A stretch of DNA of 64,000 nt from the NCBI GenBank assembly GCA_021809545.1, contig JAKAYL010000001.1, positions 101,710 through 165,709 on the forward strand. Reading direction: 5' to 3'. The notes beneath the pieces were generated by a model that was given only the letters and a program-made list of their open reading frames with translations, was not told the DNA's origin and searched no databases. The stretch's first letter is position 1. Each line of letters opens with the position of its first letter. This DNA is from Thermoplasmata archaeon. Lineage in GTDB: Archaea > Thermoplasmatota > Thermoplasmata > Lutacidiplasmatales > UBA184. Below are positions 1-64,000 of the stretch, one piece after another. Position numbers and translations under genes: made by a program.

Positions 1-256
1 TGACGACCTCCTGCAGGGGAATGCCGACGCCCTGCAGAAGGTGATCATCGACGTGAACCGGCTGGAGAACGAGGCCGACGACCTGCTGCGGGTGGAACTC
101 GCCAAGCTCTTCGGCGAGAAGCACGACCCGGTCATGATCATCAAGATGAAGGACTTCTACGAGCGGCTGGAGGTCATCACCGACCGGTGCGAGGATGTGA
201 CGGACGTCTTCAAGGACCTCATTGCACGGTACAGCCCGCTCTCGATGCCTGAGTGA
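1..256 (+). CDS. PhoU_div/DUF47-family putative phosphate-transport regulator, C-terminal fragment (5' end outside window)
   Basis: ORF enters from the window edge; C-terminal motif ...LEVITDRCEDVTDVFKDLIARY resembles the conserved TDRCEDV region of DUF47/PhoU-like proteins. Confidence 0.6.
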   Translation, partial: DDLLQGNADALQKVIIDVNRLENEADDLLRVELAKLFGEKHDPVMIIKMKDFYERLEVITDRCEDVTDVFKDLIARYSPLSMPE

Positions 257-537
257 ACTCACCCCGGCCGACCCTGGCTCTTCGAGCCGCGCTGAGAAGA
301 AGCCTCGACCCCCGCATGCCATCTCACCTCTGCAAAGGCTCGCTTAACTCCCACCGTAGGAAAGGAAGGTCCCCAACGGCGGCCCAAGGCCCCTATCGAT
401 TTAACAGCCTGGACAGCCCTCAACCCGGGAGGGAGAATCCCCAGAGCCGGTGCTGATGGAACTCCCTTAGACCCGAAGGGTCACCGTCAAGCCCCCCCGG
501 AGGGGGGCCCCAGTGCCGGAAGAAGAATCCGGTCCGT

Positions 538-909
538 TCAGACGTACTGCTTGCAGTTGTAGCAGTAGTAGCGGTTGTACTGGGCGACGAAGGTCGCGGG
601 CTTGCCGCAGGTCTTGCAGGTAGGCACTCCTCCCGCGGCTGGGGCCTGTGCGGGGGCGGCTGCCGGGGCGGGGGCTGCGGCGACGGGGGGCGCGGTGTAC
701 TGGCCCTGGGCCGGGGCAGGCTGGTAGTAGGCAGGCTGGGCGGCCACAGGTTGATAGGTACCCAGTTGCTGAACCGGGACCTTCGGGCGGGTGAAATAGT
801 AGATGATCGCAGCTGGCCAACAAACGATGATTAGAACGACCAGAATGATCAGGGAATACTGCCGCTTGTACTCGACCGGGCCCGCTACCATCATCGGTTG
901 TGCTGCCAT
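538..909 (-). CDS. membrane-anchored zinc-ribbon protein (one TM, Pro/Ala/Gln-rich linker, C-terminal CxxC...CxxC)
   Basis: ATG at complement 907-909 with a TATA-like 'TTATATAT' about 28 nt upstream on the minus strand. The hydrophobic segment LIILVVLIIVCWPAAIIYYF and C-terminal CKTCGK...CYNCKQY are visible. The track ORF extends to a TTG at 996. Confidence 0.5.
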   Translation of the reverse strand: MAAQPMMVAGPVEYKRQYSLIILVVLIIVCWPAAIIYYFTRPKVPVQQLGTYQPVAAQPAYYQPAPAQGQYTAPPVAAAPAPAAAPAQAPAAGGVPTCKTCGKPATFVAQYNRYYCYNCKQYV

Positions 910-930
910 ATCGTGGCGAGCACAGCCAGC

Positions 931-944
931 AGATATATAACCGC
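931..944. promoter_or_regulatory. TATA-like element ATATATAA between divergent genes 538..909(-) and 959..1495(+)
   Basis: AT-rich octamer in a GC-rich context, about 28 nt from the ATG of the minus gene. Confidence 0.4.
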
Positions 945-958
945 TTACCTGCCAGAAG

Positions 959-1495
959 GTGGTGGCCGAAAGCAACGGAAAGGGAGTGAATCCCAAGGAG
1001 TTTCTCCTCTCCCATCATATTCCTTCCCGATACAATCGGACGTTCTGCCTGTCTCTGGGCCATCGTCGTGTCAGGGTCTGCTCCCGCTGCACGGGCCAGA
1101 CCCTGGGCGGGTTCGCCTTCCTGCTCGTGTTCGTCCTCAGTTCCTTCTTCCGTGAGCAGCTCTTTCTTCCCATTCCCCAACTCCTCATCGCCTTGGCGCC
1201 GCTACTGGCCACCGTGGACTGGCTCACCCAGAGCCTGGGCAAGAGAGAATCCTCCAATTCCTTGCGACTGGTCTCAGGTGCCCTTCTGGGATTCGCGTTG
1301 TCGGATGCGGGGACCCTCCTTTTGACCTGGCGCTGGCTCTACTTCCTCTACGCGGTGGCCTTCTTCTTGATCTACGCTGCGGCGATCATTGTGGTCCTCT
1401 TCGCCCGCGGGGACGTCTCGCGGATCGTCGCGGAGCACTTTCCTCCGGCCGTCCGACCTTTCCCGCCTTCCACGCCCGTTCCCAAGGAGAAGTAG
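959..1495 (+). CDS. DUF2085-family membrane protein
   Basis: N-terminal 'HRRVRVCSRCTG' resembles the CHxxPxRSF...CxRCTG signature of DUF2085, followed by several TM helices. The start is GTG at 959 and is uncertain. Confidence 0.5.
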   Translation: MVAESNGKGVNPKEFLLSHHIPSRYNRTFCLSLGHRRVRVCSRCTGQTLGGFAFLLVFVLSSFFREQLFLPIPQLLIALAPLLATVDWLTQSLGKRESSNSLRLVSGALLGFALSDAGTLLLTWRWLYFLYAVAFFLIYAAAIIVVLFARGDVSRIVAEHFPPAVRPFPPSTPVPKEK

Positions 1496-1559
1496 CGGGA
1501 GAGGGACCGACCGGCTCCAGAGGGGGCTGGCTTTTGTCCTCTCCGGGTCTACCCTAGGC

Positions 1560-1994
1560 ATGTACGTTCAGGCATCACCCCCGCCGCAACCACCGAACGA
1601 GCGGCCGACGGGCGCGTTCGTCCTTTCCCTGATAGGAGGCATCTTCATTGTCCTGGGGGGCATCACCCTCATGTCCCTTGGGGCCTTTTTCGCCTTCTTC
1701 CTCATCATGTTCGGCGTCAGCGTCTACGTCCTCGGGTTCATCGGGGTCGTCGTAGGGGTCCTGGTCTGCATTTCCGGATACATGGTCTACCGGGATCCCG
1801 GCGCCAAAGTGGTGTGGGGAGCCCTCATCATCGTCTTCGCGCTCCTGAGCTGGGTCGTCGCCTTCGGCGGGTTCTTCATCGGCTTCCTCCTGGCGCTCAT
1901 CGGAGGCATCCTTGCGCTCACCTTCAAGCCCGTCCAGCCCGCGTTCATCGTGGTCGGGCCGCCCGTCTATCCGCCGCCTCCCCCGTATCAGTAG
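1560..1994 (+). CDS. small polytopic membrane protein with Pro-rich C-terminus
   Basis: ATG at 1560, in frame within track ORF 1389..1994. Four predicted TM helices rich in G/A/I/V/F; ends ...PPVYPPPPPYQ. Confidence 0.5.
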   Translation: MYVQASPPPQPPNERPTGAFVLSLIGGIFIVLGGITLMSLGAFFAFFLIMFGVSVYVLGFIGVVVGVLVCISGYMVYRDPGAKVVWGALIIVFALLSWVVAFGGFFIGFLLALIGGILALTFKPVQPAFIVVGPPVYPPPPPYQ

Positions 1995-2075
1995 TTGGAG
2001 AGGCGGGCCCTGCCCAGGCTCCGGAAGCGAGTACGCATCCCAAAAGCCTATCTTCCCCTCCGGCTCAAACTAGGC

Positions 2076-2381
2076 ATGCCTACCAAACAGCCAAAGGGAA
2101 AGGAAGCGCCGTCCAAGCCAGGGAAGTCCGGCCCCAAGGAGGGCCTCTCGGTCAAGTGCGTGGGCGACTGTGGGGCGGTGACCCAACTTCAGGGCAACGG
2201 TGACATCCCCGTCGGTGAGATGACCTTCTCGGCGAAGGGCTGGTCCGCCCTCAACTCCCCGGAAACAGCGTCCGTGTCGTTCATCTGCCCCGAGTGCTTC
2301 AAGAGCCTCGAGGAGGAGTCCGATGTCGAGGTCGACGAGGACGTCCTCATCGGGAACGGTTCCACGGACAAAGACGCGTAA
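2076..2381 (+). CDS. small zinc-ribbon protein with Lys-rich N-terminus and acidic C-terminus
   Basis: ATG at 2076, in frame in track ORF 1995..2381. Motifs CVGDCG...CPEC. Function unknown. Confidence 0.4.
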   Translation: MPTKQPKGKEAPSKPGKSGPKEGLSVKCVGDCGAVTQLQGNGDIPVGEMTFSAKGWSALNSPETASVSFICPECFKSLEEESDVEVDEDVLIGNGSTDKDA

Positions 2382-2390
2382 CCGGAGCCC

Positions 2391-4004
2391 ATGCCTCCCG
2401 CTCCCCACTCCCCGGGGACCCCTTCCCCGAACCAAGGCCTTGACCGCGAGGCCGAGCATCTGCTCGCAGAACTCGTCCATCTCGACACCACCAACCTAGA
2501 GGATCCGGGCGGAGGGAGGATCGAGAAGCGCAACTATGCGAAGGCAGCGGAGGTGCTCCTCCGCCGGGCCCGCGACCTGGGGTTGGAGGCCCGTGTCTGG
2601 GATGCGCGGGAGGAGCTCAAGGACGGTTCCCATCGGTTCGCCGAGCCGCGGCCGAACGTCATCGTCGACCTGAACCGAGGGCAGAAGGACCGACTCCTGA
2701 TCGTCTCCCACTTCGACGTCGTTCCCGTCCCCGACGAGCAACTCACCCGGTGGAAGAGCCCCCCCCACGAGCTGACCCGGCGGGAGGACGGACGCTACTA
2801 CGGCCGCGGGGCGGCCGACGACCTCGGGAGCGGCGTGGTCCCGGGACTTCTGGCCCTCCGGGATCTGGCCCGGCGGGACGACCTCCGGGTGAACGTCCGC
2901 ATGATCGCCTGCTGCGACGAGGAGACCGGAGGGGCGGGCGGCATCGAGGCTCTCCGGGAACACGATGCGGAGCTTCCGTCCGGGAGCCCGGAGGCGATCC
3001 TCTCGGGGCTCATGACGGTCATCCCCGACGGCTCCCCCTACGTCGCCGCGGGTTCGAGCGGTGTCTCGTTCGTCGACGTTTCCCTTCCCCCCAAATCCCG
3101 CGTGACGGAGTTCCTGCGGGTGACGGAATCGCTGACCGAGTTCCGAACGGTCGCCGCCTCCTGGGTCTCCGCGCTTCCTTCGCCTCCCGAGCCCGAAGGC
3201 GAGCCCCCGAACGCCCACATCACCGGCCGGGCCACCCTGACCCTCACCCACCTCCGCGCCCCCGCTACCGGGGGGGCGGTTGCTCAACTGACGGCCCTGC
3301 GCTCCGCTTCGCTGGCCGCCAACCAGATCCCGGCCGTCGTGAAGCTCTCCTTCGCTGGTAAGACGTCGGCCCTGGGAAAACTGGAGTCCGTGCTCACCTC
3401 CCAGGTCCGGCTCCCGTTCCAACTGCGCATCCAGGCCTCGGAAGGGGAACTCGTTGCGGAGGTGGTGGGACGCTCCGGCCACGGGGGCTATCCTCATCGG
3501 GCCCACAACCCGGTCCCGGAGTCTGCCCGCCTTCTGCTCGAGGCCCTGCAGGCCGGGGCCCTGGAGGACGGACGGGTCGAGAGCGCCACGATGACGCTGG
3601 ACCTCCGTTCTCCCCCGGAGATGGAGGCTGAGCAGGCGCTGGAGATCTTCCGCAACTACTTCCGCCAGTTGGAGAACGAGGTCGCCGGGGTCAAGGCGGA
3701 CGTGCCTCCCGGGCGGGAGCGCTCGGGCTACTTCATCTCCCCGTCCGATCCCCGGGTCGAGAGCCTGCGCCGCATCTTCTCCGAGGTGAGCGGGAGGACC
3801 GTCGGCATCTACGGAGAATATGGAGGGACGGACGCCAGCGCCCTGCGCCGGATCACGACCCCGCGGGGAGACCCCATGCCGGTCGTGGTCGTCGGGGCGA
3901 TGGACGAGACGGCCCACATCCACGACGCGGAGGAGAGCCTGGACCCCCGCTACTTCCATGAGGTCATCCGGCTCCTGACCACGTGGGTCGAGCGCACTCC
4001 GTGA
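2391..4004 (+). CDS. M20-family metallopeptidase (ArgE/DapE/carboxypeptidase-like)
   Basis: 537-aa ORF with ATG start. Motifs HFDVVPV and GRGAADDLGSG are typical of peptidase M20. Confidence 0.75.
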   Translation: MPPAPHSPGTPSPNQGLDREAEHLLAELVHLDTTNLEDPGGGRIEKRNYAKAAEVLLRRARDLGLEARVWDAREELKDGSHRFAEPRPNVIVDLNRGQKDRLLIVSHFDVVPVPDEQLTRWKSPPHELTRREDGRYYGRGAADDLGSGVVPGLLALRDLARRDDLRVNVRMIACCDEETGGAGGIEALREHDAELPSGSPEAILSGLMTVIPDGSPYVAAGSSGVSFVDVSLPPKSRVTEFLRVTESLTEFRTVAASWVSALPSPPEPEGEPPNAHITGRATLTLTHLRAPATGGAVAQLTALRSASLAANQIPAVVKLSFAGKTSALGKLESVLTSQVRLPFQLRIQASEGELVAEVVGRSGHGGYPHRAHNPVPESARLLLEALQAGALEDGRVESATMTLDLRSPPEMEAEQALEIFRNYFRQLENEVAGVKADVPPGRERSGYFISPSDPRVESLRRIFSEVSGRTVGIYGEYGGTDASALRRITTPRGDPMPVVVVGAMDETAHIHDAEESLDPRYFHEVIRLLTTWVERTP

Positions 4005-5071
4005 CAGGGCCCGGCCGCCTCCCCGGCCACGCCTCGCCCGAGGGGACGGCCCGGTTCGCCGAACGGGCGGGCCGCGAGGACCGTACCGACCCGGGACATT
4101 TCCGCACCTTTCTCGATCTCACTTTCTCCAGCCTCGGGATGGGGACCTATCTCGGCCGGCCCGACGAGCCGACCGACCGGCGGGTGACCGCGGCGGCGGT
4201 CACCTCGGTCTCGAGCGGGGCGGTGAACGTCCTCGACTCCGCCATCAACTACCGGAACGGAAGGGGAGAGCAGGCGATCGGCCAGGCTCTGCGGAGCCTC
4301 CTCGAACTTGGTGTGGTGCGCAGGGACGAGCTCTTCGTCGCCACGAAGAACGGCTACACCGCCGACCGTGCGGCCCTCGCGCGCCTCGAGGATGAGGGGA
4401 AGATCCGGGGGGATGAGGTCGCCTCCGAGTGCAATTGCCTGAGCGTCCCCTTCCTCGCGGAGGAGCTCCCGAAGAGCCTCGCCAGTCTCGGGGTCGACAC
4501 CATCGACCTGCTCTACCTCCACAACGTGACGGACGAGCACCTTCCCCTCCTCGGGAAGGAGGCGTTCCTGGAGCGGCTCCGCTCCGCCTTCGACTTCCTG
4601 GAGCGTTGCCGCACCGAGGGAAAGATCCGATACTACGGGCTCGCCACCTGGGACACCCTGCGTCTCCCCGCCAACGCCTCCGGCTACTTGGCGCTCGAGG
4701 AGGCCGTCGGGGTCGCCCGAGCCGCCGGAGGAGCGGACCACGGATTCCGCTTCGTGCAATTCCCGTTCAATATGGCGATGCCCGAGGCGGCGCTCCGGAA
4801 GAACCAGCCCGTCGAGGGGGAGCTCCGGACCCTTTTCGACGCGGCCCGCACCCTGGGACTCGGGACCTTCTCTTCCGTCCCGCTCCTGCAGGGGAAGCTC
4901 CCGCCCCGGGAAGCGCTCCAGTTCGCCCGCGGCGCGCCGGGACACCTCGCACCGTTGGTAGGGCACAAGGACCCGCAGCATGTCACCCAGAACCTCGAGG
5001 TGGCCCGCGTGCCACCCCTCGAACCGGAGGAGTTCGAGGGACTCCTCCACCACCTCACTCAACCGGACTGA
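3983..5071 (+). CDS. aldo/keto reductase
   Basis: Signature ...LGMGTYLG... plus an AKR-like barrel sequence. GTG start at 3983 overlaps the M20 gene by 22 nt. There is no alternative in-frame start before the conserved N-terminus. Confidence 0.75.
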   Translation: MGRAHSVTGPGRLPGHASPEGTARFAERAGREDRTDPGHFRTFLDLTFSSLGMGTYLGRPDEPTDRRVTAAAVTSVSSGAVNVLDSAINYRNGRGEQAIGQALRSLLELGVVRRDELFVATKNGYTADRAALARLEDEGKIRGDEVASECNCLSVPFLAEELPKSLASLGVDTIDLLYLHNVTDEHLPLLGKEAFLERLRSAFDFLERCRTEGKIRYYGLATWDTLRLPANASGYLALEEAVGVARAAGGADHGFRFVQFPFNMAMPEAALRKNQPVEGELRTLFDAARTLGLGTFSSVPLLQGKLPPREALQFARGAPGHLAPLVGHKDPQHVTQNLEVARVPPLEPEEFEGLLHHLTQPD

Positions 5072-5162
5072 GCTGACTTTCCCCACGCTCTTCGGTCCTG
5101 ACACCCCACCCTTATACAGTCGGAGGCCTCCCCCTCTTCCCTGAGGACGCGCGGTCAGGGAC

Positions 5163-6836
5163 ATGTCGGCGTTGATCGTGGTTTTTCTTCAGAACCTTCC
5201 CGAGGCGGGCTGGGACATGGGGGCCTCGCTGGTCCGCATGGTGCTCGCGTACCTCCTGTCGCTGGCCTTTGCGATCACGTACGGCTACTTTGCCGCGACC
5301 TCCCGCGTGGCGGAGCGCATCTTGCTTCCGATCCTGGACATCCTCCAATCGGTGCCCATCATGGGCTTCTTTCCCGTGGCCATCGTCTTTTTCGTGAGTC
5401 TCACCGGACCCCAGAGCATCGTCGGGCCCAACTTCGCCGCGGTCTTCCTCATCTTCACCTCGATGTCGTGGAACATGGCATTCGGCGTCTACGAATCCGT
5501 GAAATCGCTCCCGGGGGACCTCAAGGAGGTCTCGGATTCGATGGGGGTCCGGGGGTGGCAACGCGCCCGCCGGCTGTTCCTCCCCTCCACCGCGAACCGG
5601 CTGGTGTACAACTCCGTCCTCTCCTGGACGGCCGGATGGTACTATCTGGTCACTTCCGAGATCTTCTCCACCTATACGACCACCATCGCGCTGCCCGGCA
5701 TTGGGACGTACCTTCTGCGCGCCGCCGCGGGAGGGAACCCCGGCACCATCCTGGCCGGAGTGTTCGTCCTCGTGCTCGTGATCATGCTCCTGAACTTCCT
5801 CTTGTGGAGACCCCTTTCGAAGTGGGCGGAAAAGTACCGCTACGATGTGTCCCCCAGCGGTGAGGCCGGGGAACTCCCGGGCGCTGCCGCAGATCGACGG
5901 GCGTCCCGCATCGTCGGCCGGGCCTTCGTCCGCGGGGCCAGCGTGGTCCGCCGACCCCTCACCCGCCTCGGGGAACGTACCCTCGGTGCCCTAGCCCGGC
6001 AGCCCTCCCCAACCCCGGAACTCGTCCCTTCGAAGAAGTCCCACATGATTGCCCGGAACTCCCTTCATTACCTGGCTTTGGGGATCATTCTCGTCGTGGG
6101 TTGGCTGCTCCTCATCGTCCTCGGGGTCGGGGTGTACAGCACCTACACCTCCCCCATCTCTCCGACGGCGCTGCACTACATCCGGCTGATCCCGCTCGCC
6201 CTCGCCTTCTCGGCCGGACGGGTATTCCTCGCCTACCTCGTGTCCCTCGCCATCGCTTTCCCCCTCGCCCTCTGGATCTTCCGAAGCCGTCGGGGCACGA
6301 GGTTCGGCATGCCCGTGATCCAGGTCATCGCGAGCATTCCGGCCACGGCCCTCTTTCCGCTCTTCCTCTTCAGCCTCAAGGATGTCATCGGGACCGAATC
6401 GGCCGTGATCTTCGTCGTGGTGACCGGCATGCTCTGGTATCTCTTCTTCAACCTCTACTCCGGCCTCCGCACCATCCCTCCCGACCTCGAAGAGGCCGCC
6501 CGATCGATGGGCCTGAAGGGACGTCCCTACTACCGTAAACTGGTCCTCCCCGGCACCTTTGCGGCGTTCGTGACGGGGTCCATCACCGCCTTGGGCGGAG
6601 GATGGAACACGCTCGTCATCGCGGAGTACCTGAGCTACGGGAACCAGCACATCAGCGTCCTGGGACTGGGGGAGCTCATCGATCTCGGGGTCTTTGCCCC
6701 TCCCACAGGCATCGCAGGGGGCTTTCCCCTCATGGTGACCGCCCTCCTCACGCTTACCCTAACGGTGGTCGTGGTCAACAAGTTGATATGGAGGCCCCTC
6801 TACCGCATCGCCACGGAGAAGTACCGGTACGATTAG
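5163..6836 (+). CDS. ABC transporter permease, two fused BPD-type permease domains (NitT/TauT-like)
   Basis: 557 aa with two repeated permease halves and many TM helices. Precedes the ATPase gene. Confidence 0.75.
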   Translation: MSALIVVFLQNLPEAGWDMGASLVRMVLAYLLSLAFAITYGYFAATSRVAERILLPILDILQSVPIMGFFPVAIVFFVSLTGPQSIVGPNFAAVFLIFTSMSWNMAFGVYESVKSLPGDLKEVSDSMGVRGWQRARRLFLPSTANRLVYNSVLSWTAGWYYLVTSEIFSTYTTTIALPGIGTYLLRAAAGGNPGTILAGVFVLVLVIMLLNFLLWRPLSKWAEKYRYDVSPSGEAGELPGAAADRRASRIVGRAFVRGASVVRRPLTRLGERTLGALARQPSPTPELVPSKKSHMIARNSLHYLALGIILVVGWLLLIVLGVGVYSTYTSPISPTALHYIRLIPLALAFSAGRVFLAYLVSLAIAFPLALWIFRSRRGTRFGMPVIQVIASIPATALFPLFLFSLKDVIGTESAVIFVVVTGMLWYLFFNLYSGLRTIPPDLEEAARSMGLKGRPYYRKLVLPGTFAAFVTGSITALGGGWNTLVIAEYLSYGNQHISVLGLGELIDLGVFAPPTGIAGGFPLMVTALLTLTLTVVVVNKLIWRPLYRIATEKYRYD

Positions 6837-6849
6837 TTCCGGGAGGAAT

Positions 6850-7608
6850 ATGGCGCTCATAGATGTTGAGGGGATTTCCAAGAAGGTTCCCGTGCGCCAC
6901 GGGAGCATGGAGATCATCAAGGACGTGACCTTCTCGGTGGCGGACAACGATTTCGTGGCCATCGTGGGTCCGTCCGGGTGCGGAAAATCGACCATCCTCC
7001 GACTCATCCAGGGACTCGATCATCCCTCCGGCGGGCAGATCCGTTTCAAGGGAACCCCCGTCACCGATGTGCGCAAGGAGATGACCATGGTCTTCCAGAG
7101 CTTCGCGCTGTACCCGTGGTTGACGGTGAAGGAGAACGTGACCCTCGGGCTCGAGGCGAGAGGGGTCTCTGCCGAGAAGCAGAGCGAGCTCGTCGAGAAG
7201 TACCTCTCCATCACGGGCCTCGTGGGCTTCGAAGAGGCCTATCCGAGGGAACTCTCGGGCGGGATGCGACAGCGCGTGGGCCTCGCCCGCGCGCTCATCG
7301 TCGATCCCTCCGTTCTCCTCATGGACGAACCCTTCTCCTCGCTCGATCCCCTCACCGCCGAGAGCCTGAGGGACGAAGTGCTCCAACTGTGGGAGGATCC
7401 CTCCATCCCCCCCGAGGCCGTCATCCTCGTAACGCACAACATCGAGGAGGCCCTGATCATGGCGAACCGCATCATCGTCCTCTCCAACCGTCCAAGCACC
7501 GTGCTCGCGGGGGTCCCGGTGAAGCTGCCCCGCCCCCGTGACCGGAAGTCGAAGGCGTTCTACGACATGGTGGACTACGTCTATTCCCTCGTCACTGAGA
7601 GGAAGTGA
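6850..7608 (+). CDS. ABC transporter ATP-binding protein (NitT/TauT family)
   Basis: Walker A GPSGCGKST, signature LSGGMRQR, Walker B LLMDEPF. SD-like GGGAGG sits 4 nt upstream of the ATG. Confidence 0.85.
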   Translation: MALIDVEGISKKVPVRHGSMEIIKDVTFSVADNDFVAIVGPSGCGKSTILRLIQGLDHPSGGQIRFKGTPVTDVRKEMTMVFQSFALYPWLTVKENVTLGLEARGVSAEKQSELVEKYLSITGLVGFEEAYPRELSGGMRQRVGLARALIVDPSVLLMDEPFSSLDPLTAESLRDEVLQLWEDPSIPPEAVILVTHNIEEALIMANRIIVLSNRPSTVLAGVPVKLPRPRDRKSKAFYDMVDYVYSLVTERK

Positions 7609-8022
7609 GAAGTTCTTGGGAACTTTCCCGGTTTGCGACGCGGCTGCCCTCTTGATTCACGGGTTTCCCCGAGAAGGACGCAGGTTCCCGGGCGGAGCCC
7701 GGGCATGAAACTGGAGTCGCAACCGATCGAACCCTGCTCAGCCACCCTAAGAGAAGGAGTTCCGAGGTCGTCCCCCGGTTGGGGGATCTCGCCAGGGCGC
7801 CCGGGGCGAAACCTCGCTAACCCCATCCCTGCTTGACCACTTCTCCGACGACCTCCGCGGACCCTGCGACACGGTCCACCGGGCGCTCCCACAGTGTTGG
7901 GTCGGCCCGGGAAAGTACCCGCTGGGAGGAACGAATTCCACGAGGGCAGGAACCCCACGACTCGCCGCTCCCTCACCCACGGCGCTAGGGGGTCGTTGGC
8001 TGGCGGTTCCCAAACACCAACG

Positions 8023-8982
8023 CTACGAGATTCGGCGTGACTTCACGAGGACTCGGAGGGCATTCAGGGTGATCATCTCATTCGGCCCATCGTGGCCCCA
8101 GTCGACCACTTCCGTATTGGCGGCCGAATGTCTTCCCCGATGCCAGTAACGGCCCTCGGAGCGCCAGGTACCATCGTTCGCGCGCTTGGATGCGACGAGG
8201 TCGAGAGCTTCCCGGGTCCTCGGGTCTCCCAGTTTGCCGGCTCGATCGAGCACCCTAAGGGCCTGAAGTATGTCGTAATGCCAGTAGAGGGGATAGTGGA
8301 GTTTCACCCATCGAGGGTTGACCACTGCCTCGCCATGGCAGGACCGGAACAGGCGATGCCTCAGAAAGAACTCGGCGGCCCGGTTGACAGCGTCCCGGGC
8401 CATGCGATCGTCTGTGGCCCGCAGATATTCGCTCAGCCCCCACAAGGTTGCGAGGCTCTCATAGAACGAAGAGTGGGATGCTTCTTTCGATGAGTCACAG
8501 TTCCACCCACCATCTGGCCATTGCCACTGCACGAGCGAGCTGGCGATTCGAATCACACGTGGGTCGTGAGCCATTCCCAGCCGGCAAAACACGCCCAACG
8601 GATTGCCCAACACGGAAGCGTGCAATCTCCATTTGCCGGCGATATTCAAGGGCCTCACCTTGCCATACGGAAGTCGAGAGAGGAGATACTTCGCCGCCTC
8701 GCGGGCGGCGCGGTTCCCCGAAGGCACCCCCAGCTCGACCGCTGAAACAAGACGCCATTGCGGACCGGCCCACTTCTTGTACCAGTGGACGCCAAACCCT
8801 CCGTCGGCCCGCTGGCCGGAGAGGAGCGACCGCAGGCGCGTTCCCCCAGGAATTTGTCGTTTTGTCTCAAGTACTTCGGTGACCCGCGTCGACAGGCCAA
8901 GGAGTTCGGTGAGGGCGAAGTACCGCACCGAGGGATCCTTCGAATTCAAGAGCCAGCGTACGCCGGGTTCGTCTCTATCCAT
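8023..8982 (-). CDS. QW-motif alpha/alpha-toroid protein (terpene-cyclase/prenyltransferase-repeat-like), paralog 1
   Basis: QW-like repeats (LVQWQWPDGGWNC, KRANDGTWRSEG). ATG at complement 8980-8982. Paralogous to 18259..19239. Confidence 0.6.
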   Translation of the reverse strand: MDRDEPGVRWLLNSKDPSVRYFALTELLGLSTRVTEVLETKRQIPGGTRLRSLLSGQRADGGFGVHWYKKWAGPQWRLVSAVELGVPSGNRAAREAAKYLLSRLPYGKVRPLNIAGKWRLHASVLGNPLGVFCRLGMAHDPRVIRIASSLVQWQWPDGGWNCDSSKEASHSSFYESLATLWGLSEYLRATDDRMARDAVNRAAEFFLRHRLFRSCHGEAVVNPRWVKLHYPLYWHYDILQALRVLDRAGKLGDPRTREALDLVASKRANDGTWRSEGRYWHRGRHSAANTEVVDWGHDGPNEMITLNALRVLVKSRRIS

Positions 8983-9162
8983 CAACGTTCATTCGCGGGC
9001 TGAGATGGGACTCATCCTCCAAACCCCGAACGGAGAGACCTGAAGAGGATCGGACCTGCCTTCCCTGAGTCCCAGGGCTTGCCATGGATCCACGCTTTCG
9101 ATCCAGCCCCCCGTCACCCAGGGAGACCATGCCGGATGCGCAGGGGTTGAGTCCTCGCGAGC

Positions 9163-9837
9163 TTAGTAGCTCTTGGCCTGGGTCGACCCCTTCGGGTATT
9201 TCTCCCGGAGGTGGGTGAGGAACTTCTCCCGGTCCCGGTTGATGTGGCCGGCGTGCCAGGCGAGGACCACGTCCTTGACGATGCCGTGGAGGTGGGCCAT
9301 GTTGGCCTCGGCCGCGGGAGCGTCATAGAGGACGACCTGCGTGATGATGCGCATCCAACCGGAGTACTTCTGGTAGGTCTCGCCCTCGCACCACTCGAAG
9401 ATCATGCGGAGGTGGGTCTTTCCTTCCTGGGTGGTGTAGTACCACATCCGGAGCGAGTCACCGACCCAGCCAGGGGTGCGGTCCTTGAGCTCCATGGAGT
9501 TGAGGGCCGAGAAATCGTAGCCCTGCTTGAAGCTCCACTTGTCGGGGAAGCTGTCGAAGAGTGCAAAGCTGGTGTGCGGCGGGTCGATGGTCATGTGGAT
9601 CCCGACCTCGTCGAACATGTTGTGGACCTCCCAGAGATCCTGCAGCAGCCGGCGGGTCGTGTCGATCTTGAGCTGCTTGTTCTCATCCACCTTCTCCGTA
9701 GTCTCCCGGCGCAGACGCTCCACCTCGGAGCGGAGAGACGAGAGAAACTCCTCGTCCCCAATGAGCTCCTTGGCCTGAATTGGCTCTCCCGGACCTGTTG
9801 GAGCGGTGTTGTCTCCCCGCTCGGTTCGCTTTGGCAT
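9163..9837 (-). CDS. hypothetical protein (N-terminal coiled-coil, C-terminal globular domain)
   Basis: 224-aa ORF with ATG start. A TTAAAT TATA element at 9873-9878 lies about 38 nt upstream on the minus strand. No recognisable family. Confidence 0.5.
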   Translation of the reverse strand: MPKRTERGDNTAPTGPGEPIQAKELIGDEEFLSSLRSEVERLRRETTEKVDENKQLKIDTTRRLLQDLWEVHNMFDEVGIHMTIDPPHTSFALFDSFPDKWSFKQGYDFSALNSMELKDRTPGWVGDSLRMWYYTTQEGKTHLRMIFEWCEGETYQKYSGWMRIITQVVLYDAPAAEANMAHLHGIVKDVVLAWHAGHINRDREKFLTHLREKYPKGSTQAKSY

Positions 9838-10074
9838 GGATGAAAACCTCAGGGGGGCATTGGTTGGGGAGGTTAAATTACTTGCTCTCGTGTGGAAAGG
9901 AGACGACCGACCACGGAACCCGCGGGGATTGTGCGCTCTGGGAGAATCTCAGGGTTTCCTGTCCCGCGCCGAGAGGCGAGGGTTTTCCGGAGCGATTTCT
10001 CCCCAGGACCTCACGCGGCGGACAACAGAAAACTCTTAAAGGGACCGTGGCTCCCACCCCTGAGGATACCAAGA

Positions 10075-10359
10075 ATGGTAGCAGTAGATATCGCCATCGC
10101 GAAGTGCACTGGATGCGCCCACTGCAGGGACGTTTGTCCCGTGAATGTGTTCGAACTCCGCCCGAGGAACAACCCAGAGTTTTCCCGTGTGGTCGACGAT
10201 CCGGAAGTGGCCGCCAAATTCCAGTTCCGTGGCGAGAAGTCCGTGGTCATCAACGGTCCCGAGTGCATCGTCTGCGAGGCATGCCTCTTCGAGTGCGAAG
10301 GGGAGTGCATCACGATCACCGACGACGAGGGCACCGTCCACCACTCCACCTACAAGTAG
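10075..10359 (+). CDS. 2x[4Fe-4S] ferredoxin
   Basis: Two cysteine clusters, CTGCAHCRDVCP and CIVCEACLFECEGEC. ATG at 10075, in frame in track ORF 9892..10359. Confidence 0.75.
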   Translation: MVAVDIAIAKCTGCAHCRDVCPVNVFELRPRNNPEFSRVVDDPEVAAKFQFRGEKSVVINGPECIVCEACLFECEGECITITDDEGTVHHSTYK

Positions 10360-10468
10360 GACCCTCTCGGGAACTCCGGCCCCGTCCTGAGCGGGGCCAA
10401 CATCTCCCTTGGTCGACGGGGGATGGCCATCGAGGTAAAGAGTCTCTTAGGCTCTCGAGAAACGAACC

Positions 10469-11587
10469 ATGAACGGAGATCGTTGGCGCGAGCGGGCCCG
10501 GGCGATTGCGGAGGAACTCATCGTCCCCGTGGCGAACCGTATCGACCGGGAGCACTCGATCCCCCCCGAGATCGTTCGACGCATGGCCGGGGAGGGACTC
10601 TTCGGCCTCGCGATCCCGAAGGAGTTCGGGGGCTCGGCCGCCAGTGCCCGGGACATCGCCGCGGTGGTCGAGGAGATCTCCTTCGGAAGCCTCTCGGTCG
10701 CTACGGACCTGGCCGTGCACCTGTCGGTCGCTTCCGCTCCGATCGCCCAGTGGGGCACTCCGGAGCAAAAACAGCGCTGGCTCCCCGCGATGGCCCGGGG
10801 GGAGTGGCTCGGAGCGTTCGCCCTCACGGAGCCTGGCGCTGGCTCCGATGCCCAGCATCTGACGACCCGCTACTCATCCTCTCCCGAGGGTTTCCGGATC
10901 GACGGCGCCAAGACCTTCATCACCAACGGGGGACAGGCCCGGGTCGTGCTCGTGTTCGCCACTCGGGATCCTGGTCTCGAAGCGCGCGGCATCAGCTGCT
11001 TCCTCGTGGAGCACGGGACCCCGGGCTTCACCGTCGCCCGGACGCTGGAGAAGCTTGGGCTCATGGGTTCGGAGACCACCGAGCTCCATTTCGAGGATTG
11101 CCGGGTGGATCGCACCTCCCTCCTCGGTCCCGAAGGGCAGGGCTTTCGCATCGCCATGTCCTCCCTGGAGGGCGGGCGGATAGGGATCTCTGCAAGCTCC
11201 CTCGGGGTGGCCCGGGCCGCCCTAAAGGTACTCCGCGAGAGCGTCCGCACCGATTCCGAGGAATGGGCCCGGGCCGCACTCGCCCGCGCCCACGTCGAGG
11301 TCGAGGCGGCGGGTGCCCTGGTGGAACGCGCCGCGACCCAGAAGGATGCGGGCGTGGACTACGGGCTGGCCGCCTCGGCCGCGAAGCTCTTCGCATCCCA
11401 AGCCGCCTTCCGCGTCGCTTCGAAGGCCCTGGAACTGGTCCTGCAGGGGAACGCGGACGAGAATGCACGGGCCACGGCGAAACGGCTCTTCCGAGATTCG
11501 AGGGTCCTCGCCATCGTGGAAGGGGCCACCGAGATCCAAGAGCTCATCCTGGGCCGGAGACTTGCCAGCCCGCCTCGCGCAGATTGA
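10469..11587 (+). CDS. acyl-CoA dehydrogenase
   Basis: 372 aa. The C-terminus IVEGATEIQELILGRRL is typical of the ACAD family. Confidence 0.85.
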   Translation: MNGDRWRERARAIAEELIVPVANRIDREHSIPPEIVRRMAGEGLFGLAIPKEFGGSAASARDIAAVVEEISFGSLSVATDLAVHLSVASAPIAQWGTPEQKQRWLPAMARGEWLGAFALTEPGAGSDAQHLTTRYSSSPEGFRIDGAKTFITNGGQARVVLVFATRDPGLEARGISCFLVEHGTPGFTVARTLEKLGLMGSETTELHFEDCRVDRTSLLGPEGQGFRIAMSSLEGGRIGISASSLGVARAALKVLRESVRTDSEEWARAALARAHVEVEAAGALVERAATQKDAGVDYGLAASAAKLFASQAAFRVASKALELVLQGNADENARATAKRLFRDSRVLAIVEGATEIQELILGRRLASPPRAD

Positions 11588-11605
11588 GGAGGGGAAGGGA
11601 ACTCG

Positions 11606-11926
11606 CTAAGCCAAGCGAGGCCCCGCCGCACGGTAGGCGGCGAGGAGGCGCTCGACCTCGTCGGGGGAGAGGCCCTGCACGGTCACCGTCTTCTCGCGCG
11701 AAGTCTGCCCCCGGGTGACCAGGACAGCGGAGCGGGGGACCTTGAGCGCGTTCGCCAGAAAGGATTCGATGGCCCGGTTCGCCTCCCCCTCCACAGGGGG
11801 AGATCGGACGGAGACCACCCACGTCTTTCTCCACTCGTCCCACTCCAGGGATTCCCGTTTTGCCCCGGGTCGGGCATGCACCGCGATCCGTGCCTCGGGA
11901 GGCTCCTTGACCACCGGCTTGGACAT
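11606..11926 (-). CDS. DUF167 (YggU-like) protein
   Basis: 106 aa. Pattern ...VHARPGAKRESLEW...VSVRSPPVEGEAN...VTVQGL... matches the DUF167 layout. Confidence 0.65.
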   Translation of the reverse strand: MSKPVVKEPPEARIAVHARPGAKRESLEWDEWRKTWVVSVRSPPVEGEANRAIESFLANALKVPRSAVLVTRGQTSREKTVTVQGLSPDEVERLLAAYRAAGPRLA

Positions 11927-11948
11927 CTCAAGGAAAGGTAGTGTCTCC

Positions 11949-11969
11949 GGAAGGATAAGCTATCCTTCC
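11949..11969 (-). promoter_or_regulatory. perfect 9-bp inverted repeat GGAAGGATA-AGC-TATCCTTCC (TATA-containing palindrome) upstream of the DUF167 gene
   Basis: Seen directly. Centered about 35 nt upstream of the start at 11926. Contains the recurring CTTATC promoter motif. Confidence 0.4.
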
Positions 11970-12009
11970 GACAAAGACTCCGATGCTCCCCGCTTCCAGG
12001 AATCTTTCC

Positions 12010-12075
12010 AAAAAAACGAGGGGGAGCAAGGTCGGAGGAATGGGTTAAGGTGGCAGGGGGGGAATCCCTGCCACC
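12010..12075 (-). terminator. GC-rich hairpin (10-bp stem GGTGGCAGGG/CCCTGCCACC, 12049-12075) followed on the minus strand by a T7 run (12010-12016), downstream of the DUF981 gene
   Basis: Perfect inverted repeat plus oligo-T on the transcribed strand, 40-100 nt past the stop. Confidence 0.45.
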
Positions 12076-12111
12076 CTCGGGGAGACTTCTGTTTGTGGTG
12101 ACGGCCTCCTT

Positions 12112-12900
12112 CTAGGGTGCGCCCCCGGGCCCCGACCCGAGGTGTCCTGGCAAAGTGGAGCCAAACAGAAGTAGTGCAGCGATACCCGCCAGCGCCATGA
12201 AGAACGGGAAGGCCAAGACGAGGAGCTGCACGTAGTAGGGCACGCGGCTCAGCACAGGCACCGACTCCTTGGTCTCCGACGCGTCTCCATCAGCCCCCGG
12301 GATGGTGGCAACTCCGCGGGCCCCCATGGCCGACCGGGCCGAGGTCCGGGACCCGACGGTCGCCCCCCAGATGCTCTTGGAGGCGTCGACGGCCCCGAGG
12401 TAGTAGTCCACGATCACGCTCACCGGGAAGGCGGCGACTCCCGCAACCCCGAAGCCCACGTAGAGCAGGAGGGTCTCGAAGGGGTCCTTGGTGAACTGCG
12501 GGTTGGCCGTGTAGCCCACCCAGCCGTAGAAGGCGACCGCCGCACCCGCAACCAGCGCGAAGATCCCCACGTACTGGAAGCGGAGCTGGGCGAAGACCGC
12601 CACGGCATAGGCGATCAGCACCATCGAGAACAGCATGATGGCGTCAAAGAAGAAGATGTTGTACCCGGCCATGTGGTAGGAGGCGGGGAAAGGCCAGGCG
12701 AGCTCTCCCGCCATGCCCAACACAAAGGCTACGCTGCCTACGATCCCGAGCGGCGCCGCGGCCCCCTTGAGGGTGCTGCGCAAGGCCTTGGCATCGTTCT
12801 TCCGGAGGTTCCACCAGCCGACGATCCCGACATAGGTCAGCACCGCGGCGGCCATGACGAGCAAGAGCTCGACGAACGCTAGATCATCAATGAATGCCAT
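12112..12900 (-). CDS. DUF981-like archaeal polytopic membrane protein
   Basis: Multi-TM protein. ATG at complement 12898-12900; the track extends to a GTG at 12909. An SD-like GGGGGTGA lies upstream. Confidence 0.5.
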   Translation of the reverse strand: MAFIDDLAFVELLLVMAAAVLTYVGIVGWWNLRKNDAKALRSTLKGAAAPLGIVGSVAFVLGMAGELAWPFPASYHMAGYNIFFFDAIMLFSMVLIAYAVAVFAQLRFQYVGIFALVAGAAVAFYGWVGYTANPQFTKDPFETLLLYVGFGVAGVAAFPVSVIVDYYLGAVDASKSIWGATVGSRTSARSAMGARGVATIPGADGDASETKESVPVLSRVPYYVQLLVLAFPFFMALAGIAALLLFGSTLPGHLGSGPGGAP

Positions 12901-13108
12901 GTTCGTCACCCCCTACAGGGTTGGCCCCTGCTCATCTCCTTGGAATGTTCGTTCATATGTGTCGTTCCCATCTCTCACGATAGGTTTCATCTTCGTCACC
13001 TCTGACCATCCCAGCCCGGATAGGGGTCTTAAACGCTGGGAAATTTCCAATCGCTTGTTCCAATTTCTTGTAAGGGATGCGCCGGGGTGGCTCCCCCGGA
13101 GATTGGGG

Positions 13109-14101
13109 CTACGGTCCCTTCGATTTCGTTACGAGCGCCGTCAGCGCGGGGAGGATGGTCAGGGCGTCCCCGGCAAGACCATAGTCGGCGACCTTGAAGA
13201 TCGGGGCAGCGGGGTCTTTGTTGATCGCCACGATGCAACGGGAGTTCGTGATCCCCACGAGATGCTGGATGGCGCCGGAGATCCCCGCGGCGATGTAGAG
13301 CTGCGGGGCGATGATCTTCCCGGTCTGCCCGACCTGGTAGGAGGCGGGGCGCCAGCCGGCGTCGACCACGGCCCGGGACGAGCCCACCGCCGCCCCGAGG
13401 ACCTTGGCCAGGTCCTCGACCATAACGAAGTTCTCGGGCCCCTTGAGGCCCCGACCCCCGGAGACCACGATCGCGGCCTCGGTGAGCTCCGGGGTGTCCC
13501 CCCGGGTGCTGACGACCTTCTCGACCGCCACGCCCTGGGCGTGGACGGGAAGGGCCCCCAGCTCGACCTTCTCCACGGGAGGATCCCCTGCCGCGGGCGC
13601 GTCGACGGCAAAGGAATTGGGACGGAGGCTGAGGACGGGAGTTCCCTTGAGTTCCAGGGTCTCGGTGGCCTTGCCGCCGAAGACCTTGCGCTTCACGGTC
13701 ACCTTTCCCGCAGGGTCCGCGTGGATCTCGACCACCGCAGTGGCTGTCCCGGCCCCGAGGAGGGCCCCGAGGCGGGGGGCGAGCTCACGGCCCAGGGCGG
13801 AGTCGGGCAGGAAGATGGCCCATGGCAGGGTGAGCTTGGGGATGAGCCGGGAAACCGCCTGGGCGTAGGCAGAAGCGGAGAACGCCCGCAAATGCTCGTC
13901 GTCCACGACGAGCACGCGGTTGACCCCGCGGGTCTTCGCTTCTTCGATGACCGCGGAGAGCCCCGAGCCGACGAGCGCCGCGACGACCTCGCCACCGCCC
14001 GCTTGGGCGGCGACGCGACGGGCCTCGGAGAGTGCTTCCAGGGAGGCGCCCTTCAGGTGGCCGTCCCGCTGGTCGGTGACCACGAGGATGCTGAGCGTCA
14101 T
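13109..14101 (-). CDS. etfA: electron transfer flavoprotein alpha subunit
   Basis: 330 aa with the EtfA FAD-binding C-terminal region. Its start overlaps the etfB stop (ATGA). Confidence 0.85.
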
Positions 14102-14901
14102 AGTACCTTCGCCTCCTCCTTGAGGACCTTGAGGAGCTTCGTGGCGGCCTCCTCGGGGGTCTGGAACTCGAGCATCTTGGCGCCCGAGCGCGGGGGTGGG
14201 AGCGTGAAGGAGGTGACCGCCGAGGTCGGCTGGAACCCTCCCTTGAGGACGGAGACCTTCGCCTCCAGGTCCTTCACCGGGATCTTCTTCAGGGGCTTCT
14301 TCCGGGCCTTCAGGATGTTCGGGAGCGTAGGGGTACGGGGGTCCTTGGCCCCCTTGAGGATGGAGAGGACCGCCGGGAAGGGGCCGGAGAAGACCTCCTC
14401 GCCCCCTTCCAGGTACCGGCGCATCTTGAGCTGGTGGCTCGCGGCGACGGGCGTGAGCTCGGTCACGAAGGAATAGCTTGGAAGCCCTAGGTACTCCCCT
14501 AGAGCGCTGCCTACCGCGCCCGCCTCGTCGTCCTGGGCGTGGCGCCCCACGAGCACGAGGTCATGGGGAATGTCCGCGGCGGCGGCGGCGAGCAGGCGTG
14601 CCGTGAACAGCGGGTCCAACTCCATGCCCGGCGGGGTCTCGACGAGGACCGCCTCGTCGGCGCCCATCGCGAGGGTGGCCCGCAGGGCCTCCTCGGCCCG
14701 GGCCGGTCCCACGCTCAAAGCCCGAACGGAGGTGAAGCCGAACTCCTCCTTCATGCGGAGGGCCTCCTCGACCATGGCCTCGTCGTAGGTGTTGTTGATC
14801 GTGAATTTGACCCCGTCCGTGTCGAGGGCCTTTCCGGAGGGAGCGACTCGCAGCTTGGTCTCCGGGTCGGGGACCTGCTTGACACACACCAGGACGTCCA
14901 T
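14098..14901 (-). CDS. etfB: electron transfer flavoprotein beta subunit
   Basis: N-terminus MDVLVCVKQVPD is typical of EtfB. Confidence 0.85.
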   Translation of the reverse strand: MDVLVCVKQVPDPETKLRVAPSGKALDTDGVKFTINNTYDEAMVEEALRMKEEFGFTSVRALSVGPARAEEALRATLAMGADEAVLVETPPGMELDPLFTARLLAAAAADIPHDLVLVGRHAQDDEAGAVGSALGEYLGLPSYSFVTELTPVAASHQLKMRRYLEGGEEVFSGPFPAVLSILKGAKDPRTPTLPNILKARKKPLKKIPVKDLEAKVSVLKGGFQPTSAVTSFTLPPPRSGAKMLEFQTPEEAATKLLKVLKEEAKVL

Positions 14902-14911
14902 CGGGAGCCTT

Positions 14912-16063
14912 CTAGGCGAACCGCTTGAGGAGCTCTTTCGCGATCACGAGCCGTTGGATCTCGTTCGAGCCCTCGTAGATCTGGGTCAGTTTCGCATCCC
15001 GCAAGAGCTTCTCCACGGGGTACTCGCGCATGTAGCCGTATCCGCCGAACACCTGGATCGCCTCGTTGGCGACCTCCATAGCGGAATCTGAGGCAAAGCA
15101 CTTGGCGATCGAGCTCTCCATCGGGACCGGTTTCCCTTGGTCCGCAAGCCAGGCGGAGTACCAGACCAACAACCGGGCCGCGGTCACTTTCTGCGCCATA
15201 TCGGCCAGCTTGAGCGCGATGGCTTGATGCTCCCCGATCGGCTTCCCGAAGGAAGAGCGCTGAAGGGAGTACTTGGCCGCGTGGTCCAGGGCGGCCCGGG
15301 CGATCCCCGTGGCCAGGGCCCCGATCGGGGTCCGCGTGGAATCCAGCGTGTTCATGGCGATCTTGAAACCATCCCCTTCCTCTCCCAACCGGTTGGCGAC
15401 CGGGACCCGGGCGTTCTCGAAGGTGATGGAACTGGTCGCCGAGGCGCGGTGTCCCAGCTTGTCCTCATCCTTTCCGACAGTGATGCCCGGGGTGTTCCGG
15501 GGCACGACGATGGCCGTGACCCCCTTGTGGCGACGGGCGGCGTCGACAGTGGCGAAGAGGGTGTAGATCGAGGCGTGGGGGGCGTTCGTGATGAAGACCT
15601 TCTCCCCGTTGATGACGTACTCGTCCCCTTCCCGCTTCAGGGTCGTCTTCATGGAGGCGACATCGCTCCCTCCACTGGGTTCGGTGAGGGCGAAGGAGGC
15701 GAGGTTGTACGATGCGCAGAAAGGCTTCAGCAACCGCTCCTTCTGCTCCTTCGTGGCCGCGAGATTGATGGGCTGGAGTGCGAGGCAGTTGGCTGAGATG
15801 GATGTGGTCATCCCCCCGCAAGCGTAAGCCAGTTCCTCGGTGATGATACACTGGTCGAGCTCGCCCAGACCCGAGCCACCGAACTCCGTCGGTACGTTGA
15901 GGTTCATGAGACCGAGCTCCCAAGCCTTGCGGTAGACGTCCTCGGGGAACTCCCCCAGTTTGTCGGCCTTGGCGGCGCGGGGCGCCATCACGTCCCGTGC
16001 GAAGCGGCGGGCCAGTTCCTGGAGCTCCTTCTGCTCCTGGGTCAGTTCAAAGTCGATCGCCAT
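14912..16063 (-). CDS. acyl-CoA dehydrogenase
   Basis: 383 aa. The ACAD C-terminus ...YEGSNEIQRLVIAKELL is present. Confidence 0.85.
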   Translation of the reverse strand: MAIDFELTQEQKELQELARRFARDVMAPRAAKADKLGEFPEDVYRKAWELGLMNLNVPTEFGGSGLGELDQCIITEELAYACGGMTTSISANCLALQPINLAATKEQKERLLKPFCASYNLASFALTEPSGGSDVASMKTTLKREGDEYVINGEKVFITNAPHASIYTLFATVDAARRHKGVTAIVVPRNTPGITVGKDEDKLGHRASATSSITFENARVPVANRLGEEGDGFKIAMNTLDSTRTPIGALATGIARAALDHAAKYSLQRSSFGKPIGEHQAIALKLADMAQKVTAARLLVWYSAWLADQGKPVPMESSIAKCFASDSAMEVANEAIQVFGGYGYMREYPVEKLLRDAKLTQIYEGSNEIQRLVIAKELLKRFA

Positions 16064-16088
16064 CTCGACCGGGTCCCAACGAGAAAGG

Positions 16089-16098
16089 CTATTTCAAA
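16089..16098 (+). promoter_or_regulatory. TATA-like TATTTCAAAT, 30 nt upstream of the larB ATG
   Basis: AT-rich element in the 43-nt divergent gap between ACAD(-) and larB(+). Confidence 0.4.
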
Positions 16099-16124
16099 TC
16101 TAGTACGTGCCCCTACCCAGATTC

Positions 16125-16937
16125 ATGGGAGACCACCTAGAAGACCTGCTGCACGCGGTGCGCAAAGGGGACGTCAGCGTCGCGGACGCGGCCCGGGCCC
16201 TCTCCGAGGGACACCTCCCGGGAGGGAAGGGAGCACGGATCGACTTCCGCCGGATGGAGCGGACGGGGCTCCCGGAGATCATCCTGGCGGAGGGTAAGGA
16301 CCCGGAGGACCTGCGCAAGATCGTCGAGGAACTCTCGCGCGCCCACCAGGAAGTGATCATCTCCCGCGTGAGCGGGGCGAACCGGCGTCTCCTCGAAAGA
16401 CTCGCTTCCGCAGGAATCCCCCTCACCTTCCCTCCCCGGACCTCCCTGGCCCTGCTCAGGGGACAGACCATGACCCCCCTCCAGGGCCGGGTGGTCGCCG
16501 TCCTCACGGCCGGCACCGCAGACCTGTCGGTAGCCGAGGAAGCCGCGATCGTCCTCTCCTCGCTCGGGGCGGAAGTGGTCCGGGCCTACGACATCGGCGT
16601 CGCGGGGCTCCATCGCCTGACCCGGGCCCTGGCCGACCCTGCGGTTCAGAGGGCCCAGGTCTTCGTGGTCTGCGCAGGCCGCGAAGGGGCTCTCCCTACG
16701 GTCGTGGCCGGGCTCGTCGATCGGCCCATCGTCGCCATTCCCACCTCCGTAGGATATGGTCGGGGGGCCAAGGGGGAAGGGGCCCTCACCGCCATGCTCC
16801 AGTCCTGCGCACCCCTCGCCGTGGTGAACATCGACGGCGGAGTGCCGGCCGCGCTGGTCGCTGCGCAGATACTGCGCCATCTCCCCCCCGCAGGGAAGAA
16901 GCGGCGCGGGCCGACGAAGGCCCGGGCGGGCCGGTAG
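16125..16937 (+). CDS. larB: LarB-like nickel-pincer-cofactor biosynthesis carboxylase (PurE-like)
   Basis: N-terminal ...LLHAVRKGDVSVADAA...RIDFRRMERTGLPEIIL plus a PurE-like C-terminal half. ATG at 16125 lies 30 nt downstream of the TATA-like TATTTCAAAT. The track starts at a GTG at 16107. Confidence 0.65.
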   Translation: MGDHLEDLLHAVRKGDVSVADAARALSEGHLPGGKGARIDFRRMERTGLPEIILAEGKDPEDLRKIVEELSRAHQEVIISRVSGANRRLLERLASAGIPLTFPPRTSLALLRGQTMTPLQGRVVAVLTAGTADLSVAEEAAIVLSSLGAEVVRAYDIGVAGLHRLTRALADPAVQRAQVFVVCAGREGALPTVVAGLVDRPIVAIPTSVGYGRGAKGEGALTAMLQSCAPLAVVNIDGGVPAALVAAQILRHLPPAGKKRRGPTKARAGR

Positions 16938-17034
16938 CCTACCACCTTCCGAAGGACGGGCCCCGGAGGCCCGGAGTGTTACGCTCCAAAAAAACGTCAT
17001 AACCCTTATCTACTGCCGCCTCGTGGTCGGTGCG

Positions 17035-18135
17035 ATGGAGGCCGTCTCAGCGGAGGCCCCTCAGGTTGCCCTGTCCAAAGGGGAAGTCACGGGGGTCATC
17101 CTTCTCTATGTGGCCATCGGGATCTCCACCGCGGTGGCGATCGCCCTCTCGATCACCATCGGGAACGCCTACCCCATCTTGGCCGGGCTCGGGGTCGTCT
17201 CCTTCATCCTGGGGCTCCGGCACGGGTTCGATGCGGACCACATCGCTGCGATCGACAACACCACGCGCAAGCTCCTCAACCAGGGGGAGAAGCCGCTCAC
17301 GGTCGGGACCTGGTTCTCCCTGGGGCACTCCACGATCATCGCGGGCCTCTTGGTGGCCCTCGTGGTCGCCACGGATTTCATCGCGAACAACATCACGAAC
17401 TTCGCCGCCTACGGGGCGGTGATCGGCACGGTCATCTCCGGGGTCTTCCTCTGCATCATCGGCTTCATCAACCTCCTCATCGTCTTCGAACTGTACGGCA
17501 CCTTCCACGGGCTGCGCTCGGGAAAGCTCGACCAGGCCCGCCTGGAGGAGCAGCTCAACCAGCGGGGCTTCATGAACCGGATCTTCGGCGGGCTCTTCCG
17601 CTTCGTGAACAAGCCCTGGCAGATCTACCCCATCGGTATTCTCTTCGGCCTGGGCTTCGACACCGCGACGGAGGTCGCGTTCTTGGCCCTCGGGGTCACG
17701 GCCGCTACCGCGTTCAATCATCCGCCGCTCTGGACCATCATGATCCTCCCGTTCATGTTCACCTGCGGGATGGTCCTCTCCGACACGACGGACGGCGTCT
17801 CGATGCGCTATGCCTACGGGTGGGCGTTCCTCAACCCCATCCGGAAGATCTACTACAACCTCACGATCACGGTCATCTCGGTCCTCGTCGCCTTCCTCAT
17901 CGGGGGGGTGGAGTTCCTGCAGGTGATCTCTAGGGAACTCGGCTGGTCCGGTCCGGTCTGGGCGACCCTGCAGGGGATCTCCTTCACCCGACTGGGCCTC
18001 CTCATCATCGGAGTGTTCCTCGTGGCCTGGATCGTCGCCATGGCCGTGTACCGGCTCAAGGGATACGAGCGCACGGGCTTCGGGGCCGCCCCGTCCGGAC
18101 CCCCCCAGAAAGAGCCGGAACCAACGGTCACCTAG
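17035..18135 (+). CDS. NiCoT-family (HoxN/HupN/NixA) nickel/cobalt permease
   Basis: Signature GLRHGFDADHIAAIDNTTRKL with eight TM helices. ATG at 17035; the track has a GTG at 17023. Confidence 0.85.
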   Translation: MEAVSAEAPQVALSKGEVTGVILLYVAIGISTAVAIALSITIGNAYPILAGLGVVSFILGLRHGFDADHIAAIDNTTRKLLNQGEKPLTVGTWFSLGHSTIIAGLLVALVVATDFIANNITNFAAYGAVIGTVISGVFLCIIGFINLLIVFELYGTFHGLRSGKLDQARLEEQLNQRGFMNRIFGGLFRFVNKPWQIYPIGILFGLGFDTATEVAFLALGVTAATAFNHPPLWTIMILPFMFTCGMVLSDTTDGVSMRYAYGWAFLNPIRKIYYNLTITVISVLVAFLIGGVEFLQVISRELGWSGPVWATLQGISFTRLGLLIIGVFLVAWIVAMAVYRLKGYERTGFGAAPSGPPQKEPEPTVT

Positions 18136-18258
18136 AGCGTTCCGTCCCTTTTTCGGGAACCCCACGGCCTCGCCGGATCCTTTTCGCTGACGAGGGGAAA
18201 CGGCGTCCGCTCGGGTGGGCATCGATGCGCGTTCCTGACGTTCTGCTCTGTTCGTGCC

Positions 18259-19239
18259 CTACGGATCGGCGCCCGCTCTCTTCAGGACGGTGAGCGCCTT
18301 GAGCGTGATCCACTTGCTCGGCTTCCCGGGGGCCTCGATCTGGAGCGGCCGTTCCTCTTTCGCGTCCGAGGACCGGGTCCCCAGGTCGGGATGCAGCTTG
18401 TCCATGGCCCACGTCCCGTCGGGCCGGCGCTTCTCTCTCAGGACGTCCAGGGCGGGGCGCAGCCTGCGGTCGGCTCCGAAGCCCAGTTGGGTGAGGACAT
18501 CGAGTCCCACCAGGATGTCGTAATAGTAGTGGTTGGGATAGTGGAAACGGAACCACGGAGGATACCGGCGCCCCTCCTCGAAAAGCTTGCGTTCGAGGTA
18601 AAACTCGGCCCCTCGTACAATTGCTCGCTCCATGGCCGGAGAGCGTTTCGGCCGTGGGACGGACCCGAGGGCGGCCAGCGGCTCCCAGGCGTCGAGCGTC
18701 CCGGGAGTCCCCTGGGAACAGTTCCAGCCGCCGTCCTCCCGCTGATCCTCGAGGATCCAATCGAAGAGCTTCCGAATCCGGCGGTCGTCGCCGTATCCGA
18801 AGCGGGTCATCATCCGGGCCGTGTTCCCGACCATGCACATCTCCTCGTAGAAGAAATTGAAGGGGGAACTGAAACGAAGCTTGTAGTCGAACATCAGGTC
18901 GGCGATCCTACGGATCCTCGGATCGGCTTTGTCGAGGCCGAGGTCGGAGAGGACCAGCGCCCTCCACAACGTGGCGTGATACATCGGGCGCCAGAGGAAG
19001 GTGGTCCACTCCGCGAAATTCCGGGGCTCACGGCGCTCCCAGAATCCCTTGGGTCCCTGCTGCCGCAGCAGGTCCGCGGCCCACCCCATACGGCCTATCT
19101 GGGACCGGACCCGCCGAACCTCCGGGTCCGTTTCCTTGCGGTCGAGGAGATCCTTCAGCGCGAGATACCGGACGGCGGGTTGCTCCTTCTCGAGAAGCCA
19201 TCGGAGAGTGTCCCCAGCGTCTCCGGTCTCCGCAGGCAT
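18259..19239 (-). CDS. QW-motif alpha/alpha-toroid protein (terpene-cyclase/prenyltransferase-repeat-like), paralog 2
   Basis: Motifs ILEDQREDGGWNC and KRRPDGTWAMD. The N-terminus aligns with paralog 1 (LRWLLEKEQPAVRYLALKDLL vs VRWLLNSKDPSVRYFALTELL). ATG at complement 19237-19239. Confidence 0.6.
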   Translation of the reverse strand: MPAETGDAGDTLRWLLEKEQPAVRYLALKDLLDRKETDPEVRRVRSQIGRMGWAADLLRQQGPKGFWERREPRNFAEWTTFLWRPMYHATLWRALVLSDLGLDKADPRIRRIADLMFDYKLRFSSPFNFFYEEMCMVGNTARMMTRFGYGDDRRIRKLFDWILEDQREDGGWNCSQGTPGTLDAWEPLAALGSVPRPKRSPAMERAIVRGAEFYLERKLFEEGRRYPPWFRFHYPNHYYYDILVGLDVLTQLGFGADRRLRPALDVLREKRRPDGTWAMDKLHPDLGTRSSDAKEERPLQIEAPGKPSKWITLKALTVLKRAGADP

Positions 19240-19427
19240 AACATCTGTTGTAGAGGTCCTGGCGCTACTTAATCTGGCGTTGACGAAAACAGGACTCTGC
19301 CGGCGCTCTCCGGAGTGGGACCATCGCTCCCCAGGAGTCCCCAACGGAACAGGGTGGTGCTTGCGGTCCAGTGACTTGGGTGTGTAAGAGAGGGGGGCGT
19401 CCGCTTCCCAAACCGACTCCGCGATTG

Positions 19428-20522
19428 TCAGTGGAGGAATCCACCGATCCCGAGCCCTATGAGATAGGTCAGGGCGGCAGAGCCGAGTCCGATGACCACC
19501 ATCTCGAGACCCCCGCGTCCCAGGGAGGTAAGGGTGGAGAGCGAGCGGAATACACCGGTCGCGAACAGTACTATGGTACTCGCGGCCACGCTCACGATCA
19601 TGGACGGGAGCGGGGCCAGGAAGAAGAAGGGAAGGAGCGGTACGGCGCCGGCCAGTCCAAAGGCGACCCCGGTGATGAGCCCGAGCCGGACAGGGTTGCT
19701 GAAACTGCTCTCCCCCACCCCGTGGCGCTCGGCCAGGAGGACGCGGGCGAACTCCTCGTCGTCGGTGGCGATCCGGGCCACGATCGACTGTGCCTCAGCG
19801 CGCGAGAAACCTTTCTGGAGGTAGATCTCGGTGAGCTGGAGGACCTTGGTAGAACGATCCACCTCGATAGCATCCCGTTCCAAGGTGCGCAGCCCCGTGA
19901 ACATCTCCGCCTCCGCCTTGACGGAAACGTAGTTGGAGGCCGCCATCGAAATGGCCCCGGCAACGAGACCCGCGGTGCCGGCGATCAACACCTCGGGGTT
20001 GGAACTGGTGGCCCCGACCACCCCGGCGGAGAGCGCGAGGATGGTCCCGATCCCATCGTTCGCCCCCAGCACCGCGCTCCGGAGGGATCCCCCCTCACGG
20101 GCCGCGCTCCGCGCCTCGTTCGAGGTGTCGATCTCGTGGGAGAACTCGTCAGGGAGCAGCGTCTCGAAGATCCGGGTGAGCTCCGGATCCTTCCAAGCGG
20201 TCAGCTGGGCATGGTACTTCTTGATCCCGTCCACCTCGTCCTTGTGGACCGCGGAGAGGACGGTCGTCACCCCGAAAACGCGGGCCAGTCCGGCGAAGAT
20301 CCGGTGCTTCAGGATCATCCGTTCCGTCGGGGCCGGATACTGATGATGGTCCAGCACGCTCTTCCAGAGGGAGGCATGGCGGTCCTCGAAGGACGCCAGC
20401 ACCGAGAGGGTGTCCCTTCTCTTGGGTTTAGGATCGAGCGCCGCCAGGCGCTCGTAGAGCATCTTGCTGGAGACCTCCTCGAGGTAATTCCGTGCGACCT
20501 CCCTTAACACTCTCGCGTCCAT
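19428..20522 (-). CDS. ferritin-like (erythrin) and VIT1/CCC1 fusion membrane protein (MbfA-like iron transporter)
   Basis: The N-terminal domain has two E..H motifs (FEDRH, EFSHE). The C-terminal half has a VIT1-like TM region (GANDGIGTILALSAG...). ATG at complement 20520-20522 from sequence alignment. The track ORF extends upstream through implausible low-complexity sequence. Confidence 0.6.
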   Translation of the reverse strand: MDARVLREVARNYLEEVSSKMLYERLAALDPKPKRRDTLSVLASFEDRHASLWKSVLDHHQYPAPTERMILKHRIFAGLARVFGVTTVLSAVHKDEVDGIKKYHAQLTAWKDPELTRIFETLLPDEFSHEIDTSNEARSAAREGGSLRSAVLGANDGIGTILALSAGVVGATSSNPEVLIAGTAGLVAGAISMAASNYVSVKAEAEMFTGLRTLERDAIEVDRSTKVLQLTEIYLQKGFSRAEAQSIVARIATDDEEFARVLLAERHGVGESSFSNPVRLGLITGVAFGLAGAVPLLPFFFLAPLPSMIVSVAASTIVLFATGVFRSLSTLTSLGRGGLEMVVIGLGSAALTYLIGLGIGGFLH

Positions 20523-20631
20523 GGCCAGTGAGAGGAGATGCAAGGCGGTGGTATTAGCCCCTTCGATGCCTGCGGGACCTTGGTTGGAAACGTAAGAACA
20601 GCTATTTGCCTCAAAGTACCTTGTACGGAAC

Positions 20632-21516
20632 ATGCTCCGAGAGTACCTGGTGGAATGGTTCGAGCCGTCCCTCTTCCTGGCCCTCCTGATCGGGGTCGTG
20701 GGGGTGGCGGCTGCGGCCGGCATGGGACGATGGAACCTGCTCGATGCGGGGCTCGCGGTCGGAGGCGCCTTCATGGCACAGGCCTCGGTCAATCTCATCA
20801 ACGACTACCACGACTTCACCTCCGGCATCGACCGGGAGAGCGTGAAGACCCGGTTCAGCGGGGGAAGCGCCCTGGTGGCGTCGGGCGCCGTCCCCCACCG
20901 GGACGTCCTCTATCTCGGGATCGTTTCGGCCGCCGCTGCGGGGATCGTCGGGATCTACCTGGCGATAGCCGTCACTTGGCTGCTGCTCGCGCTCATGGGC
21001 CTGGGCGGGATTGCGATCTTCCTTTACACCAAGTACGTCACCCACTTTGCCTTCCTTGCGGAGCCCTTCGTCATGCTCTCGTTCGCCGCGGTCGCGGTGG
21101 GGACCTATGTGGCGGCCCATGGATCCTTCGCGGGCATGGTCCCCGCCCTCTTCGCGCTCCTCCCCGCGGGTATGCTGGGCGGCCTCGCGCTCCTCGTGAA
21201 CGAAGTCCCCGACGCAGAGGTGGACGGACGGCACGGACGCCGCCACGCCGTCGTCCTGCTCCGGGACCTCCGGAAAGTGACCCTCTACTTCGCGTTGCTC
21301 GAGATCCTGATCTACGGCATCGTGCTCGCCGGTGTGCTCGCGAGGGCGCTTTCCCCCTTCTTCGTGCTCGTCCTCCTCGCCCTACCGTTCACGCTCTACG
21401 TGGGCCGCGGCATCCTCAGATTCCGGGATGCCCCGAGCTACGAGAGGATCATGACCGTGAACGTCGGGGGTACGCTGCTCTTCCTGGGAGCCCTGATTGC
21501 TTCGTACAGTCTGTGA
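20632..21516 (+). CDS. UbiA-family prenyltransferase
   Basis: Motif NLINDYHDFTSGID (the NxxxDxxxD Asp-rich motif) and nine TM helices. Confidence 0.8.
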   Translation: MLREYLVEWFEPSLFLALLIGVVGVAAAAGMGRWNLLDAGLAVGGAFMAQASVNLINDYHDFTSGIDRESVKTRFSGGSALVASGAVPHRDVLYLGIVSAAAAGIVGIYLAIAVTWLLLALMGLGGIAIFLYTKYVTHFAFLAEPFVMLSFAAVAVGTYVAAHGSFAGMVPALFALLPAGMLGGLALLVNEVPDAEVDGRHGRRHAVVLLRDLRKVTLYFALLEILIYGIVLAGVLARALSPFFVLVLLALPFTLYVGRGILRFRDAPSYERIMTVNVGGTLLFLGALIASYSL

Positions 21517-21523
21517 GGAAGGG

Positions 21524-22567
21524 ATGAAGGCGGTCGGCTTCGAGAGGTTTGGGGAGCCGGAAGTGCTCCGTGCCCTGGACCTGCCAGACCCCGTCGCGGG
21601 TCCGGGAAAGGTCGTTCTGCGGCTCCGGTACGCCTCGGTCAATCATCTGGACATCCTGGTACGGCAGGGACTCGGAACTGTGGGACTCCCCCTCCCTCAC
21701 GTTCCCGGGACGGACATCGTCGGCACGGTAGAAACCGTGGGGGAGGGAGTGGAAGGTGTTACGGAGGGGGAGACCTTCGTAGCCAACACCGTGGTGGGCT
21801 GCGGGCAGTGCGACCACTGCCGTCGGGGGAACGACGCTGACTGCTCCCACTGGCGTACCCTCGGCATGCATTTCTGGGGTTCGTACGCGGAGAAGGTCGT
21901 GGTCCCGGCTCAGGGGCTCCTCCCCGCGCCCCCTGCGCTCTCCCTCCCCGAACTGGCCTGTCTCCCCCTTTCCCTCTCGGTCGCCTGGCGGGCCCTGCAT
22001 ACCCTGGGGGACGCGAGACCGGGGCAGAAGGTGCTCCTCTGGGGAGCCTCCGGAAACGTGGGGCTTGTGGCCCTGCAGGTCGCCCGGGCGCTCGGTCTCG
22101 AGGTGTTCGCAGTGACAAGGGATCCCAAGAAGGTCTGGCTCCTCCGGGAGATGGGGTCGGACCACGTGGTGGTCTACGGGGAGGACCCGGGCCAGGTCGC
22201 GGAAGAGGTGCACGCCCTCACGCACGGCTCCGGGGTCGACCTCGTTCTCGAGGCGATGGGAGGTTCCCTCCACGGGTCCGTGCGGGCTCTTCGAGACGGG
22301 GGAAAGGTCCTCCTGTTCGGTTCGCTCGCCGGTCCGGAGGCACAGCTGGACGTGGTCGGGCTCTATCGGAAGCGGGGTCAGGTGCTCGGGCTCCACAACG
22401 CGAACCGCGGGGAGCTCCAGGAAGCCCTGGACTTCTACTCCCTTCACCATCTTCACCCCAAGATCTCAAGGACCCTCGACGTCCGCGAGGCGGCGGCAGC
22501 CCACCGCGCGCTGGAGCGTTCGGAGGAGTTCGGTAAGATCGTGCTCGAGCACCGGTGGGGCGAATGA
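21524..22567 (+). CDS. zinc-type alcohol dehydrogenase / quinone oxidoreductase (MDR superfamily)
   Basis: N-terminus MKAVGFERFGEPEVL, a GxGxxG-like Rossmann region, and the typical C-terminus GKIVL. Confidence 0.75.
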   Translation: MKAVGFERFGEPEVLRALDLPDPVAGPGKVVLRLRYASVNHLDILVRQGLGTVGLPLPHVPGTDIVGTVETVGEGVEGVTEGETFVANTVVGCGQCDHCRRGNDADCSHWRTLGMHFWGSYAEKVVVPAQGLLPAPPALSLPELACLPLSLSVAWRALHTLGDARPGQKVLLWGASGNVGLVALQVARALGLEVFAVTRDPKKVWLLREMGSDHVVVYGEDPGQVAEEVHALTHGSGVDLVLEAMGGSLHGSVRALRDGGKVLLFGSLAGPEAQLDVVGLYRKRGQVLGLHNANRGELQEALDFYSLHHLHPKISRTLDVREAAAAHRALERSEEFGKIVLEHRWGE

Positions 22568-23178
22568 AGCGGTCGGCCTCTGAGATCCTCTTCCTCGGCC
22601 TTCCCCTCCTCCTCTGGCCCCTCTCCTTCATTGTCCTGAGGAGCTACTTCATCTATGCGATGGTCGGTTCTACCGGCCTCCTCGCGCTTCTTTCCCTTCG
22701 TCTGCACCCCGAACGGATCCACTGGGTCCGCACCCGGACCCCGGTTCTCGCGGTGCTCGGGGGCGCGCTCGGCGCCTTCGTGCTCTACGGCCTCTTCGTG
22801 CTCGGCAACATCGGGACCGCGGATCTCGGCCTGAGCTCCTACGTGAGCAACGTCTACGCCATGATCTACCAGGCGAGCAGCCGGGAGATCACCATCGTGC
22901 TCCTCGCCCTGATCGGCATTTTCGAAGAGATCTACTGGAGGGGCGCCCTCCAAGGCACCGTCGAGGGGCACCCCGGCCGCTTCCAGAAATATCCTTGGGT
23001 CCTCTCCACGGCGTACTACACGTTCGTCCACATATCGACCCTGAACCCCATCCTTGTCGGAGCGGCCATGGTGGTGGGTCTGGTCACCAGCCTCGTGGCC
23101 GATCGCGTGGGAATCTCGGGGTCGATCGTGACCCACCTCCTCTGGATCGAGGCGATCGTCGTCTTCTTCCCCGTATAA
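22564..23178 (+). CDS. CPBP-family (CAAX) intramembrane metalloprotease
   Basis: Motif EEIYWRGAL plus a downstream H motif in a TM context. The ATG overlaps the upstream stop (ATGA). Confidence 0.7.
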   Translation: MKRSASEILFLGLPLLLWPLSFIVLRSYFIYAMVGSTGLLALLSLRLHPERIHWVRTRTPVLAVLGGALGAFVLYGLFVLGNIGTADLGLSSYVSNVYAMIYQASSREITIVLLALIGIFEEIYWRGALQGTVEGHPGRFQKYPWVLSTAYYTFVHISTLNPILVGAAMVVGLVTSLVADRVGISGSIVTHLLWIEAIVVFFPV

Positions 23179-23278
23179 CGAGTCCCTCACGTTCGGTTGT
23201 TCCCGTCGGGGGAAGGGCGAGGAAAAGAGGGTTGCCGGGGCGGCGCAGCTTAAGTGTGCTGGGCCCCATGGGTCCCCG

Positions 23279-23734
23279 ATGCCTTCCCGCGTGGTTCGTC
23301 TTGGGGTCTCGCTGGAGCCCGAGCTCCTTCAGGCGCTCGATCGATGGATCAGCTCCCGCAACTCGGCCAGCCGCTCGGAGGCCCTTCGATCCCTCATCCG
23401 GAAGGAACTGTCCGATACGGTGCTGGGCGACCCTTCTGCGGACGCCGTGGCAACGGTCATGATCCTCTACCGGCACACCGCCTACGGGGTGCAGCGACGG
23501 CTCACCTCCGCGCAGCACCGCTGGGGTGAGCACATCCGCTCCGCCACTCACTTTCACCTCCAAGGGGATGCTTGCCTGGAAGTCTTGGTCCTCGCTGGGA
23601 AACATTCCGAGCTCGTGCGGGCGGCCGAAGACCTCCGCGGCGTGAAGGGGGTGCTCCACGGGGACTACATGCTGAGCACCCCGAAGGTGGCCGGGGGAAA
23701 GACGGGACACCGGCACCCGCACGCCCCCCACTGA
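23279..23734 (+). CDS. nikR: NikR-type nickel-responsive regulator (RHH plus ACT-like metal-binding domain)
   Basis: N-terminal ribbon-helix-helix (VRLGVSLEPELLQALDRWI). The C-terminal domain has conserved His/Cys (HTAYG...HxH...C). Size is about 150 aa. Confidence 0.7.
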   Translation: MPSRVVRLGVSLEPELLQALDRWISSRNSASRSEALRSLIRKELSDTVLGDPSADAVATVMILYRHTAYGVQRRLTSAQHRWGEHIRSATHFHLQGDACLEVLVLAGKHSELVRAAEDLRGVKGVLHGDYMLSTPKVAGGKTGHRHPHAPH

Positions 23735-23767
23735 GCCGCAGGGGGCTTTCCCCAGGGCCCGGGGGGA

Positions 23768-24766
23768 TCACTCCGGAGCGGGGGTCCCCAGGATGGCCGA
23801 GAAGAAGTCCGAAAGGTCGTCCTGCCGGAACGCACTCCCGCAGTACGGGCAGGTTTGCAGCTTCGACTCAGAGGTCTCCTTGGTGACGCGGATCGAGGCG
23901 CCGCAGGAGGGACAACGATAGGCGGAGACGAGCCCGGACTGCCGGAACTGCTGGAGGAGCGCGGAGAGGTCGCGCTGAGAGACAGGGGATCCGCGGGCCC
24001 GGATCTCTCCGGCTTCTTGGAAGAAGCCCCCGATCTCGAAGACCTTCGCGGCCTCCTCGAACCGGCACGCCACGGAGAGGACATTGGCGATCCCCCGCAC
24101 CGAGTCGGCCCACGTGGTGTCCCAGTAGCTCCCGGCCCCGCGCGATATCGCCTTCTCCAGCATCTCGAGGAAGAACGGCTGGCCTCGGAGCACGACGAAC
24201 TGCGCGGGATCGGTGGAGTCGGGGTATAGCTTCCCCGTCCCATCGGAACCCATCTGAAGACCCCGGGTTCCCTGGAGAAGGGCGTCGACCGCGTACCGGA
24301 TCGGAACCCGCCGTGTCCCCTCCGTGCGGCAATACTGGCCGATGTGCCCGGTCAATTCCTTCGGGAGACCGGGAAGGTTCAGGACGAACTCCGGACCGTA
24401 AAAGCCTCGGGATTGGTCCACGGAGGTCCCTGCCTTCCGCAACCGCTCCCGCAGGTCGTCCAGAAGTCGGCTCGCCACGGCGACCGTCAGCAGACCTTCG
24501 GCGCAGTCGGGAGAACAGACTCCCGTCCGGGCCACCTCTTCGTCGAAGGAGTGGGAGAGGCCGAGATGATCCTCGGCGGAGTGGAGGGCATGGAGCGAGA
24601 GAACGACACCGCACTGACTGCAGATCTGTTTCGAGCAGGAGGCGCACGGGGTGATCTCGGACCGGGGCACCGATCTGCCGCAGGAGGGGCAGGGAAGCGG
24701 GGGCGCGTGCGGCGCCCGGTGGCGGACCCTGCCTAGGAACTCACCCGTAGACCTTTCCGCGCCCAT
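23768..24766 (-). CDS. hypothetical protein with N- and C-terminal zinc ribbons
   Basis: N-terminal CPSCG...CASCSKQICSQCG and C-terminal CPSCGASI...CPYCGSAF flank an uncharacterised roughly 230-aa core. A TATA-like element lies about 33 nt upstream on the minus strand. Confidence 0.5.
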   Translation of the reverse strand: MGAERSTGEFLGRVRHRAPHAPPLPCPSCGRSVPRSEITPCASCSKQICSQCGVVLSLHALHSAEDHLGLSHSFDEEVARTGVCSPDCAEGLLTVAVASRLLDDLRERLRKAGTSVDQSRGFYGPEFVLNLPGLPKELTGHIGQYCRTEGTRRVPIRYAVDALLQGTRGLQMGSDGTGKLYPDSTDPAQFVVLRGQPFFLEMLEKAISRGAGSYWDTTWADSVRGIANVLSVACRFEEAAKVFEIGGFFQEAGEIRARGSPVSQRDLSALLQQFRQSGLVSAYRCPSCGASIRVTKETSESKLQTCPYCGSAFRQDDLSDFFSAILGTPAPE

Positions 24767-24832
24767 GCGAACCTCATTCCCGTCAGGGACGGAAGCAAAT
24801 TAAGCCCGACGGAGCGTTATCGCCGCGGGAGG

Positions 24833-24838
24833 TTAAAT
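24833..24838 (+). promoter_or_regulatory. TATA TTAAAT (with GGGAGG just upstream) 37 nt ahead of the hel308 ATG
   Basis: The same GGGAGGTTAAAT dodecamer also occurs at 9867-9878. Confidence 0.4.
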
Positions 24839-24874
24839 CTCGACCCCTCTTACCAGCCCCGGCGATGGAAATCC

Positions 24875-27115
24875 ATGGGAACCTCAGGCACCGGCGCGAA
24901 CACTGAAGGGACCCCCCTCTCGGATTTTCCCCTCGATCCCCGGATCGCCGAGATCTTCCGTGCCGACGGCATCGACCGGCTCTACCCGCCCCAGGCCGCC
25001 GCCCTCGGCCCCGTGCTGGAGGGAAAGAGCGTCGTGCTCTCCTGCCCCACCGCTTCCGGGAAGTCGCTCGTCGCCTATGCGGCCATTGCTACGGCCGTTC
25101 TCAAGGGCGGTCGCTGCCTCTACATCGTCCCCCTGCGCGCCCTCGCCGGCGAGAAGTACCGCGATCTGCAGGCCTTTGAGAGACTGGGGATCAAGGTGGG
25201 CATCACGATGGGGGAGTGGGATCTCCCCGCCCGCGAGCTCGAGCAGATGGACGTCCTGGTGGCCACCAGCGAGAAGGCCGACAGCCTCCTCCGCCACAAG
25301 AGCAAGTGGATGGACGGACTGAGCGTGGTCGTCGCCGACGAGGTCCACCTCCTGCGCGAGCGGACCCGGGGTCCGACGCTGGAGATCACGCTCACCCGCC
25401 TCCACCGGCACAACCCGTCCCTTCAGGTCATCGCCCTCTCGGCCACCATCGCGAATTCCCGGCAACTCTCCGAGTGGCTGGACGCCGCTCACATCTACAG
25501 CACCTACCGGCCCGTGAAGCTCCGGTATGGGGTCTTCCTGGATGGCTGGGTCCGTTTCCTCGACGGGGACGCACGGCGCATGGATCCTCCCGGCGACCCG
25601 GTGGAGCGGTTGACCCGCACTGCGATCGAGGGCGGCGGGCAGAGCCTCGTCTTTGTCAACACGCGCAAGTCCTCGGAGTCGCTGGCCGACCGCCTTGGCG
25701 GGGTCGTCGAGAAGCTGCTCAAGGACGAGGAGAAGACCGGTCTCGAGGCCGTCTCGAAACGACTCCTCGGATCCTCGGAGGAGTTGACCGGCTCGGCCCG
25801 GAAGCTGGCGCTCCTCGTCGGGCGGGGGACCGCCTATCACAACGCCTCTCTCACCAACGGGGAACGCTTCCAGATCGAGGAGGCCTTCCGCAAGGGACTC
25901 CTCAAGTGCCTCGTGGCCACCCCGACGCTCGCCGCGGGGGTCAACCTCCCGGCCCGGCGGGTCATCGTGCGGGACCTCACGCGCTACGAGGACACGCTCG
26001 GGATGACCGCGCCCCTTCCGGTCTTCGAGGTGCAACAGATGTGCGGTCGGGCGGGACGCCCCCGCTACGATCCCTACGGAGAGGCCATCCTCATCGCCCG
26101 GACGGAGAGCGAGGAGCAGGACTCGCGGGAGCGCTACCTCCTCGCGCCGCCCGAGGAGGTCGACAGCAAGCTGGCCTCCGAGAGCGTCCTCCGGACCCAT
26201 CTTCTCGCCCTCGTCGCCTCCGACGAGGTCCGGAGCGAGAAAGAGCTCCGGGAGTTCATGCAGGGGACCTTCTACGGGCACCAGCTTCCCATCAAGGACC
26301 TGGAGGCCCATCTCTTCCTCGCCCAGGATTTCCTCGAGCGGCACGGTCTCCTCTTCCGAGGGGAGCTCCGGGCGACCCCGTTCGGGAAGATGGCCTCCGA
26401 TCTGTATCTCGACCCCGTGACCGCGGTGCTCATGCGCCTTGCCCTCAAGCGGGCGGGTTCCCACACCAACACCTTCTCCTACCTTGCGGCCGTGGCCGCC
26501 ACCCCCGACATCGCCCCGATGTACCTACGGCGGGACGACTATGCCCTGGTCCAGCCCAAGTGGGAGGAGGAGCAGCGGTCGCTCCTCCTTACGCACGAGG
26601 ACGAGATGCTCGAGATGGACGAGGAGACGTTCCTTTCCACCCTCAAGACCGCCATGGCCCTCGAGGAGTGGATCGATGACCGCAAGCCCCTCGCCACCAT
26701 CACGGAGACCTACGGTCTCGGCGCCGGTGACCTACACTCCCGGATCGAGCGGATGGAGTGGCTCCTTTCTTCCATGGGGCAGTTGGCCCGGTGGGAGCGG
26801 CGCGCGCTGGCGAACCCCCTCGACGAGCTCTCGGTGCGCGTCCGGTACGGGATCCGTCCCGAGCTCCTCGAGCTGGTCACCTTGCGGGGCATCGGGAGGG
26901 TCCGGGCCCGGCTCCTCTACCAGAACGGGCTCCGTACGCTCGACGATCTCCGGAAGGCCTCGGAAGGGGAGGTGGCCCACATCCTGGGCTCCCCCCTCGT
27001 CGCCAAGGACGTGCTCTCTCAGGTCAAGGGGGAAGGAAAGCGCTCGGTCCCCTCTCCCCAGGAGGAGGAGCGGCGCTGGGTCCAGAAGGAGCTCCTGGGA
27101 AAGGACTGGCCATAG
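24875..27115 (+). CDS. hel308: Hel308/Hjm-type Ski2-like DNA helicase
   Basis: 746 aa. Walker A CPTASGKS and DEVH, with a C-terminal winged-helix and HhH-like region. A TTAAAT element sits 37 nt upstream. Confidence 0.85.
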   Translation: MGTSGTGANTEGTPLSDFPLDPRIAEIFRADGIDRLYPPQAAALGPVLEGKSVVLSCPTASGKSLVAYAAIATAVLKGGRCLYIVPLRALAGEKYRDLQAFERLGIKVGITMGEWDLPARELEQMDVLVATSEKADSLLRHKSKWMDGLSVVVADEVHLLRERTRGPTLEITLTRLHRHNPSLQVIALSATIANSRQLSEWLDAAHIYSTYRPVKLRYGVFLDGWVRFLDGDARRMDPPGDPVERLTRTAIEGGGQSLVFVNTRKSSESLADRLGGVVEKLLKDEEKTGLEAVSKRLLGSSEELTGSARKLALLVGRGTAYHNASLTNGERFQIEEAFRKGLLKCLVATPTLAAGVNLPARRVIVRDLTRYEDTLGMTAPLPVFEVQQMCGRAGRPRYDPYGEAILIARTESEEQDSRERYLLAPPEEVDSKLASESVLRTHLLALVASDEVRSEKELREFMQGTFYGHQLPIKDLEAHLFLAQDFLERHGLLFRGELRATPFGKMASDLYLDPVTAVLMRLALKRAGSHTNTFSYLAAVAATPDIAPMYLRRDDYALVQPKWEEEQRSLLLTHEDEMLEMDEETFLSTLKTAMALEEWIDDRKPLATITETYGLGAGDLHSRIERMEWLLSSMGQLARWERRALANPLDELSVRVRYGIRPELLELVTLRGIGRVRARLLYQNGLRTLDDLRKASEGEVAHILGSPLVAKDVLSQVKGEGKRSVPSPQEEERRWVQKELLGKDWP

Positions 27116-27125
27116 TCCGCCCGCC

Positions 27126-28160
27126 TCAGAGCGAGACCCAGCTCCGCGAGCCTCCGTCTCCCCCGAGGGAGAATTCGCGCGAGAGCATTCCCCGGGCCTC
27201 CAACGCGGCCACATGTCGCCTCAGGAGCGACGCGGAGGGGGGGCGGCGGCCGTCCTGCCCGAGGTGCTCCGTCACCCGCCGATGAAGGAGGCTCATGGGG
27301 AGGCGTCGTCCCTGTTTTCTCAAACATTCCAGGATCGCAGCATCGACCAGGAGTGGTTTCCGCCGCCCGTCGGGTAGGTGAGGGAAGCCGATGTCCCCTT
27401 CCTCCACCCGGGAAGCCCCCCGGGCCTCCGCGCGTTCCCCCGCCTCCCGGACGAGCTCGACGGCGGCGGCGAGACCCACCCCGCGGGCCCGTGTTCTCTC
27501 GACCACCAAGGTGACGACCTCGGGAGCGGGGGGCCAGGCGAACGACTGCTGGCAAAGCTCGGAGATCCGGGCTCGCAGCTCGGCCGGTGTCGGAGGACGG
27601 ACCGCGATCCGGCGGATCTCCGGCCCTTCCCGGGCCGATTGGGTCGGGTCAAAGCACCCTGAGATCACGACCCGGAGCCCCGGGACCCACTCGACCTCCT
27701 CCGGGTCGAAGAGCGACCAGAGCAGCGGAAGGGAAGGGGTGCTACGCGAGTTGTCCAACCAGAGAACGAAGGGCGTTCCTTCGGCACGAAGACGGCGGGA
27801 GAGGAGGACGGCAAGCTGGCCCGCGGAGAACCCCTTGCCGGTGAACTGCGCGTCGAAATGAGCGAAGATCTCCACCAGGGCCTGGTGGTCCGTGCGGCAC
27901 TTCCGGAGATCGACCCTGAGGACCCGGACCGCCCTGTCCCTGCGGCCCGCAAAGGGGCTGCACGAGAGCACACGGACGACCCGGCCGGCCACGGTCGATG
28001 TTCCGCATCCGGAGGGCCCGGTCACGGCCAACACCTTCCACTCGGGGCCCGGACCCCGGGCTCCCGCTACCTCGTAGATCTCTTCGACTGCGACTCCTAC
28101 CAACGATCCCGCCGGCCCCCAAGGGCGCTCGAGGGCCCAGCGGTCTTTCCAGAGCTCCAT
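27126..28160 (-). CDS. Orc1/Cdc6-family AAA+ protein with degenerate Walker A/B and a C-terminal winged helix
   Basis: Collinear with Orc1/Cdc6 (lid and WH regions align). Walker A reads GPSGCGTS, with no lysine. Walker B reads LWLDNS. I place the start at the ATG complement 28158-28160, about 25 nt from a TATA-like element. The track gives a GTG at 28196. Confidence 0.5.
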   Translation of the reverse strand: MELWKDRWALERPWGPAGSLVGVAVEEIYEVAGARGPGPEWKVLAVTGPSGCGTSTVAGRVVRVLSCSPFAGRRDRAVRVLRVDLRKCRTDHQALVEIFAHFDAQFTGKGFSAGQLAVLLSRRLRAEGTPFVLWLDNSRSTPSLPLLWSLFDPEEVEWVPGLRVVISGCFDPTQSAREGPEIRRIAVRPPTPAELRARISELCQQSFAWPPAPEVVTLVVERTRARGVGLAAAVELVREAGERAEARGASRVEEGDIGFPHLPDGRRKPLLVDAAILECLRKQGRRLPMSLLHRRVTEHLGQDGRRPPSASLLRRHVAALEARGMLSREFSLGGDGGSRSWVSL

Positions 28161-28269
28161 GCAAGGGCCAAGGCTCATGCATATAAGAAATCTCACATAT
28201 CACAGTTGGATACAGCGTGGAGGCCACGGGGCCGAACCCTCCGGGGAGGGCGGTGGAGAGATTCCAGGG

Positions 28270-28300
28270 TTTGCACCAACCGATGCGGGCTTTGCACCAA
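28270..28300 (+). promoter_or_regulatory. two direct repeats GGG(c)TTTGCACCAA spaced 21 nt apart (28270-28279, 28291-28300)
   Basis: Exact 10-mer repeated on the same face of the helix, between the Orc1-like gene and the propeller gene. Confidence 0.35.
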
Positions 28301-28340
28301 AAGTGACTTAATGGGTCTCGGAGAATTCTTCTCCCAAGTT

Positions 28341-29879
28341 ATGCAGAGAACTCTTTGGACCTGTGCGGCCCTGGCCCTGTTGGTGATCGCCCTTCCGCTC
28401 GGTACCGCCTCTCCCGCTCGGGGAGCCGCACCCCTTCCGCGGGCGAGCGGTCCGGAATGGACCGAGTTCCAGGGAGACCTGAGCCTCACGGGGATCGCTC
28501 AGGGCGGCTCTCCGGCGGGGACCACCCTCTATTCCGTCAATGTCGCGAAGTACCTCGGTGGAACTCTGCCCAATCCCCTGAGCAACGACTACCCCTATCA
28601 GTCTTCTCCGGTCACGGATGGGAGCTCCGTTTACGTCGCCCTGGGAAACACTCTCCTGTCCTTCTCGGCCTCGAACGGTGCCTATCAGTGGCAGAGCAAC
28701 CTCCCCGGGGGCGGGGGTGGCGGGCCCGTCGTCGGCACCCCTTTCGTTGCGGGCGGTATGGTCTTCGTCAATCAGGACGGGGGCCCCAACGACCTGGCCG
28801 CGTTCTATGCCAACAACGGCACGCTCGCGTGGTCGCTCCAGCCTCCGGGCGGAGGCAGCGCGAGTTCGAGCTCACCGGTGCTCGCCAACGGTAACCTCGT
28901 GCTGACGGACACCTCGGGAGGTTTCTTCCTTCACCCGCCCTCGGGCACGGGCCCTTGGACCGCACCCTCCGTTCCCACCGGGGCAAGCTACTTCGCGACC
29001 GCCAGCTTCGGCACGATTTCCGGGGTAGGACCCGCCTGGATCATTCCCGATCGCGGGAACCGTTCCCTGGACGCCTTCTCCACGGCCGGGGTCGCCCTGC
29101 CCGGTTTCCCCATGAGCGGGCAGCCCCGGCTGGACCGGCTCTTCTCCTCGGCCTCTCTCGCGAACCTTTCGACCCCCGGGGGGGGCCTGGACACCTGGGC
29201 CTTCTTCGGAGGTGAGGGAGGGCAGGGAAACCCGAGCCACCTCTATGCAGTGGACGTGAGCCACCCCTCGCAGGTCTTCGCGCTGACCCTCCCGGCGGTG
29301 GGAACCGGAGACTCCGGCATCCGTTCGACCCCCGCAGTACTCGCTTCGGGATCCCTCGCCTCGCTGATCGTGGGTTCCCGGGACGGCGCCGTGATGCGCA
29401 TCAATTTCCAAGCGGCGAATCCCCTGTCGCCCACCTGGCAGTGGGGGTGGAACGCCTCGGCCGGCGGTCCTGTGGACGCCTCCCCCGTGGTGGTGGGAAG
29501 CGAGGTCATCGTGCCTTCGGAGAACGGGAACGTCTACTCGTTCGGGGTCGGGAATGGCACCCAGCTGTGGTCGGTCGCTACCGGGGCCCCCATCTATGCC
29601 AGCCCGGCCGTCGCGGGCGGCCTGTGCTGGGTCGTGAATTCGAACGGTGAGCTCCTGGCCCTCGGAGGCAACCTCCCCGGAGGCGGGAACGGCGTGATCC
29701 CGAAGGGGGGTGCGTCCGCCATCTCGACCCTCCTCATCCTCCTTGCCGCGGTCGCTGCCGTGGTGATCGCCACGATCCTCGTCCTCTGGCTCCACCTGCG
29801 ACGGCGGAAACCCGCCCAGCCCTCCCCAACGCCCCCGCCGCCCACACAACCCTCCGGAGCGACGTCCGGAGGGAGGTGA
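28341..29879 (+). CDS. secreted PQQ-like beta-propeller repeat protein (BamB-like fold) with C-terminal TM anchor
   Basis: ATG at 28341, in frame in track ORF 27858..29879. Signal-like N-terminus, Trp/Gly-rich propeller repeats and a C-terminal hydrophobic helix with a basic tail. Confidence 0.6.
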   Translation: MQRTLWTCAALALLVIALPLGTASPARGAAPLPRASGPEWTEFQGDLSLTGIAQGGSPAGTTLYSVNVAKYLGGTLPNPLSNDYPYQSSPVTDGSSVYVALGNTLLSFSASNGAYQWQSNLPGGGGGGPVVGTPFVAGGMVFVNQDGGPNDLAAFYANNGTLAWSLQPPGGGSASSSSPVLANGNLVLTDTSGGFFLHPPSGTGPWTAPSVPTGASYFATASFGTISGVGPAWIIPDRGNRSLDAFSTAGVALPGFPMSGQPRLDRLFSSASLANLSTPGGGLDTWAFFGGEGGQGNPSHLYAVDVSHPSQVFALTLPAVGTGDSGIRSTPAVLASGSLASLIVGSRDGAVMRINFQAANPLSPTWQWGWNASAGGPVDASPVVVGSEVIVPSENGNVYSFGVGNGTQLWSVATGAPIYASPAVAGGLCWVVNSNGELLALGGNLPGGGNGVIPKGGASAISTLLILLAAVAAVVIATILVLWLHLRRRKPAQPSPTPPPPTQPSGATSGGR

Positions 29880-29886
29880 GCGGATC

Positions 29887-30297
29887 TTGTCTCTTCCGCC
29901 CCCGTCCAGTCCCGCTCCCGTCGACCACTCCAACGTCCGCGACCTGCTCAAGGTCACGAAGACCCTGACGCTCGTCTGGTTCTTCCTGGGGGTTATCCTT
30001 GCGATCGTCAGCCTTGTGTCGATCTTCTTCGCCATCCTCTTCTTCCACTTCGCTGGTGGGGCCGTGGAAGGATTCGTCTACTATGTGCTCTGGGCGGGGG
30101 TGGATCTGCTCGCCTACCGCAAGATCCCCGGCTGGCTGGCCCTTCTCGAGAGCGGCCGGTATGGCCAAGTGAAGGAACCGCTCCTTCTCTGGGGGATCCT
30201 TGCAACCGTCTTCGGGATCCTCCCCGGGTTGCTTCTCCTCGTGGTCTATCTGAGGATCATGCCCTGGGCGGAATCCCCGCCCGCCCCTCCGGCCTAG
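29887..30297 (+). CDS. small membrane protein
   Basis: Three or four TM helices. TTG start, uncertain. Lies directly downstream of the propeller gene. Confidence 0.35.
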   Translation: MSLPPPSSPAPVDHSNVRDLLKVTKTLTLVWFFLGVILAIVSLVSIFFAILFFHFAGGAVEGFVYYVLWAGVDLLAYRKIPGWLALLESGRYGQVKEPLLLWGILATVFGILPGLLLLVVYLRIMPWAESPPAPPA

Positions 30298-31877
30298 GAC
30301 TGGGCTCGGAGCGGCGTGCCGAGGGCGGGCACTTCGGTGCCAACGGGCTTCTCGTCCCGCTCGTCACTCGCGAGGGCCTCCTTGTGGGCCCGCTTCCCGA
30401 GGATCTCCTTGGCGAAGAGCGAGATGAAGCCCGCGAGGAGCAGGGCGACCGCGGCGATCAGGAAGGCGTACAAGAACGCGGTCCCGTTCGGTTGCTGCTG
30501 GAGCGAACTGTAGGGGGTGCCCGGGATCTGCGTCATCACGAGGACCGTGTACGTGGACATGAGGGAGCCTGCCAGGGGTGCCCCGAGGGCGCTGCCGACG
30601 TTCCGGAAGGTCGCATTCATCGCGGTGGCGAGCCCCATGTCCCGGGGCTCGACGGTCAGGACCAGGATGTTGATGACCGAGGAGTTCAGTATCGCAAGGC
30701 CCGCCCCGATGACGAACATGGAGAGCAGGAGTTCGACGAGGGTCCCGGCCCGAGTGGCGGCGTAGAATCCGACCGCTCCCACAATGCTGCCGAGCAGGGT
30801 GAGGGGCTTGGTCCCGACCCGCGTGACGAAGAGGCTCGCCAGCGGGGCGAAGATGAGCATGGGGATGGCGAAGGCGACGAAGGAGAGCCCGATATGGAAG
30901 GTGTCCTGGGCGAAGCCTCCTGCCGCCACCGGCTCGTCCAGCCGGAAGGTGAAGGCCTGGAAGGCGAGGAACATGGCGAACCCAGCGACCGTCAGGACCA
31001 GGTTGGCCACCATCACGTTCCGTTCGCTCAGGAGCCGGACATCAAGGATGACCTCCTTGCCCCTACGGTGGTAGAGGATCTCGACGAGGGCCGTGGGGAC
31101 AAGGAGGATGCCTCCCGTCGCGAACAGAGCGAGGACCGAGAAGCTCGTCCACCCCCAGGAGGGTCCCTGGGAGAGGGCAAGGACGATGCAGGCGAGGGAG
31201 CCGGCGAGGAAGCCCGCCCCCACGTAGTCAATGAACGCGTTCGGGCGCCGGTAGGGAGACTCCCGCAAGACGATGATGGTCGCAATCGTGATCAGGACGA
31301 CGACGGGGATCGCAGAGTGGTAGGTCCAGCGCCAGCCGAAGGAGTTCGACACGAAGGCCCCGAGGGGGAGGCTGACCGCGAACCCGGCCCCGAAGAGCCC
31401 GCTCAGGAGCCCCTGGGCCTTGGGCACCATCTCGCGGGGGAACTCCTCCCGGACGAGGCTCATCGCCAGCGGGAAGATCGTCAGGCCGACCCCCTGGATC
31501 GCACGGGAGGCGACCATGAAGGTGAAGGAGGGGGAGAAGCCCGTGACCGAGACGGCGACGGTGTAGATGACGAGGACGACGGAGAGCACGTGCTTCTTGC
31601 CGTAGATGTCCCCGAGCTTTCCCGCGATGGGGCTCAGGGCGACCCCTGTGATGAGGTAGGCCGAGAGGACCAGGCTCACCTGGGAGTAGTCCACACCGAA
31701 CTCCTGGGAGATCTGGGGGAGCGAGGGGGTGAGCATCCCCTCGATGTACATGACGGTCATGACCATGGCGGCCATGATCAGCATGATCCGGGTAGCATAG
31801 GCCCGGTCGAAGTTCTCGAGGGTCTTGGGGGTCGGCGCAGGGGGGTCGGCCAGTTTGCTCGGGGAGGAGGGCTTCAT
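30294..31877 (-). CDS. MFS transporter (DHA2-like, about 14 TM)
   Basis: Long polytopic protein with MFS motifs. ATG at complement 31875-31877 chosen over the track start at 31991. Confidence 0.75.
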   Translation of the reverse strand: MKPSSPSKLADPPAPTPKTLENFDRAYATRIMLIMAAMVMTVMYIEGMLTPSLPQISQEFGVDYSQVSLVLSAYLITGVALSPIAGKLGDIYGKKHVLSVVLVIYTVAVSVTGFSPSFTFMVASRAIQGVGLTIFPLAMSLVREEFPREMVPKAQGLLSGLFGAGFAVSLPLGAFVSNSFGWRWTYHSAIPVVVLITIATIIVLRESPYRRPNAFIDYVGAGFLAGSLACIVLALSQGPSWGWTSFSVLALFATGGILLVPTALVEILYHRRGKEVILDVRLLSERNVMVANLVLTVAGFAMFLAFQAFTFRLDEPVAAGGFAQDTFHIGLSFVAFAIPMLIFAPLASLFVTRVGTKPLTLLGSIVGAVGFYAATRAGTLVELLLSMFVIGAGLAILNSSVINILVLTVEPRDMGLATAMNATFRNVGSALGAPLAGSLMSTYTVLVMTQIPGTPYSSLQQQPNGTAFLYAFLIAAVALLLAGFISLFAKEILGKRAHKEALASDERDEKPVGTEVPALGTPLRAQS

Positions 31878-31902
31878 GGTTCGTGTTTGGGGGTCGGGAG
31901 AC

Positions 31903-32817
31903 CTAGGTGAATTCCTCCCGTTCAAAGAGATACAATCCCGCGATGGCCGTGAGGATGAAGTAGGCGAGCATGATGACGACCCCTTCCGCAACGCCCGGAG
32001 TATAACTGGTCACGGTGTCGAACCCGCCCCCGCGGCCCAGAGGGACCTTGGTCACGGTGACGGTCCCGGAGAGACCCCAGTTGATCGTGGGCGCAAAGAC
32101 GTCCCCGATCGCCCCGTTCGCATAGGAGATGATCATCCAGGGCTCGATCTTGACGACCGAGGTGATGAGGGTCTGCAGGAGTCCGAAGCCGATGAGGAAG
32201 AGTATCGCGGTGAGCACGAAGCCGTAGGCGCTCGTCTTGAAGAGCGAGCTGAACAAGAAGGTGGTCCCCAGAACGGCCATGAGATAGACCAAGGCGAGCG
32301 CGAGGGAGGGGAGGAACTGCCAGGGGAAGGCACTGGCCCCGAAGTAATGGACGCCGTTCAGGAGGAGGAGAACGAGGTAGAGCAGCAGCATGCTGGCGGA
32401 CGCGAGGAAGGCTGCGATGTACTTGCCGATATAGATGGCCGAGCGGCGGATAGGCAGACCCATGAGGAAGTAGCCGGTCTTGTTCTGGAACTCCCCGGCG
32501 ATGGCATCCCCGCCGAAGAAGACCGCGGAGAGCACGACGACGAATCCTGCGCCACCTCCCCAGAAGGAGCCGTAGAAAGCGTCGGGGCTGGCGAGCAACG
32601 CCTTGACCGCGGCGTTCGACTGGAGATCGGCGACGATGAAGGTGATGATGGCGGCGATCACAACGACGATCCCGACCAACGCCACGAACCGTCGCGAGGA
32701 GAGGTACTCCCGGAGTTGGTAGCGGGTCAGCTTGATGATCTGGTCCACCGTCCCCGGGACTTGGAGGCGGGGCGACACCGGATCTGCGGATTCGGAGGAC
32801 ACGGGGGATTCGGCCAT
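31903..32817 (-). CDS. ABC-2 family transporter permease
   Basis: Six TM helices in the ABC-2 layout. Adjacent to the ATPase gene. Confidence 0.7.
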   Translation of the reverse strand: MAESPVSSESADPVSPRLQVPGTVDQIIKLTRYQLREYLSSRRFVALVGIVVVIAAIITFIVADLQSNAAVKALLASPDAFYGSFWGGGAGFVVVLSAVFFGGDAIAGEFQNKTGYFLMGLPIRRSAIYIGKYIAAFLASASMLLLYLVLLLLNGVHYFGASAFPWQFLPSLALALVYLMAVLGTTFLFSSLFKTSAYGFVLTAILFLIGFGLLQTLITSVVKIEPWMIISYANGAIGDVFAPTINWGLSGTVTVTKVPLGRGGGFDTVTSYTPGVAEGVVIMLAYFILTAIAGLYLFEREEFT

Positions 32818-32822
32818 GATCC

Positions 32823-33770
32823 TCAGTCTCCCTTCGCGATCTGGCGGAGGTAGATGTCCTCGAGGACGCTCTGCGGCTCGCTCAGGCTGTTGACCCCGAG
32901 GTGGAGGGCGACGAGGGACTCGAGCAACTTCTCCTGGGCGTCGGGTCCTCCGGAGAACTTCAAGCGGAGGCGGCGGGGCTCAAGGAGGACGCAGGAGGTG
33001 ACCCCCGGGAGCGCGGCTACTTGGCCGAGGAGGGCCTCGTCGGCCAAGGGGTGGGAGAGCCCCACATCGATCGTCGGGTGGCCGTCCGCGAACTTCGAGG
33101 TCACGTTCTGCAGGGTATCGTAGAAGAGGAGCTTCCCCTTGTCGATGAGGGCCACCTCGTCGCAGACGTCGGTGACCTCCTGGAGGATGTGGCTGCTCAT
33201 GAAGATGAGACGGTTGCGCTTCTTGAGCCCCCGTACGATGTCCCGAACCTCGGCCATCCCCCGGGGGTCGAGCCCGGTGGCCGGTTCGTCGAGGATCACG
33301 ACGGAAGGGTCATGGACCAGGGCCGCGGCAATGTTGATGCGCTGCTTCATCCCCTTCGAGAAACGGCCCACTTTCTTATCGGCCCAATCCCGCATCTTCA
33401 CCTCTTCGAGCACGGTGGCGATGCGGTCGCGGCGCTCCGAAACGGGCACGCCGCGCAAGTCCGCCACCATCTCGAGGGCCTGGTTCGGAGTGAGGGAAGC
33501 GTAGATCTCGGGGCTCTCGATGAGGACCCCGACGTCGGCGAGGGCCCGCTTCCTTCCCTCCCGGACGGATAGGCCGTTGATGAAGCACTCCCCTTCGGTG
33601 GGGAAGATCATGTCCGACAGGAGCTTCAGCGTGGTCGTCTTCCCCGCCCCGTTGGGGCCGAGGAAACCCACGCATTTCGCCCCCGACATCTTCAGGTCGA
33701 GGGAGGACAGGGCCGTGAAGCTGCCGAACCTCTTCGTGAGGTGCCGGGTCTCGATGGAGGGGACGCTCAT
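32823..33770 (-). CDS. ABC transporter ATP-binding protein (ABC-2 type)
   Basis: Walker A GPNGAGKTT, signature SKGMKQR, Walker B ILDEPATGLD. Confidence 0.85.
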   Translation of the reverse strand: MSVPSIETRHLTKRFGSFTALSSLDLKMSGAKCVGFLGPNGAGKTTTLKLLSDMIFPTEGECFINGLSVREGRKRALADVGVLIESPEIYASLTPNQALEMVADLRGVPVSERRDRIATVLEEVKMRDWADKKVGRFSKGMKQRINIAAALVHDPSVVILDEPATGLDPRGMAEVRDIVRGLKKRNRLIFMSSHILQEVTDVCDEVALIDKGKLLFYDTLQNVTSKFADGHPTIDVGLSHPLADEALLGQVAALPGVTSCVLLEPRRLRLKFSGGPDAQEKLLESLVALHLGVNSLSEPQSVLEDIYLRQIAKGD

Positions 33771-33872
33771 GGGCGATCCCCGTCCCGGACACCCAGGCCC
33801 GCTATCGAAGCCTCTTCGGCAGTTCCGTTCGGAAGGTAAATCTTCAGCATGTATTGATTATCCCTCGATTCG

Positions 33873-33886
33873 TAATTATATTTAAG
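33873..33886 (-). promoter_or_regulatory. TATA-like TTAAATATAATTA (minus strand) upstream of the ABC-2/MFS operon
   Basis: Strongly AT-rich 14-mer in the gap between marR and the ABC ATPase. About 100 nt from the ATG. Confidence 0.35.
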
Positions 33887-33923
33887 TTGTTTGAAGCGTG
33901 AACTCTTAGCACGGAACGGCCGT

Positions 33924-34370
33924 CTACGCCTCTCCCCTTGGGTGGTCCCGGGCGTATGCCTTCTCGGCGATTCGGACAGCCTCGGCGGCCGCGCGTAGCT
34001 TGCTCTCAGGGGCGACCGACAGGATGGATTCCAGGCGACGAACGAAGTCCGAGTGCACAGAATCGATGGTCCGGCGCCCGCGGGGGGTCAGAAGGAGGAT
34101 CGTCCGACGTCGGTCCTCCGAGGAATCTGCTCGCCGGAGCTGGCCACTCTGCTCCAGGGAGTCCACGATGTGGGTGACCGTCTGGGGCTTGACCCCTAAC
34201 TTGGTGGCCAGACCCGACATCGTCACGCCGCGGCAGGAGGAGACGATCTTGAGCACCACGAACTGGAGGGGGGTGAGCTTGCGGTTCCGGGCAGCGAACC
34301 GGTGCTCCTCCTGGAAACGGACCATGAGGTCCTCCAGGGCCAGTACGAACTCGCGGGCTGCTTCAACCAT
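33924..34370 (-). CDS. MarR-family transcriptional regulator
   Basis: 148 aa with a winged-helix core ...LTPLQFVVLKIV...MSGLATKLGVKPQTVTHIVDSLE. Confidence 0.8.
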   Translation of the reverse strand: MVEAAREFVLALEDLMVRFQEEHRFAARNRKLTPLQFVVLKIVSSCRGVTMSGLATKLGVKPQTVTHIVDSLEQSGQLRRADSSEDRRRTILLLTPRGRRTIDSVHSDFVRRLESILSVAPESKLRAAAEAVRIAEKAYARDHPRGEA

Positions 34371-34599
34371 CCGTCAGCCCCCGAGGGTGTCTCTCATTGA
34401 TTCGCATGTGCTGATTATACGTAGAGTCTGTGGTTCTTAACGTTGACCCGGTACGGCTACGGAGGCTGCGAGTGCGAGGGATGCTCCGAAACGTCGGAGA
34501 AGGCGGGTGTCCCCTCGGGGTCTCTGGGTGACTCCGCACCACGTCGGAACCCACGGCGGCACCTCCTTGTCCCCCTGCGGACACCCCTTGGGATGGTCC

Positions 34600-35652
34600 C
34601 TACGTGCCGAAGGTCGACGTGTCGATCACGAAACGGTACCGGACGTCTCCGGACCCCATGCGCCGGTACGCCTCGTTGATCTGGTCGGCGCGGATGAGCT
34701 CGATATCGGCGACGATGCCATGCTGGCCGCAATAGTCCAGCATCTCCTGCGTCTCCGCGATCCCGCCGATGTTGGAACCGGCGACGCGCTTGTTGCCGTG
34801 GACGAGGCCCGTGACGTTGACGGGAGTGGGGGCGGGCGGCAGCCCCACAAGCACCAAGGTCCCGAAGCTCCGCAACAACGCCGAAAGCGCATCCATATCG
34901 TGCGGAGCGCTCACCGTGTCGATCAGGAGGTCGAACTTTCCCTGGCTCGCGTCCAGTGCGCCGGGATCCTTCGTGCAGAGGAAGTGCTTCGCACCCAACC
35001 GGAGAGCATCCTTCTCCTTTCCGCCCGAGGAGCTCAGGACGGTCACCTCCGCCCCCATCGCGGCGGCGATCTTCACGGCCATATGCCCCAGCCCGCCGAG
35101 GCCCACTACGCCCACCTGGCTGCCTCGCGTGCACCCGAACTGGCGCAACGGGGAATAGGTGGTGATGCCCGCGCACAGCAACGGGGCTGCCCGCGCGGGG
35201 TCAAGGTCCTTGGGCATGCGCAGCACGAAGCTCTCGTCGACCACCATGCGCGAGGAGTACCCGCCCCACGTCCAGGACTTCCCGTCCCGTTCGAGGCTGT
35301 CGAACGACCAGGTGGCGTCCCGATCGCAGAACATCTCGTGGCCGGCACGGCACTCCGGGCACTCGCGGCACGAATCGACAAGGCACCCCACGCCCACGAG
35401 GTCGCCCTCGTGAAACTTCGAGACGTTGGCGCCGCGTCCCACGACTCGGCCGACGATCTCGTGGCCGGGAACCACGGGGAAGTGCGTGCCGCCCCAGTCA
35501 TTATCGACCTTGTGCACGTCGCTGTGGCAGATGCCGCAGTAGAGGATCTGGATTTCCACGTCGCGGGAACCCGGATCGCGCCGCTCGATGGTCATGGGAA
35601 CCAGTAAGGCCTTCGCCGCCGGGGCCCCGTAAGCAGGGATTTTCTTCGGCAT
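34600..35652 (-). CDS. zinc-dependent NAD(P) alcohol dehydrogenase (cinnamyl-alcohol-dehydrogenase-like)
   Basis: GICHSDVH zinc motif, GHEIVG, and a Rossmann GLGGLGH. Confidence 0.85.
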   Translation of the reverse strand: MPKKIPAYGAPAAKALLVPMTIERRDPGSRDVEIQILYCGICHSDVHKVDNDWGGTHFPVVPGHEIVGRVVGRGANVSKFHEGDLVGVGCLVDSCRECPECRAGHEMFCDRDATWSFDSLERDGKSWTWGGYSSRMVVDESFVLRMPKDLDPARAAPLLCAGITTYSPLRQFGCTRGSQVGVVGLGGLGHMAVKIAAAMGAEVTVLSSSGGKEKDALRLGAKHFLCTKDPGALDASQGKFDLLIDTVSAPHDMDALSALLRSFGTLVLVGLPPAPTPVNVTGLVHGNKRVAGSNIGGIAETQEMLDYCGQHGIVADIELIRADQINEAYRRMGSGDVRYRFVIDTSTFGT

Positions 35653-35732
35653 GCTGTGCGACAGGGCTACCGAGCTTTTGAACCTTGCAGCGTCGCGGCG
35701 CCCGGGATCGGCTCACCCGAGGGCGTGGCCGT

Positions 35733-36164
35733 CTAGAGTTCTGGGATGCACCGGTGGACGGTGCCTGCCACGCCCCAGCTCTTACCCGTGGAGCGACCCA
35801 CCATCTCCGCCACCAGATAGGTGTCGTTCCAGTGGTGCAACCGGGACTCGGGAGTCCAGAAGCTGATGCCCGCAGTCACGATGCGGCGCGGGGGCTTCGC
35901 GGTCGGATCCAGGATCGAGATCCCGTCGATCGTGACGAACACTTTCGCGCCCTCGGGGGTCGTAAGCATCCCGCGCAGGGTGGGAGTGAACGCACCGTCG
36001 GGCCGCTGACGGGTGATATTGGTGACGTGAAGGGTGCCGCTCAGGTCCCCTGCCTCCAGCGTTCCCTTGAGGATCCCATAAACGTGACCCCCTTCGGCAT
36101 ACGTGAGCTCGTCGTCCACATCGGTATACGTCAACTCGATCTTTCCCAGTTTTTCCAGCCGCAT
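35733..36164 (-). CDS. DUF3237 family protein
   Basis: About 143-aa beta-rich protein. ATG at complement 36162-36164 chosen in frame within the track ORF. Confidence 0.5.
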   Translation of the reverse strand: MRLEKLGKIELTYTDVDDELTYAEGGHVYGILKGTLEAGDLSGTLHVTNITRQRPDGAFTPTLRGMLTTPEGAKVFVTIDGISILDPTAKPPRRIVTAGISFWTPESRLHHWNDTYLVAEMVGRSTGKSWGVAGTVHRCIPEL

Positions 36165-36236
36165 AACTGTCTCGTGCCTCAGGCAAGTTAGAGAGATCGA
36201 CAACTTAAGCGCTATCCCCCTGCGCGTCGACTATCT

Positions 36237-37181
36237 TTACGTAACAGGAGGGGTAGTTTCCTTTGTCAAGGAACTGCTTTCCTTATTGGAGAGGGCCTTC
36301 GCTTCGCGGAAGGCCTTGAGGATGCTGGTGCCCCCGATGAACCCCACGACCAGAACCACCATGACGAAGGCGATCCCGAGGAAGTCGAGGTTCGGGACTG
36401 GGTTTCCCGTGGAGATACCCACCGCGTCGATCTGGGGGAGAAGGATGATCACCGCCCCGAGGACGGCGAAGGCGAGGCCCCCCCAATAGAGGGTTCGGCC
36501 CGCCGTCTTCTGTCCGATGAACTTGACCTGCTCGAGGGTCATCCGGCCCCGCCGGATGAGGTTCGCGAAGATCGCCCCCGTGAGGATCTGCATGAGCATC
36601 GTGCCGATCCCGAACATGAGCCCGACGAGAGGGGCGAGGAAGACCGATCCCACCTGGGGAGCGAGGAAGAAGACGAGGATGGTCGCGAATCCCCCGAAGC
36701 CCCAGCCGGCGACGAAACCGTGGCCGAGGGCCATCCGAAGAGAGGTAGGACGGGGATGGACCTCCTCCGTCGGAAGACGCTGAGCCTCGTCGGTGTGGTG
36801 CCCCTTGCCCCCAAAGAGCACATCGAAGGGCAGGTGGAGGTACCGCCCCTTCAGGATGTAGGAACCGGCCATGAACATGACGACCCCGACCAGTACGTAG
36901 ACCGGGCCATCGAGATTGTAGACGAGATAGATCGAGGCGAGACCGAGGAATCCGAGCGTGGTCAGTATGGCCCGCTGGATGGTGAACCCGGTCGAGAAGA
37001 CGAACCCCGCGCGCATCCCGCCCTTCGTGCTGTAGCTGCCGACGGAGTAGCTGAAGGTGATCGGCCAGGTGTGTTCGTCCGGGGTGCCCCCGTGAAGTAT
37101 CCCCAGCACGAGCGCGAGGCCGAGGATCTCCCACAGCGACAGACCGGTCGGGGGGCTGAACAGGAGGTTGAGGAACGACAT
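36237..37181 (-). CDS. putative metal-ion transporter membrane protein (His-rich loops), co-oriented with the DtxR-family regulator
   Basis: Polytopic. Motifs HGGTPDEH and GKGHHTDE. Lies immediately downstream of a DtxR-like gene on the same strand. Confidence 0.45.
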   Translation of the reverse strand: MSFLNLLFSPPTGLSLWEILGLALVLGILHGGTPDEHTWPITFSYSVGSYSTKGGMRAGFVFSTGFTIQRAILTTLGFLGLASIYLVYNLDGPVYVLVGVVMFMAGSYILKGRYLHLPFDVLFGGKGHHTDEAQRLPTEEVHPRPTSLRMALGHGFVAGWGFGGFATILVFFLAPQVGSVFLAPLVGLMFGIGTMLMQILTGAIFANLIRRGRMTLEQVKFIGQKTAGRTLYWGGLAFAVLGAVIILLPQIDAVGISTGNPVPNLDFLGIAFVMVVLVVGFIGGTSILKAFREAKALSNKESSSLTKETTPPVT

Positions 37182-37193
37182 GGGCCTGCTTCT

Positions 37194-37613
37194 TTACCGT
37201 CCCTTGCAGGGAGGAATGGGTTGTCCGTGAGGGCAGCGGACTGGGTGTCCCTTCCCCTCGCAGACCTGTTCGATGGTGCGGTGCGACAAGGCGAGGTCGA
37301 CCTCGCGGGCCGCCTCGCAGGTCTCTTCGGGGGAGAGACCCAGTTCCTGGAAGAGACTCTCCGCCACACGGTGGTGCCGCTGGTACTCGACGATCGTGGC
37401 GCGGCCGCTTTCCGTGAGGCGGGACTTCCCCCGGTGCCGCTCCACGAGCTTGAGGTCCTCCAGGGCCCCCACGTGGTCCAAAGCGGACGGGGAGGAGACT
37501 TTCAGGCGGGCGGCGATCGCCTTGAGAGGAGCACCCCGGCCGTCCTTGTCCGCCTCGACGATCGAGCGGAGAGTGTCGACCTGGCGCCGGGTGAGCCTCT
37601 GCAGCAACTCCAT
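37194..37613 (-). CDS. DtxR/MntR-family metal-dependent transcriptional regulator
   Basis: Winged-helix N-terminus with a metal-binding helix (ESLFQELGLSPEETCEAAREVDLALSH). A TTAATAAAC TATA-like element lies about 20 nt upstream. Confidence 0.7.
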   Translation of the reverse strand: MELLQRLTRRQVDTLRSIVEADKDGRGAPLKAIAARLKVSSPSALDHVGALEDLKLVERHRGKSRLTESGRATIVEYQRHHRVAESLFQELGLSPEETCEAAREVDLALSHRTIEQVCEGKGHPVRCPHGQPIPPCKGR

Positions 37614-38111
37614 ACCCCCCTAAGGCGGGGCCATGTTTATTAAGTACACCCTAATTATTTGGTTCAAACAAAGATGCGGGAAGCCGAAAGGAGTCAGGTG
37701 CCTACCGAGCCAAGGTGAACCATCGAACGGGGAAGCCTCGACTTTCAACCGACCAGCGTAGAAATGCAGGAATCCCGAGGCAAATTCTCAGCGGCGGCGG
37801 TCACCCATTTGTGCCGATCCCCACTTCCTTCTCGGTAGCTTTCGACCCGGTATCCCTAGTTGCGCTCGTCCCCATCCTTGAACTCTCTCTGTACGGTTCA
37901 CAAGAAACACAAGAACTGTCGAGTATCCTACTCATAACACAGATACCCGAATTCCCGATGGAACGTTCCAAGCCGAGCACTCTTGACCGATTCAATTCCA
38001 CCGATGATTGCCACACTGTAAATCAACCAGTTCCTTACCAGAAAAGGGGAACAAGACCGCTAGCGTTGGGTACTGCAGCGACTCCGCGCGAACACTGGCC
38101 CGATACAGTTC

Positions 38112-38120
38112 TTTAAAATA
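38112..38120 (+). promoter_or_regulatory. TATA TTTAAAATA 35 nt upstream of the low-GC-island gene
   Basis: Seen directly. Confidence 0.45.
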
Positions 38121-38154
38121 TGCACCGTCCTTTACTACTTGCTTTGTAACGGAA

Positions 38155-39102
38155 ATGAGTTGCAAGAGTGCATCCAATGGTAGGCGAACGGCAATCAATC
38201 AAAACGCCAGACAAGCTTTGGTGGTAATCCTATCGATAGCCGTAGCCGTGCCCCTGAATGGCTGGCTGCTCTACGAGGAGTTCTGGGGTCATCACGTCGA
38301 ATGTTCGGTTGGGAATGCTGTGGCCAACAGCGAGATGGTGACTCCCTACGCCATGGCGAATCGCCCCTATCTGGGTGGGAACCAGACGATGAACATCAGC
38401 TACCTGGCGGGCCCGGACTACACGTTCGATTCAGGTGGCTTGCGAGTGACCACGCCGTTGTTTTCACCGATGTCACGAACCAATTATGCCTATCAGTCCG
38501 TTGTGGCTTGGGGTAATCTTTCCTTCACGAATGAGTCTTACATTTGGACCGTTGCAGTTTACTGGGACTTCAACTGGACGATCTACTCTGTGAAGAACGT
38601 CAGTGTGTTCACCTCGAACCCTAGCGAGCCGTGCACGCAAGCATACGTGGCCATGGTAGCCAATGAGGGAGCATTCATGACTAGCGGAGGAAGTCAGGTT
38701 GTCGGTTCCCTTCCGTTGCAGAACTCCACCACGGATGCCAGTGAGGGGCACTATCTCCCCTCCAACAATCTGAGCGTCACGGGAGACTGGCCAAGCATTT
38801 GGTACAACAACAGTTTCTATGGGTCCAATCGCCCCACCATTGACACTTGCAATCAAAGCAACGATACAGTGATCAAGTCGTACGGTTGGGTCTACCTCCC
38901 TATCGCGGTCACCTTGAGGGCAGGGGGGCACAACGTAACGGCATATGGTTCGCTGGGGTGGAGCGGGGGGCCGAGCCCCTCTTCGAGCAACCCTGCGACC
39001 ATGACTTACGTCTTTCCTGCCCACGGTGGCATCTGGAAAGTCTATTCCATTCCGGGATCAGGGAATCCTGGAGCCTTGGCGTTCCAGTACTATTCGTGTT
39101 GA
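38155..39102 (+). CDS. secreted/anchored protein rich in Asn-x-Ser/Thr sequons, inside a low-GC island
   Basis: ATG at 38155 with TTTAAAATA 35 nt upstream. N-terminal hydrophobic anchor. At least 14 N-x-S/T sequons. Local GC is about 50% against about 65% for the window. Confidence 0.45.
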   Translation: MSCKSASNGRRTAINQNARQALVVILSIAVAVPLNGWLLYEEFWGHHVECSVGNAVANSEMVTPYAMANRPYLGGNQTMNISYLAGPDYTFDSGGLRVTTPLFSPMSRTNYAYQSVVAWGNLSFTNESYIWTVAVYWDFNWTIYSVKNVSVFTSNPSEPCTQAYVAMVANEGAFMTSGGSQVVGSLPLQNSTTDASEGHYLPSNNLSVTGDWPSIWYNNSFYGSNRPTIDTCNQSNDTVIKSYGWVYLPIAVTLRAGGHNVTAYGSLGWSGGPSPSSSNPATMTYVFPAHGGIWKVYSIPGSGNPGALAFQYYSC

Positions 39103-39158
39103 ACTGTCGGAAAGACGGCGCCTCCGAGCGAGCCTAGGTTCCGAGCTACAGGTTTCAC

Positions 39159-39172
39159 GCCGAAAAATCGGC
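39159..39172 (-). terminator. hairpin GCCGATTTTTCGGC (minus strand) immediately after the DUF169 stop
   Basis: 4-bp GC stem around a T5 run on the transcribed strand. Confidence 0.3.
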
Positions 39173-39186
39173 GGCCGCGGACCAGA

Positions 39187-39918
39187 TCAGTGCTGGAAAG
39201 TCCTGAGCGGGACCGCCGCCTTCCGGCGGGCCATCTCCGCCCCGACCTCGAGGTTGGCGCCCTGGAGGCGGTGGACCGAATGGCTGAACTCCTCCACGTA
39301 GTCCCCGCGGACCGCGATCAGCATCTTGTCGTTCCCCGGTTCGACGAACGTCCGGAATCCTCCGCACCCGAGGCTCACCGCGAAGGGAGCCTTACCCTGG
39401 AGAACGGTGGGGATGACGGCGCACGCGGGGCGGCCGCTGAAGCCGACCCCGAAGGGGTGGGCTTGCCCGGGGCTCGCCGCCTCCATCGCGACCATCGCGG
39501 AGGAGGGACGGGCAAAGAGAACCACGGCACTCGGGGCAGAGGGGACCTGACCCAGAGGACCGTAGGCGACGAACTTGGGTGGGGCATCCAGATGGGGGAT
39601 GTGCGCCTCCTCTCCCTTCTCGAGGTAGCCCTGCTGCTGCATCCACGAGAGGGTCATCGTCAATTTCTCCCCGACGGCTCCGCCGAGAGGAGCGCCCAGG
39701 ACAAAGGCCCCTATCTCGCAACTCATGTGGTCGTCGAGGGGGGCGTAGAAGGACTCCTTCCGGGCCTCGGCCCAGAAGGTGCACCACGAAGGGACATTGC
39801 GGTCGTACTTCTTCATCTCGCTCGGAACTTCCGTGAGGAAGGAGATCTGGATGGGCGGTACATCGAGGTCGAGATCCTTGGTGAGCGTCTGAGCCACCTT
39901 CTTTGTATCCATTCCCAT
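39187..39918 (-). CDS. DUF169 family protein
   Basis: ATG at complement 39916-39918. Sequence pattern is typical of the DUF169 layout. Confidence 0.6.
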   Translation of the reverse strand: MGMDTKKVAQTLTKDLDLDVPPIQISFLTEVPSEMKKYDRNVPSWCTFWAEARKESFYAPLDDHMSCEIGAFVLGAPLGGAVGEKLTMTLSWMQQQGYLEKGEEAHIPHLDAPPKFVAYGPLGQVPSAPSAVVLFARPSSAMVAMEAASPGQAHPFGVGFSGRPACAVIPTVLQGKAPFAVSLGCGGFRTFVEPGNDKMLIAVRGDYVEEFSHSVHRLQGANLEVGAEMARRKAAVPLRTFQH

Positions 39919-40018
39919 CACCCGCTACGGCCCAGAAACAAGGCGCAGCCTATCTACCCGTTCTGTAGGAAGGGGCGCTACAGTCCCAGCCCCTCCGACT
40001 TGGTTCCTGGGGCGGTTC

Positions 40019-41251
40019 TCAAAGGATTCCCAGGATCCCGCAGACGACGATCGAGGCGAGGCTTCCCCAGTAGGCCACCTTCCACCATCCTCGGGACGCG
40101 TGGGCTCCCATGACTCGAGGATCGGTGACGAGGAGCCCCGTCAGGACTCCGGGTACGATCAGGATGAACACCAGGAGCAGCATGAGGGAGAGGACAATCG
40201 TGAGCGGATGGGGGTAGAGAAGGGGAACGGCGACCGCGGGGAGGCTCTCAAGGACGTACGCCCAGAAGGCGCGCGTCCGGGGGATCCGCAGGGCCTCGAC
40301 CACTCCCCAGGCGCTGCCGAGCGAGATGACAACCAAGGCAAGGAACGCGGCCGCGATGAGACCGATCCCGAACGCATACGGCAGGAGCGCTCCGCCGGCC
40401 GCTGCGAGGGCGCCCGCAAGACCGCTCGACGTAAAGAGATTGGCCGTCGAGGGCATCCCGGCCCCCAGCAGGAGGAAGGCGACCATCAGGAGCTCGCTCA
40501 CCATGGCCCCCACCAGGGTCTCCCGACGGACCCCCGGAACGGTGGCTCCCCCCTTCTCCGCGGTGGCCGAGGACTGGTAGAAGAGCATGAAGGGCATCAC
40601 AACGGCCCCCGCGTTCGCCGCCAGGAGAAAGAGGAAGCTGGGGCTCCAGGAGAAGCTCATCGAGAGGTACTCCGGGGTGCCTCGAAGCATCAGGGCCGCG
40701 CCCACCGTGACCACGAAGAGGGCGGAGATGGCGAGCAGGACCCGCTCCAGCCAAACGTAGCGACCCCGGACCACCAGTCCGATATGGGCAAAGAAGGTCA
40801 AGGGGAGCGAGATCTCGAGGGGGACCCCGAAGATGCCGAGACCGAGCGCGATCGCCGCATATTCGGCCACATAGCTGGCCATGTCGGCGAGGGCCATCGG
40901 AATGGCTGCGAGGAGGCTCATCCGGGCGGAGCGGGTCTCCCGGATGAGCTCCCCCAGCCCCTTGCCCGTCACCGCGCCGAGCCGCCCGGCGGCCTCCTGG
41001 ACAAAGAAGAGCGGGAGGATCAGAAGGAGCAGGAACCAGACAAGGTCGTACCGGAAGGCCACCCCGGACTCCAGGCCGGTGAGGATGCTCGCGGCGTCCA
41101 CATCCGCGATCATGACCAGCCACGCCGGCCCCCAGGCCGCCGCCCATCGAGGGAGACGCAAGCGCGCTTCCCCCAGGGAGAGTCCCCCACGCGGACGAGC
41201 CCCAGCCTCTGCGATCGTGCCGTCCTTCAAGGAATATCCCTCCACGCCCAC
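40019..41251 (-). CDS. Nramp-related transporter with divergent metal-binding motifs
   Basis: Aligns with MntH TM1 (YIDPGNFATNIQAG vs ADVDAASILTGLESG) and TM6 (GATVMPH vs GAGMPS). Asp and Met are retained while Asn becomes Ser and His becomes Ser. The start is a GTG at 41251 and is uncertain. Confidence 0.7.
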   Translation of the reverse strand: MGVEGYSLKDGTIAEAGARPRGGLSLGEARLRLPRWAAAWGPAWLVMIADVDAASILTGLESGVAFRYDLVWFLLLLILPLFFVQEAAGRLGAVTGKGLGELIRETRSARMSLLAAIPMALADMASYVAEYAAIALGLGIFGVPLEISLPLTFFAHIGLVVRGRYVWLERVLLAISALFVVTVGAALMLRGTPEYLSMSFSWSPSFLFLLAANAGAVVMPFMLFYQSSATAEKGGATVPGVRRETLVGAMVSELLMVAFLLLGAGMPSTANLFTSSGLAGALAAAGGALLPYAFGIGLIAAAFLALVVISLGSAWGVVEALRIPRTRAFWAYVLESLPAVAVPLLYPHPLTIVLSLMLLLVFILIVPGVLTGLLVTDPRVMGAHASRGWWKVAYWGSLASIVVCGILGIL

Positions 41252-41350
41252 CCGCCTCAGGTGGGGGAGGCTGTATAAGCGTTCGCCATGTGAAACAACT
41301 TTTAGAACTGTTCACAATCAGAACACCCTCATATACTCCTGCTGGGTGGG

Positions 41351-42160
41351 TTGGGCATGCCCAAGAAGGCGTACTCTCCGGCCAAGCTCGTCCAATTGTT
41401 GCAGGCCCTCGTGGCCCGCGAGCTCGTGGAGCGGATGGGGGTCCCCGTCCGCCGCGCCGCACAGCTCCTCGGCATCGCCCCCTCTGCCATCTCCCAGTAC
41501 CTGAGCGGAAAACGCCGCCAGGCACCCATCGACGAGCTGTTCCTGAACGAGGCCGCGGTGAAACGGGCCCGTGACCTCGCCACCCTACTACTAGAGGGAG
41601 ACTATTCGGAGGGCGCGTCCGTCCGTCTCATCCTGGAGGCCTCCGCCCGGCTCGCGGGCGAGACCAAGGAAGAGGTGCCCCTGGACCCCGAGCAGACGGC
41701 CCGGATCCGCGTGGACCGCCGCCTGACCCGCCAGCTCCGGCAGCGCATCGCGGCCGAGCAGGCCTCGGTCTCGGAGTGCATGCAGCTGGCGCAAAAGGCC
41801 CGGGACGAGCTCACCCGGGCCATCTTCCGGCAGATCGCCTCCGACAGCCTGCGCCACGCCGAGATCGTGGCCTCCATCGAGACCTACCTGGACCGCGGGG
41901 TCAACCGGACCCTGGCGAGCGGGATCACCCGCGCGGACATCGAGCGCCTGATCGAGAGCGAGCGGGTGGCCGAGGCCCAGACCAGCGGGTACATCCAGAA
42001 GCACTTGGGGGGCGTCATGTCCCTCCTTGCCCACAGCATGCGCGCCGACGAGCGCAAGCACGACGAGCTCCTGATGGGATTGCTCCGCTATGGCTTTCCC
42101 ACTCCCGAGGGAGCCGCGGAAGCGGCCCTGCCCGAAAGGTCCCGGAAGAACCCCGGGTGA
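41351..42160 (+). CDS. HTH transcriptional regulator with C-terminal ferritin-like/helical domain
   Basis: N-terminal HTH (VRRAAQLLGIAPSAISQYLSGKR). The C-terminal half has E..H pairs (DSLRHAEIV, ADERKHDELL). TCATATACTC lies 25 nt upstream. Confidence 0.45.
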   Translation: MGMPKKAYSPAKLVQLLQALVARELVERMGVPVRRAAQLLGIAPSAISQYLSGKRRQAPIDELFLNEAAVKRARDLATLLLEGDYSEGASVRLILEASARLAGETKEEVPLDPEQTARIRVDRRLTRQLRQRIAAEQASVSECMQLAQKARDELTRAIFRQIASDSLRHAEIVASIETYLDRGVNRTLASGITRADIERLIESERVAEAQTSGYIQKHLGGVMSLLAHSMRADERKHDELLMGLLRYGFPTPEGAAEAALPERSRKNPG

Positions 42161-42264
42161 TCCGGCCTCCCCGCTATCCTGGGGCGACAGGGCCCGGGAA
42201 GGTGGGGGGATACTCTCCGGACCAACAACCTTTTAATCGGGGTCGGTCAGTGAGGAATGAGAAC

Positions 42265-43047
42265 ATGGCCTCGACACAACCCACCGCCCCATCCCCCAAG
42301 CCGGTCTCACCGCTCGAGGGTCTCCACCGGATCGAGAACCCGGTCTCCAATTCCTACCTCTTCAGGGACACGGACGGGATCTACATCGTCGACACGGGGT
42401 TCTTCGAGTCCGCGAAGCCGATCGCCGCTGCCCTCCCCGAGCTCACGGAGGGGGGGAAGGTCCCGGTCCGCGGCATCCTCCTCACGCACCAGCACCTGGA
42501 CCATATGGGGGGAGCGGCCCGGCTCCACTGGCTGACCGACGCCCCCGTGAGCGCGCATCGGTTCGACGTTCCGGCCATCGAGGGGATCGGACCCCTGGTC
42601 GGCCCCCCGCTGATCACCCAGCTCTTCCGCAAACCCGCGGTCAAGGTGGCGAACGTCCTCCAGGACGGCGCGACCGTGGGGCCCTTCACGGTCCTCCATG
42701 TGCCCGGTCACACCCCCGGCAGCGTGGCCTTCCTCCACAAGGCCCGGGGCCTCCTCTTCACGGGGGATTCCCTCATCGTGGGCAAGCGCGGCAGTCTCAC
42801 CACGGCGAAGCGCTCCCTCAGCTACGACCCCGAGGAGGCGGCCCTCTCCCTGAGGAAGTTCGCGGGGCTCACGATCGAAGCGGTCCTCCCGGGGCATGGG
42901 GATCCCGTCACCCAGGACCCCTCGGGCCAATTGGCCGCCGCCGTCGACCGGCTGAGCCACCCCGAGGCGAAGGAGGACAAGACCCTCTTCGGACCCGACG
43001 GTCGACCGGAAATCCACCCGGGAATGCCAGGGTGGAGGGAGGGATAG
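42265..43047 (+). CDS. MBL-fold metallo-hydrolase
   Basis: HQHLDHMGG (the HxHxDH motif). ATG at 42265 in frame within track ORF 41776..43047. CTTTTAATC lies 30 nt upstream. Confidence 0.75.
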   Translation: MASTQPTAPSPKPVSPLEGLHRIENPVSNSYLFRDTDGIYIVDTGFFESAKPIAAALPELTEGGKVPVRGILLTHQHLDHMGGAARLHWLTDAPVSAHRFDVPAIEGIGPLVGPPLITQLFRKPAVKVANVLQDGATVGPFTVLHVPGHTPGSVAFLHKARGLLFTGDSLIVGKRGSLTTAKRSLSYDPEEAALSLRKFAGLTIEAVLPGHGDPVTQDPSGQLAAAVDRLSHPEAKEDKTLFGPDGRPEIHPGMPGWREG

Positions 43048-43049
43048 AG

Positions 43050-43057
43050 TTTTAAAC
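43050..43057 (+). promoter_or_regulatory. TATA TTTTAAAC upstream of rpl15e
   Basis: 38 nt from the ATG. Confidence 0.45.
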
Positions 43058-43091
43058 TGGGCACTTGTCGCCCACCATCCCGTATCAGCAA

Positions 43092-43706
43092 ATGACCGAG
43101 TCCGTATTCCGACGTTACAGCGATGCTTTTCACCAAACCCTGACCGACGAAGGGGCCCAATGGAAGAGGGAACGTCTCTTCCTCTGGCGGCAGGAGCACG
43201 CCATCACCCGCCTCGAGCGGCCGACCCGGTTGGACCGGGCCCATGCCCTCGGCTGGCGCTCGAAGCCCGGTTTCATCATGGTCCGGGTCCGTGTGCGGCG
43301 CGGTGGCCAGGGAAAGCGGCACATCATCGCGGGCCGGCGGCCCAAGCACAAGGGGATCAACAAGATGACCCTCTCGAAGTCCATCCAGCGCATCGCCGAG
43401 GAGCGGGCGCAGCGGAAGTACCCGAACCTGGAGGTCCTGAACTCCTACTGGGTCGGGGAGGACGGCAAGCACAAGTTCTACGAGGTTATCCTTGTCGACC
43501 GCGCCCACCCGGTCATCGTACACGACCGCCGGGTGAACTGGGTCCTTGACCCGGGCAACCGTGGCCGCGCCTACCGCGGACTCACGAGCGCCGGGAAGAA
43601 GGGCCGAGGCCTGCGCTGGAAGGGAAAGGGAGCCGAGCGGATGCGCCCGTCCCGGAAGGCCAACCGGAAGCTCGAGGACCGGACGCACGTCAAGGTGATC
43701 CCGTAG
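43092..43706 (+). CDS. rpl15e: 50S ribosomal protein L15e
   Basis: IERPTRLDRAHALGW...GFIMVRVRVRRGG... are hallmark L15e motifs. TTTTAAAC lies 38 nt upstream of the ATG. Confidence 0.85.
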   Translation: MTESVFRRYSDAFHQTLTDEGAQWKRERLFLWRQEHAITRLERPTRLDRAHALGWRSKPGFIMVRVRVRRGGQGKRHIIAGRRPKHKGINKMTLSKSIQRIAEERAQRKYPNLEVLNSYWVGEDGKHKFYEVILVDRAHPVIVHDRRVNWVLDPGNRGRAYRGLTSAGKKGRGLRWKGKGAERMRPSRKANRKLEDRTHVKVIP

Positions 43707-43715
43707 GATCACCCG

Positions 43716-44144
43716 CTACCCGGACTCCGTCGGCAGCGGCTCGCGAAAGGCCTCTGCGTTCTTCTCAGCCCAGGTGGAGAGCCCTTCGACGCTCACGAGG
43801 TCCCCACGGACGGCCCGCGCCATGCGACGGCGGATCTCCGTGTCCACGGGAAGCCCCGTGCCGTGGAGGATGCGCGCCATGTGCTGGGAGAGCTTTCCCC
43901 CCTTGCCGTCCCAATCGGTCAGGAGGACGACCGGGCGCTGGCGTGAGATGAGTCCCTCGGCCACCTCAAGGAGGCTGTGCCCCTCGTTCAAGAGCACGAT
44001 GGAGTCGGCAGGCAACCCGATCCGGGTGAGCGCCCGGCGGTCCTTGACCCCCTCCACGAGCACGAGCCCGTGCTCTTCCAGCACGATCCTGCGCAGGCGG
44101 CCGAGCGCGGAGAGGAATTCCAGGAACTTCTCATGGGTCGTCAT
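43716..44144 (-). CDS. small Toprim-domain protein
   Basis: 142 aa with Toprim-like ...VLVEGVKD... and ...LLTDWDGKGG... acidic clusters. Confidence 0.55.
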   Translation of the reverse strand: MTTHEKFLEFLSALGRLRRIVLEEHGLVLVEGVKDRRALTRIGLPADSIVLLNEGHSLLEVAEGLISRQRPVVLLTDWDGKGGKLSQHMARILHGTGLPVDTEIRRRMARAVRGDLVSVEGLSTWAEKNAEAFREPLPTESG

Positions 44145-44215
44145 CGGAGCGTTCCCGTCGTGCAGAGGCGCATTCCCCTATATATGTGGCTTCCGGGACG
44201 GTGGACGCGCGCGCT

Positions 44216-46999
44216 TCACTGCGGGGGGAAGCTCCCCTGGAACTGCCGGTCCCTCCGGTGCTTGCGGGCGATCACGACAAGGGCCACGGCCCCGACGATG
44301 ACCACTCCGGAGATGAGCGCCCAGTCCGCGAGCGCGGTCGTGCTGGGGCCCGACGAGGGACCGGACGAGGGGGGCACGGCGGCCTTGACCACGAGGGAGT
44401 AGGTCGCGAAGACCTGTTGGCCTGCCGGGTCGGAGACCGCCACGGTCACCGTGAAGTTACCGGCGACCCCCGGTGTGCAGAGGAGGGAGGCCGTGTCCGC
44501 GGAGGTGCATCCCTGCGGAAGCCCCGAATAGGAGTACGTGAGGGGGGTATCCCCGCCGTTCGTTGTGACGTTGAGGTAGGTGCCCTCGCCCACAAGGTCC
44601 GGGTTCCGGCTCGCGGCGTACCCGACGATCTTCAGGGGGGACACTGCGACAGTGACCGCCACGTTGGTGGAGGCGAAGACCGAGTGACCCAGCGCATCGG
44701 TCAACTGGACCTGCACGGTGAAGTTCCCCGCCGCGGAGGGCGTGCAGTTGAGAGAGGAGGTGTTCGCCGAGGAGCACCCGGTCGGCAGGCCCGAATAGCG
44801 GATCGAGTAGGGAGCCTGACCCCCGGACGCCGACACCCGGAGGACCGTGGTCCCCCCGAGGGTGAGGCTCGCGGGAGTGGCCGTGAACGTTTGGATGGAC
44901 GGGTACCCTGCGGGCGAGGTGACGGTAAGGCTGGCCCCCCGGGTCGCCTGATGACCCGCTGCATCGGTCACCACCGCGGTGACCGTGAAGGTGCCCGCCG
45001 CGGTCGGGGCGCAGGAAAGGGAGGCCTGGTTCGCCGAGCTGCACCCCAGCGGCAGTCCCTGATAGGAGTACACGAGGGGAGCAACTCCCCCGCTAGCCGT
45101 GACATTGAGGTAGACCGTCCCGTTCACGGAGACAGTGGATGGTGCGATCGTGAAGGCAGAGATCGTCGGTGAGCTGGGGGTCACGGGCGACACGGTGAAG
45201 ACGACAGATCCTGTCGTGATCTTTCCCGAGGAATCCGTCACGGAGACGGTGACCGTGAAGGGACCCGTGGCGGTGGGAGTGCAGAGAAGAGTGTTCTGGT
45301 TGGCGGTGGCACATCCCGCGGGCAGCCCGATATACGCGTAGGAGTAGGGGGCGACCCCTCCCGTGGCCGAGACCGTGAGGGTGGTGGAGTTCCCGAGTGT
45401 GAAGTTCTGGGGGGAGGCCGTGAAGGCAGTGATGACCAGTCCGGGGGCGGCCACGGTGAGGAGGGCTCGTGAGCTCGTGACCGTCGTTCCCCCAGCGTCG
45501 GTCACGTTCACCTGGACAGAGAAGTTGCCCGAAGCGGTGGGCGTGCAGGCAAGGGACGCCGTACTGGACGTCGTGCATCCGGACGGAAGACCCGTGTACG
45601 CGTAGGAATAGGGAGTCGTCCCCCCGGTGGCCGTCACGTTGAGGTAGGTCGTGCCCCCCAACGGAATGGTGGAGGGACTCACCGTGAACTGGGAGATGAT
45701 GAGCGCCGACGCCGTGATAGCGAGGGTCGTGGTGGCCGACGTGGACTGGCTGCTGGGGTCCGTGACCGTGACCTGCACGGTGAAGTTTCCGGCCGCGGTA
45801 GGGGTGCAGGAAAACGAGGCGCTGTTCGAGCTGGTGCACCCCGCGGGAAGGCTGGTGTAGGCGTAGGTATACGGGGTGACGCCCCCGGTGACGGAGGCCT
45901 GGAACGTCGTGGCATTCCCAAGCTGGAGTGCGGCCGGGGAAGCGATGAAGGAGGAGATCGCAAGCGCGGGCGGGGCAGTGACAGTGAAACTGCATCCCGC
46001 ACCGGAGGAGTTGGTGAGCCCTTTGCTGTCAGTGATCGTGACGGTGGGGTTCACGGTCCCGGCGGAGAGGTATACATGGGTGGGGGTCTGGCCCGTTCCG
46101 GTGGACCCGTCCCCAAAGGCCCACGCGTAGGTGTACGGCGAAGTTCCCCCCGTGGGGGTCGCAGAGAATTGGATCGTGTTGCCCGCGGCGAAGGTGCCTC
46201 CGCAGAGGAGACTGGTCGATGTCGTCGTGTCGCTCATGGCGTAGGACACACTGAGGGGGGTGGAGGATGAGTTCCCGCAGACGTTGCCGGGGCAGACCGT
46301 GCTCCAGGGGAGGTTGGCCAGGTTTTCCCCGCCGCTCGGGAAGCCGTTGGTGGAATCACAGAGCATGGAGCCGGTCCCCGCGAAGCCTACGGGAGCCCAC
46401 TTGCAGTAGGCGCCACTGAGGTAGCTGCCCCAGAAGTTGTAGGAGTTATAGTTGTAGTAGGCGAGGGCCCACTGGAAGGAGCAGAGGGGGTTGAAGTAGA
46501 TGCCACCCCAGTCCGACGAGCTCCCCGACCAGGTGGAGCACGAGGAGGGGCTGTACCCGGAGACAGCGAAGGATCCGCCTGCGGGGGGGCACTGTCCCCC
46601 CGTGCCCTCCTGTAGGATCCCCTCGGCGTCCGGAAGGCCGGAACCGCAACCGGGGCTCGTGGACATGCAGGTCCCGCTGCCGGACTCGATGGCGCCCGGG
46701 CAGAAGGTGCTCTCTTGATAGGCCATGGAGACGAAGGTGATCTCAAGGTTCCCGGAGAAGCCGGCCGCTCCGGCGCAGTCGACGGTCTGCTGGAGGTCCA
46801 TCTGGGTCCCGCTGCCGTAGTAGTACACATTGGGGCAACTGTTCTGCGCGACCGAGGGGACGCCCCCAGAGGTCGTCGGTGCGGCGGACGCGAAGGGGAC
46901 CACCGCGAACGCAGACAAGAGGAGGGGAAGGAGCAAGAGGGAGAGGCCCACCGCTCTCCGGCGCAGACGGCCGGGGCTCGGAACGGACCTCAGAAGCAA
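44216..46999 (-). CDS. large PKD-repeat cell-surface glycoprotein with C-terminal TM anchor
   Basis: Signal peptide RRRAVGLSLLLLPLLLSAFAVVPFASA follows a TTG start with GGAGG 7 nt upstream. It carries at least eight roughly 90-aa repeats (...TGGTTPYSYAYTGLPSGCTTS...GNFSVQVNVTD...), a PKD-like motif FGDGSTGTG, and a C-terminal TM helix with a basic tail. The track ORF extends farther upstream. Confidence 0.7.
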   Translation of the reverse strand: MLLRSVPSPGRLRRRAVGLSLLLLPLLLSAFAVVPFASAAPTTSGGVPSVAQNSCPNVYYYGSGTQMDLQQTVDCAGAAGFSGNLEITFVSMAYQESTFCPGAIESGSGTCMSTSPGCGSGLPDAEGILQEGTGGQCPPAGGSFAVSGYSPSSCSTWSGSSSDWGGIYFNPLCSFQWALAYYNYNSYNFWGSYLSGAYCKWAPVGFAGTGSMLCDSTNGFPSGGENLANLPWSTVCPGNVCGNSSSTPLSVSYAMSDTTTSTSLLCGGTFAAGNTIQFSATPTGGTSPYTYAWAFGDGSTGTGQTPTHVYLSAGTVNPTVTITDSKGLTNSSGAGCSFTVTAPPALAISSFIASPAALQLGNATTFQASVTGGVTPYTYAYTSLPAGCTSSNSASFSCTPTAAGNFTVQVTVTDPSSQSTSATTTLAITASALIISQFTVSPSTIPLGGTTYLNVTATGGTTPYSYAYTGLPSGCTTSSTASLACTPTASGNFSVQVNVTDAGGTTVTSSRALLTVAAPGLVITAFTASPQNFTLGNSTTLTVSATGGVAPYSYAYIGLPAGCATANQNTLLCTPTATGPFTVTVSVTDSSGKITTGSVVFTVSPVTPSSPTISAFTIAPSTVSVNGTVYLNVTASGGVAPLVYSYQGLPLGCSSANQASLSCAPTAAGTFTVTAVVTDAAGHQATRGASLTVTSPAGYPSIQTFTATPASLTLGGTTVLRVSASGGQAPYSIRYSGLPTGCSSANTSSLNCTPSAAGNFTVQVQLTDALGHSVFASTNVAVTVAVSPLKIVGYAASRNPDLVGEGTYLNVTTNGGDTPLTYSYSGLPQGCTSADTASLLCTPGVAGNFTVTVAVSDPAGQQVFATYSLVVKAAVPPSSGPSSGPSTTALADWALISGVVIVGAVALVVIARKHRRDRQFQGSFPPQ

Positions 47000-47209
47000 A
47001 GAGTTCCCTCCTTCCGTGGGAGCGGGCAGATCCGTTCGTGGGTTCGACTCCCAAGATCTCGCGCAGTGTGTGCCATGATGCCAGTGGGCAGGGAGAAGGT
47101 GGAGGTCGTATTTAATGGATGCTGTCGAGGGTGGCAGCGGCGCAACCCACCGCCAGAACCCGGGGCACGGCTCCGGCTTATCTATTCCATCCGTCTCCGT
47201 TTTCCCGCG

Positions 47210-47824
47210 ATGGGGACCAAGGAAGACCGCAGTGCGCGTCTCCTGCAGCAGCGCAGGGAGGAACGGTCCTCCCCGTACCGGCTCTCCAAACTGGGGCACG
47301 ACTTCTACCCCGGGACGCGGGAGTACCTGGAGGAGCTCCGTTCCCTCCTCGAGAAGGAGCTCAAGGAGAACCCGATGTCCCAGAAGGTGGATTTCACGCG
47401 GGGCCAGTACCAGCGGGCCCTCGCCTCGGCCCTCGAGGTGCGCAACCTGCGCATGGGAAAGATCGCCAGCCTCGCAGCGCTCGCCGCGGCGAGCGGCACC
47501 GGCGCGGACGAGCTTCTCCCCGAGGAGAAGGGGCTCTACGAGGCCCTTTTGCGCGAGCTCAAGGCCTTTGCCCACCAGTACGAGTTCGACAGCGCCCGGG
47601 AACGCAGCGTGGACACTCCCCCGGCCGCCACCCCCCAGAGCCCTCCCGCCTCTCGCAAGCAGATGGTCGTCCGCATCGTGGCGGACGACCCCCAGTCCCC
47701 CCTCGAGACGACGGGGATGACCCCTCTCCACAAGGAGGAGATCGCCTCCCTCCCGGAGGAGGCGGCCCGTGCCCTCCTCGACGCAAAGCGTGCCGTCACC
47801 GTAGACACTTCGAAATGCAGCTGA
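47210..47824 (+). CDS. hypothetical alpha-helical protein (possibly replication/GINS-like; unverified)
   Basis: ATG at 47210 with CTTATCTATTCC about 25 nt upstream. Its stop overlaps the RNase Z start by 10 nt. Confidence 0.4.
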   Translation: MGTKEDRSARLLQQRREERSSPYRLSKLGHDFYPGTREYLEELRSLLEKELKENPMSQKVDFTRGQYQRALASALEVRNLRMGKIASLAALAAASGTGADELLPEEKGLYEALLRELKAFAHQYEFDSARERSVDTPPAATPQSPPASRKQMVVRIVADDPQSPLETTGMTPLHKEEIASLPEEAARALLDAKRAVTVDTSKCS

Positions 47825-48720
47825 CCTTCCTCGGCACCGCGGGATCCTGGCCCACAAAGGAGCGCAACGCGAGCGCCGTCGCGCTCGACATGGACACCGA
47901 GGTGGTTCTTCTCGATTGCGGGGAAGGGACCCAGCGCCAGTTCTTCCTCAGCCCGATCTCCTTCATGCGCGTCCGGAGGATCCTCATCACCCATTTCCAC
48001 GGGGACCACTTCCTCGGTCTTCCCGGGCTCATCCAGAGCATGGGGCTGAACAACCGCACCGAACCGATCGACATCTACGGTCCCGCAGAGGTGGAGAGGT
48101 TCGTGGCGGCGATCATGGAACTCGGTCACTTCACCAAGAAGTTTCCCGTGAACGCCCACCCCGTGGAACCCGGAGAGGAGGTCGACCTCGGCACCTATAC
48201 CGTGCGTGCGGCCCGGGCGGCCCATCCCGTCCCCGCCCTCGCCTTCCGCATCCAGGAGAAGGACAAACGCGGGCGCTTCGACGCGGACCGGGCCCACGCC
48301 CTGGGCTGCCGGGGTCGGGATTTTGCCCACCTTGAGAGGGGCGAGACCGTGACCCTGGGGAACGGCACGGTGGTCACTCCGGCCATGGTGATCGGCCCTC
48401 CCCGGCCGGGCCGCTCGGTGGTCTACACGGGGGACACCGCCCCTTCTCCTGAGATCGTCCGTCTGGCCCAACAAGCGGACGTTCTCATCCACGAGGCCAC
48501 CGTTGAGCTCTCCCTGGAGAAGGAGGCCAACGAGTGGGGGCACTCCTCGGCCCGACAGGCGGCGCAGGCCGCCCGCGAGGCCGGGGTGGGCGAGCTCTAC
48601 CTCACCCACTTCTCCTCCCGCTATCCGGATGTGACCCCCCTCGAGAACGAGGCACGGGAGCATTTCGAGCGTTCCGTCGCCGCCCACGACCTGTTCACTA
48701 CCATCCTGCATCAACGGTGA
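47815..48720 (+). CDS. rnz: ribonuclease Z (tRNA 3' endonuclease, MBL fold)
   Basis: N-terminus MQLTFLGTAGSWPTKERN, motif HFHGDHFLGLPGL, and C-terminal ...THFSSRY. Confidence 0.85.
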   Translation: MQLTFLGTAGSWPTKERNASAVALDMDTEVVLLDCGEGTQRQFFLSPISFMRVRRILITHFHGDHFLGLPGLIQSMGLNNRTEPIDIYGPAEVERFVAAIMELGHFTKKFPVNAHPVEPGEEVDLGTYTVRAARAAHPVPALAFRIQEKDKRGRFDADRAHALGCRGRDFAHLERGETVTLGNGTVVTPAMVIGPPRPGRSVVYTGDTAPSPEIVRLAQQADVLIHEATVELSLEKEANEWGHSSARQAAQAAREAGVGELYLTHFSSRYPDVTPLENEAREHFERSVAAHDLFTTILHQR

Positions 48721-48723
48721 ACC

Positions 48724-49998
48724 ATGGTCCGGGCGGATACTATCCTCACCGGCTTCGAGGTCGCCGCCACCCTCGCCGAGGGCAGCCTCCCGCGGCGGGG
48801 GGCCGAGCTGGGGAACCTTTCCCTTCTCGAGCGGCCGACCATCGCTCTCTCGGAGGGACGCATCGCCTGGATCGGACGGAGTTCCGGTCTGAGACGCCAG
48901 GTGATCCTCCGGAAGGGGGGCACCCGCAGGGAGTTCTCAGGAGGGACCCTCCTCCCTGGGCTCGTGGACGCTCACACCCACCTCGTCTTCGCGGGGGATC
49001 GCTCCGGGGAGGTCCGCCGGAAGATCCTCGGGGAGAGCTACCTCGATATCGCCGGCAGCGGCGGGGGGCTCTTCCGCACGGTCCGGGAGACCCGGAAGGC
49101 TTCCGAGAAGGCCCTCGTGGAGGAGGCCCGCGGCCGCCTTCACCGCCTCCTTCGGTGGGGAACGACCTCCCTTGAGGCGAAGAGCGGCTATGGACTCAGC
49201 CTCTCCTCGGAACTCAAGCTGCTCCGGGTGGTTCGGGAACTGCAACGGTCGACCCCGGCCCAGATCGTCCCGACCTTCCTCGGGGCCCATGCCGTACCCC
49301 CGGAGTACGAGGGGCGGCGGGAAGTCTACGTGAACGATCTCGTGCGCCGCCAGATCCCTGCGGTGGCGAAGCAGGGGATCGCGCGGTTCTGCGACGTCTT
49401 CTGCGAAGAGGGCTTCTTCACCGCGGAGGAGTCCCGCTGGATCCTGACCGCTGGGAAGGCCTCGGGCCTCGCCCCGAAGATCCACGCCGACGAGTTCACC
49501 TCCTGTGGTGGCTCGGCCGTCGCCGCGGAGGTGCGGGCGGTGAGCGCGGACCACCTTCTCGCCGTCTCTCCGGACGACGTGGGACGTCTGGCGAGGACTG
49601 GGGTCGTCGCTGTGCTCCTCCCGCTCACCCCTTTCGCCTCGATGTCTAACGGTCGGTCCAAGGGGCGGGAACTCGTGGACGGCGGTGTCCCGATCGCCCT
49701 CGGCTCCGACCTGTGCCCGAATTCCTGGGTGGAGGGGATGCCGCTGGTGATCTCGCACGCCGTCTACTCGGCCCACCTCACCCCCGCGGAGGCCCTGTCC
49801 GCAGCGACCGTGAACGCGGCGTTCGCGATCGGGCTGCCCGAGGCGGGGCGTCTCGTCCCGGGCGCCCGGGGTGACCTCGCCATCTTCGATATTCCGGGGC
49901 CGGAGCACCTGGGCTACCGGCTCACCGCTCCCGCCCCGACCGAGGTCTTCCTCGCCGGGAAGAGCCTCTCCGCGCCGGGAGGGGCCCCATCAAGGTAG
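48724..49998 (+). CDS. hutI: imidazolonepropionase-like amidohydrolase
   Basis: GLVDAHTHLVFAGDRSGE...SY..IAGSGGGLFRTVRETR matches HutI signatures. No other hut genes are seen in the window. Confidence 0.7.
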   Translation: MVRADTILTGFEVAATLAEGSLPRRGAELGNLSLLERPTIALSEGRIAWIGRSSGLRRQVILRKGGTRREFSGGTLLPGLVDAHTHLVFAGDRSGEVRRKILGESYLDIAGSGGGLFRTVRETRKASEKALVEEARGRLHRLLRWGTTSLEAKSGYGLSLSSELKLLRVVRELQRSTPAQIVPTFLGAHAVPPEYEGRREVYVNDLVRRQIPAVAKQGIARFCDVFCEEGFFTAEESRWILTAGKASGLAPKIHADEFTSCGGSAVAAEVRAVSADHLLAVSPDDVGRLARTGVVAVLLPLTPFASMSNGRSKGRELVDGGVPIALGSDLCPNSWVEGMPLVISHAVYSAHLTPAEALSAATVNAAFAIGLPEAGRLVPGARGDLAIFDIPGPEHLGYRLTAPAPTEVFLAGKSLSAPGGAPSR

Positions 49999-50041
49999 CT
50001 TTATGTCAAAACCCCTTGTTTGACAACTGAGCGTGGAATCC

Positions 50042-51313
<1,272 letters not shown>

Positions 51314-51605
51314 ACCGGGACCCTCCCTATCCGCGGGGTCCTTGGCCTATCCCCGGAGCAATCCATAGACCAGAACATCGACTTACCGGGATCCGAGCCG
51401 GGCCTCTCCCCGGAGGCGCCCCTCCCGCGGGAGGGTCGGGGGGGGGGTCTGGGACTGACCGTGGATGCGCCAAAAGAGGTGGGCCCCGGACGCGACGGCC
51501 CGAGGAATGCCCGCGCGGTCTGCCGGCCGGAAGGGCACTTCCACGGCTCTTCCCCTACAGCACCGATATGAGGCGAACCGGCTTGCGCTGCAACGAGCGT
51601 GGCCC

Positions 51606-52520
51606 ATGCCCGACGCAACCCTTCTCAGATCCCTCACCCTTTCCGCCAGGGGAAGCCCCCTGAGCCGGGTCCAGGTCCGGCTCGCGGAAGAGGAACTCCG
51701 GCGCCACTTTCCCGGGACCGAGCTTCGCGAGATCTGGCTGACCACCACCGGGGACAGGTCGCGGAAGATGGGGTTCGAGGACCTTCCCACCCCCGGGGTC
51801 TTTGAGAAAGAGGTCGACGAAGCCGTCTTGGACGGCCGGGCCGACCTCGGGATCCACTCCCTGAAGGACATCCCCACCGATCTCCCGAAGGGGCTTGCGA
51901 TCGTCGCTGCGCTGGCGCGGGGACCCTCGGGAGACCTCCTCGTCGGCCGGGACAAGGTCCCCCCGACCATCGGACGCCTTCCCAGCGGCGCCCGCGTGGG
52001 TACCTCGAGCGTGCGGCGGAGGGCGATGGTCCTCTATCACTCCCCGGAAGCCAAACCCGTGCCGCTGAGGGGGAACGTCGGCACACGCGTACGAAAGCTC
52101 GAGGAAGGGGAATGCGATCTGCTGTTGCTGGCCGAGGCGGGCGTGACCCGTCTCGGGCTTCATCCCCCTTCCCGGAAGATCCCCATCAATCTGTGTCCCC
52201 CGGCCCCGGGCCAGGGGATCGTGGCGCTCGTGGCCCGCGCGGACCGGAGCGAAACCTTTTCGGGCCTCCGGGATGCGGCCCCCTACGCTTGGTGGGAGCT
52301 CTTGGTGGAACGGGCCTTCTTGCAGGAGATAGGGGGAGGATGCTCCCAGGCCCTGGGGGGGCAGGCCAACCGGGCCCTCTCCTCCTTCACGGCCGCCGAG
52401 TGGGCGGAGGATGGCCACGCCCAGCGCAGGATCACCGTGAGCAGCAGGGGCCGACGGCCCGAGGAGTTCGGACGGTACGTGGCCGAGCAGCTGCGGGAGG
52501 CGCCGTGGGTAGAACGGTGA
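51606..52520 (+). CDS. hemC: hydroxymethylbilane synthase (porphobilinogen deaminase)
   Basis: LSARGSPLSRVQ..., GRADLGIHSLKDIP, and ...GGGCSQALGG (cofactor Cys). ATG at 51606 in frame in track ORF 51465..52520. Confidence 0.85.
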   Translation: MPDATLLRSLTLSARGSPLSRVQVRLAEEELRRHFPGTELREIWLTTTGDRSRKMGFEDLPTPGVFEKEVDEAVLDGRADLGIHSLKDIPTDLPKGLAIVAALARGPSGDLLVGRDKVPPTIGRLPSGARVGTSSVRRRAMVLYHSPEAKPVPLRGNVGTRVRKLEEGECDLLLLAEAGVTRLGLHPPSRKIPINLCPPAPGQGIVALVARADRSETFSGLRDAAPYAWWELLVERAFLQEIGGGCSQALGGQANRALSSFTAAEWAEDGHAQRRITVSSRGRRPEEFGRYVAEQLREAPWVER

Positions 52521-53278
52521 GGTCCCCTCCCCGGAAAGGCTGGCTCCCGTCCGTCACGTTCCGCCCCGGCACCGTGGTGATCACCGGAGCGGGTCCCGGG
52601 GACCTCGGACACGTCAGTCTCCTCGCCTTCGCCTACCTGCGCAAGGCCGATGTGATCATCTACGACCGGCTGACGGACCACAGCATCTTCCAACATGCGC
52701 GGAAGGGAACGGAGCTCATCTACGCGGGCAAGGGCCCCCGCCGCAAGGTCCAGCAAGCCCGGATCAACCTCCTCCTGCGGGACCAGGCACGGAAAGGGAA
52801 GCGGGTGCTCCGCTGGAAGGGGGGCGACCCGTACATCTACGGGCGCGGCTACGACGAGCGCCAATTCTTGGAGGAGGCGGGGATCCCGGTCCGGTGCCTC
52901 CCCGGCATATCGAGCGTGACCGGCCTTCCCACCATCGCCGGGATCCCGGTGCTCCACCGGGGCACTGCGAGCACCTTTGGGGTCTTCACCGGAGAGCTGG
53001 GAAAAGAGAATACGTCGGACGGGATCTCCCTGCAGCGGATCGCCCTCGCCTGCGACACCCTGATCGGGGTCATGGTGGTCAAGAAGCTCGGTCTCATCGT
53101 CAAAGAGCTCCGGAAAGTGCGCCGCGCGGACGAGCCCGTGGCGCTCATCGTGGAGGGAGCCACGCCCCGGCAGAAGGTCCTGCGGACCACACTTGCCAAG
53201 CTTCCCGAGCTCGCCCGGCGCCAGAAGGTGACCTCTCCCGCGCTCCTCATCGTGGGAAAGGTGGCGGCCCTCCCGTGA
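52517..53278 (+). CDS. cobA: uroporphyrinogen-III C-methyltransferase (SUMT)
   Basis: VVITGAGPGDLGHVSL..., GGDPYIYGRG and the canonical SUMT layout. GTG start overlapping the hemC stop (GTGA). A downstream GTG is an alternative. Confidence 0.8.
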   Translation: MRSPPRKGWLPSVTFRPGTVVITGAGPGDLGHVSLLAFAYLRKADVIIYDRLTDHSIFQHARKGTELIYAGKGPRRKVQQARINLLLRDQARKGKRVLRWKGGDPYIYGRGYDERQFLEEAGIPVRCLPGISSVTGLPTIAGIPVLHRGTASTFGVFTGELGKENTSDGISLQRIALACDTLIGVMVVKKLGLIVKELRKVRRADEPVALIVEGATPRQKVLRTTLAKLPELARRQKVTSPALLIVGKVAALP

Positions 53279-54294
53279 CCGGCCGGTTCCTTCGGACCCT
53301 CCGGGGCGAATCGACCGATGGGGTCCCGATCTGGCTGATGCGCCAGGCGGGCCGCTATCTTCCCGGCTACCGGAAGCTGCGCGAACAGCACGGTATCCTC
53401 GAGCTCGCCAAGGATCCGCGCCTCGCCTCCGAGGTCGCGCTCGAGCCCCTCCGCCTCTTCGATCTCGATGCGGCCATCGTCTTCGCGGACATCGTCCATC
53501 CGCTGGAGGGAACGGGAGTCCCCCTCCGCCTGGACCCGGGGACAGGACCCGTGGTCCTGCATCCGGTCCGGAGGTCCGAGGACCTGGAGACGCTCCGCGC
53601 CTCCCATGACGTTGCGAAGGAGACGGCGTTCGTGGGCGAGACCATCCGCCGGCTCCGGGACGCGACGGACAAACCAGTCCTGGGCTTCTCCGCGGCGCCC
53701 TTCACCCTTGCCTGCTATCTGGTGGAGGGAGCCTACGCCCGCGACTTCCCCGAGGTCCGCCGCATGATCTTGGGTCAGCCGGACCTCTTCCGCAAGCTCC
53801 TCATGCACCTCACGGGCGTCGTCATCGACTACCTCCGCATGCAGGAACGGGCCGGGGCCCAGGCGCTCCAGGTCTTTGACACCTGGGCCGGCCTCCTCTC
53901 CCCCGGGCAGTACAGCAAGTTCGCCCAGCCCTCCCTGAGCGAGGTGCTGACCTCGGTCGATGTCCCGACCCTCTACTTCTCCACCTCCTCCCGCCACCTC
54001 CTCGAGCTCCAGGCCAGCCTCGGGGCCACGGGGATCAGCGTGGATTGGCGCGTCCCGATCGACGAGGCACGGAAGGTGGTCGGGGCACCCACGGTGCTCC
54101 AGGGGAACCTCGATCCCGCCGCCCTGCTCGCATCCCCCGAGGCGATGGAGGTCGCCGCGGGCGACGTGCTCCGGCGTCTGCCCCGGGACGGACACCACAT
54201 CTTCAACCTCGGCCACGGTGTGCTTCCGCAGACGGACCCGCAAAACGTAAAACGGCTGGTCGACTTCGTGCACGCACACAGCGGAGGAGAATAG
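53275..54294 (+). CDS. hemE: uroporphyrinogen decarboxylase
   Basis: PIWLMRQAGRYLPGY (the UroD PxWxMRQAGR signature). GTG start overlapping the cobA stop (GTGA). Confidence 0.85.
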   Translation: MTGRFLRTLRGESTDGVPIWLMRQAGRYLPGYRKLREQHGILELAKDPRLASEVALEPLRLFDLDAAIVFADIVHPLEGTGVPLRLDPGTGPVVLHPVRRSEDLETLRASHDVAKETAFVGETIRRLRDATDKPVLGFSAAPFTLACYLVEGAYARDFPEVRRMILGQPDLFRKLLMHLTGVVIDYLRMQERAGAQALQVFDTWAGLLSPGQYSKFAQPSLSEVLTSVDVPTLYFSTSSRHLLELQASLGATGISVDWRVPIDEARKVVGAPTVLQGNLDPAALLASPEAMEVAAGDVLRRLPRDGHHIFNLGHGVLPQTDPQNVKRLVDFVHAHSGGE

Positions 54295-54298
54295 GAGC

Positions 54299-55360
54299 AT
54301 GGATCTCGCCAAAGCTCCGCACGTTCTCACGTGGGAGCTCACCCGCGCCTGCGGCCTCAAGTGCCGTCACTGCCGCGCGAACGCGATCCCCCGGCGCAAT
54401 CCTCGCGAGCTCACCCTTGCCGAGGTGGAGGCGGTGCTCGACGACCTCTCGACCCGGTTCGAGATCCCCCCGCTCATGGTCTTCACGGGAGGGGACCCCG
54501 TCGAGCGGCCCGATCTCCGGGAGATCCTGAAGGCGAGCGTCGCTCGCAAGCTCCACACGGCCGTCTCTCCCAGCGTCACCCCCCTCCTCACCCGGAAGGT
54601 CCTCGCCGAGTGGAAGGAGATCGGTGTCAAGACGGTCTCCATCAGCATCGACGGGCCTTCGGCCGCGGTCCACGACGGCTTCCGACGCATGGACGGAACC
54701 TTCGTCGCCTCGCTCGAACGCGCGCGGGACGTCACCGAGCTGGGCATGAACCTGCAGGTCAACACCTCCGTCTGCGGGGACACCGTCGCCGGGATGCCGT
54801 CGATGGGGGAGCTCGTCAAGGAGCTCAAGGTCTCGAGCTGGGAGGTCTTCTTCGTGGTGCCGACAGGCCGGGGAAGGGCACTTCCCAAGATCACCACGGA
54901 GGATACCGAGGCCACCCTGAAGTGGCTCGCGCTCTACTCGAAGACCGTGGATTTCCGGGTGACGGCGATCGCCGCCCCCCAGTTCCGACGGCTCCTGCTC
55001 CAGAACGTGCCCGGAACGAAGTGGCCCACCATCCCCGCGGTCCGCGAAGCCCAGGGATTCGTCTTCATCGACCACTTGGGCGAGGTCTACCCCAGCGGCT
55101 ATCTCCCCGTCTCCGCGGGAAACGTCCGGCACACGCCGCTGACCTCCCTCTACCGCGACTCGCAGCTCTTCCGGGAGCTCCGGGACCCGGACCTCCTCCG
55201 GGGCCGGTGCGGGGCCTGCGAGTACAAGCGCATCTGTGGCGGTTCCCGGGCCCGCGCCTACGCCGTCACAGGAGACCTCCAGAACGAGGACCCGGCGTGC
55301 CCCTACATCCCTGAGGGGTGGGAGGAGCGGCCCACCGTGGTCCTTCCGGTGCACGCCTAG
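54299..55360 (+). CDS. radical SAM/SPASM-domain protein (AhbD/NirJ-like; candidate coproheme decarboxylase or heme synthase)
   Basis: CGLKCRHC is a Cx3Cx2C radical SAM motif. A C-terminal Cys-rich twitch/SPASM domain is present (GRCGACEYKRICGGSRARAY...CPY). GGAGGAG SD lies 9 nt upstream. Sits in the heme cluster. Confidence 0.6.
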   Translation: MDLAKAPHVLTWELTRACGLKCRHCRANAIPRRNPRELTLAEVEAVLDDLSTRFEIPPLMVFTGGDPVERPDLREILKASVARKLHTAVSPSVTPLLTRKVLAEWKEIGVKTVSISIDGPSAAVHDGFRRMDGTFVASLERARDVTELGMNLQVNTSVCGDTVAGMPSMGELVKELKVSSWEVFFVVPTGRGRALPKITTEDTEATLKWLALYSKTVDFRVTAIAAPQFRRLLLQNVPGTKWPTIPAVREAQGFVFIDHLGEVYPSGYLPVSAGNVRHTPLTSLYRDSQLFRELRDPDLLRGRCGACEYKRICGGSRARAYAVTGDLQNEDPACPYIPEGWEERPTVVLPVHA

Positions 55361-55429
55361 CCCGAGGTAGCAGAACCCTCCTCGGCCCCGAGAATCTCTC
55401 CGCTCCCCCGGGCCGCCCGAACCAGGTCG

Positions 55430-55443
55430 CCGAACATGTACGG
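55430..55443. promoter_or_regulatory. 14-nt palindrome CCGAACATGTACGG
   Basis: Near-identical to 57285-57298. Confidence 0.4.
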
Positions 55444-55503
55444 GGGTCCTGTCCGGAATTCTTCCCTAATCCCTCCGAGCCTTGTTGGTATTCGAAGGTG
55501 ACG

Positions 55504-55782
55504 ATGATGCAGATGATCCGACCCAGGACCCTGGAGATGTTCCACAAATACATGCCCCCCGATGAGACCTCGAGGCCCCAGCCGGAGGCCGGGGAGAGGT
55601 CCCCTGCGCTCATCGAGCTCTCCTCTCCTGGGGAGCGCAAGGCACCCGGAGCGATCTTCCTCCTCTCCGACGGGGTTGGAGACGCAGGAACGCCGGGTCT
55701 CCCAGTGCTCTTCGACCCGGTCCATCTTGCCGCCCGCGTCGCGCGACTTCGTCGCACACTACCCTATGGTGACCTGATCTGA
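55504..55782 (+). CDS. hypothetical small protein (92 aa)
   Basis: ATG at 55504 in frame in track ORF 55318..55782. GAAGGTGA lies upstream. Sits downstream of palindrome 55430-55443. Confidence 0.3.
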   Translation: MMQMIRPRTLEMFHKYMPPDETSRPQPEAGERSPALIELSSPGERKAPGAIFLLSDGVGDAGTPGLPVLFDPVHLAARVARLRRTLPYGDLI

Positions 55783-56361
55783 AGGAGCTCACATGTTCGG
55801 AGATCCCTTCTTGCTGGAACAGGTCCTGATGATAGCGACCGAGGGCTTCGTCATCTTGACCCTCTGCCGCCATCTCAGGAACGATATCGTCCGGAGGGGG
55901 TTGGCTCGCCGCTATCCCCAGCGCGTCCGCCCCTCCTGGCCGACCGCCGAGTCCCCCTAGTCCCATCCTCGGGTGGAGAGTACGGGGCCGCACTAGGTTA
56001 CCAAGAGACGAAATCAACGATAGTTGAGTTCCTGCGTCTGTACTGAGGAGACCGGGACGAGCGGGGAAGGTACTCTTTGGAGACCTTGACGCATCTCACC
56101 CACTATGGAAAATGCTTTCCGAAGTTCTAGACGAACCGCAACGTGAAACAAGTGAGGCAGATCCACTCCAGATGACTTTCGGGAGTGGCGGGTGGTTCAC
56201 TACTCTCCAGACCGGCAGAGTGCGGCGGTGGAGGAGTGCGTCCCGGGCCCTCTTTGGGACTTGATTCTGTACCTTCTGTGGATGTGAGTGGGTGGGCCGC
56301 ACCCCTAGGAGAACTTCCCAAGGACGGGCAAGAAGGGCCGCTCGGCAGAAGAGGGGGCCGG

Positions 56362-57096
56362 TCAGAGTCCGAGGGGGTCGAGGCCCTCCTTCAGGACCTT
56401 CCTCTCGATTGTGGCCAGCACCTCGGAGACCGCCGACTTGGAGAGACCAAGAACCTTGGCGATCTCGGTTAGCGTGATCCGGCGGGGGGTGTCCCAGTAG
56501 CCCGAGTTGCGGGCCATACGGTACAGCTCCAACTGTCGTGTCGTGAGCCCCCCTGGCGAACCGCGCGTCCTCGCAGCAGTACGGCTGAGGTTGCCGAGTA
56601 CGACGTCCGCTCCTCCCTCCCGTAACCGGGAGTACATTTGCTGGATCTTCTGCCGGGAAGCCCGCACGTTGAAGAAGAGACGATCTTCCTCGACCTGGAT
56701 GGGCAGCATGGGGGCGATGCCCAGGGCCTGGAGCGTGTCGATCATGAGCCCTGCGCGGGCCGTCATCCTCAGGAGCATCCCCCCAGAGGAAGAGCCGAGG
56801 ACCTCCAGTAGGAACCTCCGAGAGACTTCTAGGATCTTGGGGGGAAGGGCAGGGTCCGAAAGTTCCCCCCGGACCTCCACATCCGTGAGGACGAGGCCAT
56901 TTCCCAGGGGGAAGAGCGCGACGATACGGATGTCCAGGGCAGGGAACTCCATCGCCAGGACCGGGCAGGCACAATCGTCCGGGTCGATCCGCAATTCGAA
57001 CCGGGCCGTCATGATGTTCTCCCCGACGGAGGAGAGTTCTCCCACATCAAGCGGGTGACCGAAGGTCACCGGCGAGGAAGCGGGGATGGCCGCCAT
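56362..57096 (-). CDS. HTH_10 (bacterio-opsin-activator-like) family transcriptional regulator with N-terminal sensor domain
   Basis: The C-terminal ...TTRQLELYRMARNSGYWDTPRRITLTEIAKVLGLSKSAVSEVL... is typical HTH_10. ATG at complement 57094-57096. Confidence 0.6.
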   Translation of the reverse strand: MAAIPASSPVTFGHPLDVGELSSVGENIMTARFELRIDPDDCACPVLAMEFPALDIRIVALFPLGNGLVLTDVEVRGELSDPALPPKILEVSRRFLLEVLGSSSGGMLLRMTARAGLMIDTLQALGIAPMLPIQVEEDRLFFNVRASRQKIQQMYSRLREGGADVVLGNLSRTAARTRGSPGGLTTRQLELYRMARNSGYWDTPRRITLTEIAKVLGLSKSAVSEVLATIERKVLKEGLDPLGL

Positions 57097-57284
57097 GTTC
57101 ACACCCCCTCCGGGGCCGCCAAACTTCCGCAGTCTCCCCGGACGGGACCGGAAGGGGGGCGGGGGCCGTTGGGTTGCGTTTTCGGAAGGGGGCTCCGGAA
57201 GACGGGGATTGACATTTCCATGCTCTACCTTATCCTAAGGACCGATATCCACCGCGTCCCGTACCCGGACGACGTTCAGGTTCG

Positions 57285-57298
57285 CCGAACATGTTCGG
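57285..57298. promoter_or_regulatory. 14-nt perfect palindrome CCGAACATGTTCGG
   Basis: Second copy of the motif, in the divergent region between the HTH_10 regulator and the HAD gene. Confidence 0.4.
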
Positions 57299-57473
57299 GT
57301 GGTCGATTCAAGAACCCCCTGAGGGAAGGGCGACCCCTTCCGAGGGAGTCCTCTGCCAGGAAACCCGCGCCCCTCTAGTACTCCCGAAGCAAGGACTCCT
57401 CCATGAACCGGTACGTCGGGTGGGGGCCCTCCCGTCCCTTTGGACTCCGACGGGCGGCCGAGGAGACGGAACC

Positions 57474-58265
57474 ATGAAGGCACCCCTCCCCTCTTCGGCC
57501 ATCACCTTCGACCTCTGGCACACGCTCATCTACCTTGGCCCCCGGGCCGAGGAACGCTACGTGCAACGACAGATCTCCCTGGCCGTCGAGACCCTGGAGG
57601 TCGCGCGACCGCTTCCGGGAGCCCCCCGGCGGAGCCGGGAGGACCTCGCGGCCATCTTCCAGCAGGAAAGGGTCCGCGCGGTCGCGGAAGCCGACAAGGG
57701 ACACGTCGTGTCCCTCACGGAGCAGTTGACCCGGGTGGCGCGGGCCGCGGGACGGCAGCCACGCCCCGCAGCATACCTGACGGCACTGGGAAAAGAGATC
57801 GCCCGTACCCCCTTCCGGATGGCTCCCGGGGCGATCGCGACCCTTCGGAGACTCCGTTCGGAGGGCTACCGGATTGCCGTGGTCTCGAACACCGTGGGGG
57901 AGCCGGGGGCTTTCCTGCGTCCCATCCTTCACCGGATGGGGCTCGACCGCGGGTACGAGTTCGCCCTCTTTAGCGACGAGGAGCGATGGACGAAGCCCGC
58001 ACCGGCCATCTTCCGGAAGGCCCTCCGGGCCTTGGGCTCCCGCCCCTCGCAGGCGCTCCATGTCGGGGACGGATGGGGCGACCTCGAAGGCGCTCGCCGG
58101 GCCGGATACCGTGCCGGGATCTACTTCACGGGGCTCCAGGAGTACGGGCCCAGCTACCGGGCGCTCCACGCTGCCTCGAATACGAAGGACCTTGGCGCGG
58201 ATTTCCGGATCCAACGCTTGGCGGAGCTACCCGCCCTGGCGCGGAAGCTCCTGCCGGTACCCTAG
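57474..58265 (+). CDS. HAD-family hydrolase
   Basis: N-terminal ITFDLWHTL (DxD-variant motif I), ...VSNT..., ...GDGW.D... ATG at 57474 in frame in track ORF 57291..58265. Confidence 0.65.
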   Translation: MKAPLPSSAITFDLWHTLIYLGPRAEERYVQRQISLAVETLEVARPLPGAPRRSREDLAAIFQQERVRAVAEADKGHVVSLTEQLTRVARAAGRQPRPAAYLTALGKEIARTPFRMAPGAIATLRRLRSEGYRIAVVSNTVGEPGAFLRPILHRMGLDRGYEFALFSDEERWTKPAPAIFRKALRALGSRPSQALHVGDGWGDLEGARRAGYRAGIYFTGLQEYGPSYRALHAASNTKDLGADFRIQRLAELPALARKLLPVP

Positions 58266-58333
58266 CCCGTCACCTTAGGCTTCGGACCTCTCCAGGGATC
58301 CCAAGCGGGACCTCCGTCCACCGTCCTTCTTCC

Positions 58334-58342
58334 CTTATATAT
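58334..58342 (+). promoter_or_regulatory. TATA CTTATATAT 26 nt upstream of the giant surface-protein ATG
   Basis: Seen directly; no SD, consistent with leaderless mRNA. Confidence 0.45.
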
Positions 58343-58363
58343 CGACGCCTCCTTCCCTGCCCC

Positions 58364-61300
58364 ATGCCAAGGCGCATCAACCCCCTCCTTGCCCGAGCGA
58401 TCCCTGTCGTGCTCCTGATCGTCCTTCTCGCGGTTCCCGGGAACGGCGTCCTCACCTCCCCCTCTCCTCGGTCGGTTACCCTGGGAGCGGGGTCGTCTTC
58501 CCTGGCCGGGCTCTCCTCCCCCTTCGCACCGGTCCAGTACCCGGTCACGTTCCAAGAGAGGGGGCTCCCGGCCGGGACGAACTGGACCGTCGTGCTGAAC
58601 GGCTCGGCGACCTACTCTCTGGGTTCCTTCGCCTCCTTCTCGGTACCCAACGGAAGCTACTCCTACCATCTTCCCGTCGTAGCAGGGTTCACCCCTTCCC
58701 CCTCCTCGGGCCGCGTGCTCGTCACCGGGACCCCGGTCCTCACGACGATCCACTTCCTTCCCGCGGCGGTCCAGAACACGCTCTCCCTGTTCAACAACAC
58801 GCTGCTGCCGGGCAACGCCACCGCCCAGAGCGGCAGCCAGCCCTTCGCCTCGGCCTTCGATGCGGCCACCGGCACGCTCTTCGTTGACGACTACGCCACC
58901 AGCAACGTGGCGATGGTCAACACCACGACCCGGAGCGTGACGGGCTACGTGCCCCTCGTCGGGCTCCCCTGTGGCATCGCCTACGACAGCACGAACGGCT
59001 TCCTCTACGCGTCCGTGCTCACCAACGGCGCCCTCGCCGCCGTGAACGGGACGACCGGATCGGTGACGGGCTATCTCCACGTCGGGAAATCTCCCTGCGC
59101 GGTGGCCTACGATCCTGTGAACGACAAGATCTACGTGACCAACACCGAGAGCAACTCGGTGGTCGTCGTGAACCCCTCCAGCTTCTCGGTGACCGCGACC
59201 GTCGCGGTAGGCAACGTGCCTCGGGCGCTCGCCGTGGACACCGTGACCGGCAACGTCTACGCGGTCTCCATGAACGGGAACAAGCTGGTCGAGATCAGCG
59301 GGGCGACCAACACGGTCCTCGCGAACACGACCACCCTTCCCAGCCCCGATGCGATCGCCTACGATGCGCACACCACCAACCTCTATGTCGCGAGCTTCAA
59401 CGACAGCACGGTCACCGTGTACGCGGTCGCCACGCTCAAGGCCGTGGGAAATGTCTCGGTGGGCTCCAAGCCCTTCGCCCTGGCCTACGAACCCTCCAAC
59501 TTCGCGGTGTACTCAGCGAACTACTTCTCCGACAATGTGTCGGCGATCTCGGGCCTCACGCTCGCCGCGACCCTGACCGCAGGGGCAAACCCGGAGGGGG
59601 TCGCGGTCGATGCCTCAGGGAACGTTTACGTTGCCAACCGAGGATCCAGCAACCTCACCCTCCTCGCGGCCGCGACGAACCAGGTCATCGGCTCCATCCC
59701 CGTGGGATGGTCACCCTCGGCCGTGGCCTACGACCCACTGGCCACAGCGTTCGTCGTGGCCAACCAGGTCACGGACACTCTCTCCGTCGTGAGCACCTCC
59801 ACCGGACGGTCGGTCGGCACCGTCCCGGTGGGAAGCGGTCCCGGGGCGCTGCTCTACGACGGGGTCGACCACCTCCTCTTCGTAGCCAACACCCGCTCCG
59901 ACAACCTGACGGTCCTCAACCCCACTACCTTCGCCCCGGTCGCCAGTCTCCCGGTGGGATCGGACCCCGTGGCCCTGGCCTACGACACGGCCAACGCACG
60001 GCTGTACGTGGCGAACAGACTCTCCGGGAACCTGAGCATCATCGATCCCGCGACCCCGTCGGTCGTCGGGTCCCTGGCCACGGGAGGGTCCCCCGGGGCG
60101 CTCCTCGTCGATCCCCTCAATGGCCTCCTCTACGCGGTGGGCGTCTCCGCCCAGAATCTGACAGCCTACAACGTCACCTCAGGAAAGGTCGCGGGTACGG
60201 TCGCGGTCGGAAGCTTCCCCTCGGGGATCGCGATGGACCCCTCGACCGGGTTCCTCTACGTGGCGAATTACGCGTCGAACTCCGTCACGGTCGTGAACGG
60301 CACGGACAACACCGTGGTCTCGTCCTTCTCCGCCGGCTCGGAGCCGGCGGCCATCGCCTTCGATGCGGAGACCCGGGGCGTCGAGGTGGTCGACTTCGCC
60401 TCCAACAGCCTGGCGATCTACTCGACGGAGACCCAAACGCTCGTCGGGCTCCTTCCCCTCAACAACTCCGGACCGGTGGCGGAGGACCTTTCCCCCTCCA
60501 CAGGCATGGTGGCCGTCGCGGACCAGCTCTCGGGGGCCCTCTCGCTCGTCCACCTTCAAGTCCTCCCGGCGGTCTTCCCCGTCTCCTTCACGGAGTCCGG
60601 ACTACCCTCCGGGACGAACTGGTCCGTCACGGTGAACGGTACCTCCTCCTTCTCCGTCGGGCCGGCGATCCGGTTCTCCCTGGTGAACGGGTCGTACTTC
60701 TACACGGTCGCCCCCGTGCCGGGCTTCGTCTCCACTCCGACCTCGGGTGATCTCTCGGTCAACGGCACCATCCTCACCGTCCCGGTCTCCTTCACCCGGG
60801 TGATCCTCCACTACACCGTTTCCTTCACCGAGCTCGGACTCCCTGCGGGAACCAACTGGTCCGTCTCCGTGAACGGGTCGACCCAAGGCTCCAACACCAC
60901 CTCGATCTCCTTCCTGCTGCCGAACGGGAACTACCCGTATTCCGTGGGAAGTTCCCTAGGGTACGGCCCTTCGCCCAGGTCCGGGACCCTGACCGTCCTC
61001 GATGGGCCGGTGACCCAGATCGTGGAGTTCCAGCTTCCCGTCTACAACATCACCTTCCAAGAGAAGGGCCTTCCCGCGAACACCTCCTGGTCGGTCGCGC
61101 TCAACGGTTCCGCAGCGACCTCCCGTACTTCGGCGATCGCCTTCGCGAACGGCTCGGCGCAACCCAACGGGACGTATCCCTTCCACATCGACAGCCTGCC
61201 CGGCTACGTCCCGGAGCCGGCGGCTGGGAACGTGATCGTGAACGGCTCGTCCCGGGTCGTTTCGGTGACCTTCGTCCAGATGACCTATTCCGTCACCTTC

Positions 61301-61705
61301 TCCGCCACCAACCTTCCTTCACCGAAGAACTGGTCGGTCACGATGGACGGGACCACCCGCTACTCGACCACGGCCACGCTCCAGTTCTTCCTCCCCAACG
61401 GGACCTACGACTACACCGTAGGGAAGCTGAAGGGGTACGACCGGCTCCCGGCGGGAGGCGCGATCGTGGTGAACGGTCACGCGCAGTACCTGGTCATCAA
61501 GTTCCTGACCCCTCCGCCCTCCGGGTTCACCGGGCTCATCGAGTCTCCGGCCTTCTATGCGGCACTGGCCACCGCCGCGGTCGTGGCCGTCGTCTTCCTG
61601 TACTTCGTGCGCAAGAAGAAGAAGAAGGCCGCCACCGCTGCCGAGGAAACGGAGAGCGAGGACGAGTCCGAAGAGCTGACCCCGAACGAGACGACCAAGG
61701 AGTAG
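58364..61705 (+). CDS. giant cell-surface glycoprotein: signal peptide, one N-terminal and five C-terminal 'GLPxGTNWSV' modules, a YVTN-type beta-propeller array, C-terminal TM anchor and Lys-rich acidic tail
   Basis: ATG at 58364 with CTTATATAT 26 nt upstream. About 14 roughly 40-aa YVTN-like repeats (...YVANxxSNxVTVxN...). Repeated FxExGLPxGTNWSVxVNGS...NGSYxY modules. Ends ...AVVFLYFVRKKKKKAATAAEETESEDESEEL. Confidence 0.7.
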   Translation: MPRRINPLLARAIPVVLLIVLLAVPGNGVLTSPSPRSVTLGAGSSSLAGLSSPFAPVQYPVTFQERGLPAGTNWTVVLNGSATYSLGSFASFSVPNGSYSYHLPVVAGFTPSPSSGRVLVTGTPVLTTIHFLPAAVQNTLSLFNNTLLPGNATAQSGSQPFASAFDAATGTLFVDDYATSNVAMVNTTTRSVTGYVPLVGLPCGIAYDSTNGFLYASVLTNGALAAVNGTTGSVTGYLHVGKSPCAVAYDPVNDKIYVTNTESNSVVVVNPSSFSVTATVAVGNVPRALAVDTVTGNVYAVSMNGNKLVEISGATNTVLANTTTLPSPDAIAYDAHTTNLYVASFNDSTVTVYAVATLKAVGNVSVGSKPFALAYEPSNFAVYSANYFSDNVSAISGLTLAATLTAGANPEGVAVDASGNVYVANRGSSNLTLLAAATNQVIGSIPVGWSPSAVAYDPLATAFVVANQVTDTLSVVSTSTGRSVGTVPVGSGPGALLYDGVDHLLFVANTRSDNLTVLNPTTFAPVASLPVGSDPVALAYDTANARLYVANRLSGNLSIIDPATPSVVGSLATGGSPGALLVDPLNGLLYAVGVSAQNLTAYNVTSGKVAGTVAVGSFPSGIAMDPSTGFLYVANYASNSVTVVNGTDNTVVSSFSAGSEPAAIAFDAETRGVEVVDFASNSLAIYSTETQTLVGLLPLNNSGPVAEDLSPSTGMVAVADQLSGALSLVHLQVLPAVFPVSFTESGLPSGTNWSVTVNGTSSFSVGPAIRFSLVNGSYFYTVAPVPGFVSTPTSGDLSVNGTILTVPVSFTRVILHYTVSFTELGLPAGTNWSVSVNGSTQGSNTTSISFLLPNGNYPYSVGSSLGYGPSPRSGTLTVLDGPVTQIVEFQLPVYNITFQEKGLPANTSWSVALNGSAATSRTSAIAFANGSAQPNGTYPFHIDSLPGYVPEPAAGNVIVNGSSRVVSVTFVQMTYSVTFSATNLPSPKNWSVTMDGTTRYSTTATLQFFLPNGTYDYTVGKLKGYDRLPAGGAIVVNGHAQYLVIKFLTPPPSGFTGLIESPAFYAALATAAVVAVVFLYFVRKKKKKAATAAEETESEDESEELTPNETTKE

Positions 61706-61736
61706 TCCCGACCCCGCGGGCGACGGAGCAAAGTCC

Positions 61737-62675
61737 ATGGGGCTCTCGGGGACAGTGGTGTTGCTCGCCCACGGGGCGGTCACTCGCCCCGATGATGTCG
61801 AAACGTACTACCGTCACATCCGCGAAGGGAAACCGCTCGTCCCCGCCGTGCTCGAGGCCCTGAAGCAGCACTACGCGGCCATCGGGGGCAGCTCCCCGCT
61901 CAACGGGATCACGCGCGTGGTGGCGCACGATCTTGAGGTGGAGCTGGCGCAACGGCATGGGCCCGGGAGCTTCTCCGTCCGCTTCGGATTCCGTCACACC
62001 CCTCCCTTCGCGGAGGAGGTGATGGCCGAGGTGGGCGCCCGGGCGCAAGGGAAAGTGGTCGCGATCCCGATGGCGCCCCACGGTTCCCCCTTTGTCGAAC
62101 AAGGATATGCGCGGGCCATGGAGAAGGGAAGGGAAGCGGCGAGGGGAGGTGCCCAACTCCTCTTTGCCGGATCCTGGCACTTGGAGCCAAAGCTCCTCGA
62201 ATGCTGGAGCCAGGCCCTGGACGCAGCACGGAAGGGGCTCCCGGCCGCGGTTTCAGGACACCCCCTCGTGGTCTTCACGGCCCACAGCCTCCCGGTGCGC
62301 GTGCTCCAGGGGACGGATTACGAAAGGGAGCTCTGCGAGAGCGCCGCCGAGATCTGCCGGAGGTCCGGGATCCCGGAGGACGGGTACCGGGTGGCCTGGC
62401 AGAGCGCCAGCCCGAGCGGGGAGCCGTGGATGGGGCCCGACATCCGCGAGGTCCTCCGACAGGCTTCCGACGAGGGCCGCAGCGCCGTCGTGGTCGTCCC
62501 TCAGGGCTTCGTGGCCGACCACCTCGAGGTGCTCTACGATCTCGACCTTGTCGCACAAAAGGAGGCGAGGACACTAGGACTGGCATTCGCACGGGCGGCG
62601 ATGCCGAACACCTCCCCCCTCTTCGTCGGAGCCCTCGCCGACCTCACAGAGCGTACCCTTCGCTCGGGACCATGA
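61737..62675 (+). CDS. hemH: ferrochelatase (coproporphyrin/protoporphyrin ferrochelatase)
   Basis: ...HSLP...QSASPSGEPWMGPDI...HLEVLYDLD... is the ferrochelatase core. Confidence 0.8.
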   Translation: MGLSGTVVLLAHGAVTRPDDVETYYRHIREGKPLVPAVLEALKQHYAAIGGSSPLNGITRVVAHDLEVELAQRHGPGSFSVRFGFRHTPPFAEEVMAEVGARAQGKVVAIPMAPHGSPFVEQGYARAMEKGREAARGGAQLLFAGSWHLEPKLLECWSQALDAARKGLPAAVSGHPLVVFTAHSLPVRVLQGTDYERELCESAAEICRRSGIPEDGYRVAWQSASPSGEPWMGPDIREVLRQASDEGRSAVVVVPQGFVADHLEVLYDLDLVAQKEARTLGLAFARAAMPNTSPLFVGALADLTERTLRSGP

Positions 62676-64000
62676 TCCGGATCGCGATCGTCGGGGGAGG
62701 GATCGCTGGCCTCGCCGCGGCCTGGGAACTGCGGCCCCTTGCGGAGTCGGGACGGGCCGAGGTGACCCTCTTCGAGGCCTCGGAACGGTTGGGCGGCGCG
62801 GTCCGGACCGACCGCGAGAGCGGAGCGGTGATCGAGTGCGGCCCCGACTCCTTCCTTGCCCGCAAGCCCGAGGGCATCACCCTCGTCCGGGAGATGGGGA
62901 TGGACAAGGAGCTGATCGAGGTACGGAATCCGGGGAGCTACCTCTATCTCCGGGGCAAGTTCCGCCCCTTTCCTCCCGTGACGCCTGCGGGACTTCCCGC
63001 CAGCCTCTCCAGCATGGCCCATTCTCACCTGCTCTCCCCCGCGGGAAAGCTGAGGGCCCTGGGCGATCTTTTCGTCCCCCGGAGCCGCAGCCTGTCTCGA
63101 GGAGAGGACGTCTCGCTGGGAGATTTCCTCCGGCGTAGGATGGGGCGGGAGATCGTCGAGCACCTGGCGGGTCCGGTGGCCGGCGGGACGCACCTGACCG
63201 ACATCCACGAACTCAGCCTCCGGGCCACCTATCCTGACCTCGCGAGGATGGAAAAGGAACATCGGAGCCTCCTCCTCGCGCTCCTCCGGGAGAGAACGCC
63301 TCCGGCCCAAGGGGGCGCTCCGAGGTCTCCCTTCCTCACCTTGCGGAACGGACTGTCCTCCCTCGTCGAGGGGATCGAGGCTCGGCTCCCGGCGAACGCA
63401 GTTCGGAAGAGCTCCCCGGTGGAAACGATCTCGAGGGGAGATGGGGGGCAGTACTTCCTGCGGACCGGGGGACGGGAGGAGGGCCCCTTCGATGGGCTTG
63501 TTCTTTCGGCCCCTGCTCCCGCACTCTCGGCGATGTTGAGCAAGTCGTTCCCGGAGTTGGCCCGAGCCTTCTCGGAGTTCCGCTACTCTCCCCTCGTGGT
63601 CGTGGGCCTGGTCTATCCGCAAGTTCCGGAGAACATCCCCCTGGACAAGGGAGGATTCATGGTGCCCCGGGACGAGCCGCTCCCCATTTCCGGGGTTTCC
63701 TGGGCGACCCGGAAATGGGGGTTTGCCCCACCGGAGGGCGGGGAGGTGCTTCGGGTCTATCTGGACGAGAAGAGGAACCCCGGGATCCTCTCCCTTTCCG
63801 ATGAGGAGATACTCGAGAGGGCCAGGAAGGGAGTGGCCACGACCATGGGGATCACCGGGGCGCCTCGCTACTCCAGGGTCTACCGTCACGGAGCGGCGCT
63901 GCCTCAGTACGCCGTGGGTCACCCGGAGCGCGTGGCCCGGGTGAGGTCCCTGGCGGCGCAGTGGCCCCGCGTCGCGCTCGCCGGAGCACTTCTCGAAGGC
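62672..64000 (+). CDS. hemY: protoporphyrinogen/coproporphyrinogen oxidase (HemY/CgoX family), 3' end outside window
   Basis: N-terminal FAD motif IAIVGGGIAGLAAAW plus the HemY-like core. The ATG overlaps the hemH stop (ATGA). The ORF runs off the window end. Confidence 0.8.
   Translation, partial: MIRIAIVGGGIAGLAAAWELRPLAESGRAEVTLFEASERLGGAVRTDRESGAVIECGPDSFLARKPEGITLVREMGMDKELIEVRNPGSYLYLRGKFRPFPPVTPAGLPASLSSMAHSHLLSPAGKLRALGDLFVPRSRSLSRGEDVSLGDFLRRRMGREIVEHLAGPVAGGTHLTDIHELSLRATYPDLARMEKEHRSLLLALLRERTPPAQGGAPRSPFLTLRNGLSSLVEGIEARLPANAVRKSSPVETISRGDGGQYFLRTGGREEGPFDGLVLSAPAPALSAMLSKSFPELARAFSEFRYSPLVVVGLVYPQVPENIPLDKGGFMVPRDEPLPISGVSWATRKWGFAPPEGGEVLRVYLDEKRNPGILSLSDEEILERARKGVATTMGITGAPRYSRVYRHGAALPQYAVGHPERVARVRSLAAQWPRVALAGALLEG

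Follow-up and report, generated by a model that had tools for sequence, protein, structure and literature searches.

Single-toroid paralogues of a Thermoplasmata archaeon and their family, related to squalene cyclases and lacking the class II acid motif

The window, a stretch of 64,000 nucleotides from a Thermoplasmata archaeon, encodes two proteins, here called A and B, that carry repeats of the squalene cyclase type in chains long enough for a single toroid domain. A sequence-only reading of this DNA had considered them terpene-cyclase-like and had seen a hint of isoprenoid chemistry in a nearby UbiA gene. The question is whether such proteins are protonation-type cyclases or whether the toroid serves another chemistry.

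Genes A and B and their surroundings

Both open reading frames were present on the minus strand in the ORF list and on translation, and the motif strings and shared N-terminus quoted in the sequence-only reading were found in the translations. Its length of 319 aa for A was confirmed, while that of B was corrected from 327 to 326 aa by translation and by the identical NCBI/ENA protein P0001. Protein A starts at an ATG, with a TTG one codon upstream at 8985, and the frame of B can be extended to a TTG at 19344. A and B aligned over their full length with 30% identity (BLASTP, E 1e-31) and are full-length, diverged paralogues. Their features are listed below; family position numbers are those of protein B.

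8023..8982, minus strand: gene for protein A (319 aa), predicted single-domain (alpha/alpha)6 toroid, His133/Ser135 subtype (ORF list, AlphaFold2, translation checked)
8899..8961, minus strand: A, VRWLLNSKDPSVRYFALTELL, N-terminal pair of helices predicted to form the toroid's first hairpin (family alignments, translation)
8614..8622, minus strand: A, H121-A-S123, homologous to SHC D374-V-D376 (DxDD site), where inner helix 3 begins (profile-to-SHC alignment, column statistics)
8497..8529, minus strand: A, QWQWPDGGWNC, QW-like hairpin and, directly after it, the near-invariant Cys162 (8497-8499) (conservation, translation)
8458..8460, minus strand: A, Glu175 (family 183), candidate carboxylate ligand where inner helix 4 begins (column E 54%, D 31%; couplings 134-187 and 133-182)
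8278..8280, minus strand: A, His235 (family 239), part of the aromatic loop HYPLYWHYD that precedes inner helix 5 (subtype-dependent column)
8164..8175, minus strand: A, DGTW, third xGxW hairpin repeat (motif scan, translation)
18259..19239, minus strand: gene for protein B (326 aa), predicted monodomain toroid paralogue of the Glu133/Cys135 subtype (ORF list, AlphaFold2)
19144..19206, minus strand: B, conserved N-terminal motif LRWLLEKEQPAVRYLALKDLL (alignment, translation)
18835..18843, minus strand: B, E133-M-C135, aligned to SHC D374-V-D376, with Cys in the place of the general acid (profile-to-SHC alignment, translation)
18718..18750, minus strand: B, EDQREDGGWNC, including the invariant Cys174 (18718-18720) (column statistics, translation)
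18691..18693, minus strand: B, Asp183, candidate carboxylate ligand (column statistics, translation)
18409..18420, minus strand: B, DGTW, third xGxW hairpin repeat (motif scan, translation)

The N-terminal motifs (8899-8961 and 19144-19206) share the pattern (V/L)RWLL...P.VRY.AL..LL, in which L15, P21, and R24 were conserved to at least 80-90% in two family alignments. The QW repeats described earlier correspond to three xGxW cores per protein and one Q...DGGW, whereas the strict QW regular expression matched neither protein. In the central hairpin, Q, D, G, G, and W were each conserved in at least 92% of the family, and the Cys after DGGW in 98%.

The M20/AKR/ABC block (2391-7608) and the NicO permease gene (17023-18135), which A and B had been said to follow, do adjoin them, but both lie on the plus strand; the A and B genes converge on them and are thus not co-transcribed with them. 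In a survey of 83 loci, using six-frame ORFs clustered by all-against-all BLAST, the commonest neighbours were generic (ABC ATPase, 14; SDR, 13; Zn-ADH, 10; M29-like, 9; VOC, 7). NicO, LarB, VIT1, UbiA, and a 224-aa ORF of the window recurred in none of the related loci surveyed, and the five loci of A-type orthologues (70-75% identity) had no neighbour in common. Genome context was therefore not conserved even among close orthologues, and a conserved neighbourhood was rejected, as no partner recurred across about 100 related loci. The UbiA gene at 20632 encodes a MenA-like quinone prenyltransferase by a sub-threshold match, lies past the oppositely oriented VIT1 gene as seen from B, and has counterparts near 0 of about 100 related loci, which leaves the isoprenoid hint without support. 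LarB and NicO adjoin B and CbiMQO adjoins one relative; a nickel/cobalt link was rejected as anecdotal (2 loci).

A total of 4251 homologues of protein A were found, mainly in MAGs of Thermoplasmata, Nitrososphaerales, and Bathyarchaeia and in a few bacteria, with multiple paralogues and an expansion in archaea of soil and acid environments. No Pfam or NCBIfam model covers the family, cluster look-ups and homologue searches returned only the name "hypothetical protein", and no paper describing the family and no characterised homologue were found in the literature. The family comprises thousands of sequences that at present bear this name. Two of the 150 family representatives listed were fused to an APH-type kinase; a lanthipeptide/RiPP role, an idea arising from these rare fusions, was rejected, as there were no LANC_like matches and no RiPP context. 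PADLOC gave no matches for anti-phage defence.

Fold and relation to known toroid families

AlphaFold2 confidently predicted one (alpha/alpha)6 toroid for each protein (pLDDT 91.6 and pTM 0.91 for A; pLDDT 83 and pTM 0.86 for B), with six inner and six outer helices, and these models bear out the single-toroid size and the alpha/alpha-toroid fold proposed from the sequence. With 319 and 326 aa and one toroid each, the beta-gamma two-domain architecture is absent. No solved structure was close to the family; Foldseek matched FTase beta with an E-value of 0.02.

Among the families compared, only SHC and the class II beta/gamma domains, which share the toroid with Q..DGGW-type hairpins, had significant sequence similarity. 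The family profile (92 sequences) matched SHC with an E-value of 2.9e-21, the match being split over four or five individual hairpins; for drimenyl diphosphate synthase (DMS, 7XQZ), the E-value was 5e-11. Single-sequence Pfam matches of B were sub-threshold (25.7 and 23 bits; cutoffs 26.2 and 26.1) and A had none; TIGR01787 gave 22.9 bits against a cutoff of 322.7. Weak SQHop_cyclase_C matches were obtained for 43 of the 92 members and sub-threshold Prenyltrans matches for 14 (best E 4.8e-6; none for A and B). By these comparisons, the likeness to squalene cyclases is above chance, yet weak, and appears confined to the DGGW hairpin repeats, and the family is best explained as a branch of the terpenoid-cyclase/prenyltransferase toroid superfamily.

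The catalytic motifs of the cyclases were missing. A motif scan found no DxDD, DDxxD, or NSE/DTE in A and B, and the predicted fold is a toroid and not the alpha-helical bundle of class I terpene synthases. In the profile-to-SHC alignment, family columns 133 and 135 fell on D374 and the acid D376, respectively; the column at D376 was Cys or Ser and that two residues earlier was Cys, Glu, or His, so that none of the class II acids DxDD, VxDC, and DxD stands at this site. Over the same stretch, the D376C chain 2sqc scored 19.5 bits and the wild-type 1gsz 11.9 bits, a difference of 7.6 bits. The terpene-cyclase reading is thus not supported. Compared with SHC-type cyclases, the family has one toroid instead of two, variable polar residues ([C/E/H]-x-[C/S]) at the start of the inner helix on which cyclases have DxDD, an invariant Cys after DGGW, scores below the family thresholds, and no isoprenoid gene context. 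The monodomain class II cyclases (MstE, 6SBB; 8PAJ/8PAK) share the single domain, but similarity to them was marginal (E 0.002-0.1; profile to MstE, 0.024-0.11) and weaker than to SHC; MstE uses a DxD motif for protonation (PMC12414744), and the family has no acid at the homologous site. The latest survey of the terpenoid cyclase superfamily weighed a monodomain root (PMC12414744), and a large monodomain branch without the acid is a natural outgroup for testing a monodomain origin. Carrying the weak SQHop_cyclase matches over as squalene or terpene cyclase names would wrongly imply archaeal synthesis of cyclic triterpenoids.

A match to LanC or a glycoside hydrolase, named by the sequence-only reading as counter-evidence, was looked for and not found. 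For LanC/LanCL, LANC_like matched 0 of the 92 members, the motifs GxxG, WCxG, and CHG were absent from the family, and no RiPP genes lay nearby. The GH127/GH146 beta-L-arabinofuranosidases (DUF1680) resemble the family in their (alpha/alpha)6 barrel, and their four-ligand Zn site is like the one proposed here; no sequence similarity was detected, and they were not among the top 60 structural matches. They differ further in size, with about 650 aa in several domains, and in their location in sugar-utilisation loci. AGE epimerases (cellobiose 2-epimerase 5ZIG) had 7-13% identity and no profile match, and the catalytic His pair of AGE was not conserved in the family. The beta subunits of protein prenyltransferases (FTase, GGTase) share the single toroid, a similar size, and an aromatic pocket. 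Their zinc is bound by Asp-x-Cys at an inner-helix N-terminus and a ligand from the next hairpin, a layout also predicted for E/H/C133-x-C135 with C174/E183. The analogous family set, [E/H/C]-x-[C/S] with C174/E183/H239, is compensated to four candidate ligands. The family, however, falls well below the Pfam threshold, its ligand positions and types differ, and neither an alpha-subunit partner nor a recurrent neighbour of any kind was evident in the loci surveyed.

Conservation and compensation in the pocket

Weighted residue statistics were obtained from 548 sequences (Neff 302). Position 133 was C (.37), E (.31), or H (.26), position 135 S (.52) or C (.46), position 174 C (.98; His rare), position 183 E (.54) or D (.31), and position 241 D (.92). 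Exactly four C/H/D/E residues were found over positions 133, 135, 174, 180, 183, and 239 in 87% of the family; these are H121, C162, E175, and H235 in A (His2-Cys-Glu) and E133, C135, C174, and D183 in B (Cys2-Glu-Asp). The variance of this count was 0.146; shuffling the columns gave 0.64, and 0 of 2000 shuffles reached so low a value. Its ratio to the independent expectation was 0.20 (500 control sets: mean 1.03, minimum 0.46); the six positions were picked after the patterns had been seen, and the statistic is inflated by shared ancestry because a few large subfamilies make up the family. Positions 133 and 174 exchange Cys for His, and the pair Ser135/His239 alternates with Cys135/Tyr239, position 239 being His if 135 is Ser and Tyr or Phe if it is Cys. 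These exchanges suggest ligands rather than a disulfide.

Mean-field DCA ranked the pairs 134-187 first, 182-236 second, 129-178 ninth, 173-180 35th, and 133-176 67th of 52,975. The family's strongest couplings thus join the segments bearing the pocket residues, consistent with spatial clustering; the nearness of the four residues is deduced from SHC homology and DCA at a modest Neff. Basic residues K86 and R131 are present in A-type proteins and both are missing from B, which makes different substrates for the two paralogues probable.

Possible chemistries of the pocket

We tentatively favour, at somewhat under an even chance, a new metal/thiolate-centred toroid family over a protonation-type terpene cyclase. 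A and B would be soluble monodomain toroids that retain the scaffold of DGGW hairpins and a central pocket rich in aromatic residues, with [Cys/Glu/His]133-x-[Cys/Ser]135 at the site of the class II DxDD general acid. Together with Cys174, Glu/Asp183, His239, and occasionally Cys180, this pair would supply the constant four ligand-type residues for a divalent metal, with Zn2+ as the likeliest candidate. A small substrate would be converted or bound in the pocket by a thiolate that the metal holds or activates, and no protonation-initiated polyene cyclisation would occur. A chemistry different from that of the cyclases is probable because the acid is replaced by a Cys-centred cluster resembling a metal site. 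Zinc in toroids has precedents in prenyltransferase beta subunits (Asp/Cys/His) and LanC (Cys2His). The (alpha/alpha)6 barrel of GH127 has a Zn(Cys3Glu) site to which the catalytic Cys contributes a ligand (PMC8106489). Should the metal/thiolate reading prove correct, the family would be the fourth independent (alpha/alpha)6 toroid with a catalytic zinc-cysteine centre, after prenyltransferases, LanC, and GH127. Four protein ligands would saturate zinc, and a structural role of the site agrees with this as well as a catalytic role does.

The same residues can be read in other ways. Isoprenoid enzymes, either non-canonical class II cyclases or terpene hydratases/isomerases, could use Cys, His, and Glu for metal-free acid-base chemistry, as linalool dehydratase-isomerase does with a Cys pair and a His. 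This is unlikely: the homologous site has no DxDD or DxD, thiols protonate alkenes poorly, the profile matches MstE less well than SHC, isoprenoid genes are not recurrent near family loci, and the constant four C/H/D/E residues with Cys-to-His swaps suit ligands better than a fixed acid-base pair. A non-catalytic role, with a structural four-ligand metal or as a metal or small-ligand binder or scaffold, is given a similarly low probability. Transcobalamin and intrinsic factor are toroid ligand carriers, and TED domains offer a further non-catalytic comparison; however, the strongest co-evolution and the subtype remodelling fall in one pocket, as is typical of substrate-specificity divergence in enzymes, and metal-transport neighbours occurred in only 2 of about 100 loci.

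A carbohydrate-active role, either as cysteine glycosidases of the GH127 kind, whose nucleophile is bound to zinc, or as sugar epimerases/isomerases of the AGE type, appears improbable. A redox-active dithiol/disulfide, with Cys133 or Cys135 paired with Cys174, would agree with the two or more cysteines that about 81% of the weighted family has at pocket positions and with protein B, whose only two cysteines (C135 and C174) both occupy pocket positions. As Cys174 stands alone, with His replacing the partner, in about 19% of the family (protein A among them), and His occasionally replaces Cys174 itself, we consider this pairing highly improbable.

There is also a slim chance that the family comprises prokaryotic, alpha-subunit-independent zinc-thiolate alkyl or prenyl transferases acting on protein, peptide, or low-molecular-weight thiols. 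Such enzymes would correspond, in archaea, to LanCL or to the beta subunit of protein prenyltransferases. An ICMT-Rce1 association as a general link was rejected, since an ICMT/PEMT gene occurred in 2 of about 100 loci, and none of 13 metagenome loci with relatives of the ICMT-Rce1 fusion described next contained a toroid gene. The one hint of such a transferase comes from a single locus (L087), in which a gene for a fused ICMT/PEMT-type methyltransferase and Rce1-like protease, both post-prenylation CAAX-processing activities, overlaps the start of a family member by 4 bp, and a second toroid paralogue follows the first.

Two paralogous toroid proteins and their family

Two genes of the window encode proteins A and B, both predicted to be single (alpha/alpha)6 toroids:

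8023-8982, minus strand: gene of protein A, intact ORF, 319 aa counted from the ATG
18259-19239, minus strand: gene of protein B, intact ORF, 326 aa, with the same sequence as an NCBI/ENA protein encoded on a 125-kb contig

The two proteins matched each other end to end in BLASTP (30% identity, E 1e-31) and are therefore paralogues. The sequence-only reading had described them as QW-motif toroid proteins; all the strings it quoted were present in the translations, and its structural observation was confirmed. Both are probably cytoplasmic, because neither contained a membrane-spanning hydrophobic segment (maximum Kyte-Doolittle 19-residue mean of about 1.0) or a signal-like N-terminus. Among the six-frame ORFs of at least 60 codons in the window, the family HMM matched just these two copies.

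Homologues of A and of B each numbered in the thousands, and every named one was a hypothetical protein. When 1.84 billion cluster representatives were searched exhaustively with a profile, 464 clusters came up at E <1e-30 and 2428 at E <1e-10, mostly 310-340 aa long. At least 572 family loci were found in a scan of GTDB species genomes, the best 80 of which belonged to Thermoplasmata (many of them MAGs from acid soil or peat), Nitrososphaerales, Bathyarchaeia, and a single Acidiferrales bacterium. The family also has a member in Acidimicrobiia, and several genomes carried two or three copies, at times in tandem. The family is uncharacterised; it falls outside every Pfam, NCBIfam, and PADLOC model, no paper describing it was found in the literature, and a 2025 survey of the cyclase superfamily (PMC12414744) made no mention of Thermoplasmata or Nitrososphaerales relatives.

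Relation to terpene cyclases

Single family sequences gave only sub-threshold matches to SQHop_cyclase. A profile built from 92 members matched squalene-hopene cyclase (SHC; E 2.9e-21), drimenyl diphosphate synthase (5e-11), and Rv3377c (1e-9), in each case through several separate hairpin repeats; the monodomain class II cyclase MstE reached just 0.02-0.1. SQHop_cyclase_C was touched by 43 of the 92 members, Prenyltrans by 14, and LANC_like by none. On these E-values and Pfam tallies, the family is placed by sequence in the terpenoid-cyclase/prenyltransferase toroid superfamily, but in none of its defined families.

A motif search found no DxDD, DDxxD, or NSE/DTE in A or B, and a strict QW regular expression had no match in either; each protein carried three xGxW cores. 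The family stretch r-e-a-C-v-e-G-N was aligned by HMMER on P-D374-V-D376-D377-T-A-V of SHC. D376 is the general acid of SHC and sits at the top of its central cavity. At this site the family has thus retained a functional-looking position and exchanged the acid. The 2sqc and 3sqc chains of SHC read DVCDTA and 1gsz reads DVDDTA. Over this stretch, 2sqc, with Cys at 376, scored 19.5 bits versus 11.9 for wild-type 1gsz, and it was because of this single cysteine at the acid position that 2sqc and 3sqc outranked wild-type SHC in the family-profile searches.

Pocket residues and proposed function

Residue use at pocket positions, weighted over 548 family sequences (Neff about 302; protein B numbering)
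133: Cys 37%, Glu 31%, His 26%
135: Ser 52%, Cys 46%
174 (directly after DGGW-N): Cys 98%, His rare
183: Glu 54%, Asp 31%
235: Pro, invariant
239: His 55%, Tyr 26%
241: Asp 92%

Subtypes, as residues at 133/135/174/183/239
(C or H)/S/C/E/H: most of the family, including A
E/C/C/D/(Y or F): subtype of B
E/C/C/T/H: third subtype
Fourth subtype: Cys at 135, 174, and 180

In 87% of the family, positions 133, 135, 174, 180, 183, and 239 together contained exactly four Cys, His, Asp, or Glu residues. The variance of this count was 0.146, compared with 0.64 in column shuffles (0 of 2000 as low), and amounted to 0.20 of the independent expectation, against a mean of 1.03 and a minimum of 0.46 in 500 six-column control sets; these values apply to positions picked after the data were seen, in a family with strong subfamily structure. 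The four ligand-type residues are H121, C162, E175, and H235 in A and E133, C135, C174, and D183 in B, C135 and C174 being the only cysteines of B. The strongest mean-field DCA couplings joined the very segments bearing these candidate ligands (among 52,975 pairs, 134-187 ranked 1, 182-236 ranked 2, 129-178 ranked 9, 173-180 ranked 35, and 133-176 ranked 67), in agreement with a putative pocket that the N-termini of inner helices 2-5 would form. Lys86 and Arg131 adjoin the site in most of the family, including A. Since Met and Tyr occupy these places in B, the two proteins probably differ in substrate.

Ligand-type residues that stay constant in number but move from one position to a neighbouring one, along with exchanges of Cys for His, look like a protein-bound metal site. 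We tentatively propose a new family of metal/thiolate-centred toroids that would act on a small substrate within a pocket rich in aromatic residues, rather than a protonation-type cyclase. A metal site with a purely structural role is unlikely. A metal-free Cys/His isoprenoid enzyme is equally so, as a fixed acid-base pair would fit poorly with a pattern in which the count is constant and the positions shift. The two cysteines of B might suggest a dithiol redox protein; this is very improbable, since only one Cys lies in the pocket of A-type proteins, which does not fit a disulfide.

Prenyltransferase beta subunits, LanC, and GH127 are known toroids with a zinc-cysteine centre at the place where a metal is proposed here. 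The nucleophilic Cys of GH127 is bound in a Zn(Cys3Glu) site (PMC8106489; PMC10728902). That the family is itself a sugar-active toroid seems quite doubtful.

Gene neighbourhoods and leads at other loci

The gene of A converges on a plus-strand block of M20 peptidase, aldo-keto reductase, and ABC importer genes (2391-7608), and that of B converges on plus-strand LarB-NicO (16107-18135), with a VIT1-family gene as its upstream same-strand neighbour. None of the window neighbours, including the MenA-like UbiA gene at 20632, recurred near about 100 related loci. As the acid motifs are also absent, the terpene-cyclase or isoprenoid role inferred in the sequence-only reading, partly from this UbiA gene, is not supported. 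The surroundings of orthologues with 70-75% identity were unrelated, and these genes often stood behind long intergenic stretches. Given both results, the genes look like stand-alone units, whose context offers no functional clue.

Directly upstream of A on the same strand, a 224-aa ORF (9163-9837, minus) matched nothing in Pfam, NCBIfam, or PADLOC and was absent beside A orthologues elsewhere. The window also carries a fatty-acid or amino-acid oxidation cluster (9892-16063), interspersed with DUF167 and DUF981 genes:

9892-10359: 2x[4Fe-4S] ferredoxin
10469-11587: acyl-CoA dehydrogenase
13109-16063, minus strand: acyl-CoA dehydrogenase/ETF-beta/ETF-alpha operon

LarB, a gene of nickel-pincer cofactor synthesis (NCBIfam NF033503, 225 bits versus a cutoff of 175), is followed after 86 bp by the NicO nickel/cobalt permease, and the two look like a compact nickel-cofactor supply pair. 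In the region 19428-21516, the longest VIT1 ORF (457 aa, TTG start) runs about 170 bp into the beginning of the divergent UbiA/MenA-like gene, and the true VIT1 start is therefore probably further downstream; the approximately 240 residues N-terminal to the VIT1 domain had no family match.

An A orthologue at L003 has a DUF3463-containing radical SAM protein (HpnH-like architecture; 9169-10269) immediately downstream and a PEMT-family gene 3.4 kb away; neither was seen at other loci. The arrangements at two further loci and two rare fusions are anecdotal leads. At L087 (3646-6970), an ICMT/PEMT-type methyltransferase is fused to an Rce1-like (CPBP) protease in a 452-aa protein whose gene shares 4 bp with the start of a family member (5001-5978). 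Next comes a second, divergent toroid paralogue (5990-6970), in which family positions 135, 174, and 180 are Cys. This fusion-toroid-toroid order is reminiscent of a CAAX-processing set and did not reappear in 13 loci with relatives of the fusion halves. At L086 (2206-6289), a family member (5001-5999) has a divergent CbiM-CbiQ-ABC nickel/cobalt importer on one side and, downstream, an ArsR/HTH_5-type regulator. Metal-transport neighbourhoods were found at 2 of about 100 loci, namely L086 and that of protein B, flanked by NicO and VIT1. The fusions are family members with a C-terminal APH-type phosphotransferase domain, P0295 (669 aa) and P0319 (699 aa; Pfam APH, E 1.2e-9), and might hint at a substrate that is a phosphorylated small molecule or peptide.

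Follow-up and report, generated by a model that had tools for sequence, protein, structure and literature searches.

We found that larB, nicT, and nikR, which lie within 8 kb of one another in the 64-kb stretch of archaeal DNA analyzed here (the window), probably belong to two independent and ordinary units that happen to stand side by side: larB, with a promoter presumably shared with acd, and a nicT importer gene predicted to be repressed by NikR. The juxtaposition of larB and nicT arose recently and by chance, each of the three genes is a typical member of a known family, and no new mechanism is revealed. The original prediction had joined LarB, a NiCoT permease, and NikR into one nickel module. 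The gene identities stand, but comparison does not support the grouping: larB has no NikR box, larB and nicT are adjacent in this species only, relatives usually carry nicT-nikR by itself, and the conserved partner of larB is acd-etfBA. The synteny of relatives, taken together with a NikR box found at nicT only, argues that two units were juxtaposed here. The features discussed are collected in Table 1.

Table 1. Genes and sequence elements discussed in the text, in window coordinates
Feature	Position	Strand	Remarks
Candidate NphT-type client, aldo-keto reductase (AKR)	3983-5071		very divergent; PF00248 80 bits over N-terminal half
acd/larB intergenic region	16064..16124		61 bp, between divergent acd (start 16063, minus) and larB
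TATA-like element GCTATTTCAAAT	16088-16099		single AT-rich element, flanked by purine-rich BRE-like sequence
larB	ORF 16107-16937; likely ATG 16125, giving 16125..16937	+	270 aa; start as in public assemblies
Predicted NikR-type operator GTGTTAC-N13-GTCATAAC	16976..17003	+	28 bp; right half abuts TATA box
nicT TATA-like element CCTTATCTAC	17004..17013	+	~27 nt before ATG 17035
nicT, nicT/hoxN-type NiCoT secondary nickel (cobalt) permease	17023/17035-18135	+	366 aa; PF03824
Intervening block, outside the nickel system	18259..23178		Pfam
Toroid paralog	18259-19344	minus	Pfam
VIT1-family transporter	19428-20522/20801	minus	Pfam
UbiA prenyltransferase	20632-21516	plus	Pfam
MDR/quinone-oxidoreductase-like dehydrogenase	21497-22567	plus	Pfam
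CPBP protease	22555-23178	plus	Pfam
nikR, nickel-responsive ribbon-helix-helix repressor	23279..23734	+	151 aa; NF003381, PF08753

Results

The larB product and its promoter

The source of the DNA is a soil archaeon, and larB is predicted to code for the P2CMN synthase, a carboxylase/hydrolase of NaAD, that begins nickel-pincer cofactor synthesis. Judged by a curated HMM, a full-length match to a solved enzyme, and the catalytic Cys, the product of 16125..16937 is LarB, in agreement with the original prediction of a LarB-type PurE-like enzyme. The suggested LarB HMM check was run with the NCBIfam equivalog NF033503 and gave 225.5 bits against a cutoff of 175. A genuine PurE with purine genes nearby had been named as the outcome that would speak against LarB; instead, the PurE model TIGR01162 scored 47 bits against a cutoff of 149.6, and Pfam identified no purine biosynthesis genes among the window genes scanned or on the flanking public contig. 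The product aligned with L. plantarum LarB (PDB 7mj0) over chain residues 6-243 of 256 (E 6e-43), an alignment in which the full-length LarB architecture of N-terminal region and PurE-like domain is present. Most LarBs of relatives within the order are missing the N-terminal ~30 residues.

Cys228 (codon 16806-16808) aligns with Cys221 of the L. plantarum enzyme, and this catalytic Cys is invariant across 81 aligned LarBs. Rankin et al. are said to have found, in 2021, that Cys221 of L. plantarum LarB forms a transient cysteinyl-pyridine adduct. We also checked positions at least 90% conserved among 64 LarBs, 51 of which are encoded beside LarC and 48 beside LarE. The window LarB retains every one of them (D39, R42, K57, D128, H158, R159, E180, C221, N229, and D231), and this conservation extends to 17 of 17 Thermoplasmata sequences. 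Ala132 sits at the position of L. plantarum Ser127, which is Ser or Ala in both LarB groups compared; an S127A variant of LarB is active and in preparative use (PMC13524815).

The short region between acd and larB is presumed to be a compact bidirectional promoter common to both genes. The GCTATA(T/A) element within it is kept at the same place in 16 related loci. No NikR-type box was found in 16064..16124 or in the 16 related larB promoters. larB stands head-to-head with acd-etfBA in 16 of 16 related Thermoplasmata loci; over these loci, LarB identity is 50-58% and the other neighbors change, those that remain having housekeeping roles (RPA-like, pyrF, pdxS, nnr). Across this Thermoplasmata order, which is probably Lutacidiplasmatales, larB keeps the divergent acd-etfBA operon as its partner.

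The nicT permease and its promoter

By its sequence, the nicT product is a member of the NiCoT family, not a NicT equivalog. The original prediction had named a high-affinity Ni/Co permease carrying the family signature; membership of the family was borne out by PF03824 (NicO), which matched at 319.6 bits over profile positions 3-286 of 287, and by the RHGFDADHI core (residues 62-70, nt 17218-17244) of the signature GLRHGFDADHIAAIDN. The NiCoT signature is of the HX4DH, (R/K)HAxDADHI type and lies in the second transmembrane segment. The GFDTATE motif of the family is found at nt 17653-17673. TIGR00802 scored 331.2 against a cutoff of 333.05, short by 1.9 bits, and the NicT equivalog NF052500 scored 375.5, below its cutoff of 450.

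Orthologous nicT promoters carry TTAAAT, TTATAT, or TTATGA at the position of the TATA-like element. Since this element precedes the ATG at 17035 by ~27 nt, the nicT transcript is probably leaderless or nearly so, with the transcription start placed by standard archaeal TATA-to-start spacing. No oligo-T terminator occurs between larB and nicT, and therefore read-through from larB may occur. An Rfam scan of the whole window returned neither a cobalamin riboswitch nor any other match.

nikR and the predicted operator

A NikR regulator ~5 kb from the permease had also been proposed, and the gap is indeed 5.1 kb. The product exceeds the cutoffs of the NikR equivalog NF003381 (109.8 vs 105) and of NikR_C PF08753 (75.5 vs 22 bits), and RHH_1 scored 19.7, slightly below its cutoff of 20.5. 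All four high-affinity nickel ligands, His80, His91, His93, and Cys99, are present; they align to H88, H99, H101, and C107 of H. pylori NikR (2ca9), which we take to be the nickel ligands of that protein.

A scan for NikR-type palindromes had been suggested for two promoter regions. It was productive for 16938-17034, which holds a conserved NikR-type box at 16976-17003, and not for 16064-16124. That this box is a NikR operator merged with an archaeal TATA box is a well-supported prediction. Its left half equals the half-site GTGTTAC of the published NikR consensus, GTGTTAC-[N13/14]-GTAACAC (PMC545781). The strict palindrome GTGTTAC-N13/14-GTAACAC has no match in the window, and the box itself is poorly palindromic: GACATAA, which forms its right half, agrees with the reverse complement of GTATGAC at 5 of 7 positions. 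GTATGAC, the enterobacterial type, forms the left half in some relatives. The right half could partly reflect BRE constraints.

The 28-bp position weight matrix (PWM), with the consensus GTRTKAC-N13-GACATAAC adjoining the TATA box, was built from 50 sites, of which the window's own is one, and gave the box a score of 31.4. Elsewhere the window has no such site: the next best score, 8.6, comes from the opposite strand of this one. The maximum in 20 shuffles was 13.3. Scored with a 46-column PWM, 57 of 78 nicT upstream regions, that of the window among them, carry a box above 25 at the corresponding position, in 50 distinct sequences. Its presence tracks an adjacent nikR (52/3 versus 3/13). No NikR box was found at the larB, nikR, or ubiA promoters. 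The box at 16976-17003 was recognized only through comparison with orthologous promoters.

Gene order in relatives

The order of the three genes recurs on 24 independently assembled contigs and is therefore not an assembly artefact. Among the loci compared, larB adjoins nicT in this species only: nicT is adjacent to larB in 0 of 15 related larB loci with room downstream, and larB lies upstream of nicT in 0 of 46 related loci with >1.2 kb upstream, although the related loci are not phylogenetically independent, and such counts therefore overstate the number of independent observations. Neither larC nor larE was found within 10 kb of larB in the 16 related Thermoplasmata loci. In L010 and L016, which represent two other genera, nicT-nikR lies ~7.4 kb downstream of larB. 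In two sister genera, larB is separated from nicT-nikR by seven housekeeping genes; these are missing in this species, so that larB now abuts nicT. nikR is directly beside nicT in 55 of 67 related nicT loci; it is directly downstream in 50 of the 59 with room and divergent in 5. The neighbors of nicT-nikR in relatives vary (pirin, PHO4, ArgG, ABC-2 transporter) and include no Lar gene. Bathyarchaeia clusters have palindromic GTAATAC-N14-GTATTAC boxes in the interval from larB to cbiM/nikM, and nikR was detected in some of these loci. It is therefore a known and repeated pattern that a lar gene stands beside a nickel transporter under NikR control.

The 5.1-kb block lies between nicT and nikR in this species only. 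In 80 related loci, the 10 kb around nicT-nikR contain none of its genes, and in 16 relatives none of them adjoins larB. The toroid paralog does directly follow the permease, as had been pointed out, but it belongs to this block and not to the nickel system.

Search for other Lar proteins and nickel enzymes

The original prediction had seen no LarA, LarC, or LarE in the window. This holds: tblastn with archaeal LarC and LarE seeds gave no match to either in the window, Pfam scans of all plausible window genes found none of the three, and precomputed Pfam annotation of the public contig found none in the 7.6 kb to the left and 8.7 kb to the right, thus covering ~8 kb past either end. One step along the 335-kb public contig on each side brought up no Lar gene. 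When a 5.8-billion-protein set was searched with a profile built from 25 archaeal LarCs, the matches listed were all Bathyarchaeia-like. KEGG lar identifiers are absent from the supplements of the Lutacidiplasmatales paper. A profile search of 50%-identity representatives, followed by selection of high-GC candidates and a second homolog search, led to two contigs (L167 and L168) in which larC-larE-cysteine desulfurase adjoins rpoH-rpoB. These contigs encode a Bathyarchaeia-type LarB (46% identity), and we rejected them as a LarC source from the same organism because they belong to another archaeal lineage.

The window AKR, a candidate client, is 11 kb distant from larB, and in relatives the two genes are not found together. 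The NphT structure 9YEB was not among its PDB sequence matches. H144 and K200 of NphT, an NPMN-dependent aldo-keto reductase, form the His/Lys motif that binds the nickel-pincer cofactor. By motif position only, the window AKR appears to have Trp/Thr and Ser/Val in their place.

Discussion

How might two juxtaposed units operate in this organism? larB would encode a functional LarB and be transcribed from the 61-bp bidirectional promoter common to acd-etfBA, and nicT, driven by a separate promoter, would encode a nickel importer of the NiCoT family. Nickel-loaded NikR is predicted to bind the 28-bp box abutting the TATA box, where it would block TBP/TFB recruitment and so turn uptake off once the nickel supply suffices. 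The nicT and nikR genes of relatives would form one autoregulated operon; here the operon appears to have been split by the unrelated 5.1-kb block, and nikR, displaced by 5.1 kb, would have lost the promoter that it shared with nicT. We infer that larC, larE, and a client enzyme are encoded elsewhere in the genome.

Could larB, nicT, and nikR nevertheless be one module, in which import is coupled or co-regulated with nickel-pincer cofactor synthesis for some client enzyme? We consider this unlikely. The order of the three genes on 24 independent contigs of this species, the distance of less than 8 kb between larB and nicT-nikR in L010 and L016, and the lack of a visible terminator between larB and nicT would all fit such coupling, as would the Bathyarchaeia larBCE clusters that adjoin nikMNQO-type transporters, some with nikR and several with NikR-type boxes. 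The L. plantarum lar operon, too, adjoins larR(MN)QO. However, larB has no NikR box here or in 16 related promoters, nicT has its own TATA box and predicted operator, and the adjacency is absent in 15 of 15 larB loci and 46 of 46 nicT loci with room. Chances are about even that nicT-nikR mainly serves other nickel enzymes and that the proximity of larB is functionally meaningless. Ni-SOD (K00518) would be one such enzyme and is a reported Lutacidiplasmatales trait (PMC9287336); moreover, nicT-nikR occurs without larB in all related nicT loci compared, next to varying neighbors with no Lar gene among them. Against this, a search for sodN by its HCDxPCG motif was negative in the window and in all loci retrieved. 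Such a role would agree with two separate units and need not compete with them.

The two proteins might also differ in function from what their families suggest. It is quite doubtful that Thermoplasmata LarB is an orphan that has a role other than NPN synthesis and is functionally tied to the acyl-CoA dehydrogenase/ETF operon (acd-etfBA) on the other side of its promoter region. The divergent acd-etfBA/larB arrangement in 16 of 16 loci, with no larC/larE within 10 kb, and the missing N-terminus of most of these LarBs are consistent with an orphan, but the enzyme keeps every LarB-invariant residue, the catalytic Cys among them, the HMM score exceeds the equivalog cutoff, and the remaining neighbors are housekeeping genes, which suggests simple lineage synteny. 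In addition, lar genes often lie scattered, and larBCE occurs without larA in ~15% of the genomes surveyed (PMC11796402). It is conceivable, if very unlikely, that the order's LarB is a stand-alone enzyme with an alternative role or pathway, kept head-to-head with the acd/ETF operon and never seen with LarC/LarE in the loci compared. Should complete genomes prove devoid of LarC and LarE, a non-nickel-pincer role could fall to P2CMN or to some carboxylated pyridinium nucleotide related to it, or non-orthologous sulfur and nickel insertion enzymes could feed a non-LarA client. For the permease, import of cobalt instead of nickel seems most improbable. The NiCoT family includes cobalt-preferring transporters, and this member scores below the NicT equivalog cutoff and slightly under that of TIGR00802. 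However, the context favors nickel as the probable substrate: the promoter carries a NikR-type box, nikR immediately adjoins nicT in 55 of 67 relatives, and the window has no cobalamin riboswitch.

The window adds one more archaeal order with LarB but no nearby LarA. The predicted NikR operator, which recurs in ~57 nicT promoters from Thermoplasmata of soil and peat, could help to define the nickel regulon of these uncultured archaea.

Comparison with known systems

The lar locus of L. plantarum comprises larA-larB-larC1C2-larD-larE, larR, and the larMNQO nickel transporter. In the window, too, LarB is encoded beside a putative nickel importer, and it shares its catalytic Cys and full-length architecture with the L. 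plantarum enzyme. Unlike that locus, the window has no larA, larC, or larE nearby, its importer is a secondary NiCoT permease and not an ECF/ABC system, its regulator is NikR and not LarR, and its larB has a presumed promoter of its own, common to acd-etfBA. We also compared archaeal larB-larC-larE clusters from Bathyarchaeia, Heimdallarchaeia, and Methanocella (L014, L044, L048, L053, L059, L065, L069, and L082). Their LarBs are 40-47% identical to that of the window, a nickel transporter (there nikMNQO-type, of the CbiMNQO family) is likewise adjacent, and the NikR-type boxes share the 7-N13/14-7 layout. In contrast, larC (51 of 64) and larE (48 of 64) lie beside larB there and are absent from the window, and their box is a good palindrome, GTAATAC-N14-GTATTAC, whereas the window box is asymmetric.

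The predicted operator resembles those of E. coli nikABCDE (GTATGAT-N13/14-ATCATAC) and of delta-proteobacterial nik operons (GTGTTAC-N13/14-GTAACAC) in its length of 27-28 bp, with two 7-bp halves and a 13-14 bp spacer, and its left half is identical to the delta-proteobacterial half-site. It differs from both in its right half, GACATAA(C), which is a degenerate half-site, and in being fused to an archaeal BRE/TATA, whereas theirs overlap a sigma-70 promoter. The permease shares its Pfam family, the HX4DH signature, and GFDTATE with HoxN of Cupriavidus, NixA of H. pylori, and NicT of M. tuberculosis, although it scores under the NicT equivalog cutoff. Close parallels are also seen in the nicT-nikR operons of related soil and peat Thermoplasmata (L083-L149), with NiCoT identities of 52-64%, NikR identities of 59-72%, and the same promoter box and TATA. 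Whereas nicT and nikR are joined there, an unrelated block sets them 5.1 kb apart in the window, and larB stands directly upstream of nicT.

One nickel module or two conserved units

The original prediction joined a LarB-like carboxylase, a NiCoT permease and a NikR-type regulator into a single nickel module. The gene identities and the larB-nicT adjacency hold, but related loci keep larB with the acyl-CoA dehydrogenase/ETF operon acd-etfBA and nicT with nikR, and no NikR-type box lies at larB. A single module is only partly supported. The three genes are themselves ordinary members of known families.

The larB product reaches 225.5 bits with the NCBIfam LarB equivalog model (cutoff 175) and aligns end to end with the L. 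plantarum LarB structure 7mj0 (E 6e-43, chain residues 6-243). The refuting alternative, a true PurE accompanied by purine genes, was rejected: the PurE model gives 47 bits only, against a cutoff of 149.6. We aligned 81 LarBs (17 from Thermoplasmata, the window included, and 64 others) with the L. plantarum sequence and examined positions at least 90% conserved in the 64 non-Thermoplasmata LarBs, which mostly adjoin LarC or LarE. Near-invariant motif and active-site residues are retained in 17/17 Thermoplasmata LarBs, the window's among them, including D39, R42, K57, D128, H158, R159, E180, the catalytic Cys C221 (L. plantarum numbering), N229 and D231. Judged by these residues, the window LarB looks functional. 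At the Ser127 position it has Ala, and both residues occur there naturally in the alignment; S127A LarB shifts synthesis towards the dicarboxylated product and for that reason is the preparative form (PMC13524815). Most Thermoplasmata LarBs of the order (L003-L031, L072) start ~12 residues ahead of the conserved D39 motif, and an N-terminal helical segment of ~30 residues, absent from most LarBs of the order, is present in those of the window, Bathyarchaeia and L. plantarum.

The permease and regulator identities also stand. NikR scores above its model cutoff and conserves H80, H91, H93 and C99, the positions aligning with the four H. pylori NikR nickel ligands.

Features discussed in the text (window positions unless a locus is named)
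Feature	Position	Strand	Remarks
AKR	3983-5071		divergent; 11 kb from larB
First toroid paralog	8023-8985
larB	ORF 16107-16937; ATG 16125	+	270 aa in public assembly gene calls
nicT, NiCoT permease	17035-18135	+	PF03824, 319.6 bits; RHGFDADHI signature
Second toroid paralog	18259-19344
VIT1, longest ORF	19428-20801		457 aa
UbiA	20632-21516
MDR dehydrogenase	21497-22567		ordinary GxGxxG nucleotide-binding motif, read from translation
nikR	23279-23734	+	NF003381, 109.8 (cutoff 105)
Membrane protein, 314 aa	36237-37181	-	HGGTPDEH motif; unannotated, no Pfam match
DtxR-type iron-dependent repressor	37194-37613	-
ORF, 364 aa	38008-39102		many N-x-S/T sequons; no family match
DUF169	39187-39921	-
NRAMP transporter	40019-41251	-
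Tetrapyrrole cluster	51465-55360 and 61737-64000
GTAATAC-N14-GTATTAC palindromes	L014 11687-11714; L053 11045-11072; L059 10744-10771; L065 11050-11077

A LarB locus scan, one genome per species, gave 80 loci (16 Thermoplasmata, 64 others), the closest from Thermoplasmata MAGs of acid soils. All 16 Thermoplasmata loci (LarB identity 50-58%) have larB divergent from acd-etfB-etfA, and none has larC or larE inside 10 kb of larB or nicT adjoining it. In the window the divergent genes have a common 61-bp intergenic region with a single TATA-like element (16088-16099), an arrangement kept throughout the order. By this gene order, larB belongs to a conserved unit distinct from nicT-nikR. Two loci, L010 and L016, carry a nicT-nikR pair ~7.4 kb downstream of larB, with seven housekeeping genes between (coiled-coil, FKBP-like and RPA-like proteins, pyrF, a GT4 glycosyltransferase, pdxS and others). 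None of the seven is in the window, where larB abuts nicT because the separating genes of sister genera are absent.

A NiCoT scan of metagenomes found 80 loci, mainly from peat and soil (65-73% G+C), and the 67 at >=52% identity were analysed. Of the 59 with downstream room, 50 have nikR directly 3' of nicT in the same orientation and five have it divergent; larB is upstream of nicT in 0/46 of those having >1.2 kb upstream. The toroid, VIT1, UbiA, dehydrogenase and CPBP block lying between nicT and nikR in the window occurs in none of the 67. Gene order and promoter sequence indicate that nicT and nikR are one autoregulated operon in relatives, and that in the window nikR has been shifted 5.1 kb from nicT by an unrelated block, with the NikR-type box no longer in front of nikR. 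Among these relatives (L083-L149), ~25 loci carry a pirin (bicupin) gene directly upstream of the box and nicT and co-oriented with nicT (e.g. L095 2611-3486). In 21-29 of the loci the gene after nikR, also co-oriented, encodes a conserved ~365-aa protein without sequence matches in Pfam or the PDB (e.g. L089 7993-9084); it may be the operon's third gene. The window has neither the pirin gene nor this one.

It is plausible that nicT supplies nickel for the cofactor, a functional link to larB with parallels in Bathyarchaeia and L. plantarum, in which lar genes adjoin a nickel transporter; no sign of shared regulation was found here. No oligo-T terminator was found after larB, and read-through into nicT is therefore possible. 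The permease may just as well supply nickel to Ni-SOD or other nickel enzymes. Ni-SOD is reported as a trait of Lutacidiplasmatales (PMC9287336). No Ni-SOD motif was found in the window.

Pathway genes absent from the window, and client enzymes

The predicted lack of LarA, LarC and LarE in the window was confirmed. Archaeal LarC and LarE seeds had no tblastn match there, Pfam scans of all plausible window genes found none of the three, and neither did precomputed Pfam labels from 7.6 kb left to 8.7 kb right of the window on the public contig DAHXSH010000008.1 (335 kb), which contains it at ~257,914-321,913. Elsewhere, larB, larC and larE without larA occur in ~15% of surveyed genomes (PMC11796402). 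Of the 64 non-Thermoplasmata LarB loci (Bathyarchaeia, Heimdallarchaeia, Dehalococcoidia and others), 51 have larC and 48 have larE next to larB, and a CbiMNQO-type transporter and/or nikR is near larB in a minority (CbiM 11, nikR ~8). Another archaeal lineage of high G+C has larC-larE-cysteine desulfurase immediately ahead of rpoH-rpoB-rpoA (L167 6904-13103, L168 10001-13222), which suggests sulfur supply for LarE by the desulfurase; L167 also has larB and an Ldh/Mdh-family dehydrogenase 2.3 kb from these genes.

Clients other than LarA are known (PMC13524815), among them an NPAD-dependent ornithine cyclodeaminase and NphT, one of the NPMN-dependent aldo-keto reductases. The window AKR seems, by motif position, to lack the His/Lys pair of NphT, and in relatives this AKR is not found alongside larB. 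An Rfam scan of the window had no match, and therefore there is no cobalamin riboswitch.

Other features of the window

At 66% G+C, the window carries genes for archaeal L15e and Hel308. A second metal-homeostasis cluster occupies 36237-41251 on the minus strand. Inside this interval, 37700-39150 is low in G+C (0.59 vs ~0.66 elsewhere in the window) and contains the sequon-rich 364-aa ORF; the stretch could be of foreign origin or encode a surface protein. The toroid paralogs are 30% identical, with weak squalene-hopene-cyclase-like matches; orthologs of the first (74-75% identity; L083 5017-5973, L094 1754-2710) lie 4-5 kb upstream of nicT-nikR on these two metagenome contigs from relatives. 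The longest VIT1 ORF overlaps the UbiA start by 170 nt, and public gene calls give a 364-aa VIT1 without the overlap. The tetrapyrrole cluster (hemC, TP_methylase (SUMT), hemE, a radical SAM protein, ferrochelatase and a HemY-like oxidase) places protoporphyrin-route and siroheme-type-route genes together in an archaeon.

A conserved NikR-type box upstream of nicT

A search for NikR-type sites, proposed for both promoters, found none at larB (16064-16124) and a conserved box upstream of nicT (16938-17034). There, GTGTTACGCTCCAAAAAAACGTCATAAC at 16976-17003 is directly followed by CCTTATCTAC and, ~27 nt on, by the ATG at 17035. The 28-bp layout GTRTKAC-N13-GACATAAC plus TTAAAT, TTATAT or TTATGA recurs in 57/78 nicT upstream regions, the window counted (50 distinct sequences), and box scores over the 78 are clearly bimodal. 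A matrix built from the 50 distinct sites, the window's own among them, finds exactly one site in the window, at 31.4; the next score, 8.6, is the same site on the opposite strand, and the maximum over 20 shuffles is 13.3. It finds no box at larB, nikR or the ubiA operon in the window, and related larB promoters have none. nikR is adjacent in 52/55 loci with the box vs 3/16 without, although the loci are related and the counts not independent. In lar clusters of Bathyarchaeia, the stretch from larB to cbiM/nikM holds near-perfect palindromes with a NikR-type layout (table).

We infer NikR binding, transcription starts and the metal specificity of nicT from sequence; nicT is read as a nickel importer, and Ni-NikR is predicted to occlude its promoter. 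Comparing the promoters had a useful by-product, a conserved NikR box in archaea. Published half-sites are GTGTTAC-[N13/14]-GTAACAC in delta-proteobacteria and GTATGAT-[N13/14]-ATCATAC in enterobacteria (PMC545781), and some related nicT boxes have GTATGAC as the left half. The left half of the window box is identical to the delta-proteobacterial left half-site, whereas its right half, unlike those of the published palindromic operators, is a degenerate half-site abutting the TATA box.

Follow-up and report, generated by a model that had tools for sequence, protein, structure and literature searches.

Does the gene that lies beside hel308 in this Thermoplasmata genome encode a replication initiator with an origin next to it, or has a protein of the Orc1/Cdc6 type been put to another use? 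A reading made from the sequence without any database searches (the sequence-only reading) had described a degenerate Orc1/Cdc6 paralog next to an origin-like or auxiliary replication element, or else a repurposed regulator. We analyzed the gene, its relatives, and the window (that is, the whole 64-kb stretch of DNA that was presented). With moderate confidence, we conclude that the protein belongs to a clade of Orc1/Cdc6-type proteins that lack the Walker A lysine, that the AT-rich block beside its gene is its promoter, and that it is most likely a non-initiator DNA-binding regulator; we think it less likely to be an initiator whose origin adjoins the gene. The sequence features that had been listed are all in place, with one correction (the start codon) and two downgrades.

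The orc-like gene lies on the minus strand at 27126..28160, and its stop codon is at 27126-27128. The open reading frame extends over 27126..28196. We rejected the GTG at 28196 as the start: public gene calls, the aligned N termini of the family, and a conserved TATA box 21 nt upstream all indicate that the true start is almost certainly the ATG at 28160 (MELW..., 344 amino acids). Thus, the AT-rich block at 28170-28215 is upstream of the gene, not within it. The gene has a host-like composition (GC 0.70, GC3 0.81), and its reading frame is unbroken in all 10 conspecific strains.

Kinship with Orc1/Cdc6

As yardsticks for the Orc1/Cdc6 family, we used TIGR02928 and the Pfam models PF13401, PF22703, and PF09079. 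By itself, the protein scores 35.1 bits against TIGR02928, which does not reach the cutoff (181.3 bits), and 14.8 against Pfam's Cdc6_lid, which is also below threshold (27). Other lysine-less members reach at most 54 bits against TIGR02928, versus 220.5 bits for a canonical control (P0107). Searches of Pfam, NCBIfam, and PDB (with phmmer) that start from a single sequence are too weak, and a family profile was required; all they gave was hits below threshold or spurious ones, such as cytidylate kinase. PF09079 matches seven family members, with E values down to 1.7e-4. When profiles were compared with hhalign, the lysine-less family aligned to canonical Cdc6 with a probability of 99.96% (E = 7e-39) across 353 columns, which cover residues 3-344 of the window's protein. 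Against PDB, the family profile matched A. pernix ORC1 (2v1u, E = 5.6e-27), Sso Orc1-1 (2qby_A, E = 1e-20), and 1fnn (E = 2e-18); the match to ApeORC2 was weaker than those to Orc1-1-type structures (only E = 1.4e-14).

An AF2 model of the protein has a pLDDT of 88. The protein has an AAA+ alpha/beta base and a helical lid, and an Orc1/Cdc6-type fold is the best structural match. The C-terminal winged-helix domain (residues ~269-344; 27129..27356, minus strand) aligns with the winged-helix domain of canonical Cdc6. In the model, this domain is formed by helices at residues 269-283, 289-302, and 310-322 and by strands at 327-331 and 339-343; the recognition helix includes ...LLRRHVAALE... and the wing is GGDGGSRS. 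Between Walker A and Walker B is a counterpart of the DNA-contacting initiator-specific motif (ISM), GKGFS (residues 108-112; 27825..27839, minus strand), which hhalign pairs with P.RGFS of canonical Cdc6 and whose G110 is invariant in 54 of 54 family members.

The architecture of the protein is complete: an N-terminal 'vL..dW.P', the AAA+ base with the ISM, the lid, and the winged helix with its glycine-rich wing. The Orc1-1 initiators (2v1u, 2qby_A) have the same domain order and fold over the full length, and the shared elements are 'L.pDy.P..l..Re', the ISM 'RGFS', the 'pY...eL..I...R' box, the lid, and a winged helix with a G-rich wing. In contrast to those initiators, the recognition helix of the clade has its own signature, TT.WRR..RLE. 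By the alignments and the model, the open reading frame encodes a full-length Orc1/Cdc6-type protein. The claimed collinearity with Orc1/Cdc6, which extends across lid and winged helix, is borne out by the profile, profile-profile, and fold comparisons.

Walker motifs and the lysine-less clade

The Walker A motif, or P-loop, is GPSGCGTS (27996..28019, minus strand), with Thr54 at the canonical lysine site. The Walker B strand is VLWLDN (27750..27767, minus strand), in which Asp136 is kept and Asn137 occupies the site of the catalytic glutamate. Thus, both motifs had been read correctly: the P-loop has no lysine, and Walker B has LDN instead of LDE.

An exhaustive search identified 177 relatives. 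The best ~80 of these all lack the lysine, and canonical proteins with GK[ST] and DE appear only below E ~1e-11. Our view of the clade is based on ~80 cluster representatives and 80 metagenome loci, with 54 full-length members in the column counts. At the Walker A lysine site, 41 of the 54 have threonine, 10 have serine, 2 have arginine, 1 has alanine, and none have lysine. At the site of the Walker B glutamate, there are 35 aspartates, 10 asparagines, 8 glutamines, 1 glycine, and no glutamates. Among the 80 further metagenome loci, none has lysine at the first site and one has glutamate at the second. The Walker B aspartate is retained in 52 of the 54 members; G48, G51, and G53 of the P-loop, G110 of the ISM, and R315, R328, G333, and G334 of the winged helix are invariant; and Ser55, which follows the lysine site, is strongly constrained. 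The P-loop pattern of the clade is GPxGxG[TS]S. Compared to the Orc1-1 initiators, then, the Walker A lysine has mostly become threonine or serine and the Walker B glutamate has become aspartate, asparagine, or glutamine. Also, the sensor-1 position is glycine in the clade, the sensor-2 arginine is shifted by one residue (or lost, in the window's subgroup), and no lysine-less member attains the TIGR02928 cutoff (at most 54 versus 181 bits).

In a rough neighbor-joining tree, the lysine-less proteins form a separate clade with two subclades. All of the members are from uncultured high-GC Thermoplasmata. Divergence within the clade reaches ~25% identity, and its rate of evolution is roughly double that of the neighboring hel308 (25-33% identity versus 53-58% identity between lineages).

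We considered whether the gene might be a functional pseudogene, a paralog in decay with eroded catalytic motifs, as might be expected from a sequence that is well under the curated Orc1/Cdc6 thresholds and has lost both catalytic residues. However, the identical substitutions are found in at least 54 diverged full-length members, whose structural and DNA-binding residues are invariant; the fold is predicted with confidence; the promoter is conserved among relatives; and the frame is intact in 10 of 10 strains. Conservation at the level of the family refutes this explanation, and its probability is close to nil. Calling the protein a degenerate paralog was correct in that the catalytic motifs are lost, but this is not the decay of one paralog, as the substitutions are fixed across the clade. 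Given the column counts, the loss of the Walker motifs is a fixed and selected feature of a whole unnamed clade, not private decay. The invariant P-loop glycines and the Walker B aspartate suggest that a phosphate-bearing ligand may still be bound and that the protein is perhaps not nucleotide-free.

Neighboring genes and the upstream region

The hel308/Hjm-type helicase gene (24875..27115, plus strand; Pfam DEAD, Helicase_C, and Helicase_dom4_arc) is convergent with the orc-like gene. The adjacency that had been described is correct, with 10 nt between the two stop codons. The convergent pairing is found in four divergent lineages (the window, L020, L025, and L027) and at 65 of 65 metagenome loci. 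Chromosomal copies of the orc-like gene are always tail to tail with hel308, in both subclades; a few copies are island-like. We downgraded this synteny as proof of functional coupling, as the entire neighborhood is conserved in the subgroup whose Walker B is LDD. The linkage to hel308 could be mostly plain synteny.

On the other side, the divergent neighbor (28341..29879, plus strand; Pfam PQQ_2) encodes a PQQ-like beta-propeller protein that is either secreted or in the membrane. The start of this gene is more likely the ATG at 28341 (MQRTLW..., which resembles a signal peptide) than the annotated start at 28311. In strain L013, an IS110 element lies between 28338 and 28339, and gene calling there starts the PQQ-like gene at the second ATG.

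Between these genes, the AT-rich block (28170..28215) has a GC content of 0.37, which is among the lowest 0.15% of 46-nt windows; there are 10 other such blocks in the 64-kb window, so the stretch that had drawn attention is real but one of 11. It contains the TATA-box core TCTTATA (28182..28188, minus strand; -28 to -22 from the ATG) within a BRE/TATA-like stretch, GAGATTTCTTATAT. The core is invariant in the four divergent lineages, it is 21-23 nt ahead of the start codon at 78 of 79 metagenome loci, and the consensus promoter across relatives is ggTaAacAGaATTCTTATAatccatAGttAt. This TATA box is the only conserved element upstream of the orc-like gene in the relatives. In archaeal promoters of the leaderless type, a TATA-like box is centered ~25-27 nt upstream of the start of transcription. 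The pattern of conservation identifies the AT-rich block as the BRE/TATA core promoter of the orc-like gene itself, and if the transcription start is placed by its distance from the TATA box, then the transcript would be leaderless. We also noticed GATTTC in the promoter as a candidate for the Sulfolobus DNA-damage-response (DDR) element (ANTTTC), but we dropped this candidate because the match is inexact.

The small GC hairpin that had been reported, CCCTCCGGGGAGGG (28237..28250), is present but ordinary. Its stem is 6 bp, and hairpins with 6-bp stems are at chance level: there are 202 of them in the window (~3.2 per kb) versus ~151 in random sequence. We assigned no function to it. Two exact repeats of TTTGCACCAA are also present, as had been noted, at 28270 and 28291, and they extend to direct 13-mers, GG(G/C)TTTGCACCAA (28267..28300, plus strand; 21 nt from start to start). 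The 10-mer is rare in the window (5 found, versus 0.66 expected, with up to one mismatch). However, the repeats carry modest statistical weight because exact 10-mers are repeated within 40 nt 14 times in the window (versus 6.6 +/- 3.3 in random sequence). The repeats are found in 10 of 10 conspecific strain loci, which are 99.7-99.95% identical, and in none of the other loci that we fetched. They lie in the divergent promoter region, and we infer that they are a species-specific operator-like element: a putative site for a transcription factor, just upstream of the promoter of the PQQ-repeat gene. An Rfam scan of 26-30 kb gave nothing above noise, and a scan for sigma-70 promoters and intrinsic terminators, which is irrelevant for an archaeon, found nothing.

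An archaeal oriC has an AT-rich unwinding element flanked by multiple origin recognition boxes (ORBs) or mini-ORBs, usually as inverted repeats, in a spacer of several hundred bp. Could 28161-28340 be a secondary or auxiliary origin, in which the AT-rich block unwinds, the TTTGCACCAA repeats serve as mini-ORBs, and the Orc1-like protein is the initiator? The genes for archaeal initiators usually adjoin their origins (PMC3607249, PMC1868953), and the neighborhood of oriC1 in Haloferax volcanii holds both orc1 and hel308 (PMC1868953). Also, the block is in the window's lowest 0.15% for GC, and the repeats are exact and two helical turns apart. However, the block holds a TATA box whose spacing to the start codon is conserved in 78 of 79 relatives. 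The whole spacer between the orc-like gene and its divergent neighbor is ~150-180 nt, and its two direct 13-mers are on one side only, with none flanking the AT-rich block. The median upstream gap in 59 relatives, 92 nt, leaves too little room for an origin, and some gaps are just 10-40 nt. The block of repeats is not conserved beyond near-identical strains and is missing in every other lineage. Thus, we found neither flanking ORB or mini-ORB repeats nor an arrangement that is conserved beside the orthologous gene.

More broadly, there is no cluster or family of ORB-like repeats anywhere in the 64-kb window: matches to TTCCANNGGAAA, the euryarchaeal core, and to GCTTTCGCNCACCCC, a candidate ORB motif from sequence flanking a canonical cdc6 in L035, were at chance level. 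The cumulative GC skew has a local minimum near 29-30 kb. However, a stretch of 64 kb does not suffice for locating an origin in this way, and the skew goes with the coding strand (P = 6e-6); the strand of the genes accounts for the local turn near 30 kb. Finally, a true initiator with a mutated Walker A lysine cannot fire its origin (PMC3607249). The AT-rich stretch beside the orc-like gene is a promoter, not a replication origin. With a conserved TATA box, a chance-level hairpin, repeats that are limited to one species' strains, no ORBs, and short spacers, the proposed origin-like or auxiliary replication element is unsupported; an origin here is largely refuted and highly improbable.

Likely role of the protein

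Archaeal Orc1/Cdc6 proteins are binary switches that are driven by ATP: with ATP bound, they recruit MCM or switch on damage-response promoters, and hydrolysis ends this activity. Canonical Orc1 proteins carry ADP when purified. We predict that the orc-like gene is expressed, as a member of an unnamed Orc1/Cdc6 clade that is so far confined to uncultured high-GC Thermoplasmata. Like Orc1, its product would still use the ISM and the winged helix to dock on specific DNA. The cycle between an ATP-bound "on" state and an ADP-bound "off" state, which licenses the loading of MCM, would be out of reach for a lysine-less protein, so it would be a constitutive, hydrolysis-independent DNA-binding factor. 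The likeliest role would be that of a non-initiator regulator, akin to Orc1-2 or to viral Orc1, and possibly tied to the repair of replication forks via hel308. Most likely, then, the protein's binding to DNA involves no ATP switch, and it is a derivative of Orc1 that does not license replication, such as a regulator. Of the alternatives in the sequence-only reading, the repurposed regulator still seems the most plausible.

There are precedents for such a regulator. Orc1-2 is a global DDR transcription regulator with the architecture of Orc1 (PMC9738581, PMC6061795), and paralogs of the Cdc6/Orc1-2 type do not coincide with origins (PMC3914693). Like Orc1-2 of the Sulfolobales, the lysine-less proteins have the Orc1/Cdc6 fold, are not associated with origins, and are proposed here to be regulators that use the ISM and the winged helix to bind DNA. 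They also share a link to DNA repair, which in this case is the conserved neighbor hel308. Unlike Orc1-2, which keeps canonical Walker motifs, the clade has both motifs altered. Orc1-2 needs both of its motifs: K72A abolishes DDR regulation and most of the formation of DNA complexes, and E154A is lethal (PMC9738581). The effect of K72A speaks against the regulator model, and because Orc1-2 requires its Walker A lysine, a lysine-less protein cannot simply "work like Orc1-2." A viral Orc1, Orf8 of the haloarchaeal pleolipovirus SNJ2, acts as a DNA-damage switch that induces lysogenic virus, but it retains Lys-53 (PMC10123103), which the clade lacks. A separate observation against the regulator model is that the best profile scores were to initiator-type Orc1-1 structures (2v1u and 2qby_A), above ApeORC2; in this, too, the clade is unlike Orc1-2.

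Alternatively, the lysine-less clade might be the lineage's initiator, alone or together with a canonical Orc1, with its origin elsewhere and with either a non-canonical P-loop or a way of recruiting MCM without the ATP switch. This would fit with the preference for Orc1-1 structures, with the retention of the full architecture, the ISM and N-terminal motif among its elements, and with the P-loop glycines, the serine after the lysine site, and the Walker B aspartate, which are invariant or nearly so, as in a phosphate pocket that is still used. Some copies are island-like, and Orc1 homologs in such settings are commonly replication proteins (PMC3914693). Furthermore, neither the 64-kb window nor the +/-6-10 kb around ~90 family loci contained a canonical Orc1, and homolog searches turned up no canonical Cdc6 among the accessions with the orc-like gene; if the genome has no canonical Orc1, then the lysine-less protein would have to be the initiator. 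However, genes for canonical Cdc6 that pass TIGR02928 (220 bits) exist in other high-GC Thermoplasmatota MAGs and in comparable metagenomes. Initiator genes are normally adjacent to origins, and, unlike the Orc1-1 initiators, the clade has no origin-like spacer beside it in any lineage and no adjacent ORB repeats. In S. islandicus, Orc1-1 with K69A still binds oriC1 in vivo but has lost initiation, while E147A over-initiates (PMC3607249). The family also diverges about twice as fast as hel308 (25-33% versus 53-58% identity). Overall, we consider it unlikely that the clade is the initiator. We see a still smaller chance that it is a working part of the initiation machinery in either of two forms: the sole Orc1/Cdc6, which would license MCM without the canonical ATP switch, or an inert partner of a canonical Orc1. 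This is kept alive by the similarity to Orc1-1 and by the constraint on the P-loop glycines, Ser55, and the Walker B aspartate.

The island-like copies raise another explanation, namely that the gene is a domesticated remnant of a plasmid or virus, or a gene from a defense or mobile island, and that it serves the element (as a replication protein or as a switch for lysogeny or DNA damage) rather than the chromosome. The closest relatives of the window's protein (P0002, P0003, and P0004, at 36-44% identity) are in island-like company, and the island copies sit among PIN, UvrD/PDDEXK, IS605, ISL3, AbiEi, and PemK genes or among runs of small uncharacterized genes. Two of them share a three-gene module of the orc-like gene, a gene for a wHTH protein of ~133 amino acids, and a gene for a protein of ~190 amino acids, and the regulatory switch of the viral Orc1 is a precedent (PMC10123103). 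The module resembles the setting of SNJ2 Orf8, a regulator that likewise belongs to a three-gene module on a mobile element, but its partner genes are unrelated to those of Orf8 and have no PHROG match, and the window's copy has no module: its partner genes are absent from the 64-kb window. The composition of the window's gene is host-like (GC 0.70, GC3 0.81). It is flanked by genes of the housekeeping type, in the same position next to hel308 as in both subclades, and the island copies are nested within one subclade of the rough tree. Searches for relatives in IMG/VR, PLSDB, and PHROGs found none, BFVD gave nothing beyond generic AAA+ proteins, and PADLOC gave just weak similarity to wHTH proteins. 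We consider this explanation very unlikely.

In the eukaryotic origin recognition complex (ORC), Orc2 and Orc3 are inert subunits that retain the fold and the contacts with DNA and partners but have lost their Walker motifs. They operate in a fixed hetero-hexamer beside active subunits, whereas archaeal Orc1 proteins bind DNA as monomers. Like Orc2 and Orc3 and other AAA+ pseudo-ATPases, the clade keeps the Orc/Cdc6 fold and loses the Walker residues; unlike Orc2 and Orc3, it retains the P-loop glycines. The clade has durably lost both halves of the switch, yet it keeps the fold, the elements that contact DNA, and the shape of the P-loop. This makes it a natural experiment in what an Orc1 scaffold does when ATP is not turned over. 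As a regulator, the protein would be a third independent case of the re-use of Orc1 outside of initiation, one with a link to Hel308, the fork-repair helicase. As part of initiation, it would bear on how eukaryotic ORC gained its inert subunits, and as an inert partner of a canonical Orc1, it would be an archaeal parallel to Orc2 and Orc3. And as the sole Orc1/Cdc6, it would be a natural initiator whose licensing of MCM bypasses the canonical ATP switch.

The clade is a so far unnamed group of archaeal replication-initiator look-alikes without the ATP-binding lysine. Because these proteins score below every curated threshold for Orc1, their current annotations read "hypothetical protein" or "ArsR family regulator," and censuses of replication genes in Thermoplasmata MAGs will miss them.

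A lysine-less branch of the Orc1/Cdc6 family

The sequence-only reading described a motif-degenerate Orc1/Cdc6 paralog next to hel308, and our analysis confirmed this. In this high-GC archaeal DNA (GC ~0.66 across the window), the longest frame of the orc-like gene runs from 27126 to 28196 on the minus strand. Translation almost certainly begins with the ATG at 28160 (MELWKDRW..., 344 amino acids), because public calls for the identical protein (P0001) begin there, the N termini of relatives align at the same point, and 21 nt upstream there is a conserved TATA box. Walker A reads GPSGCGTS (minus strand, nucleotides 27996 to 28019) and Walker B reads VLWLDN (minus strand, nucleotides 27750 to 27767), both as first reported.

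By itself, the window's protein scored 35 bits against TIGR02928 (the cutoff is 181) and was below threshold for Cdc6_lid, and phmmer against the PDB returned only noise. A word-indexed protein search found just 3 proteins; when their alignment was used for an exhaustive HMMER search, we obtained 177 relatives. The best-scoring ~80 of these have a P-loop of the form GPxGxG[TS]S, with lysine in none, and a Walker B of either W[LF]D[NQ] (the window's subgroup) or hhhLDD (the LDD subgroup). Canonical Orc1/Cdc6 proteins (GxxGxGK[ST]...hhhhDE) surfaced in this search only below E ~1e-11.

We aligned 54 lysine-less proteins and used the alignment (A2) as a profile and in hhalign. The profile matched A. 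pernix ORC1 (2v1u, E = 5.6e-27), S. solfataricus Orc1-1 (2qby_A, E = 1e-20), P. aerophilum Cdc6 (1fnn, E = 2e-18), and A. pernix ORC2 (1w5s, E = 1e-14). hhalign matched A2 to a canonical Cdc6 set at full length (353 columns, probability 99.96%, E = 7e-39), which bears out the proposed collinearity. No family member reaches the curated Orc1 cutoff (the maximum is 54 bits; P0107, a canonical Cdc6 from Thermoplasmatota, scores 220 bits), and because of these low scores, the public labels are "hypothetical protein" or "ArsR family regulator." In the searchable literature, we came across no account of an Orc1/Cdc6 clade without the lysine. This is neither a new fold nor a new system: it is a known family with an unusual, conserved active-site state and a conserved genomic position.

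Across A2, the site of the Walker A lysine holds threonine (41), serine (10), arginine (2), or alanine (1), and never lysine; the site of the Walker B glutamate holds aspartate (35), asparagine (10), glutamine (8), or glycine (1), and never glutamate. P-loop glycines G48, G51, and G53 are invariant, as are G110 of the initiator-specific motif (ISM) and R315, R328, G333, and G334 of the winged helix and wing. S55 is serine in 50 of the 54 and threonine in the remaining four, and D136, the Walker B aspartate, is present in 52. An arginine that aligns beside the sensor-2 position is retained in 30 of 36 members of the LDD subgroup and is mostly gone in the window's subgroup. In 80 more loci from JGI metagenomes (45 clusters at 80% identity), none has the lysine, and 78 have an aspartate following the Walker B aspartate. 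Motif loss is a character of the clade rather than decay. A decaying pseudogene is ruled out by the conservation of this motif state among members with pairwise identity down to ~25%, along with the confident fold, a reading frame that is intact in ten strains, and the conserved promoter.

Linkage to hel308

hel308 (24875 to 27115, plus strand; Pfam DEAD, Helicase_C, and archaeal helicase domain 4) is convergent with the orc-like gene, and their stop codons are 10 nt apart. Divergent from hel308 is a gene (23768 to 24766, minus strand) for a 332-amino-acid protein with Cys-x2-Cys zinc-ribbon motifs at both ends and a faint IBR match; it is particular to this species' version of the locus, and relatives carry an acyl-CoA dehydrogenase there.

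The convergent pairing also occurs in three divergent lineages, with orc-like proteins P0037 (loci L020-22), P0156 (L025/26), and P0024 (L027/28), and in 65 of the 65 metagenome loci with enough downstream sequence. In the LDD subgroup, at loci of these three lineages, the annotated 3' ends of the two genes overlap by 115-137 nt (L020:9161-9291, L025:7140-7254, and L027:7079-7215) because of low-complexity C-terminal tails rich in Pro, Ala, and Gly. The window's protein has no such tail and ends directly after the winged-helix wing.

Most of this linkage is plain synteny, as the entire neighborhood is conserved in the LDD subgroup: upstream are an isocitrate/isopropylmalate dehydrogenase-family gene (Pfam Iso_dh) and an MS channel, and downstream are acyl-CoA dehydrogenase and NFACT. 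The informative case is that of the window, where the pair persists although the outer flanks are different (a PQQ-repeat protein and the zinc-ribbon protein). Between lineages, the hel308 proteins are 53-58% identical, versus 25-33% for the orc-like proteins. In a rough neighbor-joining tree, hel308-linked members fall in both subclades, so the position beside hel308 is probably ancestral, and the window's gene would be a positional ortholog.

Three closer relatives (P0002, P0003, and P0004; 36-44% identity) are not linked to hel308, and in the same rough tree, these island copies nest within the window's subclade. Their neighbors are PIN, UvrD/PDDEXK, IS605, ISL3, AbiEi, and PemK genes, or stretches of small genes that are unknown. 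In 2 of the 3, the orc-like gene is followed by a conserved pair, a ~133-amino-acid wHTH-like gene and a ~190-amino-acid gene (L005:10001-12128 and L023:6001-7935; also L024), whose counterparts in the two islands share 35% and 34% identity. The pair matched no Pfam, PHROG, or PADLOC family and is absent from the window. Possibly, the arrangement is a three-gene module of a mobile element.

The upstream intergenic region

The sequence-only reading also proposed an origin-like or auxiliary replication element upstream of the orc-like gene, with an AT-rich stretch (28170 to 28215), a hairpin, and direct repeats. The AT-rich stretch is real: with a GC of 0.37, it ranks among the lowest 0.15% of 46-nt windows, but the window holds 11 such blocks in all. 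On the orc-like gene's strand, the sequence of the stretch is ...GTGAGATTTCTTATATGCATGAGCCTTGGCCCTTGC-ATG. The window, L020, L025, and L027 all carry the heptamer TCTTATA without change and equally far from the start codon. Of 79 further loci, 78 have a similar box 21-23 nt ahead of their start codon, and 67 unique sequences yield the consensus ggTaAacAGaATTCTTATAatccatAGttAt. This layout is that of an archaeal BRE/TATA promoter for a leaderless mRNA, with the transcription start predicted from sequence. In the same 67 promoters (e.g., L036-L115) and the window (28161 to 28200, minus strand), "T.A..AG.A" is conserved upstream of the TATA box and "AG" 6-7 nt downstream of it; they might represent a BRE together with an initiator element, or else an operator.

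Five of the 11 AT-rich 46-nt blocks lie in a ~1.5-kb low-GC stretch (37620 to 39100; GC ~0.58 versus 0.66 for the window), which has no repeat clusters and holds an ORF (38008/38178 to 39102, plus strand) with a hydrophobic N terminus. This stretch looks like a horizontally acquired gene, not an origin.

The hairpin CCCTCCGGGGAGGG is present at 28237 to 28250 but is unremarkable, because the window has 202 hairpins with 6-bp stems versus ~151 in random sequence. The TTTGCACCAA repeats are indeed exact and 21 nt apart, and can be extended to GG(G/C)TTTGCACCAA. Their statistical weight is modest: 14 exact 10-mers recur within 40 nt in the window, versus 6.6 +/- 3.3 in random sequence. When we looked for the repeats in relatives, we found them at the loci of all ten conspecific strains and at no other fetched locus; the agreement of the strains is uninformative because they are 99.7-99.95% identical. 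Outside the species, the TATA promoter is the only conserved element of the spacer.

One of the ten strains (L013) has a ~1.5-kb IS110-family element (L013:6483-7993), encoding a 421-amino-acid DEDD transposase, between 28338 and 28339. This is 38 nt past the second TTTGCACCAA repeat and just ahead of the second ATG of the PQQ-repeat gene. Insertion between the repeats and this ATG suggests that the gene starts at 28341 (MQRTLW...) rather than at the annotated 28311.

Searching the whole window for repeats yielded only those in the coding sequences of surface proteins and no ORB-like families, and ORB-core patterns matched at chance level. Across 59 relatives, the median noncoding gap ahead of the gene is 92 nt (interquartile range, 65-169), and at L025 there are 38 nt to a codirectional yjbQ. 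Cumulative GC skew over the 64-kb window has a local minimum near 29-30 kb, which coincides with a switch in gene orientation; per-gene skew follows the coding strand (-0.067 for plus-strand versus +0.036 for minus-strand genes, p = 6e-6). Two very large ORFs (44216 to 47857, minus strand, and 57986 to 61705, plus strand), which probably encode surface or adhesin-like proteins, account for the window's strongest skew excursions. Their coding sequences repeat internally in tandem (~267 nt, 6 copies; ~126-243 nt, 4-5 copies). We interpret the region upstream of the orc-like gene as a promoter and not as an origin; the proposed replication element is unsupported.

Possible function

In S. islandicus, Orc1-1 K69A does not bind ATP, and it occupies oriC1 in vivo without initiation, while E147A binds ATP without hydrolyzing it and causes over-initiation (PMC3607249). 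For the non-initiator Orc1-2, ATP binding turns regulation on and hydrolysis turns it off; the K72A mutant has no activity, and the E154A change is lethal (PMC9738581). Since both Walker residues are naturally missing from the window's protein, neither type of ATP switch could run. Conservation in the clade is strongest at the ISM, in the arginines and wing of the winged helix, and in the P-loop shape. Together with the lost switch residues, this suggests a sequence-specific DNA-binding Orc1 derivative that would function independently of ATP turnover. Its most probable role is that of a non-licensing factor (a transcriptional or architectural regulator, for instance), and it might be linked to fork repair via hel308. 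The "repurposed regulator" alternative from the sequence-only reading is the best reading available, for what is still a putative regulator. Orc1-2 (PMC6061795) and the Orc1 of pleolipovirus SNJ2 (PMC10123103) are precedents for non-initiator Orc1 proteins, and paralogs of the Cdc6/Orc1-2 type are not origin-adjacent (PMC3914693).

A less probable alternative is that the protein is part of replication initiation rather than an accessory regulator. By profile, the family is closer to initiator-type Orc1-1 (2v1u and 2qby_A) than to ORC2 (1w5s), and the constraint on the P-loop looks as if a phosphate-bearing ligand may still be held. No canonical Orc1 lies within 6-10 kb of ~90 family loci, and the 64-kb window encodes none with a canonical Walker A; canonical Cdc6 genes exist in other high-GC Thermoplasmatota. 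At oriC1 of H. volcanii, orc1 and hel308 are both nearby (PMC1868953).
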